From contig JBLDXI010000015.1 of the NCBI GenBank assembly GCA_047495785.1, positions 3,348,001-3,412,000 of the forward strand: a stretch of DNA of 64,000 nt. The letters are read 5' to 3'. Source of the DNA: Lepidodermella squamata. Lineage: Eukaryota > Animalia > Gastrotricha. A program made the translations under genes and the position numbers. Shown piece after piece: positions 1 through 64,000 of this stretch (the first letter of the stretch is position 1; every line of letters starts with the position of its first letter). The notes under the pieces are model-generated. The model was not told where the DNA came from and ran no database searches. It was given only the letters and a program-made list of their open reading frames with translations.

Positions 1-1926
1 GATGGGTTGCCTTCCCCACAAATTAAATATTCAGCAATCTCGCGGTGATGCAGCCGCGGCTTTAATTCACAGTTACTCTCGCAATCAATAGCCGAATGGA
101 GATAATAAAGCAATAATATCATATTACCATCCAAATTAAATTTCGAGCGGGAAATTCTGGCTGAGTTGATATCAAATGCTGATTTCATGATTCATCTGCG
201 GAGTTGAAAATTTAATAAACTGGTCGAGTTGTATTCATATGTCTTCGATTCGAGTTTAACAATAGTTTAAAATTCACCGGACCTTGCTTCAGGCTTTGAA
301 TAAAACGATTACTTTTATCGAACATGCGAGTTACCACGAGTGCAAAACAACACGCATCCCAACGAAACGTGACGTGATGATCAATTATTTATTTCGGAAA
401 ATATTACAATACACAGCTGTCATCAATTATTGAAGAAAATAAGAAAAAGAAGAAATAGCGTAGAATTTCATCATTAGCCGACGGCACTTTTTGTCTGGTG
501 TGCGCGCTTGCAAATCTTTCCGTTATACATCTTTTTCAAGGCACACAGAGACATAAGAGCAAATATATATATGAAATATACTGCAATATCTCGAATTATA
601 GCTATAATGGTTAAAATATGGCGCCGCAGAAGGTGAACATTTGCGCCTAAGAACATGAAAAAGCCTCCAAGCAGGTTAATGGCGGTAATCGCGCTTCGCT
701 TGAACGTAAACACTCATAAGAAAATAAGAGAAGTGTAAATGTTAGGAAAGTCTTCACTTGGGTTGAAAAAACAGTAAAAAACGACGATTTGAATAACAAA
801 CGCATAACCGTTTGATTTGATGAGACGCATAAACAGCAAAAAACTAAACGCATATCAACAATCGCGCGCGAAAAAAATTTCGCGATGCATATAATTGAGA
901 CCATATACCGACGGCTTTTTTCGGCAGGTAGATTGAGGAACGTGCGGTTCAAGACATGATTGGTAGAGCGCAAATAGATCTTGGTTTTTTTTCTTCCAGC
1001 GTTCAACTCACTGTGAACAAAGCAAACACGAGGTTGCTGATATATATTCAACGTGAGCGAAGCTAGAAAATAACGCTTAGAGGTTTGTATAACCGCAATC
1101 AATGATCGAGTGATGCAGCGAATGAGAGATATAATGCACAAAAATTCGTATAGGTAACCAAATGAGTTATAAATGAGAAAAAATGCAGGGAAACCAGGAA
1201 ATGTAAAACGGGGAAAATCATTATAGCAGGACTGAAAAATAAACGATCACATCTGCAGTTTCTTCTAATATGTATACCCAGCACCCAAAAGCGCCAATGC
1301 TATCAGCTAAATCTAAACAGTCCAATTATTCAAGTTTCGACAACCGTTTAAAAACCGTAAGATGAGAAATACGAATTTCAAGTAGGATATTGTAGACAAT
1401 CGAAATTCCCACTATATTTGCACAATTATTAGAACAACTGAACCCAACGCAACGGAAATTAGAACTGAAATCAAAATGATTAATCACTCTGCAACAACAT
1501 GATTTTCCAGCGCTGAATAAATTGTCTTACAGTGAAGCATCAGACCAATCAGAATTAAGCGATTAAAGATTACCAGGAAGATGAATTCACTCTCCAAACA
1601 AATTAGAATTTACAGTGTAAAGTGGCCAAGATACGAGCTGTCATCGGTAAAATCATTAGGGAGACTGATGTTGTGCTAAAAATCAACGTCCGAAGTTGCA
1701 AATTCCGTCAGTAACAATTTATAGTTCAGAGCAGATACATTCCAACTTCATAAATCTTCAAAACCTCAACGTATATGTATATCAGAAAGGCTCGAGATTG
1801 CGGTCCTCGTAAAATGCGGGCTGCAAAAATATAACAGCAAGAAATGTTAAAGACTGATATTCATTCAAAACAAAGCAATTAGTAAACAGAGTAAACAGCG
1901 GCAATCTTCTCCAATGAATCAATTCG

Positions 1927-2714
1927 TTAATACCGGTTTTGCATCAAAGAAAGAGTGCGCAAGTGGGATGTTAACGAGTAGTTCGAAGGCGAGTGCGAAC
2001 TCGATGGTGCTGGGGCGTATGAACTTGAAGACGAGCTAGAAGTGAATGAAAGAGTTTCGTTATAAACTGAAGGTCCCCATCCACCACCAGAGTATTTGGC
2101 CTGCAAAAGAAACAAGGATGGCATCAATCAACCTCATATTTCATGGCCTTGAATAGACTTACCTGAGTCATGAATACCGAGGTGCGCCCAAACAATTGAC
2201 GTTCATAAGCAATTATTTGCATCCAAAATCCGTTGTTCGGCTGAATGATTGGCCGTTTAGTGCGCACGTAATGGAAAGCTTCTTTCAGAGTCATTTGTCG
2301 GTATTTCAGCAAATATGCGAGCAGCAAAGTGACAGAACGACTGACACCAGCAATGCAATGCACTAGCACTCTTCCGCCATTTAACCGAACGGTTTCGATT
2401 TTGTCTGCAACCGAATCAAAATACTGGCTGATTCGCTCAGTGGGAGTATCGTAAATGTGCAAGTAAGTGACTGTGATGCCCGGAATGTTAGGAAGCGACG
2501 TCGACTCTGCCGCGCAGTTGATGATGTGCGTGATGCCTTTAACTTTTAGCTTGGTAGCGGTGACCGGATTCTGGCCAGATAAGTACAAGAAGGGCAAGAT
2601 TTCCGAGATTTGGTCCAAATAGGCCATAGGATTCATCGGCATAGCGAGAGCGTCTACGTTGGATGCACGGTAACGAGATGGTGGCAAATTGGGAGAAACG
2701 TGGCGTAATGGCAT
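1927..2714 (-). CDS. Atypical dual-specificity phosphatase (DUSP14/18/21-like); 2 coding exons 2714-2163, 2100-1927
   Basis: Active site VHCIAGVSRS, ISEILPFLYLSG start and IQPNNGFW. A 62-nt GTAAGT..TTTTGCAG intron (2162-2101) joins it in frame to the Ser-rich ORF 1927-2127. Start codon inferred. Confidence 0.88.
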
Positions 2715-3759
2715 ACTCAGAGCTATTGAAATGAGAAAAAAAAACATTAATGATTCATAGAAGTATTCAAAAGATTAGTCATCTTGGATACATACTTTGA
2801 AAGCTATTAGAGCGTCGAAGCGACATCATTGATGAGGCATCAGCATATGTCGAAGATCTGTATAATGCATTGTTCATTCGCGAAATTTCTTGTAATTATA
2901 TCTCAGGCCAATGAAATCGACAGAAGGCGCGATAGAAAGAAGCGATAATGCGGAGAAATTGGCAGAGCAACGTGACGTCCTGACTAATCCTGACTATAAT
3001 GGGAGCTTTCTAGATAATAGGAATCACTTTTTCGACGATTTTTTTGCCAACGCGTCCTTAGTTACGTATTTTTATAATAATTTATTTGAATTGAATTCAA
3101 TAAATTTTTAAGCTGCTCTGTAAGATTTAATGTCAATATCAAGTTTGAATTGAATAAACCCGCGCGCATCTCTTCAGAAGTTGTTAGGGTGGTCTCTAGC
3201 AGCACATTTCTCAAGTGCGGTACACTTGTTCTGCAAAAGCAGCGAGTCTTATCAAAGAGCCATAATGAAGCACAGTTGTGGAGACGTATTTTGCTCGGGT
3301 ATTCACCACCAGGCATGCTAATATTTCGTTGGATTTAATAGGAAAACTGTTTTCTGCCTAAATCTCGACAGAATTTTTCGATGTGGCTTTTTCTGCTTGA
3401 AATTCTTCTAAGGAATGTATAGCGCATTTATCATGTAGCCCATGCATTTCTACTGATTTATTGAAACTGTAATAAATTATCTGATGAAGGAAAATGGATA
3501 CTGGATAAACGAAATGCATGAAACATGACATTGCGCTGTAAATTGGGAGCAGAGCTACATAGTCAAGTTGCTGGACATCTTGACTTGCGCCTTGCAATTT
3601 GTTATTTCTAAAATCTAATAATCAGTGGTTGCTAATACTAGTATTGGGCTTTGCCCTGTTGTGTTGAAAAATACCTCTTCGTCTTAAGAGGCAACAACTT
3701 ATATAAATATTCTCATCCACCATTCTTAGATCATTGTTTGATTATTGAGCTCTGACACA

Positions 3760-6501
3760 ATGAGCCGTGAAATATTGGATAGTTTTGAAATATTGGCTGA
3801 TTCAGTGCCTGTGTCAGAATATAATATCGTTTTGCCTGAAGGTGAACCGGCCCTTAATCTTGTTAATGACTCAGAGACGCAGGGAGACAGTGCCGAGGAA
3901 GAATTTGTGCATCTTGTAGCAAGCGTGGAGGCTCTTCAACTGAGCGAGTCCTTAAATATCTCTTCCGGCGGCGAATCATTACCTAACATTGAAGTGATAT
4001 CTCCAAGTCTTCCTGTGGTCGCAGAATCTGGAGCCCCGATGCAATCGGATATGCCAGCGCATGGCGAGATTAGCTTGCATGTGGAAGCTGCTGAGCCGGA
4101 ATTGAACGTCAATATCCCAGTTGTCCGGACTCCTGCTCAGCCGGTCGATCTGCAAACGCTAGCTGGCATAAACCTAGACGTGCTAGATAATGCACGCGTT
4201 GATATCGGCAGTAAGTTGGTTGTAGCCGGCGTTGGCTCCCTCATTTTGCCTGGCGGGAATCAATCGTCTGCCCTAAATGTTTCACCCGCGATAGTCGAAA
4301 GAAGTGTTGACGTCCATCCAGGCGGAGATTCTCCTGACTCTGTTCAACCTGAAATCAGCCCTCCCGTTGGGAATGTTGTAGCGGCGGACTCGGCAATTCA
4401 CCCTCAAGGAAACCATGTATCAAATCCGCAGGTCCAAATGCCAGTTAGTAATATCGCACGGTCTCCTGCTCATCCGGTCGATCTGCAAACGATCGATGCC
4501 ATCGATAGTGACTTTTTAGATTCTGCACGCGTTGATAATAGCAGTAATATAGTTTTATCTGGCATCAGCTCTGCCATTTTGCCTGAAAGAAATCAATCAT
4601 CTGCCCCTCATGTTTTACCGGCGATAGTCGAAATGAGCGTTGACGTTGTACATCCCGAAGTCAGCGCTCCCGTCAGCAATGCCGTAGAGGCGGACCTGAA
4701 TCCAACTATTCAGCCGGCAGAAAATCACGCATCATCAAATCCGCAAGTCGTCCAAACACCAAATGACGGCTCAGCTCATGTTCCCAGAAGTAGTGCTGAC
4801 GTTGTCCGTCCGGAAATCAGCCTTCCCGCCAGCAATATCGTAGTAGCGGACCTGGATTCAACTATTCAACCGCAAGAAAGTCGCGCATCTTCGAATCCGC
4901 TAGTCGCCCCAATGCCGCTAAACGATATTGCACTATCTGATGACATGATAAATGACGGCTCAGCTCGTGTTCTCAGTCGTGCTGATATACTTGCTATAAT
5001 AGCGAGGCAACAACAAGAGGAAGAACGACAACGAAAAGAGGAAGAAGCGGCAGCTCAAGCTCTGCCAACAGTTGTAGAAGAGAATCCAACCCTAGAAGAT
5101 GGCATTTACGGAAAATTGATCGTACTTGGTATTAATGGCGTTCAGGATGGTCCAACTGAGATGATTTTGCGTAGACGACATGTTGCAAACGGACTCGCGG
5201 AATTCGGCCGAAGTTATGCCGTTGGCGCGGGTCACAGACCAGGCACGTCTGCCATGGATACTGGCATGGGACGTCGGGCTCTTGCGAATGCGAGGCACGA
5301 TAAAAACCTAGCTCAACCGCCAGTGCTTGCAGAGGCGGGCATGGTTCGAGCAGGCGAGGATGAGCAACGACACCATTCCCAAATTTTATTTTCAATTTCA
5401 AGACACGAGACGCAGGCCCTGCAATTCCGCGTTGATTCCCGCTTTGACATGTTCCAACTCGGCCGCAATGCTTCGTCGCAAATTGATTTCCGCGTGGATC
5501 AGGCGAAGCCTTGTTCAGACGGCACTTCAATGGTGTCGCGCTTCGGTTGCCGAATCGTGATTTCCAGGACCTACCCACATGAAGCTCGCATTTACGCCGC
5601 GGGTTTCGACGAATCTTGCCGAGTTTTTCTCGGCGAGACCGCTAAAGTTTGGCGCTTACCAAACGGCCACGTCGATGGATTAACAACGAATGGATTGCTG
5701 ATTTGTCGCGACCCAGAAGCCGCAATCGCGGGCTCAGCTACTGATCAATCCGCACATTGGCGGGAGGTTTCAGTTCGCGGCAATATCTACCCATATCGGA
5801 TGTCGCGTAACATCTCCGAATTCGATTTGATATCGGACGAAAACAACGTTTTAGTCGACGGCACTCTGATAGACATGGCTGGCATCGTTTTGATGTGGCG
5901 AAATCGTGATGGATTGTCGCAATTGACAAGAGATCAGCGTGCTTCTGAGTTGCGAGAATCAATAGCTGACATCAACAACCGTGCAATTTGCCCTGTTCTT
6001 TTCGCCCCGCTTCACCTCAGACCGGCCGTTGGTCCGCCCAGACCGGGCAACGTAATGTTTTCAAGTGTTCTACCTCAGCCGTTGTCGCAGATACAAAACG
6101 GCGCGGCTGGCCTGGAACAGCCTGTGGTATACACGAAATGCGGCCATGTTTCGACGCGTTTCGATTGGGGCCAAGTTGCAGAAGCTGGCGGTATCTATAA
6201 ATGCCCTGTTTGCCGAGAGGTTGGCCCTAGATTGCGACTTCGAGTCGGTGATGAGCCGTGCTTTTGGCGGGATCTTCATCCGGAGGTGACGCACGCCTTC
6301 ACGCAATGTGCTCATGGCGTTTCAGAGCAGACTGCTGTATTTTGGTCGCGACTAGTCTTGCCGCGAGATCTCGTCGGAATTTGCCCATTCTGCGGCGAAA
6401 AGCTCGATCGAGCTCAGCCTTATTTCCGACTATTCTTTTCTGAAGGTTTGCCATCAGAAGGCGACCAACAACCTCCGACTACTGACCCAACAACACCATA
6501 A
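3760..6501 (+). CDS. PELI: Pellino E3 ubiquitin ligase (FHA core + RING-like domain) with long acidic repetitive N-terminal extension; intronless CDS
   Basis: Pellino motifs YGKLIVLGING, DMFQLGR, SRFGCRI, RIYAAGFD, DGLTTNG, WREVSVRG, DGTLID, CGHV, CPVC, CAH, CPFC. ATG 3760 follows an acceptor-like TTCTTAG at about 3729. Confidence 0.92.
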   Translation: MSREILDSFEILADSVPVSEYNIVLPEGEPALNLVNDSETQGDSAEEEFVHLVASVEALQLSESLNISSGGESLPNIEVISPSLPVVAESGAPMQSDMPAHGEISLHVEAAEPELNVNIPVVRTPAQPVDLQTLAGINLDVLDNARVDIGSKLVVAGVGSLILPGGNQSSALNVSPAIVERSVDVHPGGDSPDSVQPEISPPVGNVVAADSAIHPQGNHVSNPQVQMPVSNIARSPAHPVDLQTIDAIDSDFLDSARVDNSSNIVLSGISSAILPERNQSSAPHVLPAIVEMSVDVVHPEVSAPVSNAVEADLNPTIQPAENHASSNPQVVQTPNDGSAHVPRSSADVVRPEISLPASNIVVADLDSTIQPQESRASSNPLVAPMPLNDIALSDDMINDGSARVLSRADILAIIARQQQEEERQRKEEEAAAQALPTVVEENPTLEDGIYGKLIVLGINGVQDGPTEMILRRRHVANGLAEFGRSYAVGAGHRPGTSAMDTGMGRRALANARHDKNLAQPPVLAEAGMVRAGEDEQRHHSQILFSISRHETQALQFRVDSRFDMFQLGRNASSQIDFRVDQAKPCSDGTSMVSRFGCRIVISRTYPHEARIYAAGFDESCRVFLGETAKVWRLPNGHVDGLTTNGLLICRDPEAAIAGSATDQSAHWREVSVRGNIYPYRMSRNISEFDLISDENNVLVDGTLIDMAGIVLMWRNRDGLSQLTRDQRASELRESIADINNRAICPVLFAPLHLRPAVGPPRPGNVMFSSVLPQPLSQIQNGAAGLEQPVVYTKCGHVSTRFDWGQVAEAGGIYKCPVCREVGPRLRLRVGDEPCFWRDLHPEVTHAFTQCAHGVSEQTAVFWSRLVLPRDLVGICPFCGEKLDRAQPYFRLFFSEGLPSEGDQQPPTTDPTTP
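4126..4985 (+). repeat. Internal coding repeats in the Pellino N-terminal extension
   Basis: PAQPVDLQT...SVDV and PAHPVDLQT...SVDV lie 333 bp apart (4126, 4459). VVHPEVS.. and VVRPEIS.. lie 156 bp apart (4642, 4798). aaatgacggctcagctc occurs at 4761 and 4950. Confidence 0.85.
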
Positions 6502-6955
6502 AAAGCCTTTTTGTAGTTGATTCAGACTTGATTATTCCAGAATTGATGTTGGTGCAATCGATTGTTATGTATCTTCATGATTGTTTTCAGAGATTTTACG
6601 CAAAATTTAATGCTTGCAAGAATAGAAACGAATATTTTGATATATGCCATGATTCATCTGCTGATTAATATAACTTTGCCTTCGATTTATTTCCAAATTT
6701 AAGTGATAATTTTTTGTAATAAAATTGATTAATCTTTCTGAAAATTGAGTAAGCCTCGTTAAGGTCTATGATAATTTTCTTATTTGTCGTGATTAATTTC
6801 GCGGAGGGAACAATCATTTTTCAGGGCCTTATCTGCTCTATTAGCGTTAGCGTTATCTACGTCTTTCCCTGATTATTTCTGTGGTCGATACCCCATGCCT
6901 ATACTGACCTTGTAACCTCATTTAGGATATTGTTGAAAACTAAAGTTTCGCTGCA

Positions 6956-9900
6956 ATGTCCGAGAATTGCGACGTTGTCGTGATCGGCGCTGGAATTTCC
7001 GGCCTCTCAGCCGCGTATCACTTGAAAAAGCGAGATCCTAGCTTGAATGTCGTTGTCGTGGAGGCGAAACCGCGAGTCGGCGGTCGAACGCTGACTGTTG
7101 ACATGGAAGTTTCAGGCGGCCGTAAGGCGAAATTCGACTTGGGCGGGCAGTGGGTTGGCCCCCTCCAAACCGATCTCCTCGAGCTCATGGGAGAACTCGG
7201 CATGTCAGATTTGCTCTACCCGCAATACACAGCTGGGACTAAGGTTTGCTGGGTAGATCCTGGCAAAATTGTCAACTACAACTCGGAGTTGCCGTTTTAC
7301 AACCCGATGATTTACCTTGAGGCATTTTTCTTTATGAGAAAAGTTGACCAATTGGCTGATTCATTGGATGCGAATAACCCGTTCATGAACAACCCAGCCT
7401 TGGCTGAATATCTGGATTCTATGACTGTTGAAGCTTTCATTCGAGAACACGTCTACAACGCCGGTATGATTTCATTTCCCTTGAAAAAATTATTTAATTT
7501 TTTGAAATTTTCAGCTTTTCGTGAATTGATTCGAGTTGCAATGCGTGCGTCCTTTGGCATGGAAGCCAATCAAATGTCGGCTTTGTACCTTCTGCTGTAC
7601 GGAAAGGCGTCGGGTCGCCTTGAAAACGTGTTCGCTGCTACTAATGATGGCTGTCAAAAGTGGCGCGTCAAAGGTGGCGTGCAACAAATTAGCGAGAAAA
7701 TCGTCGAAATTCTCGGCCGTGATAAAGTTCTACTCAGCACGCCGGTTATGGCCATCGAGCAGACGGATGAAAATGTCACTGTTACGGTGCTGTCTAATGG
7801 GAAATCGAAACAATTCATCGCGAAACGGGCCATTTCAGCCATTCCTCCAAATCAATTACGTGAGTTGCTGAATTTTCCGATTTATTAAGTTGGACTTGTT
7901 TAGTCAAAAATGTTCTCTTTTTTTACCTTGGACGATTTGGGAAATTTCATAATTCATTCTTTTTCTTTTCGCTTGAAGGTGAGCGTCTTTCTTGATAGCT
8001 GCACGTTGTAAATGCTTCTACTTTGAACAGGTCAAAAATTCTATGCTATGTCTTTTTAATGTTGTCAAAAAGGTTCACGTAACCTAATCTTGAATTTTTT
8101 GTGTAATTTGGGTTGAAAAAGTTTACCTAGCCATTATCTAATTCCATCTAACCGTGTTTATGACGGCTACTTGGAATACTTGCTACTTGGATGGCTACTA
8201 AATCTATAAAAAAAATCCCCCTCGTTTTATACTCGTAAGGTTGCTCTAGTACTCAATCCATGTTCAACCAAAAGTTTAGCCACTTTGAAGACCCCTAACA
8301 GAGCGAAAAATGCTTCAAAAACTACTCTCAGAGGCTGGGGGACATATCATGAGTCGAAAAATAGCACCTTCCCCATGCCGCAAGCCATAGTGCGACCATG
8401 CGAGCAATGCCGTACTTCTAAAATGGCACTTGAAAGGACAGATAGCACTTTTAGATGTCATTTGTTGGATGAATTTTCATGAAAGAATACAAGAACTCCT
8501 TTTCTTCCAACTGAGTTTAGCAGGTGTTCATTTTTCAAAACAAAGCGTCTTCCGCCTTCTTTCACGATCCGGAGACAGTAAAGACGGCGACGAAGAAGAA
8601 GTAGCTGACTGCATCGATGACATTGATGAATATGAAGTGGTAGAAAGAGACCTGTTGAAGGGATGGTAACTCTGACCTGGTTCGGGGGCAAAGTAGCGAT
8701 TAGACTGAATTAGACGAAGGGCAGAAGAACGCAGCACCAGCGGCACCAGGAGCAGGGGCAGGAACGGAAGTGGTTGAATTGTCGGACTGCAACAACGCCT
8801 CCTTGAACGCGGTGACCATTGTCTTGACCACTCGAAGTCGGGTTTCGCGCTTGTTTATGGCCCTGAGAACGAGAATAAGAGTTTCCACTCATCCTCCACG
8901 CTCGTCCTCGAGGCGGCCTCACTGACTTTGACTCTCGCCATTCGATGCTCGAAATTGGCGTCCAGTACACCTCGGTTGCAAAGGCTGACTGAATCATCAC
9001 CTTGATCTGATTATCAATCTCAGGGTCAGACATCTCAGGCAATGCAGCTCCCAATTGATTCATCTCCATTGTCCCGGGTCTCGGCGCCAATGAAGGGATA
9101 ATAACCCTAACCTGGTTCGGGGGCAAGCTGACAATAGCAATTAGACTGACTGAATAGAAAAGGCAAATTATCCAAGCAGATCAACTGACATATTTATTAT
9201 TACTATTTTCATTGCTTTTATAGCCAATAAGTCGCGAAATAAATAAATAATTACATAACATACAGTGAAATGCGACACGTGCTATTGCTGTCACGAGCGC
9301 TGTATCTGTATCTTACTCGGGATCGCTTCGAAATCGGCGAAGGAGAACTTGTAGCCGATTTTCAGTCGTCGGGGCCGATGGAGCGCCCGCTCGGAGCAGC
9401 AGTATCTCTCGCTTCATCTTCAACCACAATGATAATTTCAACATCTCCCACTTCTGAGATGTAACGAACCATCAATTCTATGTCTTCGTCTGAACATATC
9501 TCTGAGTGGAGAGAGTTTAATCCAGAAAAAAGTGTACAAGGGGGAAGTGGACATTTCTATACTACTGGCAGCTTCGGGCCTCGTTCCTGAATGAAATCTC
9601 TGTTGTGAGAAAGAACCCCATTCTCTGCTTGAAAACGGATGAAAAAACCTTGGGTATCAAATCAGCGTCGGTAGATTTCCTTAAATCGTCCACCTTAAAA
9701 AGAGGTTTTCAAATTTGTTTTTTCTTTTTTCCTAAATTTATCTTTCTTTTAATTTCGATTCTTAATTTTTAAATTTTAATCGAAATATTTATTCAAATTT
9801 TATTTCAGTACCAATCAAGATGGAGCCGCCACTGTCTCCCACTCGAACTGAATTGTTGCGGGCTATGCCTATGGGAAATATCTACAAATTCATGATAACC

Positions 9901-10623
9901 TACGAAAAAGCATTCTGGCGAGATAAAAAACTATCCGGAGAAACTTGTTGTTACGGCGGCAATGTCGAAACTACGGAAGACTGTCCGCTTGGCATCGGCT
10001 GTGTTTCGTTCGACGCGTGCCTCGTCGATGGAACCCCCGCCCTGGTCGGCCTTATGGGAGGCCACCAAAACGTGTACTGGCGACAACGCTCGTTTGCCGA
10101 GCGCAAAAAGGCCATTCTCGGCACGATTGCGAAAATGCTCGGCGAGGAAGCGTTGAAGCCTGTCGATTTCCGTGAAAAGGACTGGGGCCTCGAGCAATGG
10201 ACCGGCGGTTGCCCGGTCAACATTCTCCGACCTGGCGTTGGCCGATTTTACACGTCCAGCCTGAGATTACCGATCGGAAAGTTGTACTTGGCTGGCACTG
10301 AATCAGCGCAGCGGTCTTGCGGCTTCATTTCCGGGGCAGTTCAATCCGGCCGTCGAGCTGCAGTTGAAGTCCTGTTCTCGCTCGACAAGCATTCGAAAGT
10401 TGACAATGCAATGCTGGCGATGACTTGTTTCGGAGCAGCTGGGAAGGACCTGCAAAAGCCGATCAAGTGGCTGACGACAATCGACCCTAGTGTTAACACG
10501 TTGAAATCGACTTTCCCAACGGTTCAATTTGTTGTTTTAGCCGGTGCTATTGTAATTTTCCGACGTCAAATCTGGTCCCACTTCGGGTCAATTTTCGACA
10601 AATTTATCGCGAGATTCCATTGA
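6956..10623 (+). CDS. Flavin-containing amine oxidase (MAO-like) with C-terminal hydrophobic anchor; exons 6956-7463, 7515-7859, 9809-10623
   Basis: FAD motif VVVIGAGISGLSAA, EAKPRVGGRT, DLGGQWVG, AGTESA..GFISGAVQSGRRAA. A 51-nt and a 1949-nt GT-AG intron preserve the frame (PPNQL-L-PIKMEPP). Confidence 0.9.
7915..9704. mobile_element. Probable degraded TIR-bounded insertion inside amine oxidase intron 2
   Basis: Imperfect inverted repeats: 7915-7947 ctctttttttaccttggacgatttgggaaattt versus reverse complement of 9673-9704 ctctttttaaggtggacgatttaaggaaatct. TTAA at the right end. Intron is about 40-fold the usual size. Confidence 0.45.
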
Positions 10624-10858
10624 AAATAATTCTGCTGATAATTGTTGTTTCTGCAATCACTTCAATCTAGTATTTTCGATTGCTCTAGCACTATTCAATT
10701 TGCAAGACTGGTGTATTATAATTGCAATAATCACCTGTAAAGATTTATATAACGAATATTTTTCATATTCAATATACCTACCATGCTTTCATGATCGCAA
10801 TTAAATTATATTTAATCCAGCTTAATTTTTTTTATTTTTTTATAGTACGCTTTATAAC

Positions 10859-11425
10859 ATGATTCAAACTACTCCACTCAAAGCAGATTTGTTTATTAGA
10901 GATTTGCAAGACACGCCTGATTTGGATAAGTATCTACCTCATAGTAATCACAATAGTGGCGAAAAAGATGGGTCGATATCGCAGCCTAGCAAGTATTTAT
11001 ACTGCCCAATTTGCATGGGACTCCTGCGAAAACCAATGCGAGCGCCTTGCGGCCACTCATTTTGCCGAAAATGCATCGATAAATGGCTTGAAATCAACAG
11101 TTCATGCCCACAGGATCGCCGCCCGTTGACCCACGATCAGCTGCACAACGATTTCATCACGGAAAATCTCATCGCTGAACTGCCGGCCTCGTGCCCGTTT
11201 AAATGCTCGCGCCAGGACAGCGCGACGTCGGCGTTTTCGCTGGCAGATGCGCGGCAACACACGTATACGGAACACAACCGCGAGTTGCTGGCTCGAAGCG
11301 GCAGTGTCATCCCGGCGACGCCCCGCCAGCGACATTCTTTCACGTTTTTCTTTGTTCTGTTCGTATTCGCGGTTTTCGACGTGCTACTTCGCCTTTCTCA
11401 CGACGTGATAGCCGAGGGTCGCTGA
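10859..11425 (+). CDS. RING finger E3 ligase (TRAF/RNF151-type RING, CPQDR) with C-terminal hydrophobic segment
   Basis: CPICMGLLRKPMRAPCGHSFCRKCI...CPQDR; C-terminal FTFFFVLFVFAVFDVLL; acceptor TTTTATAG just upstream of the ATG. Confidence 0.85.
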   Translation: MIQTTPLKADLFIRDLQDTPDLDKYLPHSNHNSGEKDGSISQPSKYLYCPICMGLLRKPMRAPCGHSFCRKCIDKWLEINSSCPQDRRPLTHDQLHNDFITENLIAELPASCPFKCSRQDSATSAFSLADARQHTYTEHNRELLARSGSVIPATPRQRHSFTFFFVLFVFAVFDVLLRLSHDVIAEGR

Positions 11426-12144
11426 AGTCAGACTTTGTTAATTGCTCAATATGTTTTGTTAATTTGATAAGTTTTTTCATGAATTTTACAAAACTCAACA
11501 GATTGGCCTACTAATAAACATTTTTGAACATTTTTCATTTTTGGTTCAAGTTCGGCATTTTTTTATAAAAAAATTCACGTTGAAATTTCAAGTTCCAGTT
11601 TTTGGTCTGGTCGACACTAATTGACCTCATTCTGCTTCAATGAGGTTTTTTCTATTTTTTTCTGTTCAGGGTGAAGACTCAACTTTGAGAATATCTTTGA
11701 AAATTTCGAATAAACAAATTGAAAAAAATTCGTTTTCAAATTTCTTTGAAATATTCTGATAAATTATTAGGAATCAGCATGATTTTCCGCTCTAGGCCAC
11801 ACCATCACTCTCATATCTAAAATCCGATAAAATTACTCAAATTGGTGACTAAATTTTTGGTTTGCCTTCCCTGAAGTCGCCGATCCAGTCGCGAGGAAGA
11901 AATGAAAATTTTCAATTTCAAATTCGATTTCAAATGTTCAAAAATTGAATTTAAAGTTCTGTTTGATGTCAACTTTCCAAACAACACATTTTGGCTCCAT
12001 GAGTGTTCATGTGTTTGGAAAACTGATAAATTTCCGACTTCTAATGCTTTTAATGGAGGTCAGAGTGCTATTTTGTGAATTCCCATTCAAGTTAATTTTA
12101 AGTTGGTTTTTCAATTTTTTTGTAGAATTTTACCTTTGTTTTAA

Positions 12145-12897
12145 ATGCCGACCTGGGTCTCGAAAAGAGGCAAGGACGCGGCGTCGACCCCACCCCAGCC
12201 GCCGAAGAAACTTCGAGACATTCAAGACACGCCCGATCTCGAGAAATATTTCCCCGAATCTGCGAAAACACATCCTAGCAAGAGCCTGTACTGCGGAATC
12301 TGCGCCGATATCTTCAAACGCCCAGTGCGAGCGCCGTGTGGCCACTCGTTTTGCCAACGCTGCATCACAACGTGGCTATCTATGAACAAAACCTGCCCAC
12401 AAGATCGCAAACCGCTGCAGTTAGCCCAGCTACACCACGATTTTATCATTGAAAGCCTCATCGCTGAGCTGCCAGCTGTTTGCCCGTTCAAAGACCAAGG
12501 CTGCCCGTTGATAAAGCCGTTGAATGAAATTCGCGAACATGCTCAAAAATGTGACTACAACCCTGAAAATATTCCCGATTTTATCCGCGACGTATTGCCT
12601 GGCGGTAAACTTGCTCAACAATTTGAAGCGGCTGCCCAGCAGCCACCGGAAGAACCTGTTCTAGTTTTATCGGACGATGATGAATCACCAAACGTGCCGG
12701 TTGTCCGACGCACTAATGTACCAACTACACCTATAGCTTCGACCTCGTCTAATCGCCAACCGATAGTTTTAAGCTCCCCGGAAGAGGAAGAACCGCCTGC
12801 TGAACCGAGTAGTTTCGTCCCACTTCGACTTCGCCTACTGCGAGCCGGGGGTGCAAGTGCGGATCAGCTGCGCGACGTGGTTGGTTCGACTCGTTGA
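12145..12897 (+). CDS. RING finger E3 ligase (TRAF/RNF151-type) with TRAF/SIAH-like zinc finger; tandem paralog of 10859-11425
   Basis: CGICADIFKRPVRAPCGHSFCQRC...CPQDR, then CPFKDQGC..H...C. Shares QDTPDL.KY and LH.DFI.E.LIAELPA.CPFK with the upstream gene. Confidence 0.88.
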   Translation: MPTWVSKRGKDAASTPPQPPKKLRDIQDTPDLEKYFPESAKTHPSKSLYCGICADIFKRPVRAPCGHSFCQRCITTWLSMNKTCPQDRKPLQLAQLHHDFIIESLIAELPAVCPFKDQGCPLIKPLNEIREHAQKCDYNPENIPDFIRDVLPGGKLAQQFEAAAQQPPEEPVLVLSDDDESPNVPVVRRTNVPTTPIASTSSNRQPIVLSSPEEEEPPAEPSSFVPLRLRLLRAGGASADQLRDVVGSTR

Positions 12898-13054
12898 TTT
12901 GACTTGTTGCTTTCATATACTTACTGCTCATCATCATGACATCGCGATTTTTTATACTATTTCTGCATGTTTCGATTGAATAATAATAAACGCATTTTTG
13001 TGGTTATTTTCCAGTTCTAGTTTTTATTTTGAATTAATTTTTAATCCCGATAAA

Positions 13055-14270
13055 ATGTCCTGTACTTTCTACGTTTTAACGGCGGCTACCATGGCGGTTT
13101 GGTACGACATGAGTCTACACATTTTCGGATCAGGTTTATCGAGGTGAATTAAATAGCCGATAAATTCATCGGTTTCGAATTACGTTTGATTTATACAGAG
13201 ACCACCCCATGACAATTTTAAGGCGGTTTGCGACTGTTGGCATGAATTGTTTGCTCATGATATACGCAGTTTACAAGTTGTTTCAATGGACCGATTCTTA
13301 CTATACGGTAAATTTGACCTGGAAATTCAGGAAATTCGATCTTCTTATCCATCTTACAATCTAGTTTGACAAAGCGCTGATTGATGTTGGTTTGGCGATA
13401 AATTTTGGCAATATCGAATTAGTCATGACAAGCGCGTTGGTTGGTACTGGTTGCACCGTGGTAATTTTGTCATTACGCCACCTTAAAAATCGATACATAC
13501 TAACTCATTTCAGCTGCTTTATTTGGGTGAAATTTTATTGCTGTTTCTATCTGGAGAACTGAAACGATTAACGGAATATGACCATTGGAAGTCTTCGGTT
13601 TTATCCCTGCAAAGCTGGCGCGATATCGTAGTGGTAATTTGTCCAAAATTCGGCTGTGATTTTGAGTAATATTCTGTGAAATTAGGGCCCACTAAGCGAA
13701 GAAATTGCGTTTCGTGGCTGTTTAATCGCTATGTTGAAACACGGCTGTGGGGGAATTTTCTACTCCGTAGTCGTTTCATCGTTGATGTTTGGGGTTGCTC
13801 ATCTCCACCACATTGTCGAAATGATCTTCTTCCAACGCCGGCACTGGTCGAATGCTCTACAGAGCGTCGGTAAAAATTAGAAAAAAACCCGCAAAAATTG
13901 TTTTCACGAGAAAATATTTCAGGTTTTCAAATTGGATATTCGACCATTTTTGGCCTATACGCTTCGTTTTTGTTCGTGAAAACGGGTCATTTGGCCGGGC
14001 CTGTATTAGCGCACGCCCTCTGCAACTGGTTTGGTAAAGCTTCCTAATTTCCATGTTTTTCTCCCAAATTTTATTTCAATTTTCACAGGAATTCCTAGAC
14101 TAGTAGTTGTAGAGCGTAGTGAGGACGAAGGTTCTGAAAATGAATCTTGGTCGTCCTACCTGAACCGCAAACTGTTTCAGTTCGCCAAACGATGTCTGTT
14201 ATTCGTCTACGTGATCGGACTGCTTTTATTTACCATCGTTCTTTCATACCTGCCTGAGCCAAAGCTGTGA
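13055..14270 (+). CDS. RCE1: CAAX prenyl protease 2 (Rce1, CPBP/Abi family), about 8 short exons
   Basis: Read in frames other than the listed ORFs: GPLSEEIAFRGCL (EExxxR), FGVAHLHH, YSTIFGLYASFLFVKTGHLAGPVLAHALCNWF (HxxxN). ~50-nt GT-AG introns. Confidence 0.85.
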
Positions 14271-14943
14271 AGTCTGTTTATTTCTGCTGATATTTTTTTG
14301 CGATCAAACACTGACGGAATAAAATCGCGTTTCATCTTGGTATTTTATTGCTGATTTTATAATATTTTCATTCCATATTATACTGAGATGAAGATTCGAC
14401 ATTTTAATTTTGGTAAACATGTTAATTTTTTTCATCATTCATTCGATTGAAATACACATATAATTTATTATTAAAGCACAAGAATGAAGAGCACGAAGAA
14501 ACGTCAAACTCGGCGAAAACTCAGCAGATGATTGTTGTTTAGGACCTGATTTACATAACATAAGAATACACAGTGTCATTGGTTTGAGTGCTGGAAGAGT
14601 CGCGATTATGGCACCAGAGTTGGAGATAGTATATCATACATGTCATAAATATATCTGTCGTTTTTGACGACTAGAGCACCATGCGTTGCTGGTTTGATTT
14701 TCAATATGCTAGGCGCAACAAAACTACACACCGTTATAGTCAACAGCAAGATTAAGGTGGACGAAAAACAAGAGGAACGATGAAGATGATTCACGCCTTA
14801 AGCGCGTCGACGGAACAACAACAGAAAGAAAACTAGAGGAAAAATTGTGTTTTATTCATTTTTAAATAATAATCAGCTCTCTTTCTCGCAGTGTTCCCTG
14901 ATTCGATTTTGCTACATTCAGTCGAGGTGTTTGCATCGCATTT

Positions 14944-16351
14944 TTATTTTTGCTTATCAGCGACGGGGACGGGCCGGCCGCCGCGGGTCGGCGGGGCGAG
15001 GGCGGCGCGCCAGGCTTCGCGTAGCCGCTGGGCACAATACAGCGTCAGCATGTGAATTTGCAGGGAGACGAAGATGAACAGGTAGAAAAACACGACGGCC
15101 GGGATGCCCATGTTCATGGCGTTGGACGCGTTCGACGCCGCCGCCTGGTCCTGGCTCGCCGAGCCGTGCTGTTTATTGCTCATGTACTGGCTCAACTCAT
15201 CGAAAAGATCGTAGCCTCCGATCATCAACGGAGCAACACCGAAAACGACTGTGCCTACAACACACAAAATTCAAGAAAAATTATTTCAAGGCGGCTCAAC
15301 TTTGGACACTTATGGCTTTGCTGATAAGTATTCAATTCATCTATTAATTATAATTATCTATTAATTATTTACTAATAATTAAAAGACGAATTAAAAGACA
15401 TATTTACTAATAATTAAAAAAAATGGACCCGAGAGTTGATATTGAAAGCCAGAACTCATTGTCTAACTTGATGCTAAAATGTTTTAAATTCACTAAAATC
15501 ATGAAATAATTAGCAAAAATCGCCAAATTTTGCAAGACAATCCGAAATCATCTTCCCACCTTATTCGAAAATCCAGCGTGTCCCAGAAGTTGCAAAACTA
15601 TTTTTTGATTTGGCTTTTTGTAGGTAATTTAATAAATTTCTTCAATTAAACATACCAAGACAATATTCCATCTTTTATCCGCGCTTTAACTGATGAAATG
15701 AACAATTTACCGGGGAAAACCCCGACAGCAACTGGTTCGGTAATTTTCGGTATTTTACCCGTTGGACCAAATTTTTCCGAACTTCTTTTAATCGCATTGG
15801 CATACTTGATTACTCGTGATTTTTCGAATTTTTCTAAAAATTTTCTGGCCATGAGATGCGATTCCATCTCTTATTTTCGAATTTCTGAACCCTTTTCCGC
15901 GTATTTTCATTGCTTGCGTTAATTATGGGACACTCTGTATAAACATTTTCGTAAATTTTTCGACTGATTTTTTATCCTTTTAGATACCGTAGTGAAAAAA
16001 CGAAATCTTACCGATCATTGAATACTGAAGTAACTGAAGGTTATTTTTAGGCAGAGCCAAGTAGCCGAATACTGAGCTAACAGTTGACAGGAGCCAAATC
16101 AACTCCCAAAGGCGAACTTGCGGCACGTTTAGGTGCCGGATGAAAGAGGGTAGAGGGCGAATACCGGCGGCGATCAACAGGCCAGGGATGAGACGCACGA
16201 CCATGAGCATCTCGAGCATCCAATGCATGACAATGGAGAATCGCATGCGGCCTTTATTCTCGGCCGAGATCTTGTAGTGGCTAGCAACTGTCTCGCGGTG
16301 CTTGAAATCGCCGCCATCTGTGCCTGAGACATAGGCGCCTTTCGAGGCCAT
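14944..16351 (-). CDS. JAGN1: Jagunal homolog (ER membrane protein); exons 16351-16012, 15254-14944
   Basis: N-terminus MASKGAYVSGTDGGDFKHRETVASHYK matches the jagunal signature. The 757-nt GTAAG..TTGTAG intron joins in frame to the hydrophobic exon 2. Confidence 0.9.
15574..15937. mobile_element. Tc1/mariner-type MITE (~360 bp) in the JAGN1 intron
   Basis: Left end CAGCGTGTCCCAGAAGTT; right end reverse complement CAGAGTGTCCCATAATT; TA flanks the right end. Confidence 0.65.
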
Positions 16352-16589
16352 CGGCGTTTAGGTTAATCACGATATTAACTAACCTAAAATTAAAAGAAAA
16401 AATTGCAGAAAAAATTCGCCTTTTTTCGTTTTTTATTATCGAAAATTTCTGATAGAAACTGGAAATGGACAGGTTTAATGCTGAACACAAGAACAATCCA
16501 AGCCCAGGGTGCCGAGCCCGATGAGCAAAACCAAAAAACGCGGTGTTTACTAGGTAGTATTGCATGAATTTTCATCATTTTTAAGCCGT

Positions 16590-17081
16590 TTAACGGCGAC
16601 GACGCGCAGGCGGGCGCACGAAAGCCCAATCGACTGAAATTTTCTGGCCCAATAAATCAGCGCCATTGAGAGTATCCAGCGCCTTCCGGGCCTCAACCAA
16701 CGATTCGTACTCGACCAGAGCGTAGCCTTTCACGAAACCAGTACGACGGTCAAGATTAAGGTGGAGGTTTTTAATTTCGCCAAATTCAGCGAATTTATCG
16801 TGGATATCTTCCTCCTGAGCCTCCTCGTGGATGCCGGTGACGAATAAAATCCAGCCTTCGACCGATTTTTGCGGACCGCCAGCGCCCTCGCCGACGCGAC
16901 CGCTTTCGACAGCCTCGTAGTCGCGGACATCCGTACGAGTCGGACCGTCGGCGAAACCACGACCCTTACGACGCTGGGCTCGTTCTTTCAGCCGCTCGAC
17001 GTCCTTATCGGCAACATCGCCCGCTGCCTCGCTTTCACTCGCCAGAATCAGCGATTCGTCTTCCATAGCTGTGGTCGACAT
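16590..17081 (-). CDS. RBM8A: RNA-binding protein 8A (Y14, exon junction complex)
   Basis: [55 protein letters not shown]. Confidence 0.96.
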
Positions 17082-17250
17082 GTTGGAATTATCACAATAA
17101 ATGAGCAAATATCTAAGAAAAATTACAATAATTTAAAGATTAAACAATGTTACTTCTTCAAATAAAATATCACAGTTGAGTTATGAGAAAAAGCACGAGT
17201 GTAATTGAATAGTAATCTAATAAAATTGATAATATCAAAATAATTGAAAA

Positions 17251-19158
17251 TCAGATCACAATAGCTATGGAATGACTGGAACCTTGCTTGAAAAAGTTTT
17301 TATCGCCACCAGTTAGGTTTTTGCATCCCGTCAACGTGATGGCACGCAGCGTCGGGCACGAGCCAATCAGCGTCAACACACCGCTGGGCGTGATTTTCGA
17401 CAACTGGCTCAAATCAATCGATTGCAGGCTCAAACAGCGATTCGCCAGCAATTTCAACTCGTTATCAGTTACATCACTCATTCGACTCAAATTCAAATGC
17501 TTCAACATAGGAAGTTGCTCTGCTATAACGTGAATACTCTGCCGGGTCAACTGCCGATTTTTCGCAAGATTCAACGACTCGAGAGACGGGCAATTTTCGC
17601 CGATCGCCACTATCGCAACCTCCGTCAATTTTTTGCAGTGTTCTAGACTCAGAGACTTCAACGTTCGACTAGCAGTTTGAGTTATCGAGTCCACCTGAAT
17701 GTCAAACAAATTGGTAAAGGAACTCAGCTCCAATTGCTGAAGACCGGCACACTTCGCTGCTATACAATCGAACGTTTTCTGCGTTAATTTCGTGTTTTGA
17801 CACAACAAAAGGGTCTGCAATTGAGGCCCGAGAGATGAAATAACGCTGCAAACGGAGTCGTCAGTGACTGATTGACACCCAGTAAGGTCTAGATGAAGTA
17901 AATTTCGAAAGGTCGCGCCGACTATGGCTAGGCCAACGTCGGTCAAAGCGCTCCAGGCTACATTAAGGCGGGTTAATTTCGGCCCGCACTGACTCGCAAG
18001 TCTCAATATCACATTATCGGTATCTAACGCGCCTCTGGACGACGCTCGAATCGTAAACGAATTCAACGAATTTTGAAGTAAACGAAACATATCAGCTAAG
18101 GCGGATGACGATAACTGAGCGCCATCGCAACAAACTAAAGCTAAGGCCTGAGGCTTTCTTTGGCCGATATCAAGCAGCCAAGAATCTTGAACTGTGGCGT
18201 TTCTAAGCACGATCGACCTCCACAACGAAGAATCAGCGGCGAAACGATGTAATTTCTTACAGACCAACATAACAGCAGCTAAATCTGATTGATTCAACAT
18301 CGATAAAATGTATAGCAGCATTTCAGGCGGTAGAGATAACAGCAGCGATTCATCGCCTCTGGAAATTCGAGGTGTCAGCTGGAAAAATTCGGCGTAATCG
18401 CGGGCTGATGGCCGCGCGACGGGCGAGAGATTTCGATCGATTGTATCGTCGTAATCGTAATAAACAACTCGTTCATCCTCCTCAACGTCGTCAATTTTCA
18501 GTGAATCGAACGCTTCGATCACCAAATCCTGAGCTGAATCTGGCTCGTTGAGGTCGCCATTCACGTTCAAATCTCTTTCATTTTCTTGCCTTCGGACAAA
18601 GAAGACCTGCTCATTTTCGACAATTTCTGGCTGGTTTAGGCTAACAGATTCGTAATTGACATTCCAATCGCCAAGAGTACTTCGCATATAATCTTCCAGC
18701 TCATTCTTATTCGTGTAGTAAGGGTTTTGATCCGACTTAACCGGAGCTGGGACAGCAGATTTTCTAGGCGATGTGAATTGCACCTTAGGAGAGTCGCGAA
18801 CGCTAGGCGCTTTATACTGATCGAAATCAGCTGGGACTGCAGTTTTTCTAGGCGAACTGAATTTCACTTTAGGAGAGTCACGAGCACTGGGCGCTTTGTA
18901 CTCATCGAAATCAGTCGATAATTCGACATTTCCGATCAATTCATCGTCATGTTTGCAGGATTCGTAATACTGGCGAACTTGGTCGTAATAACTCTGATAG
19001 TCGCGATCCACACTGGCGAAAAGGTCTTCGACTGATTGAGTTGCGGTTCGAGGTCGAAAATCTTGCTCTTCGCTACCGAGATATGAGCCGCAATTCAGGC
19101 ACCATCGTATATAATAACTGTTTTCATGACTGCAGTCTTGACATATAACTTTTGACAT
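17251..19158 (-). CDS. F-box/LRR protein with N-terminal CxxC..CxxC zinc ribbon
   Basis: F-box LSLPPEMLLYILSML..VCKKL..LW, followed by cysteine-containing LRRs (LxxLDLTGCQSVTD). N-terminal CQDC..CLNC. Confidence 0.88.
   Translation of the reverse strand: MSKVICQDCSHENSYYIRWCLNCGSYLGSEEQDFRPRTATQSVEDLFASVDRDYQSYYDQVRQYYESCKHDDELIGNVELSTDFDEYKAPSARDSPKVKFSSPRKTAVPADFDQYKAPSVRDSPKVQFTSPRKSAVPAPVKSDQNPYYTNKNELEDYMRSTLGDWNVNYESVSLNQPEIVENEQVFFVRRQENERDLNVNGDLNEPDSAQDLVIEAFDSLKIDDVEEDERVVYYDYDDTIDRNLSPVARPSARDYAEFFQLTPRISRGDESLLLSLPPEMLLYILSMLNQSDLAAVMLVCKKLHRFAADSSLWRSIVLRNATVQDSWLLDIGQRKPQALALVCCDGAQLSSSALADMFRLLQNSLNSFTIRASSRGALDTDNVILRLASQCGPKLTRLNVAWSALTDVGLAIVGATFRNLLHLDLTGCQSVTDDSVCSVISSLGPQLQTLLLCQNTKLTQKTFDCIAAKCAGLQQLELSSFTNLFDIQVDSITQTASRTLKSLSLEHCKKLTEVAIVAIGENCPSLESLNLAKNRQLTRQSIHVIAEQLPMLKHLNLSRMSDVTDNELKLLANRCLSLQSIDLSQLSKITPSGVLTLIGSCPTLRAITLTGCKNLTGGDKNFFKQGSSHSIAIVI
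18745..18914 (-). repeat. 84-bp tandem duplication (2 copies, 28 aa) in FBXL
   Basis: DFDEYKAPSARDSPKVKFSSPRKTAVPA / DFDQYKAPSVRDSPKVQFTSPRKSAVPA; units start at 18745 and 18829. Confidence 0.92.
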
Positions 19159-19204
19159 TAAAAATCTAGATTGAAAATTAAAGTTAGCAAAATTAGCTGA
19201 AAAA

Positions 19205-21298
19205 TCAATTTACTTCAGTTTTGATTTCAGATTTAACATTGATAGACTTTTTGGATTTCTTTTGCACCTTTTTCTTTTTAGGTTTAGCAACCTTTTTCTC
19301 ACCATTTTCAGCAGGTTTATCCGTCGATTTCGCTTCAGCAGCTTGTTTCAAGTGTTCCTTAGATTTCTCTAGGCAACGTTGCTTGCGATCAAGCACCTTC
19401 CGATTTTCAATCGAAAATTGAACAATGAGCCGTTTGTTCTCGCCGTAGATCTCAGGGTTGTTATTGAGCTTTTCCAACGCGGCCAGCGCGTGTTTGTGTT
19501 CCTTGAAAGTCACAAACGCGTAACCTCTCGATTTCCCAACACCAGCAGCATTCGGACGGTCCAAATCGCGCATGATACGGCACTCCGTCATTCGAGCGGT
19601 TTTATCATCCAGCGCCTTCAAAATTGTCATCCTTAACTCTTTATCGTCGACAGAGGTCGGAATGTTATGCACGGAGAGACGAGTGTCAGATACGAACATG
19701 ACAGGATTTCGTAGCTTGGCACAATTCGCAGCGTATAATGCGTACCGCTTCTGCAAATCAACTGGCGATAAACCTTCAGCCGTTGGCGTGCCCTGCTTAA
19801 TGTAACCGATTTCGGCTAAACGAAGGTTACGAGGGTCACTCGCTTCCTTCAGCTTGGCATTCTCCGCCTTTGCATTGTCAGCGCCTTTACGATCAAGAGC
19901 CGGAGTAATTGTCAAGCGGCGACCGTCTAAAATCAAGGGCGTTTCGGCACTTTTCCGAATACTTTCATCCGCGTGTTCCTTGTGAATAAACTTAACAAAA
20001 CCAGTACCTTTCGACCGACCGATTTCATCCATGCAGACTTTGGCGTAGAATACGGGGCCGAATAATTTCTCACAGGTTTCCATCAGTGTAGCTTCCTCTG
20101 TTGCAAAAGCAATACCTCTGATAAAAACTGTTCGACCTTCGTCAATATCATGAGACGGCAAAGGCTTCTTCTTCTGCTGCTTCTTTGGAGCAGTGACTTG
20201 CATCGGCTCGGCTTTTACCAAATTTTCGTCGTTCGCGTCATCGTCTGCAACAATACCACTTTCGTCGTTGCGACTGGGTTCTTCGGATTGAGCAGCCAGT
20301 TGCTTCTCGTAAATACCTTTGGGAACGGCCCAATCTACAGCAACAACGCGCTTGTCAACTTTAGTGCCGTTGAGCTTTTCCATTGCTTTTTCAGCGCTGG
20401 AACGATCGACATATTGAACAAACGCAAAACCTTTGATGCTGCCATCCGGCTTGCTGGGCAAGGTAATTTCTGTAATCTTTCCGAAAACTGCCAGCTTTTC
20501 CTTAAGCTTGGCTGAGGTAATTGAGAACGGTAGATTTCTAATGACAAGTCGATGTTGCTTCAAATCACGAAGGGTATTATCATCGATGAGCATAGGTTCA
20601 GGCAGCTTCTCAACGGCAGGCTCTTCGTCTTCACGCTTCTCCATGTAAGTGAAGGTAAATTTGATGTGACCATGCTCACGGAATTCTTTCAGTTGCGTAT
20701 AGCAATCAACTGCAGCAGCTCGCGTAGGACATTCCAACAACACAACAGCTTTTTCGCCTTTTTCCGATTTGACCGGAGGCTGAACATGAGAGATAGTTTT
20801 GAGGGCTGCAAGTTTCGATAACACAGTCAATTTTAGAGCAGGATATAAATTCTCGCTGTCAATCTTAATTGAAATACACCTGCGCCTATCTGAATGCTTG
20901 ATAGGATTAACAGGAGCTTCAACAATGGTTACAATCGGAGGTGAGGTAGTCTTCTTAACCGGCTCCGGGCTTTCTTCAACCTCTATATCTTCGTCTTCTG
21001 AGTCGCGATGTGTCGGTGCAGCTTTGTTCTTTGAAGGCTTCTCTCTGGGGGCTTTGTGATCGGCAAGCTTGCACTGCAGGTCTCGGCCGAACAATTCTAC
21101 GTTTGAATCCACAGCTTTTTGAGCGTCCTCGGGCGTGTGAAATGTAACATAACCAAATCCACGAGATGACTTGGTTACAGGATCGAGAACAACAAATGAA
21201 CGTTTAACTGGAATAGTCGCTTCAAATGCCAGTTTCAAATCTTCATCGCCGGCACGATAGGGCAGATTTCTCACAAAAATGGTTCGACCTGATGTCAT
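19205..21298 (-). CDS. RBM28: RNA-binding protein 28 / Nop4 (multi-RRM nucleolar protein)
   Basis: RRMs (TIFVRNLP..SRGFGYVTF; LVIRNLPF..KGFAFVQY..VAVDWAVPK; SKGTGFVKF; SRGYAFVTF), DPRNLRLA, RLSVHNIP, NNNP..RLIVQFSIEN, Lys-rich tail. Confidence 0.92.
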   Translation of the reverse strand: MTSGRTIFVRNLPYRAGDEDLKLAFEATIPVKRSFVVLDPVTKSSRGFGYVTFHTPEDAQKAVDSNVELFGRDLQCKLADHKAPREKPSKNKAAPTHRDSEDEDIEVEESPEPVKKTTSPPIVTIVEAPVNPIKHSDRRRCISIKIDSENLYPALKLTVLSKLAALKTISHVQPPVKSEKGEKAVVLLECPTRAAAVDCYTQLKEFREHGHIKFTFTYMEKREDEEPAVEKLPEPMLIDDNTLRDLKQHRLVIRNLPFSITSAKLKEKLAVFGKITEITLPSKPDGSIKGFAFVQYVDRSSAEKAMEKLNGTKVDKRVVAVDWAVPKGIYEKQLAAQSEEPSRNDESGIVADDDANDENLVKAEPMQVTAPKKQQKKKPLPSHDIDEGRTVFIRGIAFATEEATLMETCEKLFGPVFYAKVCMDEIGRSKGTGFVKFIHKEHADESIRKSAETPLILDGRRLTITPALDRKGADNAKAENAKLKEASDPRNLRLAEIGYIKQGTPTAEGLSPVDLQKRYALYAANCAKLRNPVMFVSDTRLSVHNIPTSVDDKELRMTILKALDDKTARMTECRIMRDLDRPNAAGVGKSRGYAFVTFKEHKHALAALEKLNNNPEIYGENKRLIVQFSIENRKVLDRKQRCLEKSKEHLKQAAEAKSTDKPAENGEKKVAKPKKKKVQKKSKKSINVKSEIKTEVN

Positions 21299-22373
21299 TG
21301 CAATAACAGAACTATCAAAGAAAACGAAATCTGAATAGAGGAAAAGAAATATAGTTTTTAAACTCTTAGAAAAAAGAAGAGCGCATTGCAGCACCTTCAT
21401 TCAGCGAAATATCACTCTACATCTGCAAGAAACTTGCGCGGTTAAGCGGTTAAGCAACACTCTTCTAAACTCCACTTGCCAACTCTCCCCGAAAAGTGCA
21501 CGAAAGCAGCTACTAACCCTCTACAATTTTGTTTTTATCAGCTGGTTATATTGCTCAAATTTATCGTCATACATATAAATAAATACATTGCTCCGTGTGG
21601 GATAAATTAAGTATGTGAAAATCTAATTTGACTGGAACACTTTGGCGCGCGGGGTTTATTTTTTGTACGTTTTCAGAGCGCGAGTTCTGAGAGTTGAAAG
21701 AGTTTGAGGGAGGTGAGTCAGGACCGGAGCCCGACAGGGCATCTCTTTTGGTTGAGGAGTTTTCTGCTGTGTCTTGTGGCTAGAGGCATGGGGGTTGGGG
21801 GTTAAAAGGTACGTTCGTTTTTCTTCCTCTGATATTTTCAAAGTGGTACTGAAAAGGAATGTGGTAATGAAATCCGGTGTATGAAAACATGTCATTTCTG
21901 TCTATCCGTAGTATATGAAATTATAGCATTCATATCATTTAAATACTAAAGCGTTTTTCGGGTGCCAAAGCGTCCAATTGTTTATTTTGTACGATTGAAA
22001 GAACGAATTAGTTGTAATAGTGTTATGTGCAAAATGAACAGTAAACAATAGACAACATGATGCGCGCGCGCACAGAACAATAGAACATAATACAATCACT
22101 AATATATGAGAAGTGCGCTCGTGACTTCGACGTGGATTGCACTATGATAGGGGTTTGGTAAATGATAAACGGGCGCGAGGACTAGACTCCTCGTGGTACT
22201 AGCAATTCGCTTGTCCCTTGTGGTTCACGGTGAAATTCAACATTCGATCTGTGCTCAACGATGTGCTCAAGTTGGCTTGACATCTCCGTATTCCCAGTTA
22301 ACCAGTTTTACTTCAATTATCTTGACGTTTGCGATCAATATAGATATTTATTACTTTTGTTTGGCTGCGGACA

Positions 22374-23396
22374 ATGCCGAACGTGCAAAATCTGTTTCAG
22401 CAATTAACTAAGGGCAGTCGCCTTGCTTTGGCAAGATCGATTACTTTAGTAGAGTCGACTGATTTCGGAAAGCGCCCAGAAATTTCTCAAATGATGAATA
22501 ATGTCTACAACTATAATCAAGAGAACGCGTCCAAGCGTAACACATTCCGCCTTGGCATTTCTGGACCCCCTGGAGCTGGGAAAAGTACTTTTATCAATGC
22601 CCTTGCTGGATTTCTGCTCAACAATGATGCTAAATTGAAAGTATCTGTGTTGACCGTGGACCCAAGCAGCCCCCAGACCGGAGGGTCTTTACTTGCCGAT
22701 ACGTTGCGAATGGAAACTCTCGGTCAGTTCGCTGATCCCGATAGAGTTTACATTCGTAGCACGCCTTCATCTGGTCATCTTGGCGGAGTTCATCGTCGCA
22801 CACCCTATGCTATTCAGTTGGCCGAAGCGGCAGGTTATGACGTGACTCTGGTAGAAACTGTTGGAACTGGTCAAAGTGAAGTTGAAGTTGCAGGCATGGT
22901 AGATTGCTTCTGCGTTTTGATTCCACCTGCAGCGGGTGATGAAATTCAAGCAATTAAGAAGGGCATTGTTGAAATGGCCGATATTGTTGTCGTAACCAAA
23001 AACGACCCTGTCTTCGCTGACGCTTGCCGTCGAACTTACCGCGATTATTTATCGGCGTTGAAATTATTTCCTCCGAAGCCGAATGGCTGGAAGCCAGTTG
23101 TTGCTCGAGTTTCCGGTAAAACCGGCGATGGCATTCCTCAAGTTTGGGACTACTTGCTTAAATATCAGACCGTGACCAAGGCAAATGGATTTTTCAATCA
23201 CAATCGGTGCACTCAGTTTGAAAAACTGTTCTTGACCGAAGTCGAAAAACAGTTATTGGAGACTGTTTATAACAATCCAAAATTCGCTAAACTCTCCGAG
23301 GAGCTTCAATATAAAGTTTCTACTGGAAAAATGTGGCCAGCATCTGCCGCGCGTTCTTTCATTGCCGAAGTTTTTGGTAAGAAAGCGGAAAGCTAA
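22374..23396 (+). CDS. MMAA: Methylmalonic aciduria type A GTPase (MMAA/MeaB)
   Basis: LARSITLVES, GISGPPGAGKST, VDPSSPQTGGSLLAD, VETVGTGQSE, GDEIQAIKKGIVEMAD. Confidence 0.92.
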   Translation: MPNVQNLFQQLTKGSRLALARSITLVESTDFGKRPEISQMMNNVYNYNQENASKRNTFRLGISGPPGAGKSTFINALAGFLLNNDAKLKVSVLTVDPSSPQTGGSLLADTLRMETLGQFADPDRVYIRSTPSSGHLGGVHRRTPYAIQLAEAAGYDVTLVETVGTGQSEVEVAGMVDCFCVLIPPAAGDEIQAIKKGIVEMADIVVVTKNDPVFADACRRTYRDYLSALKLFPPKPNGWKPVVARVSGKTGDGIPQVWDYLLKYQTVTKANGFFNHNRCTQFEKLFLTEVEKQLLETVYNNPKFAKLSEELQYKVSTGKMWPASAARSFIAEVFGKKAES

Positions 23397-23663
23397 TTGA
23401 GGAAAACTTCAAGACTATACTTGTGATAGCAAAATTAACAAATTATTAAATCGATTGACCTTCTAGTGCTTTTGAATTAGTTGTTTGAATGTTGCCTCTT
23501 CCTGATGCCGCAACAGCTAGCTCAGTATTCCATGAATCAGCTGTAATGTTTTATATTTATTCTCATCGCCGAAACCTCTACTTATAACTAGGAGTGCTAA
23601 ACTATTTTCGAGTAAATGTTGAATGTGTGATTTATTGTTTAATTTTAGGTTGTTATACCAAAA

Positions 23664-26600
23664 ATGACTGTTGGCGGAAGCGTCCATCAGGCCCCGCCTT
23701 CGCGGACGTTTAATCTGCGTATGCATACCAGAAATCACATCCCTACCGATATTGTTGTGGGAGCAAAAGAATATCGACCTGGAACTCTGATTGAAATTCG
23801 GCAAGAAGATGCTTCACTCGACTGCGGCTGGATAGCTCTCGAAGTCGGTGCTTGCCGCGACGACATCCCAAAAGATGTCATCAGCTTTGAGCAGTCACTT
23901 GCCTCCCAGCTCCGTCTGAAACCCCACGCCAAAATTCTGGTCAGAACTGCTGAAACAGCAGATCATGCGGTTAATCTAGTCGAACTGCTGATTAAAGAGC
24001 AGTACCTTAGCCAAGCTGATTTGTGGCTGTTAGCGACTCATCTAGGCGGATCTTGCATTCACGTCGGGAAACTCATCGAATTCCAAGGAATGAGGTAGGC
24101 TCTATTAGTCTTGTGTAACATGGGAAATATTCTTTCTAATTCAGAGCTACTGTCAAGCTTTTGTGGCGACAGGGCGAGTCGATGCTTTCTGGTTACGTTT
24201 CACCAGACCCTCATCAAACGAAAGTAGTATTTCGAAGCGCTACTGCCAGTGTCAGCATTTTCATTCTCATGACTCGTGAAATGTGGCAATACGATTTAGC
24301 TGGCGATTTGTGTTTCCAACTAACCGTTTGTGGCCTCTTAACCGATCTATGCTCAGCATGGCACGATCGAGGCTGCACCCATGATGTTACTATCGTCATG
24401 GCTACTCGAGTCGTTTACGACGCAAAGAAAATTGAAGATTTCGCAGACGACGTCCGGCCTGCTATTCAAACAAACACCAAGGGCCAATATTTCGAAGACC
24501 TCTACGAGGTCATAGTGCAAAATGAGCGTTTTGACGACTGGAGTGATACATTGATGGCCTTGAACAAATCATTTATTCAATTCGATCAACGGGTTCTTCG
24601 CTCTGATAGGAAAGATCTACCTCGTCGAAGAATCGCGTTTTCATACGAAGCCCCAATTCTCGAATCAATTAACGTAGTAATGAATGCTATGGATACTTAC
24701 AGATTTGATCACCGCTTCGACCGAACTGGCCATGTAAGCTGAGAAAATTTTGATAAAATTCGCCTTACATTTCTAAAATATTCAGGCTCTTGTACTCGTT
24801 TCGTCTTCACAAGGTGTTTACGACGTTGAGAAAAGATTGAAGTCTGTCACGAAAAAACGAGTTATTGAATCGGGTCTAGCCGTTGATTTGGTTTGCATAC
24901 TTCCTCAACCTTTCCACCCAGTTCCGCTATTTCGAATGTTTGACGGAACCCAGCCGACTGATGGCAGTCCTTACACTTTCGAATACGCCTTGCCAAATGA
25001 CTGGATCAACGTCAGTTTTTACCAATCGCCTTACAGTAGTTCGTCATACCTCGGCGCTGAGATCAGCGAAGAATTCGACGGGGATGATCGGCGGGCTGTT
25101 GCGGTTTTTGACGTGCCAGAAAACGAAAATTTTGCCAATCCGGTGTTACTAGCGCGAATTGACATTCCAGACTCGCAAAGCAGTCAAAATTCAGGGAAAT
25201 CACATAAAAATCTATTCAATCCCTTCATTTCTTCTCCGATTAATTCGACGTATTCTGACAAGGATCGAGCCTCGAGGCCTCATGCAAATCGTTGGCTACA
25301 CGCTCTCCCTCAAAATGAGCTCGGTCAAGTATTGCACGTCCACCACTCTAGGTATCGATCGTCAACCGGGGCTAGTCGAACCAGGCGCACGACGGCCGTT
25401 CCTGAGCAGCATCATGCGGATGTTTTAACCGGGGTCGATTGGAAGTCTTTGATCCTACCCGCTGTTTTGCCTAGCACAGCCGCCGCTGGAGTTGGTTTAG
25501 ATGCCTGGTTGAAAGAAGCTTGCGTCGAATCGCCTCATGATGTGCCATTTTCGTTGCAAGAAACGTCTGAAAACGAGCAGCAACAAAGCGGGAAACCGAA
25601 TGCGTTCACCGGGGGTTTTAGAAGACCTCAGAAGCCTCAAGAAGTGTTTGATTTACTGGTTCTACTGCGTCTTGCAGCCGGGTTTCAACTGGTCCTATCA
25701 CCGCCTCAGCAGGATAATATACCAGCTCAACCTATGCCATCTTCTTCCTTCTTTAAAATTCATAAAACTCCGCCAGTTTTGATGGCGAGTGGTCGTTATT
25801 ATCAAAAATTGGAACTTATGGAAACGGATCAACGTGTTTTAGTGACGAAATTCGTTCGGACGAAAAAGGGAGTGCCAAAAGCGGCTGCTGTTTCGAATTT
25901 AGTCTACAAATACCCGTTTCAATTTCGAGTGCCTGATATCGACTCTTTCCACTGCGCTTCGACTGAATTCGCAAATCGACGACCTGATTTGTTGAATTTA
26001 TGGGCGTCTCTAGATTTCCATGTCACGCAAAAGACGTCTGAAATCGATTTGGATGATTATTCAATTCGAGAAAGTTTCTGGAAGTCCTACCTGGCTGTTT
26101 TGCCGATTTTAAACCTACCTACTAGTTCTTCTAACAAGAACAGCAACAACCAGCCTCAGCCCACTGAAATCGACTGGGAAAAATTGGGCGATGAAATCGC
26201 GCCTGCTAATGTTCAGTGCGCAAATTTGAGCCGGTTAGTAGGCTATATGAACGGGTTGAGTCTCTCCCGGCCGGCTTCCCAAGCCACTCCTAGCTCGACC
26301 CCGACGGAAGCGGGTGAAAAAATGCAAATTCATTTGGTCGCGCATTTACAGGCTGGCCTAGACACCCTTGGATTGTCCTATGTTGAATCTTCAGTTCAGC
26401 AGCAATCGTCGCAACTTGTTCGATTTTACACGACTTACGACGCTGTTAACTGGCTGTTACTCGAGCAACAGCAGAAAACGTACGGCCATGATTCAATCGA
26501 GAGCTGTATGTCAGTTTTGAACGAATGCTACGAATCTGGTCGAATTTTTTCGCCGGGTGTACCGAAGAAGGGTCTAAATAAATTGCATTACGGAATTTTC

Positions 26601-27308
26601 TATTTTTCCTTCGTCTCGCCGAATGCGACTGGAATGGCTGCAAGGGGCGAGAATTTGATTGAAATTTCGTTTTCTAACGATGGAGAAATGACTGACGAGG
26701 CGTACGTTATGTTGACTGTTGATGCGGCTGGTCGAGGGGGCCGCCACGAGTTGGCTATGATAGTTCATGATGCCTACTTTTCACCCGGGTGCAGTTTCCG
26801 TTTCCGACTCGAATGGCTCTTCGCCAGCGGATCTTTCCTATGTGAGCTTGTCGACTCGTGGCATCACAGGGCGAGGTCTTTCGGATCACACTTGATACCT
26901 GTACCATCAAACGCGTTTGACTTGACCGCCTCAGACCCTCTTCGTTTAATCCTAGAAATTCCGTTCAAACCAGAGGAGATAATCAAAATATTGAAGCCTG
27001 ATAACTGGGAAGAAAATCTGGAGCATAACTCCACCTTGATTTTCGAGCTGATTTTGAAGTATTTTGCTTTCATGAAAATGGTGCGTAGTGGCAGTTATTT
27101 CGTCCACACATCTGGTGTTGCGTTCATTCGCCACATACCTGGCCGTATTGAATGGGCGTGGAATTTTCAAGTTTCACGACGCTGGCAAACAGTGATGGAA
27201 AACGAAGCTGGCGATAAACTGCTGGCTAAACTTCGCCGGGTTTGTTCGAATGCGGACGACAGTCTTCTTGAGCTTGTCAAACAAAAAGGCCTTCTTGCTG
27301 ATAATTAG
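23664..27308 (+). CDS. DEPDC5: GATOR1 subunit DEPDC5/Iml1; exons 23664-24094, 24145-24733, 24786-27308
   Basis: VFRS..REMWQYD, DLYEVIVQNE, FDRTG, DLVC..QPFHPVPLF, WINVSFY, GVDWKSL..PA.LP, RL..GFQ, LEW..ASG, FVHTSG, WAWN. Two ~50-nt introns keep the frame. Confidence 0.87.
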
Positions 27309-27386
27309 AAAATGATATTTTAAGGCGGAATTTACTATTTTGATTAAATTATATTTTTTTATAACTTTTTGCATAGAGGTTTAAAA

Positions 27387-29443
27387 ATGTTTCATTTATC
27401 GAAAAATGAGTTCGAGCAGTTTCAGCCTTACGCAGAAAAAGCGCTGGTATCAGCTGGAGCTGGTTCAGACTCGCGGCTTCTGCCTATGTTACTCGCGTGT
27501 CTCGAGCGGGGCGAGTCGAGGTCGAAGTTGGTTGAAAGGCTCAAAACTAAAATGGACTCGATGAAAGCGGAAAAAGTTGCCGATAACATCTCAGATGCGC
27601 TAGAGACGTTTCGGTCTTCTTCAAAGAAGCGGAAAGACGACTCAGCGCCGACGAATGGCGACTCAAAACAGCCTCGACTGTCCTCTGACACTGGCAGTGT
27701 GATGAATGAGGAGATGATTCAAAGAATGCTGGATGCTGCGAAGCGGGAGTTGAGAGCAAAAGCGGCTGGAATCGTACCCGCGGCAACCCCGGCTCCCGAC
27801 CCGGCTGTTGCCGCGTTGGATAACGAGGCTGCTGAAAAGGCGCGTCGAGCAGCTGAAATTCAAGCTCGTATTGCAGAGCGATTTTCAGCCAACCCAGCGA
27901 TAGCAGCTGCCCTGCAAAAACTACAAGTCCCTGGTGCGGTCGCAGCAGTGCCCGAAAAACCGTCGGGTCGAATTATTCTCGACGCCCAGGGTAGGGCTAT
28001 CAACGCTTCAACAGGTGAAATTATCGATCTGCCCCATCACGCGCCCACCTTAAAGGCGAATATTCGAGCTCAAAAGCGGCAACATCTTCAATCTGTCATT
28101 CAAGAAACTCAGCAACAGGTGAAGCATCAGGCGTCGGAGGAAGCTTCGACGTCCACGTTTTACGACTCCAGAGTTGCGGTGCAAAAACACGTGAGGCGGG
28201 GTAAACAGCTGAAATTTCACGAGCAGGGGAAATTTGTGAGAATGGCCCAGACTATCAGGTTAAAACGGCAGTTGGAGCGATTGCAGACTGAAATTGCGCA
28301 ATCAGCGCGGAAAACTGGTATAACCTCGGTTGCGAAGTTGGCCATCGCCCAGCCGCGTATTGATGCTACGACGGCTGCGACCCCCTCAAACGTGCCTGCC
28401 CTTGAATGGTGGGATGCGATAATTTTGCGGACAGATACGTACGACGCGTTGCCGGAAGAAATTTTGCCCGAGTCGTTTGAGGGTATAACAAATTTAGTCG
28501 AGCATCCTATCCAGGCGCAGGCGCCTGATATCAAGCCGGGTGCGGTTACGAAAATTCCGTTGTATCTCACGAAGACTGAGCGGAAAAAAGTTCGCCGGCA
28601 GAACAGGCGAGCTCTGCAGCAAGAAGAGCAGGAAAAAGTTCGACTCGGCTTACTACCAGCGCCGGAGCCAAAGGTGAAAATTTCGAATCTGATGCGAGTT
28701 CTCGGGACGGATGCTGTTGCTGATCCGACCAAAATCGAGCAAAGGGTTCGCCAGCAGATGGCAAAACGGCAAAAGTGAGATTTTTGAAATTTTAAGGAGG
28801 AATTTTCAAAATTTTGAATTTTAGGGAGCACGAAGCTGCAAATAAAGCGCGAATGTTAACTTCTGATCAGAAGAGAGAAAAACGGCAGAAAAAGCTGCAG
28901 GATGAATCAGCTGTTGATGTGAATGTCTCAGTCTACCGTGTCCGCGATTTGTCGAACCCGTCGAAAAAATTCAAAGTCGAAACAAATGCGAAACAACTGC
29001 TGATGACGGGATTTGTTTGTTTGTCAAAGGAATGTAACGTCGTGGTGGTCGAGGGCAATATGAAACAGCAGAAAAAATTCAAGCAATTGATGTTAAATCG
29101 CATTAAATGGAGTGAAGACCCGGTGCGAGAATGGTCGGCTGGTATCGGTAAAAATGCGAAACTTGTCGTTACTGAAACAGCTGATGGAGGTAATTAATTT
29201 CCTCGAAGAAAGCATTCTTTTAATCAAATAATTTATTTAGATAAACCCGCCGGTTCTTCGGAAATGAATTCCTGCGAGTTGGTTTGGGAGGGCACGGCTA
29301 AGAAGCGAGCGTTTGGCGACGTGATGTTCAAAATTTGCCAAACCGAAACTGCGGCTCGTGACCAATTTCGTCGCCATAATGTTGAGCAGTACTGGGATCT
29401 AGCGTATAGTACTTCAGTTCTTTCAGAAGCGTTTACCAAGTGA
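27387..29443 (+). CDS. PRPF3: U4/U6 snRNP protein Prp3; exons 27387-28774, 28825-29189, 29241-29443
   Basis: [75 protein letters not shown]. Confidence 0.95.
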
Positions 29444-29600
29444 ACATTATATAAGCGGTTTTTTTCTCTGGGATTTTGAAAAAATAATCATCACCTCACC
29501 CGTGAAAAGAAACCATTTCTGTTTAGTCCACATAATACGCTGTTACAATAAAATAATTTCTTTTGCTATAAATTTTATTTTAGGAATTTATAACATTGAG

Positions 29601-30694
29601 ATGGGGAGATTGGCTTTGAGTTTATGGCTAGCTGTAATCATTCCCTACGCCGTATTGGCTGCGTCTGGTGGAAATTCCCGATGTAAATGCGCTTGTTCTT
29701 TCAAATCGAACACCACCTCTCAGCGAGTTTGGGTGAATACCGAAATTCAGCCCGACGATTGCCGGTGCAGCATTGTTGTGACGAATGCGCCTTCCGACTG
29801 CGAATACGCCTGCGAATGCGCCTATGAAAACAGAAATACAACGATTGTTCAGGTAAAGTATTAAAATTTAGGTCTAAATAGCATAGCGATTCCAGCATTT
29901 TTTATTTCCTTGATCGCCAATGATACCCCCGTGACTCTGTGACTCCTTTATTTCAGTCATTAAAATTGCAATTTTCAAAATGGTTGATATCGGAAAAATC
30001 GCTGATTTGAAAAATCGATGTTTGGAATCGATATCGGCTCTACGGTCTTAATTATAACTCGAAAACGTGACTGCTCATATAATTTAGTGATAAAAAGAAA
30101 AATTGAGAAAATCTGGTGCTGGAACCCCAAATTTATGGTATTGGTTTGGCACAACATTTAAACATTTATTCAAAAATTTAAAATTTCATTTTGAAACGAT
30201 TTTTTCAGGTTGTTGTGATCGGGATGATCACCCTTATATCAGGTCTCTTCATCTACATGCTTTTCCTACTCTGCCTCGACCCGCTCATCAACCGACGCGT
30301 TAGGAGCGGGCGAAACCGGCTTGTTGAGCAAGATGAGGTGAACATGGACCATTTCACGGGTACAGTTACCTCAATAGCCACCACCCCACCGGCTAGTTTA
30401 AGCGCCGTAACTACAGGGCCTCGTTTCAACGGCGATTTGAACGACGATGAAAACGAGGTGCTGAGCGATTCCGAGCGGCCGCGACTGGACTCGAACGAGA
30501 TACGAGTGCCGCAGGGTGGAAACCGCCTGCCGGCTGGTTCTATGACCAGTTCTATGGCGAGCGACGGCCCGGAAGACGGCCGAGTTCGGTCTTCATCGGT
30601 TCTGAGCCGAATTCGACAGCCGCATGAACGGTGGCAGGGTCAGCTGCAGAACCAGCGCCACAACGTCTATTCCAACCGCAGTATTCTAAATTAA
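29601..30694 (+). CDS. TMEM9: TMEM9/TMEM9B family membrane protein; exons 29601-29852, 30209-30694
   Basis: Signal peptide, RCKCAC, CECAYENRNTT, TM segment YMLFLLCLDPL, C-terminal WQGQLQNQRHNVY. Confidence 0.88.
29975..30135. repeat. Dispersed intronic repeat (MITE-like); related copies at about 37160-37260 (reverse) and 42465-42595
   Basis: Shared core gatatcggaaaaatc(g/a)ct...aatcgat..ttggaatcgatatcg and tggaaccc. Each copy lies in an enlarged intron. Confidence 0.6.
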
Positions 30695-31139
30695 ACGCAG
30701 TGATTTTTTATAATTTTTCTTCGTAAAAAATTGTTTCAATCTAGTAGAAACTTGGTGAATGCGCGTTATAACTCTCACTTCGAAGCTAATAATGAAGATG
30801 ACCGATATTTATTGTACACCAACTATGTATGACCCTGTCATCGCAATTTTTCTATATATAATTATATATGAGACCAGTTGAATACGACTTTCATTTGGAT
30901 GAATGGTGTTGAAAAAATGAGAATAAAAGATTGATTTTATTATAAAACAAGATGTTTTACGATGCGTATCATTGATTTTGTGCCAGGAGTACGTTCTACG
31001 ATATTCATCGGAGGCTGATTGTTCAATCAGCAATATTACGAGAGAACAAGTTGAAATATCGACATTTTACACGGGCATTCTTGTTCTCATAGTTCAAGCA
31101 CAAAGCCCAATGCTTTGAAAATCAGCCACATTTCATATA

Positions 31140-31573
31140 CCGTAGTTACCGAAATACTAACCCGGGCTTATACAAAAATGACACCTCGAAAAATAGGGAA
31201 AAGTAGGCTTCTATTCAAGACTAGGCTTCTATTTGAGATAGGCTTATGCAACCAAGACCGGACTTGGTTTTCCGTCTTTCAATCTCAAAACTCATCTAAT
31301 TTTTGAATATCAGCTATTAGCTAGGTCGTCTAATACCCGAAAATTAAGAATCGTTAGGAAAGCTAGAACGAAAGGCATCGTAAATCGCAGATTATTGAAA
31401 ATCCTGGGGCATTTTCAGCTTTTAAATACAGGTCAGCTCTTGTTTCGCACGTGCCGTAGTAGCCTAGGCTACTATTCGAGATAGGACTATGCATCGACGA
31501 ATTTCAATTTAACTAGGCTTCTAAACGAGACAGGCTTCTAAACGAGGGTGGGCTTATATTTCGGTAACTACGG
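31140..31573. mobile_element. Tc2/pogo-like MITE, 434 bp
   Basis: Perfect 17-bp TIR CCGTAGTTACCGAAATA / TATTTCGGTAACTACGG, TA on both sides, internal ~17-bp aggcttctattcgaga-like repeats. Confidence 0.88.
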
Positions 31574-33675
31574 TAAGCTATTTGACCCGATTTTTGACAA
31601 AATTCGGTGATATCTAGAACGAGACTAAACGCCGTATTTGAGGAATTTTAGTGCTGGCGCCCGATATACGAGGTAACGAGTAACCAATTTCTAGATCAGC
31701 CATCGTGTGCAGCCCATTTACGTCAATATAAATTGAATTAAATATTTGACTATTCAGAGCAGCTCTCGACTAATGATAGCCTAGGATGCGTTCCCAGAGG
31801 ATCCTGAGGAGTCAGTCTTCACGCGTGTTTCTTTCACGTTCGATTAAAATTTACACGTTCTTTTATATAATGGTAAAATCAATTACGCATGTAATTCATG
31901 ATCGCCGATATTCAGCTCGTCATATGTAGGTGTGGTTACATGCGAAAATTCTCAGAGGAGTCCCACAGATCGATAATCACTTCAGACAAAATTACAGCGG
32001 ATCTTCTTACTCGTGGCAACATTTTCGGTGTCATTTTTCCTACCATAGGTATCATATTTTATACCATCAGAACTGCGGGTTTTTTATTGTGTAAAAACTC
32101 ATCATTTTTAATGCAAAATAAGAACGGACCCAATGATGGATTAGCTTTGGCCTAACTTACTCTGGACGATTGCAAACTACAAATTTCCATCAAAGCTTTT
32201 AAGCTACGCTCAAAAAATATCGCTTTTTCATGCATCGATCACTGGCCGTCAAAGTTCGTTTTTTATTGCTGCTCTTAGCCACGCATCAAGTATCTCTCTC
32301 GCTCTCTCCATATATCGAGGGTGCCCTATATATTGGCTGATGGCGGCGCGGTCATGAAAAAACAATCATGGGTTGTATTTCGGTTGCGTTTTTTCGCGTA
32401 ATAACATTCCAAGCAATAAAAGCTGCATTTCCGGGTCGGTCTTTTCACGCTTTATTTGGCAATAAATTCGGGGTTTCCGAGTATGCATGACAAAAATATT
32501 AGAACTACTCAACGGTGTCGAATGTCTGTTCGAGAAATCTGAAACGGAAGGGTATTTTGAGGACATTTGAGGCTCTCACAATTCTCATATTTTAGCAAAG
32601 ATAAAAACACTTCCTCTGCTTTTGGCAAATGTGCGACTCAACTTTCTGCTCGAACATAGGATTTTAATCAGTCATTTGTATAATCGAATGGTCGGCAATC
32701 TAGTAATGTATCTTACTCTAGCTGTAGATCGATGTACGTGTTTTCTCCCCCCGGGCTTACTGCTCGCTGAACATTTAATCTTTGCCTGCTCAGCACGTAG
32801 AAATTGCGCCAAAAACTCCCTTTCATCGATTATTCCTATTGATGAAATTTACTCCATTCTTTTTTAGATCTGAAAGATGGCTGTTAATCTTATACCTTGT
32901 AAGAAATATGACTATTTTTATTTCATATTTGTCCGTTACTGTCGCAAGAATGACCCAGTTATCGACCATATCAGTTCTCATGATTTTTTCACCTAATAGT
33001 GAACCATTTTAAGCACCTTTTTATCAGGCTGAATCCAGAAATAGAATGTGGCTTATCCTGCAAAAATGACTAATCGCCCCAACCTTTTGCACTCGAAGAC
33101 GAGTAGCCACATCGATTTACAATTTTCGCCCTATTTGCTCCCTTGCGATAACAAGAATGTCCTGAAATCAAGCGCTCTTCATTTTCGCGTGACTGATTAT
33201 AGGGTTGGCGCAATGACCCGCTTGTATTATCTGAGGGTGTCGAACAATTTTGAGCGGTCAGCTATATGAATGACGCATGATGACAATGCGCACGTAAAAT
33301 GCAAAACGCCTCCGTATAACTGGAAAATTTAGGGCGGCATATTAGAAAACTTCAGTTAAGCTAATCAAAAATAAACTATTATTATCCATTTCTAGTTTTG
33401 CTCTGAAAAACACAGATACGCAAGTTGACAACTTGAATATTTTGCTTTGCCTTTGACTTTATTGCATGTTTATTGGTTCCTATCTCCAAATAAATCGTCT
33501 ATTTTAAGGTAGCTTTTAGAGTCATCACTGACGACATTCGAACTGTTAACTGTAGATTACGAAGTAATAACTATAGGCAACATCGATTTTATGCGTAAAA
33601 GGTATCTCTGATGAGAACACATCAGACATCAGTTCAGCATTTCTACTCCGTAGAATTTCGCAGTTTAGGGCGATG

Positions 33676-33700
33676 GGATATGGATATGGATATGGATATG
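33676..33700 (+). repeat. (GGATAT)4 microsatellite
   Basis: ggatatggatatggatatggatat. Confidence 0.8.
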
Positions 33701-34835
33701 GGATTTGGAGTAAATTTGGAAACTCTCTACTGATTTAGCAAGTGAAACGCGTTGACTCATCTTTTATGTACACTTTATCATATCTTTTGGGACTATGACG
33801 AATTCATACCTAATATGCAGTCTAGGCCTTATATATGGGATTTCCCGGGATCAAAACGTCACATTGCAAATTCGATTTTTTACAAATGTCCTGTTTACCT
33901 GCTCAGCTAAGCCTCTAGACACAGAGGAGCTGTAAACTGGTCTCAATAGATTAGTCATTTTTGAGAATTGAGAATAAGGATTTGAACTTCTGGAACCTTT
34001 CGTACGGACTTTCCGGTTTAGCTGATTCATTTATGAGAAGATCGCGAATGCTAACCATCAACAGTTAGTCAATAATATTTTCACGCTCAATCAAATAACC
34101 TTCCACCTCAGGTAATCGGTGGCAAACATTTGTAAGTAGTTTCATTCAAAAAATATGAAGATTTTGGTGGCGACTCCACCCCCTCCACCTCGTCTTTCAC
34201 ACTTCGCTGCTCTGCCGTGAAAAAATGATGCGCAGTTATGCAATTGACCAAAATGCCGTGTTTATCATCGCCTAATTTATTGGCTGTACTTTTACTAAGC
34301 TCGGGAAACGTTATCGTAGTTACTCCTCATCGCTACTGATCATAAAAAAACGGTAATAATGAGTCTCGCTAGCCGTAGTATCAGTGCGCGCGTGAAGACT
34401 CCTCCGAAACTATTTATCATACGCCCGCATCTGTTTTTTCGCTATGCCGCGTTTACCATACGTATAGTTTACGACAAAAAACAGCTGCAGTTCTGCGCTC
34501 CGCTCTAAAAATAATCGGTCCGTTGTATAGAGGTACCTTCAATTGTTGTTATTGTTGAATGCTAAAGCATATTAGCCACTTTTCCGCTTCCTATTTTTTT
34601 CTTATTTTTCAAGACATGACATGTATAAGTGGTTATTTATTACCGCAGCGATTTATTATAATATGCAAAATTTTCTGCTGCGGTGTTGTAAATTAATTGC
34701 GCCGGCGTGGACAATTTCCGCACTCAGTGTCCGAAAACGTGAACAATATCCTTTGTCCTATCCTCGTAATAGAAACTCACTTCTTATATTATAGAAACAA
34801 AACCTCAGAAAAAGGGGATTATTTTAGATTTTTAT

Positions 34836-36432
34836 ATGACAACCTACGACGAAAGCAGGTCGCTAGCTCTCGGGCGTGTCATGCTCGACGAGCTGGCGTC
34901 GAAAGGCTTCGACCTACGCGACGTGCCTTCCACCCTCGCCTTCATCACAGCTGAGCTGGGCCGGCCGGTGAACTACAGCGAATTCTACCTGCCGAAATGC
35001 AACCCGTCGCCTATCAGCGATTGCATAGACGGGCAACGGGTGCCAGAACTGTTCGGCGACGTCATGGGTCGGTACATGCGAAATCGGCTCGTTCTCATCC
35101 TCCCAGTCCTATACATCTTCACGGCAATATCTATCGTATCAAACGCGCTCGGAATTCGGGCTGTCGTCGGAATTCGATCGAAATTGCCTAGGCACTGGGT
35201 TTTGATGAACCTCTCGCTTTCAGATTGCCTTCTAGCTCCGTTAAACGCCATTAAAGTGAGCCAAAAATTGAAAAAAATCCGCCTTAACATTTCTTTTTTT
35301 CCTAGGTGACTTCAGAAGTTTTCGCCTATTCCGAATTTGACGAATTTTTTCGAAGTTATTTCAATTCGGTGTGGCAAGCATTTTTCCTCCTGTGCCCGCT
35401 GTCGTTGCTTTTCCTCGCGCTTGACAATGTGATCGCCGTGCTGTCGCCTTTCTTCTACGAACGCCGATCAGGATCAGGCGCGCGCGCTCTTATGCTGAGC
35501 GTCGGCGCCGCCGCGTGGTTCTGCATCATTCTGCTCGTCGTTTTGCTTAACGTGTTTCAAGTTCAATATTCATCAACCGTACAGCTCATCGTGGCAATTG
35601 TTCTGCTCATGATTATTGCAGTCACAGTCACGCTCTACCTAGCTCTGGCTCTGAAGGCCGAAAGTTACAGGCGAAAGCTGATGGTTATGGCTCTCCCATC
35701 CTCGGGTAAGCTTCGGGATTTTTTCGAAATTTCTACAATTTAAATTAAATTATAATGATTTATTTCAGCTGATCTTTTAGCATCACGTATGCCTCCTTAA
35801 TAAAATCTGATTTTCGATATTTTATTTTAAAATTTACACCGATTAATTTAATTAATTTATTAAATTTATTAAATTATAAATTTGTGTTTTTGATTTTTTT
35901 AGTGATGTCCAATGAGAAGCAGCAGCGTGAATTGTTAAGGAGTCGCATGAAAACGACCGCTACAACGCTGTCAATTGTGTTAACTCTGGCCGGCTTCTGG
36001 TCGCCTTTCATCACCTACCTTCTAATACCCGATTCGGCTAAATTTAGTCACGTACCTTTCTACATCAACTTCCTATGCGCCGCGCTGTGCCTTTTCCAGT
36101 TCGGAACCGCTGTCGATCCTATTGTTTACTGCTGTAGAATGGTTGAGGTTCGCCGGTCGTTGATTGCCACGGTAGTGCCCTCGTCATGTCGCGATCGCTT
36201 CACGAAAAATGGCGATCAGTACAATGATACAAAACGCCGTTCGACCATCGGCTCCAGCGTGCCACCACGGCGCTCGGAAATGTCCGATTTAACCCAACCC
36301 GAGCATTCGACTTCGTCGAAATGCGGCAATAATTCACCGGTTAAAAACGGTAAACAAACATTACCTAGCAGCAGGGATAAGGTCGACGAAACAGCTCAAA
36401 GCCTAATTCTGTCAAGTGATAATGCGCCGTAA
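34836..36432 (+). CDS. Orphan class A (rhodopsin-like) GPCR; exons 34836-35255, 35306-35705, (35769-35786), 35903-36432
   Basis: Seven hydrophobic segments; TM1 SN, TM2 NLSLSD, TM3 LALDNVIAV..PFFY, TM6 FWSPF, TM7 DPIVY; introns keep the frame. Confidence 0.85.
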
Positions 36433-36686
36433 AAGGTGAAAATAAACTCCCTTAATATTTTTTAGTTTATTTAAGATTGATGAATAATCAGCGATTATAG
36501 CCACAATCAAGGACGCTTTGATTTCGTCTTACTTAATTCTATAATTTTTTATTTTGTGTGTCGCCGCTTTTCATTTTATTCAGTCATGTCATTAAAATCA
36601 TGCCAGTTTATTTAAAAAAATAAAGCAAGTCGTTCTGCCTTTTTATAATATGCCAATTGATTTTTTTATTGCACTGATCAAAATGT

Positions 36687-39600
36687 CTAAATTTCACGGC
36701 TACTTCTTCCGGATTGCCCATCTTTACTGCCCGAGAAGATTGCCGGTGTTTTCAGAGGTGATATTGCCGTTCTCGACCTTGCCGCTATTCCCATGGCGTC
36801 AAGGTGGCTCAGCTCTTGAACAACAGCAGAGTGTCCAGATGCAACCGCATGCATCAGTGCCGTCCTGCCGTCTTTATCTTTCAGTTTCGAAAGACGCGGT
36901 TCTTTTTCGAATAGGTACACGGCAACGTCAAGGTGGCCATACCGGGCAGCGCACATAAGAACGTTGACACCGTTAATGTCGGATATTTTAAGCGCGTCGC
37001 TGTAGGCGTGGTACAGAAATTCGATAGCGTCGATGTGTCCGCCGGAAACTGCGTACATAAGCGCGGTCCAACCGTTTCTATCCTTTAGTGTGACACTGCA
37101 AAAAATAGAAAATGAAAATAAAATCATCTCCGAAATATTAGGATTAGAAATGGTACTGCATTATCAAAAATTCAGTGATTTTTCCGATATCAACGATTTA
37201 TAGGAGGCCAGCATTGAGAATTATGATGCACAACTGACGCCACTAGTAGCTGAAATAACAAATCGTAGGACCATAGGAGACATCGATATCGATCAAGAAA
37301 GGCTAATCCCGAAATCGCAACATTTCGTGAAGCTAAAATTGAGTAATGGAACCTTTTTGGACCTTTTTAAGAACTAAAAAAGTTGTTCCCCGAAATTGAA
37401 AATTGTCCGTGAGAATATCATGGCCTTTGAATATTGAATTTTCGAAGCATTTTAAGCTTGAGTAATTCTCCTTAATTTTATTTCTTATGTTTAAAACAGA
37501 GGAGCTATCACTGAGGGTTCAATTGATAAAAGTACATTCTTACCTGACAGGGTTGACCAGGTGGAGAAACTCAACAATCGCGAAATGTCCCGATTTAGCA
37601 GCGTACATGAGCAGTGTCAAACCGGTGTATTTATCTTGAAATCCAGCCAAATCCGTTCGCTTGTCGACGTAGTACTCAACCAGGTCAAGAAACCCGTTAC
37701 CCGCCGCCATCATCGCGGGCTTTTCCAAGTTCTCCTCACCCTGTGTCCGATTGAGCAAAAAATCAACAACTTCCAGGTTGCCGCTGAATGACGCATGGGT
37801 CATCGCATTCCAGCCGTTGTTATCCTGTATCGGCAGAATATCGACGTATCGATCGCATAGAAATTGCACGATTTTCTGGTGGTTGTTAGCCGCGGCAAAC
37901 ATCAGAGCCGTGCAACCAGTTCGATTCTTGTGCTTCACAGCGCTTGGGAATAGCTCCGTGATTTTGATTAAAACATCAACAGCGCCTTTTCTAGCGGCAC
38001 ATAACAGCAGCTCGCCCTGATCGTTTTTGTTCAACGCCTTGCCGTCGTAGGAATTGACGAAATTTTCAAAGGCTGCCACGCTGTCTTTATCATGTAGGCA
38101 GTCGAAAAACTTGCGGTAAGACTCATTCAGGCAAAAATCATCCTCCCATTTTCGTTCCTCATGCAATTTTTGCGTCGGTTGTCCTAACATTTCGATCAGG
38201 CTAACTCGATCCGGAGTGTATCGCCACGTGTCTTTATCGCCGAATAAATGCTGTAGTAAACTTTTCGGCTTCCCGTTATTTTTCGTGGGATTAATCGAGA
38301 GACTCAAATCTCGATCCTCGTTAACCAGTGAAACGATATCGATTCGAAATTCGCGAAGCTTGAAAATGATTTCACGAATCAATCGATACGAAATACTAGC
38401 GCCGAAGAATGAATTCGGATTTATCGCCCAGTTGATAGTGTAGAGATAGTGCAGGAACGTCATGCCGTTAGTTTCAGGCGACTTTTGACGGCAAAGTTCG
38501 GCCAGATCAGCCGCCTCAAGCTTCTCAATCGCCTTTGACAGCAATAGAAGCCGCCGCTGTTTCACAGCTTCGTACAACTTTTTCGTTGAATATGGATGGA
38601 TAGATTCAGCTTTTTTAGTGTTCAGCCGGCCTGTTATAATTCGAAGCCGAATTTTGCTTAGCGATTGATCTGGCAGTTTGTAGACACCCGCCGCATGATT
38701 CGCAGCAGCTTCGTGCAGCATTTGATGAATAAACCAACATTCTTCACCTTAAAAACGGAAATTAAAATGTCTTAAAATTCAGTTTCAATTAAAGAAACCT
38801 GGGTTATTCGCGACTGTTTTCCGGACGAGGGACTTGTCTGCTAGAAGTTGGCACATTCGCTCTGTAGCCGAACGATTTTGAGGGTCATGATCCCACAAAA
38901 TAGCCAAATCTTGAATGCTAACAGGCTCGCCGGGGTCAAACATCAGAAACACATAGTACGCCTTTCTAAGCTTGTCTGCCAGCATTTTTAGGCTGAACTC
39001 GAAAAGCTGGACAACACTTCCGTACTGATTTCCAACATTTAACGTGCTAACATTTGAAGCCATGAAGGTTTGAAACTGCTCTTGCTGGACGTTTTTGAGA
39101 TTAGCCGCGACTAAACTAGCCATTAAAGGTAGCCCGTAACAACGCTGGGCTACAGCTTGAATTTGTTTAGTCGTCAAAGTTTCATTCAGAGAGTAAGTTA
39201 TCTCCAACATTTCCGTAATGTTTTCATCGGTCAATTCAGTGACGCGTAAAACTTGCCCGATCAAAGGAACTTTTTGGTACAACGGCGTAGTTAAAACGAC
39301 AGGATCTCTTGAAATCACGATACACGGAACGCCCGGGTGGACTTGGCGGAAAAATTGCAGTAGATCCTCGTTGAAAACATCGTCCAGTATGAAAATTGCC
39401 TGCTCGGAAAATTGCCTGAAAAAATCGACGAATTGCGCCAGGCGGGTGAATTTTGTGATTTTGCCGAAGCGGGCGTTAACTTTAGCCAAGAGAGCTTTTA
39501 GGAAGGTTCGTTGCTGCTTCACGCCGAATTCTTTCGGCTTCTGCCACTCGAAGCAGTTCAACCAAACTGCAGCTCTTACACTGCACGTGTTGAGGAAAAA

Positions 39601-40391
39601 TTCACGATTCGATTTCTCGGTGAAGACTCGCTCGATTAATGTGGTTTTTCCAACCCCACCATCACCCGCGATTAGTAAAGAGCCTTGTCTAGGGTTCGCA
39701 CAAACTGATTGAATCCCCCTCAGAATTTCCATCTCATAATTTGATCTTTCATAGTATTGAGCCGGTTTTTGAATATTTATCGCTCGAAATCTGAAAATAT
39801 TTCAGTGATTTTATTTTAAAATAATTTTTTAAGCTGGCTTACTTTCTAACTTCCAGGCCCGAAGGAGCTCGAATTACGTTCATGTTGAGCATTTCGAACA
39901 AATGAACTCGAAGAACTTCGTTCGGATCTTCCTCTTTCAAATAGTCAACCTCTACTTTGCCGCCTTTCAATGCGTAGAACCAGTCGTCGAATTTGAATGG
40001 AATCGCCTTAGCTCGAACGAAAACCATCTTTTTATTCTGATCAGCTGCTAGCATAGCCTCGCGTTGGCAGTCGAAATTTGTCTGATACCGCTCGCTGTAG
40101 ACAATTATCACCAAATCAGCTAATTTTATCGCCTGTAACAATTCAAAATCTGGAAGGCTGAATCTAATGAAGAAAAGGGCTTACCTTTGCTATTTTGTCG
40201 TACTTTTCTTCATCGAATTTGCTAATAGGAACATTGATGTAAGGAACAAATCGTCCAGATTGCAGCAGATAGTCAGCCACTTTATGAGCGATTTCAGTCG
40301 TGCTAGCTGTATCGATTCGGTCATAGCTGATATAGATTGTTGGCCTGAAACTTATCGCCGATGTCTGTCTGCTGTCAGCATCGTCTTCCAT
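36687..40391 (-). CDS. TIR-NB-ARC(STAND)-ankyrin repeat protein (NLR-like), about 1033 aa; exons 40391-40185, 40132-39843, 39790-38799, 38747-37544, 37095-36687
   Basis: TIR: IYISY, AIKLADLVIIVYSERY..CQREA. NB-ARC: GDGGVGKTT, FILDDV, IVISRD, CYGLPL, LADKSLV, IHQ. Repeated GxTALMxA ankyrins. All four GT-AG introns (52, 52, 51, 448 nt) are phase-compatible. Confidence 0.85.
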
Positions 40392-41568
40392 TTTTTTTTT
40401 ACAGAAAAGCTGTACTCTTTTTTGCGAAGCTAGTTCTATCTGTTTTTTGCTGTAAGCGTCTATAAGCCTGCCAGGTTTGTCCTTGTGGTATCAAGTAAAC
40501 GCTTCGGTCTTCGTTACCATGGGGCGACGACCGGTGAAAATCAATGGCGTTGCTTAAGGAATGAGATTCCATGTGTGGTCGAAAAAAGGAGGTTTGCTCG
40601 TCAAAAATTTACGCACCGAATCGACCGGAATCAACCTTTAATGCCTGATTTTACACCGATAAACACCTTCACAACCAACGATGAGCTTCAATGATTTATT
40701 GATTAATTATTATTCATTGTCCTGGAAATTTTTAGGCTGGTCGATTCAGCATTCAGCATTCAGCGATAAGGAAATGTTTTCGTGTAGCATTTCGCTATGA
40801 TCTTTCGAATGAAAAGAAGAGTTGAAACAATAAAATTTGCCGGCGGTTATTCATTCATTGCTTTGATTCACGTGGACACCGTAATACACTCACGTGTTTT
40901 TTTCTAAGAAATAAAGCACTGCATTAAGTTGTCGCCAACTAGGTTTTTTCGTGATGCGTGTTTTTTTCAATCCAGGCGAACTAACACATGCTCAGGCCTG
41001 GCGTAATGGTTGTCAAATGAACGACAGCCTTATCAAGTAAAACAAGGTTTAGTCAAGCTTCTATTCATTGCTTTGTATCGATTCCCATCTTCCAAAGTTC
41101 AAGGTCAGTTTGGCTATGTAATAAAATGTTTTAAGGCGTTTCTTCAAGGTTAAAATAGCTATTCATTTTATCAATAAATATTTTTGAAAGCCAACGTTTA
41201 CATTGAAATGAAAATACGCCCATGTCCATTGACTAGAAATTCCTGACTTCAATGACAAGTGTGTAGAGCTGTGGCTATATATGTGGTTTGTAAGCCGAGT
41301 TTATACGCAAAAAATAGGCTTAAATGAAGCATAATATAAGTTGCACGAATCCGCCGTATAATGGGTAATCTAAGATGTTATTGTACAATATATATTGCCA
41401 GGTGATATGGTATACTATACGAAGAGCCTCTGTATCTAAATGCTAATTTGTAAAAAAAATCAGAGTTTTATACATCAATCCGACAATGGACTTTGCCGTG
41501 AATTATTTAAGCATTCTTTTCTATTTTTCGCTTTCTTGTAGGTCTGCAGCTGGTTATAATCAAAAGAA

Positions 41569-44280
41569 ATGTCCTCATACCTGCCACTAGAAGATTGCTT
41601 CGTTTTCAAAAGTAATATCCGTAATTTTCATTAGCTTAAATTCTATTTTGTTCTCCATCAGTCGTGTTGGTCGGCGATTCTGGAGTAGGAAAGAGCAATG
41701 TCTTATCTAGGGAACGCAATCGAGGCAGCTCGTTAAGTGGAAAGGAATTGAATTCGCCTGGGGTTGAATTCGTCACCCGAACATGCCAGATCGAGAAAAA
41801 ATTAGTGAAAGCTCAGGTAATTTATAATATAAATTTTATTTTATTTTAATATTGAAGCGTTTCTCATTACAGATCTGGGATACATCGGGGAAAGAAAGCT
41901 TCCGTCAAATAACCAATGCGTAATTTTTTTGCTTTTTTCGATTGAAGCTACCTTATATTTTATGTTATACCTTAATTTTATGATTAATTTATAATTTAAT
42001 ATATTAATATAGGTATATAATTTAATAATATATAATATAATTTATACGAAATTTTTTTCAATTTTTAACAGAATTTACCGTGGAGCTTATGGAGCGATGC
42101 TTGTCTACGACATCTCACAAGCCACCTCTTTTGAGCACTGTTCTAATTGGCTGCGAGAACTCCGCGAACATTCCGATAACGAGCTGGTCGTCATGCTTGT
42201 TGGCAACAAATGCGACTTGGAGCACAAGCGCGCGGTTTCCACGGAAAAAGGCCGCTGGTTTGCCGAGCGCAACGGACTCATGTTTATGGAAACGTCCACC
42301 TTCGACGCAAACACCGTCGATACAGCCTTCAGCTGCTTGTTGACAGGTAAATACATATAATTTATGACGGCTTAATAGAAAACTATGAATCCTATCACCT
42401 CAAAATTTTTTATTTCCACAACCTTGTAGTTATGTTGAAAAGCTTTCAATTTTTGCTTCCGGGAATGCTGATATTATCGGAAAAATCACTTATTTTTTTA
42501 ATCGATACTTGGAATCGATATCGACCCTTATTTTTCGTAAAATTCTAGGGATGACTCATTTTTGGGAAATTTAATGTTGGAACCCTATAATTGGTACTTA
42601 TTTCCTATTTTCTAGAAATAATGCGTCGCCGGAATTCCAGTCAGCCGCCAAGCCGTGACAACTCGATGGCTTTCATGCACACAGCCGAAACGTTGGCAGT
42701 TCGAACGGCACAACTTCAAAGCTCGATATCGCGCTTAGAGAAGGTCCGTAGTCAATCAGACGCCGGTCTACAGAGGATGATGCCCTTATCTGAAATCGTA
42801 ACCTCCCTTTCTCAGGAATTGCGTGAAGCCAGGCGTCAAGAAGCTATCAATCGAACAAGACTCGAGGAGGAGATCAACAAACGGCAACACCTGGAACATG
42901 CCGAACTGCTGAATGGCTCTATTTCGCCGATTAAGGAGGTGGTTTTATTCTGAAATTACTTCAGCATTGTTTCATTATTTTTTGAAATTAGAAGTTTAGT
43001 TTGCTATCTCTTGGTAAGGAGATAGCTTCTAGGTCCGACTACACCGTCTTGAAACATCTCGGCGGAGGTCAGTTTGACAGGGTTTGCTTGGCTGTTCGCA
43101 AGTCGGACCATGCCAAGTTCGCCATCAAGGAGGTGAATTGGACTGGCATATCCGAGGCCGGCAATTGTAAATACTCGTCGAAAGAACTGATTGCCATGGC
43201 GACGGAAGAAGCCGAGCAAATGGTCATATTGCAACACCCTAATATTTTACGGGTTTTCGGATTTTTTGAAGGTTTGAATTAAATTAATAACAAATTTAAC
43301 AAACGACTAATGCTACTTCAAATCGGCTGTCTATTAAGATGATATGGGTATTTTTGATAAACGCAAGTCATAGAAATTAACAGAAATTAGCTTTTAGCTA
43401 ATACAAATAATTTAATCAGGCTAGAAAAATCTATCAATTATTTACTACGAATTAACCTAGTTAGCTTAGCCTTCGCTATAGCTATTCTAGGATAGCGGTT
43501 TTGTGACTTTTGTCCTATTTTAGAATGTGTCGGCGGTCATCTTTGTCATCATTTGATCATGGAACACTTTGAATCGGGAGAGCTGTACGATCTGCTACAA
43601 CGGCGCGAAGGAAATCTATTTACCCCAGCTCAGATAATTCCTTGGATCGAGCAACTGTGTTCGGCTGTAAAATATCTTCACGACAGAGAAATACTTCATC
43701 GAGATATCAAAACTTCGGTAAACGAAAAATCATCGAAATCTCTCGAATTTTTTACGGAATTTTTTATCTAGAATATTTTCTGCCTGGACGGGAATCGCAT
43801 CTTGAAACTTGGCGACTTTGGTCTGTCAAAAGATGTCAAGCAAGCAACAAAACGTACCACGATTCCTGAACGGTATATTGCGCCCGAAATGCTTGGGACG
43901 GACGAACCTCCTTACACCGACAAATGCGATGTCTGGAGCCTCGGCGTTGCTATCTACGAAATCGCCTGCCTTCAACTACCCGTAAATTGATAGGAAATTG
44001 TAGTCATTTTTCACATGTCTGTTTTTAGTTTGACAGCCACGAAGGGAATCGTGAAGCAATCAAAGAAAAAGTTCTTGAGTGAGTTTCATAGACTGATTCG
44101 TTTGAAATATAATCTCGCTGAATTCGTAGGGAAACGCCTAAGCCGATTCCAAGCATTTACGGGTCGAATTTGCAGCAGCTTATCGATAATATGCTTCAAA
44201 AAGATCCGGTCCGACGTGTTGCCATGCCTCGAGCTCTACGGCTCGCTATTCTACTTTCAGAAATGGACACAACCGAATGA
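41569..44280 (+). CDS. Rab11-like GTPase - coiled coil - NEK-like Ser/Thr kinase fusion, about 575 aa; exons 41569-41611, 41662-41816, 41873-41919, 42072-42346, 42616-42938, 42992-43271, 43524-43717, 43772-43981, 44029-44078, 44130-44280
   Basis: Rab part: GDSGVGKSN, GVEF, IWDTSGKE, NKCD, METS. Kinase part: LGGGQF, FAIKE, HPNI, HRDIKTSNIF, LGDFG, YIAPE, DVWSLG, MLQKDPVRR. All junctions are phase-consistent with no internal stop. Confidence 0.75.
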
Positions 44281-45509
44281 AAATAACTTGATTTAACGTT
44301 CCCGTTGTATCATCTTCTGTTCATTATTTAATCAGCGCTAATATTATGTGTTTCTTATGATATTCTAAGAGCTTGTTGGTTATGCTATAGATACCTGTTA
44401 CCTGTTACAAACGAAGAGACTGCTCGTTTTAGACCTTTTAGTATGATTTCTCGGAAGAAAAAGAGAATAAAAGTCGTAATTTATTTTACCCCTTCAGCTG
44501 CAGGACCTCGGAATATTGAACGCTTAAATGATGGTTTCTAGGTGAAGATTCCCATCAGCTCAATCATGAAATATCAGGTCTTCAGATCCCCAAGAGGTAT
44601 ATATTTTCTCTCTGACGAATCGTTTTATTCCGCTTCTGAGCACCAGAATTCTAAAATTCTACCAAATTTCTACGGATGGACGACGACTTCTGATGCGAAC
44701 CCACAATTGATCGCAACTGCGCAATTATGCAGGATGAAGAGGGAGGGTTTGACGCAAATTGATGGGTTATGACTTACTGCTCCGTGAATAAACACGATCT
44801 GATCCATTTACTCACTGTCCGATTTAAAATATTTGATCAATTTAATTTTAGATGAGTAATGATGAAGGCCTCGCACCTTCCGTTCTCGTCGCATTGCAAT
44901 AAGCAGTCGCTCGATTATATTGCAGTAGGGACTCGATAATTTTATTTTACGCATTTAAAGGCCTCAAAAATCATAATTATCATTATTAATTTTCCGGACG
45001 ACCATCGTTGTTTATCGGCTATATCGATTCCCAGCAGTCGTCGCGCGTTTTTTCCCTCCCCTTTCGTGTCACCATGCTACGCAACTCGATAATGACTCGA
45101 TATCTGTATATATAACACACTATCGCAGAATAATATTTTATTCAAGTAGATGTTGTATATTATGAATAAGAAGTAAAATGGCCAGCACATAATATTTCTG
45201 CCTGAGTGATAGACTGGATGATCGACTGCATCAGTAGTTCGCGGATGCGTGTCGCGACAACCAGTCAACATCGAATAATAACTCTCATTTGCATTTATTT
45301 ATTATAACGCAATAATTCGGCTAGAAATTTTATTAGTTAATTCATTATTTATTTATAGATTCTGCGTCGCGCGCCCGAGTTTCGCCGATTTTTTCGCACA
45401 ACAAAAATAACAAACATATAAAAACACTGCGAGAACAACTAAAAGCCTTGTATATCCATCCATTATTTTATAACAAGGTTAAAGCTGATTATTACTGAAA
45501 TCATTCCAA

Positions 45510-46440
45510 ATGGAAGTTGATGACCAGAACTTGCAAATGAAAAGTTAGCATTTTTAGCGACTCGCTGCTTTTTCATTTCTTTTGTCTTACCCATAGTTGT
45601 GATCGTTGGCGATACTGGGACTGGGAAGACATCGCTGTCAACTCGTTTCTGCCATAAACAATTTCATGGCAAGACAGAGCCGACTATCGGCATCGAATTT
45701 ACAACGTACAAAACTAAATTCGATAAGAAATCAATCACTATTCAGGTAATCATCGATTCCTTAAAAACCATTTTTTTTAATTTATGATTTTTTCCCCAGT
45801 TATGGGACACTGCTGGCCTTGAGCGATACCGAGCAATAACTAGCGCTTATTACAAAAGGTGCGATGGTCTGTTACTGGTGTACGACTGCACTAAGCGGGA
45901 AACTTTCGAAAGGTTACCGAAATTGCTGAGTGAAACTAGAGTCCACGGCCCCGCCGATTTGGTCATCCTGCTCGTCGGCAATAAATCAGACCTCTGTTCG
46001 GCAACTATGGACGATGAGGATGATATCGATGATCGACGAGCAGTTACGATCGATGAAGCAATGGACTTTGCAGGTGAGAGTATTTTCAATTAAATTTTCA
46101 ATAATATCAGCGTCAAATTTTAATAGAGAGCGAAGGAATATCGGGTTTTATCGAAACTTCAGCGGCCGAATCTACGAATGTGGAGCAAGCCTTTAATAAA
46201 GTTATCTCAGGTATGAAATAACCCGAAATTAAAGTTATTTCCAACTCAAAGTCATGAAAAATTTCAGAAATTATGCATCAGCGTCAGCGGCCTAAGGCAG
46301 TACAGCTCACCTGTTTGAATCACAGCTATGAAGACGACGAATACCCAACACCTGATGTCGAACAAGCCGATGAGATGCCGGTGGTTATTGATGACATTGG
46401 AAATATCGATTCCCCTTCGGCTGTCTCGGAAATAGTTTAA
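45510..46440 (+). CDS. Divergent Rab11-family-like GTPase; exons 45510-45543, 45597-45745, 45799-46073, 46127-46210, 46268-46440
   Basis: [51 protein letters not shown]. Confidence 0.85.
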
Positions 46441-47713
46441 ACCTTTCAATCCTGGCTTTGGCAATAACACGCGATCAGGACCTGCTGTCCTTTAGTTATA
46501 TGTTTATACCTGGTTTTTTCTGGTGTTAAATAGATCGGAATACTATTTTGTGAAAAGCTGTTAATAAATAATTTGAAATTTATGCAAAATTAATGGCTAA
46601 TTACAGTGATTTGTGTGTAAAATGGACTATTAACGGCATGAGAATTGGTCCCGATTATGTGAAGTAGGATGATGCAATGTGAAAATTAACCTGAATTTTA
46701 CGGCCGGATTCATTTAAGGGGTCTCACATTTATATAATATTTCTTCGTAGGATACTCGGTTTTGCATAGGCTTTGCAAGGTTTCATAATCCGGACTTATG
46801 AACATTAAAATAACCGGTCAAAAATGGTTCGAAATTCGAAAGTCCGGATACATTCATTACATGTAAAGTCCATGATTTCGGCATGGGCCATCCTAATTCG
46901 TCCGGAATCCAAAAAATCACTATATTTGAGATAATAAAACACCGAAAAATTCAACATAACGTCATTTTTATTTTTATCACCCGAAATTGTCCAACTGTAC
47001 TCTTTTCTTCATTTTTTGGCAAAACAGCTTTCTAGCATGCATCTTTCTACGGTAGTCTCATATTTTTTTATAATTAATTGAAAATAAGTTTAAACATAAC
47101 AAAAACCAAATCAGCGGCTATTGAATTGAAATCGTAAATACGAATAAAATATTATATAGTAAATAAGAAAAATTGTCGAGAAAAAATGCGTCGTCAGTCG
47201 TCAGTTAACCCAATATATTATAATTTTTCTACAAAACATTCCTCGAATAATAATAATATAACAATGGAAGGAAGTAAAATGTGTATTATAGCCCGTGCTT
47301 GAAAAATTAGCGCGATGCTCTGCATAAAACAAAAAAATAATATTTCCGTATAAATAATCTAATTTTTCGCGTATCACCTGATGAGAAGCCTAATAAAACT
47401 TTGATAGAAAAAAAAATAAAATTTACAGACAAAAATAGACAGTTGAGGCTATTTGAGACGCTTGTAAACAGGCCTCTGATGTATCAATTCAAAGTAACAA
47501 ACAAAAATTAATCATACCTCCGCAATATAGTAGAAAGAGAAGCCGGTATTTTTGGTGATTAGCAAGTTGGGCGTAATAACGAATATAAATAATTTTGATG
47601 AAATTTAGTGTAGCATACGATTGAAAATAAAATCATCGAGTTGCTCTGATTGATATAATATATAGTAATATAGACATAGTATTGTGTAGTATTTCTTGCA
47701 GGACGACCAAGCG

Positions 47714-49833
47714 TCACAGCAGGCCGTACTGCGTGAGATGGATGCGCTGAATCATGTCTCGACAGTCATTAAATACTCGCCTGACGTTTTCCGTATCAAC
47801 GGCACATGTAAAATGAGGATAGCATTTGTGCGATGCACCAGGCGTTTGATCACTCGTCGAAATGCGCTGTATTGAAATAAATTTTCAATTAAAAAAAATT
47901 ACCGAAAAAATCCAAAAAATTACCAAGAATAGGTCACGAATGAAATACTTTGCCCTTGCAACTTCAGGAGTATCATTTGGTCCCATTTTAGCTACAAAAA
48001 ATTTGAATTAAATTAAATTATCGTGGCTAGAAGTTTTTTCTATACCATCAACTGGCAGTTTATAGGAAGCATATTCGGGGAAGAACTCGTCAATTTTGGA
48101 CCGGCCAGCTTTGACCTTTTCTTCAAGTAGATCCATTTTGTTGAGGAAGAGGATGATTGAAATTTGCCTGAGCCATCGGTTATTCCAGAGACTTTCGAAA
48201 AGCTCTATCGATTCGGTGAGCCGATTTTGAGTTGGATCTTCGCGAAGAACCATGTTGTAACTCGAGCATGACGTTATGTACATGATAGCCGTTACATCGT
48301 TGAAGCATTGAATCCACTTGCGCCGCTCCTCGCGCTGCCCACCAACATCAAACATACTATAAAAAATTGAATAATCAATTATTAGGGCATCTTTCAACAG
48401 TCGCAGCTAACTGGAAGTGAACTTTGTTGACGGTGAATTTTGTTTCGAAAATGCCTGAAGTTAGCACTCGGCATCGTAGGATGTCTTGGTCGTCGGGCAG
48501 GTAGTCAGGTTTCCGAACAGTTTCGACTTTATCGAGGAAGCTGTTGAAGGAAAAAGAATTTTTTTTTATTTTCGCACCTGAAAATTCTTTGGGTCAATCA
48601 ACTTTTCATCTTTTGCACTGCCGGTAGAAAAAATGTTGCCTCAATTTTTTGCGCCGCGCGCTATTTATATCGATGATGTTGCCAAAAATAGCGCACGCCT
48701 TTCATTATTAACGAGTTGAATACCAGGCGGAGAGTTTATTATAAGCGAATGAGAAAAATCACAAACGTCGCGCCGCTCGATGAGCATCATACGGTATAGT
48801 ATCAGTAAGCTCAGGTGATGCATCAATTCATCCTTATAATAATAAAATAATGTAGCAATATATCGCTATAGCTGAAGAAGAAGAAAAACAGAGCGGCGCT
48901 ATCTACAAGACGCTGCCTGCATACAGAAAAAAAACGCCGAGTGATTGCTATGCGCAGCGTAATATATTAACCCTTTTTATTCGAGGGTAATAAAATATCT
49001 AAAAATACGGGACGTGATGAAGCAGGAAAAATGGTTTACAGATGCCTCGATATAACTTACTATTTCGCGCAATCGATTATTTGATACTCGTTAGCACGGT
49101 CGAAGCAAGCTTTGATGCCTTTATCATTCCATAACGCCCACACATGATCGAAAAATTCCTTTGAAAAAAATCGAGAGAAAAATTGAAAAAAGCTGAAAGA
49201 TGAATGCTGAAATTACCTGTGAGTAATCGAAGGAGTTTTTCGCACCCAATTCGAGAATGAAATCAGCGCTCGGTTTCTTAGCTGGGTCTTCAAGCGCGAC
49301 CGGGGGCGTTATTTGCTCCATTGCACCAACGATTGCCTATTTCAATTTAATTTAAAAAAGAAATAAAAATTTGACCCTACTAGGTTACCAAAATGGCATC
49401 CCGAATGTTGCGTCTGATATCTTGAACTTTTTCCAGCCGCTCTCTGTAAAAGAAAAATTAGGAAAAATCCTAAAAATCCTATGAGAATTATACTCTTTCG
49501 TGAAGCCGTTAATGTGGAGGATACGCATCTGTTTCACAATAGTCGATTTTCCTGACTCACCGGCGCCTATTAGCACAATATAAGGCTGCATTTCGACTGA
49601 AATCGATCAATGAATCACAAACCTAATAGGAGTAACCGATAAGTTGATTTGTACTTTTCCTTGTCCTCTTTGAGCTGCTTTTCGATGCTCTTATCGACAC
49701 CGCCCTTCTCCTTCTCCTTCTTCGGCTTGGGTTCCTTTGGCGCCTTGGCTGGCTTGGCTACATCGCCGTTTTCGCTGGCACCGGGCGCTTCCTCGCCGCC
49801 GCCCTTGCCAACACAACCGAACAGCTTCTTCAT
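47714..49833 (-). CDS. GNAS: Heterotrimeric G protein alpha-s subunit, about 9 exons
   Basis: [107 protein letters not shown]. Confidence 0.93.
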
Positions 49834-51113
49834 AAAGCTAGCTGTTGTGCCACGGGCGTTTTCGATGCCTTAATAGCGATATCTGGCGTGCCAATCACAA
49901 GTTGCCAGACGGTAGTGTAGGTTGGAAACGGCCCAAGCAGGTGGCGATGAGAGGGGTTATCTTTTTTTATAAAGCGTCTTCAGCCCTTTATCCAATAAAA
50001 AATGTAATGATATAATCCTGCACTGGTTAAATGTAAATACCAAACTGTGCGCTCACGGATGAAGAATGCGACAGACGAGATTGGGAGCGGAGTAGGGCGA
50101 GTCTATTAAGCAAAAAATCTGCAAGCACGTGCACGTGTAGTATAAATATTGCGCCGTGTGTTACTACGAAATTTACAACGAGAGCGCAGGTGAATCTATA
50201 CACAAATAAATATTCGAAGGCCGCGCACCTCTATTGACGGAGGACGGCTGCCGGCGGATTCACTAAAGCAAGTGACCATACGAAAAAGAAATAGCGATAG
50301 AAAACAGACACAAGCTAGGCTGCCGTTTTATGCGGCTTGGTATCAAAATGCAAGAACGGGCCCACCGGCGCTACTTTGAATGTTCCCAGGCAACCTCTTT
50401 AGCTTACTTTTCGAAGACAAGAATATCGGGTAAAAAGACGCACGCTCGCATACACATGACACATCGTATCATTTTAGTTAGTTTTTTGTGTTAATTTGAT
50501 TCATGCGGGCCTCGGTCCTGGGGCAAAAACGATGGTAATGGATTTGAAAGTAGTTATTCAAGGCGATGATCGTTTTTTATCTTATTAATGAAATCATCGT
50601 GCATCATCGTGTGTACCACAATTTCGAGAAGCTGTAAAACTACGACAAATTGGCAAGGAGGGAATTACATCGTGGCCGACGTAACTAAGAGAGTAGCACC
50701 TTTGAGCCTAGGGGGAAACTTTATTTCTAGGTAGCCATACCAATCGATATTGAGCATGGCAAAAGGGGAGCGAGACCCTCTCGGTCTAAATATAAACACA
50801 GCTTCAGCGGTTTTTACTCGTCTATAAAAGCGGGCGGCGCGAGAGGCCGGCATTCGCACACTCCAAATTGATTTAGCCAGTCGAGAATAAGTATCGCATT
50901 TACTTATATAACGCGATTGTTTATTTCAACTTTAGTGAATGCATTATAGCAACGAATATAACACGTGAGATTACAGAGTGGCTATATCACAATTTCATGT
51001 TTTTACATTATTACCAAGAATCAAAAGCACAATATAACCATCATAATGTATGAGTATACGATATTGTTTTTGCGCTGGTTAACAATATTTTTTTAAATTA
51101 AGCAGCGGCATCA

Positions 51114-53120
51114 TTAGCCAGGAATCGGCACTCCTGACTCCTTGGCCCACTTGCGAATAACGCGCGTAATGCCTTCGGCTTGAGGATTCGCGGTGGTACG
51201 TAGCATATGAATCACATCTGCGAGGCTCTCGCGCGCCTCCAGCCCGGCTACTACCAACTGAAAAACACCGCAACATGCACCGCGTTTACCTTCCCAATAC
51301 TCGGGGCTCGGATCGAGACGTTCAAGTGTATCAAAAGCTTTTGCCGAATAATAAAACTGGCCCATCTGTATTCATCAAAAAATATTTACGCGATATATTA
51401 GTTGCTTATATGCATTTATCTAAAAATAACGTACTCGATAGCAATCATTCGCTATTAGTTGCAGAAGCGAAAAAGCTTCCGCGCTCGTGTCCATCTGCAG
51501 ATACTGATCCCAGGCTTGCTGCGGTTTGCCGTTCATAATAAAACAGCGCGTAAGCCAGCTCTGGTATACATAATCGCGCTTTAGCTTCTCGCTTTGCACG
51601 AGTAGAAATACTTCCTCCGCATCTTTGTACTGGCCGAGCGTAGCTTTGCACTGCGCGTAATTGAAGTTGAACGTGTCGTCATTGTAAAAATACGATTTTA
51701 TCGAATTGAGATAGAGAAGCGAGTCCGAAAATTGCTTTATCAAGAAGAAGCACGATGCCATGCATTGGCGACCGGGAATAGTGTCACATTCGCTCGCGGA
51801 TGACCCGACCAGTTGAAAGAATTGCTGAGCCAATTTAATGTGCTCACGGCTGTTTGTTTCCTGTCCGAGAACAGCATTTACTATTCCTTTAAGAATATAT
51901 TCCTGCGGCTCAGTTGGCTCCAGGTCTTTCATGTACGAGAAAGCTTCGTTGATATTATCTTGGCGTAGATGGTATATCACCAAATTGAGACGCGCCTCTG
52001 GAATTACGTCGACTAGGGAAGGTAAAACCTGGAGCGCTCCCTCGCCATCCCGAAACACAACACTATTGTGACGTAGAACATCTTTGGCGAAATTAAACGA
52101 AGGCGAGGCTGACTCCATGAATGAGCGAAGCTCGGCCTCAGCCGCTTTGCCACTGTACAGTCGATAGTGATTACACGCTTTCAGGTTGATACCAATTGCA
52201 CTGTCAGGGTGGTGTTGCAAGTAAACGGCAAGAACTTCCTGAGAAACATCAAAGAAGTCTAGTTTGTAGTAGCACAAGGCAACGTAAGCATTCAGAGCTA
52301 AGAGCTCTCGTTTCTCCAACAAAATTCGTTTGAAAACATCGATTGCTTCCTGTAATTAACAAATAAATAAAAACACATCATACAATTGTACAACTGTTCA
52401 AACCTGAAAGTGTCTTCGGAGAAAATGGATGGACGCAAGAGTTAACTGATCATCAAGGACGTCCTTTAGCTGCTCATGATAAGCCATCAGTCGCTTTTCA
52501 TCTCCCAACTTGTGAGCAGTATGAAATAGCACTCTGTTTTGAAGACCACACTTTGGACCACTTTTTGCAGCTTTTTCGGCCTATGCAAATCAAATAATCA
52601 CAATGTATAAGTGACATGGCTTTCAATTTATTCTTACTTGCTCATACATGCCAAGCATGAAGTAGCAGCAGGCTAAATAGTTCCAAATATCTGAGGATGC
52701 TTGGGGTCTCTTGAGAAGAGCTTCATACTCCTAGTGACAAAATATTCGATTCGGGTGAATTTATTCGGCAAAATGTTACCTCCATCGCCCGCTTGTACTC
52801 CCCCAAATGAAACGCACAGTATGCAATCCACAGGTGTGTCGCTGCATTGTCTTTGCCGCTTTGCTTATTTATCTAGAATGAATAGGTAATTAGTGTAATC
52901 TCGCCAAAGCAAGAGTCCAAAATATAATTACCTCTAATAAAGCTAAAGCACCAGTAAAATCTCGAGATTTCAGAAAGTCGTCCAACTCAGGCAATTTCTT
53001 GTCTTTCTCTGACTTTCCATCTTTAGGGCCGAGTTGAACGGCCGGTTTTGCTCTGGATAGCATCTGCGCAATCGTAAAAAAATAAGTATAATATTAACCG
53101 GCATTCTGTCCAATTACCAT
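51114..53120 (-). CDS. TTC26: Intraflagellar transport protein 56 (TTC26), about 6 exons
   Basis: An ATG-only first exon gives [10 protein letters not shown]. Also [54 protein letters not shown]. Confidence 0.94.
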
Positions 53121-53880
53121 TTTTAAGCAGTTTGATGAGGAAAAGCCACTGGGATTTACACGTAAAGAGCACAGAAGATCAGCGATACGAACACGCAAAA
53201 CTGCCGCGCATCGCAGCCGTATCGCAGGACGCCAAACTGCATTAATCGGACAACAAATAATAAATTTACATAGAGTTTATTAAAATTATTGAATAAGTAG
53301 TTTTAATAATTTTGTTTTAAAATATGTGAAAAACTCCTGTATTAAAATTCAAAATTGCGGAACAGGAAACGAAAATCGCATTGCGAAGTCATTAAGCTAT
53401 TCTATTGTTCACGCCATACGCCATCGAATCTACATACCCCTATACCCAACCCTTGACGTGAAATGTTTCAACTAGCAAGTAAACTTGATCTGCTGTTAAT
53501 TTTTAGTAGCTTCCGCATCCTTCTGAATCGGTTGTTGAGATAAAGCGTGATACAATTGGTAGTTGATTTGTGGCTTGCGGCTGACGTGAGCTTTCTTAAC
53601 CCGAACGTTTTATTATCGTTCTCTATTGTTTAATGCTCAACTGATGGGCTCGACTAGCTATTATATCTCATTTATACATTCTTTTAATTCTAGCTAGTAC
53701 AATGGCCAGTGGCAAGTTACTTGTTTCTTGTTTCCATCATTTTTCATTTCCTGCAACTTGACGCGGTCTCGCTACTGGCCATCGTCCCCTTTTTTATTCG
53801 TTCATCCTCTTTTGTTGTTCATTCAAAGAAGGGCTTTTTAACTATTATTATTGTTTAAGAGTTACTGAGCCATCTGATTA

Positions 53881-54417
53881 ATGAAGCGAGTTTCAAACGC
53901 CTCGGCATCTGCTGGACCGAGCCCTTCGAAAACCGATTCAATTGCTGACCGTCAGCTCCGGGTTATTTGCTCAGATATTGCACATCTGACGTTATGGGCC
54001 GACATGCTGAGTGACTCTGAAATTTTCTATGAAATGGTTGCTTTCATTGACAACATTACTCGCCCTGTTTTGAACGGTGATCAATTGAAATTCAATCTGT
54101 ATCAAGACAGCCAGAGTTTCCCCGCAATGTTTTTCGAAAACCCAGACGATTCCCACTTCTTTCCTGAAATTGACCCAAGAATTGCTTACAGAATGATGGG
54201 AAAGCTGCAGAAGGCACCCAGAGATGGCTATTATTTCAACTGCTTTACAGTGAGGCCAGCATCAGGTGATGAGATCAAGTTTTTTTCCGTTTGCATTGCC
54301 AACTCAGCAAGAACCATTCGAACACTATCAAAGAATTCCGACCGCGGTTTTCCATTTCAACGCAAAAGTCTTCCTCCAGCTCTAACTTCCGAGCCTACGT
54401 CGTCTCGGAGATTCTGA
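53881..54417 (+). CDS. SPATA22: SPATA22-like meiotic OB-fold protein
   Basis: LRVI..W...FYEMVAFID...FPAMFFE...RMMG...FNCFTVRPAS resembles the recalled SPATA22 C-terminal domain (LRII..W..FEV.A.LD..LPCVFYE..FQCVSVRPAS). Confidence 0.65.
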   Translation: MKRVSNASASAGPSPSKTDSIADRQLRVICSDIAHLTLWADMLSDSEIFYEMVAFIDNITRPVLNGDQLKFNLYQDSQSFPAMFFENPDDSHFFPEIDPRIAYRMMGKLQKAPRDGYYFNCFTVRPASGDEIKFFSVCIANSARTIRTLSKNSDRGFPFQRKSLPPALTSEPTSSRRF

Positions 54418-54586
54418 CATCCAAATTCCGCTAAAAACTTGAATATGTATTTGAATATGTATCAACTGGTTTACACTTTTCAAACTCGTGTACAACTCTG
54501 ATGTATCAAATCTTACATTGATCCTTGTTGTGATTCTCAATTTTAACAGCTGATTATTGATTTATTTTCGTTATTTCTAGAATTTA

Positions 54587-56490
54587 ATGTCACTAAACGT
54601 GTTAACGCCTCTAAAAGAAAATTGGGGCTGTTCTATTCCAATCAGCCCGGTGCTCCAGGTCTCTGGCGGAGATCATGGTCTTCTCAAAGTTCCCGGCAGC
54701 CCTTACCCAAAGATGTCATCCTGTTACCGGCCAACTTCTTCAATGGCAAATCCTCGCCCCACAAACATCCACAATAGCAGTGTCCACCGCGAACACAATC
54801 TAAGTGAGGCTGATGAGCATGACGGTGATTCTGGAATCATCACCTTCTCATCGGTGGAGACTTCGTCGTTCGACGCTCACATGGATACTAGCGGTGGCCG
54901 CCTTTCGACTTCCCCGACTGGTTCTCCAATTTGCCCTCCAACGAAAAAGTTCTGCCGGCTGAACTTGACCGGCACATCTTCGCCAACCTTCTCCCACTTC
55001 GACTGCGGCAATGCAGGCGCGTTCTCCTCGCCCACAGTCAACCTCGACCAGCCGAGTTATCGCCATCGGCGGTCGTCGATCAGACGCTCTTCCGGTACAA
55101 CGAGTCAAGCTAGTCATCACCTTCCTTTCAACTCCAGCACTTTCGGCTCAGGTGCTCAAATCTCAAACTGTGCCTCGACGCCCTCGCCTCTTGCCCAGAA
55201 GCGGTTGCCAAACTACCGCAACCCGTACCTGAAACCAGTCGTGACCTACGAAGGCCCAATCGCCGATCCTAGCCCTCCGATCAACCCGGGCGATCACTTC
55301 CTGTTCTCCATGGACGAAAGCCGACCGGCGCGGCTCAACGAGCTGAATCAACGTCGGTACGATGACGAATTCGTGGAGTTGCAAGATTTGAACGGAGGTC
55401 GGTTCGGCATGACCTATCTAGCTCGGCATCGGTTGGACGGTCGGACGTACTGCATCAAGAAACTGCCAGTCCCCTTCGCGTGCGGATCAGGCCTTCAGCA
55501 AAGGCTTCTGAAAGAAGCATTCGCCCTGGCTGCGGTCGATCACCCGAATCTCGTTCGCTACTTCTCAGCATGGGTTGAATCGGGCAGTTTTTTCATGCAG
55601 CTCGAATTTTGTACCGGAGGCTCGTTGCAGCAAGCAATCGATGCTGGTCGGCTGTTGACCAGCGAGGGCGAACTCATTCGCCTGTTGCTCCACACGTGCC
55701 GCGGTCTACGCCACCTGCACCACTCGGCTCGTTTGGCGCATCTCGACATCAAACCAGCCAACGTTTTAGTTCATCTGTCAATCGATGGCAATGTTGTGTA
55801 TAAACTCGGTGATTTCGGCCACGTGACTAGCATCGACAACGAAGACGCCGAGTGGGACGAGGGCGATTCGCGTTTCATGGCTCGCGAAATTCTAGAGCGG
55901 CCGTTTGGTACGACAGGCGATTCGCCGGTTAAGGTGGACCTTTGCCGCGCAGATATTTTCTCACTCGGCCTCACAGTTCTAGCCGTAGCCACCGGCCTCG
56001 AGTTGCCGAACAACGGCCCGGATTGGCTTGCTCTTCGCACCGTTGGCCTTCCTCCTCTCACCATCAGCAGCATGAGGCTCTACAATCTTCTACGTGGCAT
56101 GACTGATCCAGTGCCGCGGAACAGACCGAACGCGATTGCTTTATGCTCATCGTAAGTTAATTACACAAATTTGAGGATGCTTTTCTAATTATTCGTTATA
56201 GGCTGAATGAAATGTCAGATCGCTGCACGTTGAGGCAGGCTATCGTAGGTGGTGCGATTGCGTCGCGGTCCGCGCCGGCTGGTTTCCAGGAAGACTCTGA
56301 CGATGAGGAGAACAACTACGACTGCGGCCGGCGTCGCAAAACTCGAATTCTACTGCCAGCAGACTCGAAAAACTCGGACGAGATAAGCTCTAGACAATTT
56401 TCGAAAGCCGCTCGGCGGGCCGTTCCGTCAGCCCCATCGTCGTCGGCCGGGGCGACGCGATTCCGCCGAACTGCGAGTTGGTTAGCGTAG
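54587..56490 (+). CDS. WEE1: Wee1-family kinase; exons 54587-56151, 56202-56490
   Basis: RYDDEF, HPNLVRYFSAW, HLDIKPANV, YKLGDFGHVT, EGDSRFMAREIL, ADIFSLGLT, LPNNGPDW; SP/TP-rich N-terminus. Confidence 0.88.
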
Positions 56491-57786
56491 AGTGGGAGAT
56501 CATAACACATAATTGACATTTAAATTTCGAAGATCGTTAGAGCTTTTCCGTGAATTTATAAATATATATGCGATATATATATGTATGTGTCTATCTATTT
56601 GTCGTTGCTGATTTTGTCCTCCTTAAAAAATGATAATTTTATTTAACGAAAATAATTATGCGCCTCACACTCAGCTCTTACGTCCTATAGCCGAGATGAT
56701 TAGAAAATTATATTTAACCTTTGATACACATTATTCGAGTTGTGCTTTGTCGCGTTAACGCGCTCTTTATTGCTGCCACAGCCCGCGCGCCTTTCAAAAC
56801 AAACCGAAAAACTTGTCACTCCGCGGCTGTCGTACTAATTAATTACGTTGTCTTTTGTGCTTTACCCACGGCTTTTCTACTACGCAAAAAAACACACGTG
56901 TTTTGTAGATAGATGATGATATTTGTTGGCTCCAAATCTACCGGCTTCTATATTTACCTTTGTTTTTCTTCCCGGAAGCCATCTTGCGCAATTTTTTGAA
57001 AACTCAGCTTTCTTTCGATTTTTTACCCTCGCTTCTCTCGCCAGAACATGATGTGAAACAACGCTAGTCGCAGCATCGTTTTGTTGTACTTTCCATTACA
57101 TACATATTATTGTACTGCTGTTACACCACAAGACGCCAATTATTTAGCCGAACTGTTTTGTGACGATATTATTATACCTATTAATCGCTTCATTTAACCA
57201 CTATTTGTATCCTTCATTATATACCTACTCAGTTTTTGACTTCAACATAGAATTTCAAGTGTATAGCCGGTCGAGCGATGACCTTCGCTAAATCGTCTCT
57301 AAATTTGGGATTTTTTTTCAAATTTCGGGTGGCTATTTTATGATTTTTTTCGAAATTTTCCGCTTTGGCGAAGGTTGTCTGCTAATTATCGCAATATTTA
57401 TTACTTAATTTCTCTCAATTTTGTAAGTGTTTTCTTAAGAAAAAATCTATTTGAGCAGTTGTTAACTGTCTTATTATCACCATAATTAGTTTCTGATAAC
57501 CTTTTTTTTACCTTGACAAATCTCACATGGTGTGAGCACCGTGTTATGTTAATTTGAAAAACACCGATTTCAGCTCACATTTCTACTATATACCTTATAT
57601 GTATCTCTCTACGTATAACTTCGCAACTTTCCGAGTTACTTACATGTTTACTTTACTGATAATTTGCTACAGGATTTGAAAAACTGATAAGTCTTGTGTT
57701 GAATAAAACTTGGATACCCCAATTGACTGTTTGGTTTGGTGGAACAAAAGACAAAGTGAAAAGATTAATACCAAATAATCGAATAT

Positions 57787-58082
57787 GGTAAGGTAAATAG
57801 CCCGAGAGTGGGGTACAGTTGGATAGCCTGAAAGAAATGCAGTCCAAATATGGCATACGATTTACATTTTGATCAGACGGCTTCAGTTGGGCAGTCAACA
57901 AGTTATGTGCGAGTTAGGTAAGATACGAAGTTTTAACAAAAATATAAATTTTTCGTATTTTTGCCAAAACTTCACCTGCTACTTTATGTCCCTAGATGGG
58001 CTGTATTTATGTGCATTGTACACATCCAGGTCTTTCCTTGGGTTATCCAACGGCACCCCACTCACTGGTTATTTACCTTACC
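57787..58082. mobile_element. MITE-like element (~300 bp) with ~48-bp imperfect TIRs
   Basis: GGTAAGGTAAATAGCCCGAGAGTGGGGTACAGTTGGATAGCC versus reverse complement GGTAAGGTAAATAACCAGTGAGTGGGGTGCCGTTGGATAACC; flanks ATAT / ATTT. Confidence 0.75.
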
Positions 58083-59326
58083 ATTTTTGATTTTTGGTAC
58101 GCCAAAGTCATCCCAGTTTACGGTATTTACCCCCTCTCATTTTTTGAGGAGTGCATGCTCTCGCCAATTTCATTGTGATATTCAGGGTAAAAGAGGAGTA
58201 AATATCGATGGTTTTGCGCTAAAACAGGCCAATAGGCTGCATTGAGATATACGCCCATAAAAACTGTGCGGAGTATATGCGAGTATATGGTTATACACAG
58301 GGCTAATAGCATTTTGGTGCATGCACAAGAGAATGCACTCAGACGAGAGCGATCGATTCTTCCGCAGTAACATGGTATATTTGCGTATTTTGTTCTCTTG
58401 TTTTTTTCACTTTTATCATATCATTCTTTCTTAGATCTCCCGCATCATTTTTGCTGAAAGTAGGACATTGAAAGCATGCGCTTTAAATTACCCACGATTT
58501 TAGTAATTCTGACCTGATCTGTTCATGGAACGGAGTAGGAATGTTTTCCATAGTTGTCCATTCTAAATCGCAGTAAAATTTTCTTCTAGAATGATTAGAA
58601 TCTCCGATAGATTGATGGAGGCTTCTTATCAGATTCTTTGGGAGTTTAGTGAAATCTGAGCTTACCGCAAAGTTAAACTCCTGTTTTGAGATTATAGCAA
58701 AAATAGAGTAGAAAGGTTGTTTTGGCTGAGATTCCGAAAGTGGCTGCTGGATACTCTGTTAGGAAAATATTCCATTATTTCGTTGTTGTGGCGTTTATCA
58801 AGCTGATAATGTGGTTTGGGCCCCTGGATAATTTGAAACTATCGCCCTTTTCCTCAAACAACCACCTACAAAACACAACACAACTTCTGATCAAAGATAG
58901 AAAGCCAAGTTCGTCGGTTTGGGGCTCAAACTCCGCCTAGAACTTGACAGCTAGTTAGACGGAAACTGTGGACTTATCGATCGTGCGTGAATCCTACAAT
59001 CTACTTACGGTCGAAGGTCGAAGCCTTACGAACAATCCAAACAGTCTCTTAATTAGGTGTAACCAGAAGTACTCTTTATTGCCTTTTAAAATTTAGCATT
59101 TGGTATCAGGCGCATGCCATCTTCACAATGCTTAGGAGCCGACTATTCCCATGATTGCTTTGGCCGCTGAGTAGCCACATCTTTAATCTTTACCATATAT
59201 TACCGGTGAATGGCGGCCCATACCAGAAGGGAGGAGTTACTTGGCGGTGTTACCCTTCCTGTCAACCCTTCCTGTCAGCTTGATAAACGCCGCATTCAAT
59301 GCATAGATGATTGATATTGCGGTTAT

Positions 59327-59493
59327 CAGGGTGCGAAGTACAGGGGTGCTGGGGTGTCGCGACACCCCAGCTCCGGGACTGCAACCAGAGGAAGGCTGAA
59401 AAAATCCACAGGGGGGACCCTTTGGTTTCTTCTGCTGGGTCATAGAAAACAAGTAGAAAACACCTTAGCTCCCGGGTCCTACTTCGCACACTG
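59327..59493. mobile_element. hAT-type MITE (167 bp) nested in the Sola element
   Basis: TIR CAGGGTGCGAAGTA / TACTTCGCACACTG; 8-bp TSD GCGGTTAT (59319-59326, 59494-59501); internal 24-bp palindrome 59348-59371. Confidence 0.88.
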
Positions 59494-59757
59494 GCGGTTA
59501 TTGGGATTGAACCCGGTGCTTTTGAGATGCCTAGGCCGCTCGATCACATGCTACTCACGTGCTAGGGTCAGCTTTTATACGACTGGGATAACTGTAAATC
59601 TGAGGAAATGCAGCCTTAGGTCAAGAACAGAACTTCTCAGATTGGCAATTCGGCTTTCGACAACTCCCTGTTTTCTATCCTTGACATTTTAATTTATGAC
59701 GCTTGTCATTTAGGACTGAAGCATTCAACGTTTCATTTTTAACAACGATTTGAGCTG

Positions 59758-61657
59758 ATGACTGATAACGACCATTGGCTGAAACAGTTTCCTCCGAGGA
59801 TAGTGGATTCTAGACACCGCCCATCCAAACAAGCGATGGAAAGAAAACGCAAGCGCAACTCTGGGAAACCCTACCGTCAGTCAGATAAAGGGGTTAGCGC
59901 TAAGTTTAATTCCGGTCGTAAGCCTGTTTACTTCAAGTGTGGTTGCTGGCGTAAATGCTCCTTGAAATTCAATGAAAATTCAGTCAAACAATGCTTTAAC
60001 ACTTACTGGTCCCGAGCATCTATCGACGCTAGACGAGCATTCATCAACCGTTACGTCAGTTATAAACAGAAACGAGAGAATGTTCCTCGAAGATTTGATT
60101 ATTACTTACCAGGCAACTACTTGGCAACCCCTTCGCCTTCACAATCTAGGGACTCAATCGAAGTATGCAGGTCTTTCTTTCTGAAGGCGCTCGATGAAAC
60201 TCGCGCTTTTATAAACACAACTGTTGAGAAAAAAGTCGAAGACGGCTTCTACATCATACCAGATCAACGCGGTCGCCATAAGCCGCCGAATACCACCAGC
60301 GATAATTCTTACAAATTTGTTTATCAGCACATCACTTCTTTCGAGCGATTAGACAGTCATTATGCGAGAAGTCAAACTAGCAAGCAATATCTCGGGTCCG
60401 CGCTCAATCTGAGGGAAATGCATAGAATGTACTGCATAGTACACCAAAATTGGGCTCTGCGTACTGATGAGAAACCCGTCAAATACGCTACTTACCGATC
60501 CATATTCAAGAGATCTTTTCCCAATCTCGCTTTCAGTCATCCGAAGAAGGACACCTGCAAGAAATGCACACGATTTGCGACTTTGCCGGATGAACTGTTC
60601 ACCCATGAAGTGATCGTGGAGAAACGGAACCACGAATCCAACAGAGACGCTGCAAGAGATGCCAAGAATGCTGACAAAATTCTAGCAAAACAGTCGAAAG
60701 GATTGATCTTGTGCATCCAGTTTGATATGTATGCAGTCAATCCTCGAAAGCCCTTGCTGCTCGATAATGTACAAAAAAAAGTTCCACACCTCAAACCTGA
60801 CTTTCTACGATACTTCATCAAAATATGTCTACTGTTTCATGTGGGATCAAACAGAAGGGGGTCGTGGGACGGATGAAGTTGGTTCATGTCTCTATAAATT
60901 CATCACTGAAATGATTCCTGACGAAGTTGAGCAGTTGATTCTATGGAGCGACAGCACTGGAAGCCAAAACAAATCTCAGTACATTGTCAACGCTTTATTC
61001 GCAGCCTTGTCCAATTCCAAAGGTAATCTCAAAGTCATCGATCACAAGTTTTTCGAGCCGGGCCACTCGCAAATGGAATGTGATTCCGTGCATGCCACTA
61101 TTGAAAGGGAAGCTAAGAAACGAGTCAACATCAGCTATTCAAACGAATGGAGAGAAATCGTGGCCGCGTCGCGGAAGGCTCCGATTGATGCTGATCTGAG
61201 ACTCGAAGTGTACGGCGAGGAAACACCAAACCGCTTGAAAGTGAAACCATACAGCATAACTGAAATGCAATTTGCAAGCTTCTTCAGCTTTGACAAGTCA
61301 CCAAAGTTCGCTCAGTATTTGCAAGACGAACAGAAAAATGATGTTAAATGGTCGGAGCCATGTTGGTTCAGATACGAGAAAGACTACCCTAATTATCTCC
61401 AAACCAAGAAAACTTTCGACTTGGCTTTTCATACTTTCGTCGCTAAGCGCTACAACAAAGACGTCATTTTGTTTCCTTTCCAACTTGTTCAAAAATACGA
61501 AAAGCGATTGCCGATCGAATCCAGTCTTAAGAAGGATCTCATCGAAATGGTCAACAAAGGCACCATTCCAGAAGCTAATCGCTCAGTCATAATGGCTTAC
61601 GAAGAAGACGCAGACAAACCTACTGCTTGTAGCATTGACGCTAAACCTCCGCCGTGA
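59758..61657 (+). pseudogene. Sola-type DDD transposase, frameshifted by a TATG duplication at 60726-60733
   Basis: VCRSFFL, DQRGRH, SHYAR, PKKDTCKKC, FD(M)QSIL, WDQTEGGRG, LWSDSTGSQNKS, GHSQMECDSVH. Two overlapping ORFs fuse if 4 nt are removed. Confidence 0.82.
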
Positions 61658-62143
61658 CATTACGCCGTCGAAACTTGGATGGATATGACTACTTGAAAGC
61701 GTTTCAAAATTATTAAAACAAGCTTATTGTTGAGAGTTTGAACTGTGTTTTACTCGAGCTGTCTAGGAACGATTCAGTCCATGAGTTTCTGAAACGTTTC
61801 CTCCATGATTATCTCGGAATTCCCAGCGCAGATACCTCAGAATGACCGCAGTATCGAAGATATTTGTTGGTCATTATTTGTCCAGTACATATATTTTTTC
61901 ACACAGAATACAATGGGCTATATCTTACTACATGTGTGCGTAGTACTATTTATAGTGCGTAGTACTCTGGATAGGAATTTTTTCATTGGCTCCTTATAGC
62001 GCAAAATCATCGATATCTGGCTGGTGATTAACTATGGCAATTCGTTTTTTCAAGCGGCAATCACCCTCGCGCACACATTTTAATTATATTTTATATAAAA
62101 ATGCATTGATTCGAATTGTGTCAAATTTTGATTTGAGTGAATT

Positions 62144-62860
62144 GTGAATTATAATAAAAAAATCCGCCTTAACAAAAGCACAACTTCTAAAATGAAAAAA
62201 ACCAGTAGGTATCGAAGAAAACTTGCTATGAATATTAGCGCCAAACTCATTGCGTGGACACGCATAAGTGAAGCCGAATTTTCAGGCTATAAATTTGTCG
62301 CATCACCACCGGACCAAATCGAATTGAAAATAACAGCGGAATGGTCGTCGCGTGTTCTGCGTTATGCCATCGAAATTTCGCCTTCTTTTGGAAATCCTCG
62401 CACATTTTATTTGAAGTTCGAGCCGCCTAATGGCTGCTTTGACGTCAATCAAAATGGTATTATCAGCGTTGAGCGGTGCTATCTGTTGCCGGATGAACCT
62501 TCAAGGCAAGCGATGATAACTTCGTTGGTAATGAAGTTTCCCAACTTCGAAGACGCGCTGGCTACGTTACGCAGAGTGAAAGGATTCATAGGCTACCGAT
62601 TTGAACAGCAGGACTGCTTTAAGAGACAGTTCACTGAAAACATAATTAACCGCCGTTTACATGATATCCAAGCTGATGATCATGAGAAAAATGCCGATTA
62701 CTACAAAAGAGTATCATGGCATCACTACAAACCCCCGGCGATTTCTTTCGGCCTAATCAAGCCGTTCTTAATCCGAGACCACATGTTAAATTTCGATAGA
62801 TTGCGCGAGGGAATAGGAAACCTGTATTGGGACCAGCTTATCGGACAGCCTAGGTCCTAG
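62144..62860 (+). CDS. Hypothetical protein (unrecognised; first ATG probably 62191)
   Basis: 238-codon ORF with globular-like composition; no motif recognised. Confidence 0.5.
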   Translation: MNYNKKIRLNKSTTSKMKKTSRYRRKLAMNISAKLIAWTRISEAEFSGYKFVASPPDQIELKITAEWSSRVLRYAIEISPSFGNPRTFYLKFEPPNGCFDVNQNGIISVERCYLLPDEPSRQAMITSLVMKFPNFEDALATLRRVKGFIGYRFEQQDCFKRQFTENIINRRLHDIQADDHEKNADYYKRVSWHHYKPPAISFGLIKPFLIRDHMLNFDRLREGIGNLYWDQLIGQPRS

Positions 62861-62909
62861 GTGTACCCGTCACCAGTCTACAACCGACCAACACGACGAT
62901 GTAAGACTG

Positions 62910-63659
62910 ATGGCTCGCTTCTCTTCATGGAACGATGCAGACATTTTGCGGGCTTGTCTTAGTGAAAACCCAATAAATGTCGCAACTGTTGCCCATCTGC
63001 TTGAATATCCTTTCAATGCACCTCACCCTTATAGTCAAGAGGGAATCGGCTTCAACGCAAGTGAAACTCTGGTAAAAGTATTGCGATGGAACCATTCGTC
63101 AAATGATACGTATAATCTACTGAAGAGGCTGCAAGAATTTCGCAAGGAGATGTTAAAGTTGCACCCGACTCGTCTTGTAACCCCTGGAGCAGCTCATCAG
63201 ATCAATTCAGGCCCTGTAGAAGCGGCGTTCTGCTTTGAAATACAAGTCCATGTTGGCAGTGTAGTTCAGATCCGTCCGTTCATTTCACTAATTCCGACCG
63301 AACTATTCTACGCTGACGGCCGCGTTTCAGTGTTCGAGACGCAGTGTGCAAGCTCGAGAGATGATAACGAAGAAATTTACCGAGTTTTTGCCGCATTCAC
63401 CGATGGTATGATTCACCGCATGGATGGTATCGGAGCAGCTCGCTGGATGAGAATGAGTAGGCTCGATAATACGTTATTACCCCAGACTAGGGTAAAATGG
63501 GTCCTAGCCACCTTTAGCCAACTACCGGTTAAAGGCGAAGATATGTTAAAGGGCGATGAAGAAATGAAATTTTGGCATTATTTCCTCGAAATCGGCAAGA
63601 CTCCAGAAAGCTATCTGTATGACATGGTAAGACTTTCACTTCAGCATTATTCAATATAG
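62910..63659 (+). CDS. Hypothetical protein (unrecognised)
   Basis: 249-codon ATG-started ORF, 49 nt after the previous ORF; no motif recognised. Confidence 0.55.
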   Translation: MARFSSWNDADILRACLSENPINVATVAHLLEYPFNAPHPYSQEGIGFNASETLVKVLRWNHSSNDTYNLLKRLQEFRKEMLKLHPTRLVTPGAAHQINSGPVEAAFCFEIQVHVGSVVQIRPFISLIPTELFYADGRVSVFETQCASSRDDNEEIYRVFAAFTDGMIHRMDGIGAARWMRMSRLDNTLLPQTRVKWVLATFSQLPVKGEDMLKGDEEMKFWHYFLEIGKTPESYLYDMVRLSLQHYSI

Positions 63660-64000
63660 TTCCGATATGTAGGGATCAGCAACCGTCATAGCAACTTCTG
63701 ATGACGCAGTTTCATTCGAAATAATCAAACCCGAACGAGGAAAATCTCAAATTAAGATTAAGGACTTCAAAGTACACGCTTTTCCGGATTCGTCCATGAT
63801 ATTAGAATTCTCAAACGGAGAAGTCAGATTCTCTCTATTTTTGGGACATGATGATACTTCACGCCTGTATCTGTCCCGCACGCCGCAGCAAGAGCTTGTG
63901 CTCGTTGCTGAAGTTTGGCCACGCGGGCAAAAAAGCAAACCGCCTCATGCCCGATTTCATTTCCGATCACCAACAGCAGCTTTGCAGTTTTACCGAAAAG

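Follow-up and report, generated by a model that had tools for sequence, protein, structure and literature searches.

To our knowledge, what is understood of GTPase–kinase fusions has come almost solely from ROCO proteins such as LRRK2, in which the COR domain is regarded as indispensable to the coupling between G domain and kinase; there, the kinase phosphorylates free Rabs. A locus of the gastrotrich Lepidodermella squamata raises the question of whether a Rab-type GTPase and a kinase can be joined in another manner. In a 64,000-nt stretch of contig JBLDXI010000015.1 (positions 3,348,001 to 3,412,000, hereafter the window), an initial annotation, made from the letters of the DNA, had proposed a lineage-specific gene in which a Rab11-like domain runs through a coiled coil into a NEK-like kinase. 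Do these segments form a single expressed gene and, if so, what kind of protein does it encode?

The Rab-like and kinase segments are transcribed as one spliced RNA

The gene extends over window positions 41569–44280 of the forward strand and comprises 11 exons encoding 551 residues (Table 1). Its corrected coding sequence is a 1,656-nt open frame containing one stop, at its end; the start ATG (41569) has an in-frame TAA four codons upstream, and the stop is the TGA at 44278–44280. The start, the stop, introns 42347–42615 and 42939–42991 and the motifs quoted in the initial annotation are all found in the sequence. By contrast, the single 'heptad-like exon' that it had drawn at 42616–42938 was right in its outer limits only: a transcript contig removes positions 42744–42815 and thereby splits it in two. 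Because this 72-nt intron is spliced out, the protein has 551 residues and not 575.

Table 1. Features of the fusion gene and of the adjacent Rab11-like gene (window coordinates; X1, transcript run)
Feature	Position	Strand	Content
Exon 1	41569..41611	+	ATG and first 14 residues, ending in phase 1 ahead of the P-loop strand; joint 41611>41662 (GT..AG) in X1 contig
Exon 2	41662..41816	+	G1/P-loop GDSGVGKS (41673-41696); switch I NSPGVEF (41751-41771)
Exon 3	41873..41919	+	Switch II DTSGKE (41879-41896); joint 41919>42072 in X1 contig
Exon 4	42072..42346	+	Remainder of Rab11-like domain; NKCD (42205-42216), ETSTF (42289-42303)
Intron 4	42347..42615	+	269 nt; joint 42346/42616 in X1 contig, shorter side 128 nt
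Exon 5a	42616..42743	+	Continuation of Rab11 helix (EIM...), Ser/Pro-rich stretch, start of helical linker
In-frame intron	42744..42815	+	72 nt, GT..AG; spliced out in X1 contig, shorter side 123 nt
Exon 5b	42816..42938	+	Second half of Pro-free helical segment of ~55 residues (candidate coiled coil)
Linker/kinase intron	42939..42991	+	53 nt, GT..AG; joint 42938/42992 in X1 contig, shorter side 123 nt
Exon 6	42992..43271	+	Kinase N-lobe: Gly loop LGGGQFDRV (43058-43084), beta3 Lys in FAIKE (43118-43132), alphaC Glu (43202-43219)
Exon 7	43524..43717	+	alphaD-alphaE and catalytic loop HRDIKTSN (43697-43774, completed in exon 8); joint in X1
Exon 8	43772..43981	+	DFG (43814-43822), activation segment, APE (43880-43888), DVWSLG
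Exon 9	44029..44078	+	Kinase C-lobe; joints 43981>44029 and 44078>44130 in X1 contig
Last exon (10th in the initial annotation, 11th in the corrected model)	44130..44280	+	Subdomain XI DPVRR, stop; protein ends ...SEMDTTE
Stand-alone Rab11-like gene	45510..46440	+	5 exons, 237 residues; predicted gene model

The transcript evidence comes from sequencing run X1, which we take to be RNA because its depth falls to zero in long introns. A 1,050-nt spliced X1 contig matches, with 0 mismatches, 20 nt of exon 1, the whole of exons 2 to 6 and 22–24 nt of exon 7. It crosses both the 42346/42616 and the 42938/42992 junctions, which had been set beforehand as the test of the fusion, and all its joints are of the GT..AG type. 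The exon 2/3 joint is absent from the list of joints as a result of a repeat filter, and the lengths in the 1,050-nt contig match this joint exactly. Further overlapping spliced X1 contigs reach the 3' end of the gene or its 3' UTR. The X1 depth over 42744–42815 is consistent with removal of the in-frame intron, which is retained by none of the contigs listed. The gene is thus transcribed as one spliced RNA; a start inside exon 5a may give rise to a shorter isoform in addition.

Intron 4 contains a ~49-nt high-copy repeat (42475–42523), recognized by a spike of depth in run X2 and by loose ends, of which a second copy is found at 29988–30036. Neither Rfam nor tRNA scanning of the window gave any match.

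The GTPase module resembles Rab11 and is predicted to be hydrolysis-impaired

The N-terminal module (residues ~1–175) is of the Rab11 type, as judged from the pairwise scores of exons 2 and 4. The best solved relative of exon 4 is Rab11A (E 2.5e-30, ~59% identity), with scores of 107 bits for Rab11A, 98 for Ypt31, 91 for Rab2A and 76 for Rab8; exon 2 is closest to RABA1a and Rab11A (E 3e-8), with relatives in the same order as for exon 4. Pfam recognizes a Ras domain in exon 4 (E 1.5e-27), and in the short exon 2 its Ras and Roc matches stay under the cut-off. The likeness to Rab11, RABA and Ypt31/32 proteins includes the P-loop, NKxD, IWDT.G.E, YRGA and LVYDI motifs and the run-on into the Rab11 C-terminal helix (TEI...), whereas the hypervariable tail of these proteins is replaced in the fusion by the linker and the kinase.

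The G1 (GDSGVGKS), G3 (DTSG) and G4 (NKCD) motifs are all intact. In DTSGKE, however, a Lys (codon 41891–41893) takes the position of the catalytic Gln, a change that fits a GTPase predicted to be impaired in hydrolysis, and the switch I Thr is replaced by Ser in NSPGVEF, which is preceded by a two-residue insertion. Positions at which Rab11 contacts its effectors are changed as well, namely the Ile of switch I, several in switch II and the third member of the aromatic triad, so that binding of classical Rab11 effectors is doubtful. As the initial annotation had it, the Rab domain ends without a stop in its own frame and without a prenylation motif: no C-terminal CC, CXC or CAAX is present, the last Cys of the protein being residue 481, within the kinase.

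A helical linker leads into a kinase of probable NEK affinity

The Rab-like domain and the kinase are separated by a linker of ~85 residues, the second half of which is a continuous, Pro-free helical segment of ~55 residues with heptad a and d positions in register across the 5a/5b junction. Since a heptad shuffle test was not significant (462/2000), the coiled coil is something that we infer from this pattern. A Pfam scan of the linker gave no COR family and matches at chance level only (E at least 0.024).

The kinase forms the C-terminal part of the protein (residues ~273–545 of 551). No catalytic residue is missing: it has the beta3 Lys (FAIKE), the alphaC Glu (TEEAEQ), HRDIKTSN, DFG and APE, as well as the Arg of subdomain XI. 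The Gly loop (GGGQFD) is atypical in having an Asp at the third Gly, which could weaken ATP binding, and exon 6 carries an insertion between beta3 and alphaC. Pfam Pkinase matches were obtained with exon 6 (E 3.7e-7; 30.2 bits, slightly below the 31.7-bit cut-off), exon 7 (E 5e-12) and exon 8 (E 3.8e-15). The relatives differ from exon to exon: exon 6 is nearest to CDPK and Aurora, the N-lobe by itself not being diagnostic; for exon 7, NEK1 is far ahead as the best solved relative (E 6.9e-13, the runner-up having 1.5e-8); and exon 8 counts MAPKAPK, NEK2 and NEK7 among its best solved relatives. The proposed NEK affinity stands at the level of the family, NEK1 also being the best solved relative of P0002, a related kinase described below. 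On the strength of exon 7 and P0002, the kinase is probably a member of a NEK1-like, lineage-specific family, the matches of the other exons being mixed.

All three parts of the protein are under purifying selection

The gene was compared with a diverged genomic copy. All 14 exon differences listed are synonymous, which would occur by chance with a probability of ~3e-8, and they are spread over the modules, the Rab part and the kinase having 5 each and the linker 4. Two contigs with every difference listed show 7 differences over ~720 nt of exons and 20 over ~450 nt of introns. The differences listed thus show purifying selection on the Rab, linker and kinase parts alike. Another 37 differences between the copies, of which exon 7 has ~9 and exon 8 also ~9, lie beyond those listed, so that non-synonymous changes are possible in these two exons.

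Neighbouring genes, relatives and origin of the fusion

A stand-alone Rab11-like gene lies 1.2 kb downstream of the fusion gene. It, too, has lost the catalytic Gln (DTAGLE, Gln to Leu) and has no C-terminal Cys. It is 38% identical to the Rab domain of the fusion; the two have three intron positions in common, and its last exon opens with the same EIM residues as exon 5a. On the other side, long minus-strand open reading frames at 37540–39732 (a putative TIR-NB-ARC-ankyrin gene) belong to the same non-syntenic block as the fusion gene. The scan of the window for paralogues also returned an unrelated kinase, Wee1-like by eye.

A search with exon 6 among 1.84 billion representatives yielded only five proteins that reach E 1e-3, none of them more than 42% identical. 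Two of these, P0002 and P0004, which come from a related metagenomic animal, are true members of the kinase family: like the fusion kinase, they have the beta3–alphaC insertion and an intron that follows HRDIK. At least one family member of this animal, P0004, has HQN where HRD is expected. Both genes are kinase-first, no Rab exon being found upstream of either within its contig. P0005 was rejected as a family member, being an Aurora-type kinase. An exon-6 scan of the JGI metagenomes gave no match. On the GTPase side, a word search with exon 4 found nothing above 62% identity, and the matches examined were ordinary Rab11 or RABA proteins or fragments; the best of them, P0006, is part of a tandem of two ordinary Rab11 genes that has no kinase beside it. 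A metagenome scan with the same exon gave 26 Rab loci, none of them with a linker or kinase exon, and no adjacent pair of Rab and kinase genes emerged from these searches.

Synteny with the related metagenomic animal, walked over loci L007–L012, points in the same direction. The called genes of the L011 contig match the window at ~23.7–35.7 kb, and those of L007 (Pfam names F-box/LRR, RRM protein and MeaB) suggest that synteny starts near 17 kb; it ends past a GPCR gene, and no Rab or kinase exon is found downstream on the relative's contig. The window's MeaB gene is 68% identical to that of a metagenomic animal, against 48% for molluscs and 41% for Adineta.

The view that the gene is lineage-specific is therefore supported by the negative protein and metagenome searches and by its absence from the relative's syntenic region, and the literature searched contained no Rab–kinase or Rab–NEK fusion. 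The Rab11–NEK-like combination thus occurred in none of the papers, protein libraries and related genomes searched. Most likely, the fusion gene arose in the L. squamata lineage. Because the neighbouring gene shares intron positions and the EIM start, and because P0002 and P0004 are kinase-first, we consider it probable that a Rab11-like paralogue without prenylation, present as a genomic copy, became spliced to a once stand-alone kinase.

Comparison with known GTPases and kinases

Soluble Rab-like G domains that have no lipid anchor and act as protein-bound modules are known in RABL2, IFT27/RABL4 and IFT22/RABL5; unlike the fusion, those proteins are stand-alone, small and ancient, are not derived from Rab11 and are not fused to enzymes. 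In the large Rabs, the GTPase domain is prenylated. In each of Rab44, Rab45/RASEF and Rab46/CRACR2A, a Rab and a coiled coil occur together in one multidomain protein (PMC8303950). According to that source, their Rab is C-terminal, after EF-hands, and no kinase is described, whereas the Rab of the fusion is N-terminal.

A parallel in layout is provided by the ROCO proteins (LRRK1/2, DAPK1 and the Dictyostelium Roco kinases), which also carry a Ras/Rab-like GTPase N-terminal to a kinase in one polypeptide. The kinases of ROCO proteins are of the TKL/RIPK type, whereas that of the fusion matches NEK1, MAPKAPK, CDPK and Aurora; its G domain is a Rab11 derivative, it is devoid of the COR that in ROCO proteins comes directly after Roc, and Pfam detected no LRR, ankyrin or WD40 repeats in the exons scanned. 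The notion of a kinase under the control of its own G domain is likewise that put forward for ROCO proteins (PMC6320773, PMC6337361).

As to the NEKs, the catalytic core of the fusion kinase is most NEK1-like (HRDIK..NIF and the alphaE region), and its candidate coiled coil adjoins the kinase as in NEK2. The arrangement is reversed, however: the kinase is C-terminal in the fusion, whereas it is normally N-terminal with a C-terminal tail, and the N-lobe of the fusion is very divergent. Coiled coil, PEST, DEAD-box-like, RCC1-like and armadillo regions are given as NEK accessory domains, with no GTPase among them (PMC12564199).

Proposed function and alternative explanations

We regard it as probable that the locus is one functional gene, arisen in the lineage, for a soluble three-part signalling protein in which a Rab-like module targets or regulates a kinase. 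The Rab-like module would bind GTP and hydrolyse it slowly, and would hence be mostly in the 'on' state; without membrane insertion, it would serve as an integral module for protein binding or regulation, which may either recruit the kinase to partners of an active Rab11-like surface or gate the kinase intramolecularly. The helical linker, for its part, may dimerise the protein and thereby permit trans-autophosphorylation in the manner of NEK2, the coiled coil of which drives dimerisation and trans-autophosphorylation according to the NEK2 account in the source just cited (PMC12564199).

This reading presupposes a single gene. That two neighbouring genes are occasionally joined by read-through splicing, or that the RNA contig is an assembly chimera, is highly improbable, even though the RNA nature of X1 is presumed and its contigs, being de Bruijn assemblies, do not prove single molecules. 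Indeed, the Rab part has neither a stop nor a prenylation motif of its own, no in-frame ATG precedes the beta3 Lys in the kinase part, the joints are exact, in frame and GT..AG with 123–128 nt on each side and 0 mismatches, no alternative contigs occur among those listed, and the linker is under purifying selection, the listed differences being synonymous across the modules. We rejected read-through of two genes on the strength of the X1 contig and of the frame and start-codon argument, and the chimeric single gene put forward initially was upheld. One or the other half could nonetheless have lost its activity. It is unlikely that the GTPase has ceased to cycle, or to bind nucleotide, and serves only as an N-terminal domain that gives structure to, or dimerises, a kinase under constitutive regulation: the loss of Gln, the switch I Ser with its two-residue insertion, the altered G5 (ETST) and the diverged switch II would agree with this, but GxxxxGKS, DxxG and NKxD are intact and under purifying selection, which would be surprising in a protein that could do without binding nucleotide. 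Quite unlikely as well is a pseudokinase or scaffold, which would make the protein a Rab-like adaptor and not an enzyme; the Asp that replaces the third glycine in the Gly loop, the atypical activation segment (TTIPERYIAPE) and the HQN of the family member P0004 speak for it, whereas the beta3 Lys, the alphaC Glu, HRDxxxxN, DFG, APE and the subdomain XI Arg have all been kept.

A different role, that of an integrated-decoy immune sensor in which a soluble, permanently GTP-like and Gln-less Rab11 mimic baits pathogen effectors that hijack or modify Rabs and, once bound or modified, switches on the attached kinase, would agree with the position of the gene in a block that has no syntenic counterpart in the relative and that contains a putative TIR-NB-ARC-ankyrin gene and a second Gln-less Rab11-like gene. 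If true, it would provide an animal counterpart of the plant integrated-decoy and tandem-kinase resistance proteins. We nevertheless hold it to be distinctly unlikely: no diversifying selection was seen (14/14 listed differences are synonymous), no link with infection is known, and closeness to one NLR-like gene may be due to chance.

The reading that we favour, that of a soluble Rab-regulated or Rab-targeted kinase, bears on how GTPases and kinases can be coupled, since here an expressed natural gene under constraint encodes a Rab11 derivative joined to a kinase by a short helical linker alone. With its 551 residues, it offers a tractable system in which to ask how a Rab-type switch might control or target a kinase without COR. 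Together with its Gln-to-Leu neighbour, it also indicates that this animal retains a set of soluble Rab11 derivatives, predicted to be probably GTP-locked.

The fusion gene is joined by splicing into one assembled transcript

The gene lies in a eukaryotic region where G+C is about 41% and introns are short and of the GT..AG type. Frame translation and splice-site placement gave a model that runs on the plus strand from the ATG at 41569, with an in-frame TAA four codons upstream, to the TGA at 44278-80. Its 11 exons join into 1,656 nt with one terminal stop and encode 551 residues.

Coordinates of the fusion gene and of other features along the stretch
Feature	Position	Strand	Remark
Fusion gene, exons 1-4	41569-41611, 41662-41816, 41873-41919, 42072-42346	+	corrected model, 11 exons
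Fusion gene, exons 5a, 5b, 6	42616-42743, 42816-42938, 42992-43271	+	corrected model
Fusion gene, exons 7-9	43524-43717, 43772-43981, 44029-44078	+	corrected model
Fusion gene, last (11th) exon	44130-44280	+	corrected model
Stand-alone Rab11-like gene	45510-46440	+	5-exon model from sequence, 237 residues, 1.2 kb downstream of fusion gene
Repeat of ~49 nt in intron 4	42475-42523		
Second copy of the repeat	29988-30036		84% identical
Single-exon kinase ORF	54587-56155	+	522 residues, G+C-rich patch
ORF resembling, by eye, an exon of a heterotrimeric G-protein alpha subunit	48008-48397	-	DVGGQR, NKMD
Block compared with contigs L007-L012 of a related animal	~17000-36400		F-box/LRR, RRM protein, MeaB, IML1/DEPDC5, PRP3, TMEM9, GPCR; 50-72% protein identity

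The initial annotation had described a Rab-linker-kinase gene held together by two introns, 42347-42615 and 42939-42991, and at both the ends are indeed canonical and the reading frame is preserved. The stretch is present in two public runs, X1 and X2. We take X1 to be RNA because of the splicing pattern itself (the label is otherwise a tool's guess): depth is zero across the long introns, and every intron is missing from the contigs, cut precisely at GT..AG. One X1 contig of 1,050 nt aligned with 0 mismatches to 42072-42344, 42614-42741, 42814-42936 and 42990-43269. One end of this contig has joints to exons 3, 2 and 1, the other a joint to exon 7. The contig is as long as 20 nt of exon 1, exons 2 to 6 and 22 nt of exon 7 together, a sum that also implies the exon 2/3 joint, which was filtered as a repeat. 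Linker, kinase and GTPase exons are therefore connected, via both disputed junctions, in one assembled transcript, the X1 evidence being assembled contigs and not single molecules. Other spliced X1 contigs cover exons 7-8, and exons 8-9-10 and on into the 3' UTR. At the repeat in intron 4, the genomic run has a depth spike of about 25-fold, and both runs have loose ends there.

The same contig adds one intron to the gene. Within the exon first read as heptad-like, 72 in-frame nucleotides (42744-42815), taken as coding, are spliced out, which removes 24 residues, a Pro and a Gly among them.

A Rab11-derived GTPase module without the catalytic glutamine

Pfam assigns exon 4 to Ras (E 1.5e-27), and its best solved relative is Rab11A (E 2.5e-30, ~59% identity), followed by Ypt31/32, Rab2, Rab25 and Rab8; exon 2 ranks solved relatives in the same way. 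G1 (GDSGVGKS), DxxG and NKCD are all intact, and G5 reads ETST. Switch I has Ser at the Thr position, preceded by a two-residue insertion, and DTSGKE, with Lys for the catalytic Gln, is present as originally reported. Judged by established knowledge of Ras-superfamily motifs, the module probably binds guanine nucleotide and probably hydrolyses GTP poorly. The Rab11 C-terminal helix spans intron 4 (…LLT|EIM…) without a stop, and no cysteine occurs anywhere C-terminal of the kinase; it follows directly from the sequence that geranylgeranylation is impossible. The module thus differs from a canonical Rab in lacking both the catalytic Gln and the prenylation motif.

The linker and the NEK-like kinase

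For the linker (residues ~174-272) Pfam gives nothing significant (best E 0.024), and there is no COR domain. A Ser/Pro-rich stretch is followed by a Pro-free helix of ~55 residues rich in E, K, R, Q and L, with about four clean heptads and then a looser register. Once the 72-nt intron is removed, the helical stretch is continuous and the register of heptad a/d positions runs unbroken through the 5a/5b junction. In a simple shuffle test the heptad pattern was not separable from composition; a coiled coil is plausible.

Exons 6-8 match Pfam Pkinase, exons 7 and 8 above the 31.7-bit cut-off and exon 6 just below it (30.2 bits). The kinase has the beta3 Lys, the alphaC Glu, HRDIKTSN, DFG, APE, DVWSLG and the Arg of subdomain XI, and its Gly loop is altered to GGGQFD, as first noted. 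The N-lobe is strongly divergent, its matches to solved structures (CDPK and Aurora) being weak. For exon 7, NEK1 is by far the closest solved kinase (51.5 bits versus 37.8 for the next), and for exon 8 MAPKAPK2/3 and NEK2/7 score about equally. Since the kinase part has no in-frame ATG upstream of the beta3 Lys, it cannot be produced alone as a working kinase. A second kinase in the window, the single-exon ORF (Pfam Pkinase E 1.3e-31, Wee1-like by eye), is unrelated, with 35% identity over one exon.

Listed exon differences between two copies of the locus are synonymous

In X2, which is genomic, introns are covered and the fusion locus is present in an identical and a diverged form; X1 expresses exon 7 in both. 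Among the differences listed between the copies, all 14 in exons are synonymous (GTPase 5, linker 4, kinase 5), with 37 further differences besides those listed, including ~9 in exon 7 and ~9 in exon 8. When substitutions of the same types are scattered randomly over the fusion coding sequence, the chance of 14/14 being synonymous is ~3e-8. As far as the listed differences go, this points to selective constraint on GTPase, linker and kinase. In the two diverged contigs with full difference lists, exons carry 7 differences over ~720 nt, and introns 20 substitutions plus indels over ~450 nt. Intron 1 (41612-41661) differs at 13/50 positions, compared with 2/198 for the exons on either side and ~3% for the intron of 252 nt, and can be read either as an unusually diverged short intron or as a local gene-conversion boundary.

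Relatives and origin of the fusion

A search with exon 6 of 1.84 billion cluster representatives returned 5 proteins at E <= 1e-3, with at most 42% identity. Two of them, P0002 and P0004, found on animal-type contigs of ENA metagenome assemblies, are true family members and have the unusual beta3-alphaC insertion and several motifs in common with the fusion kinase. Their ORFs end just past HRDIK, where exon 7 ends in the fusion gene. NEK1 is the best solved relative of P0002 too, which supports a NEK-like assignment for the kinase family and, at that level, the initial label. In P0004 HQN replaces HRD, which makes it probably a pseudokinase. At its locus (L003:6001-8479, also L004-L006) a same-strand ORF of 583-631 residues lies downstream, with faint kinase similarity, or none recorded in L004; together they may form a kinase-first gene with a long tail.

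No Rab exon lies upstream of P0002 or P0004 in their contigs, and both begin with the kinase domain. The samples that hold them also hold contigs syntenic with the window: identity is 68% for MeaB, and L011 has its called genes in the same order as the window at ~23.7-35.7 kb. Calls on L007 (F-box/LRR, RRM protein, MeaB) suggest that synteny starts near 17 kb. It ends after the GPCR gene, where the relative continues with a sulfate transporter and other genes, with no Rab or kinase exon in the next 10 kb, and the window with a TIR-NB-ARC-ankyrin gene, the fusion gene and the second Rab11-like gene.

Among proteins of 50-159 residues, exon 4 found nothing nearer than ordinary Rab11 (<= 62%), and its best match is one of two ordinary Rab11 genes arranged in tandem, with no kinase among them. 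Two scans of JGI metagenomes gave no match with exon 6, and 26 Rab loci with exon 4, none of the 26 with linker or kinase exons. Because the relatives are kinase-first and these searches were negative, the fusion appears, on current evidence, confined to the lineage of the source organism, as far as exon-by-exon similarity searches reach, which same-architecture fusions with little sequence similarity would escape. The spliced X1 contig, the negative searches and the absence of the gene from the relative's syntenic contig all support the chimeric, lineage-specific reading proposed at the outset.

The neighbouring Rab11-like protein keeps the Rab11 switch II sequence (10 residues) and carries a natural Gln-to-Leu change (DTAGLE) at the catalytic position, the classic GTP-locking change. 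Its acidic tail has no cysteine, hence no prenylation Cys. It is 38% identical to the fusion GTPase module, and the two genes have three intron positions in common: one after the K that precedes the P-loop strand, one ahead of (I/L)WDT and one ahead of EIM. On these grounds both appear to belong to a local group of soluble Rab11 derivatives that lack the Gln. We infer that exon 5a is the counterpart of such a gene's last exon, that it was extended into new sequence, and that splicing attached it to a kinase which stands alone in the relative.

Known systems, alternatives and a possible mechanism

Like ROCO proteins, the fusion protein combines a G domain with a kinase; unlike them it has neither COR nor repeat domains, its G domain is Rab11-derived and its kinase NEK-like. 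On its domain content, it is not a ROCO protein. It differs from a typical NEK in that its kinase is C-terminal, and a GTPase domain does not figure in the part of a review that treats NEK accessory domains (PMC12564199). The large Rabs (Rab44/45/46), as far as their account in PMC8303950 goes, have the opposite domain order and no kinase. No Rab-kinase fusion was found in the literature searched.

Read-through of the locus without a fusion protein is very unlikely: the contig joins both parts in frame, and the listed exon differences are synonymous in GTPase, linker and kinase alike. A pseudo-GTPase acting as a scaffold, which the Lys in DTSGKE might suggest, is unlikely, set against intact G1, DxxG and NKCD; a pseudokinase, to which the altered Gly loop could point, is quite unlikely with Lys, Glu, HRD and DFG all in place. 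An immune 'decoy' sensor, in a stretch that also holds a TIR-NB-ARC-ankyrin gene, seems distinctly improbable.

We place the gene among GTPase-kinase fusion proteins, and infer its biochemical consequences. The product would be a soluble kinase with its own Rab-type module, which would carry GTP for most of the time and could not insert into a membrane on its own. The linker helix could dimerise it and so allow trans-autophosphorylation, by analogy with NEK2, for which coiled-coil dimerisation and trans-autophosphorylation are described in PMC12564199. The role of the Rab module would be either to anchor the kinase on proteins with affinity for an active Rab11-like surface or to gate it intramolecularly. 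Because several positions that we take to contact effectors in Rab11 are altered, its partners could be other than the classical Rab11 effectors.
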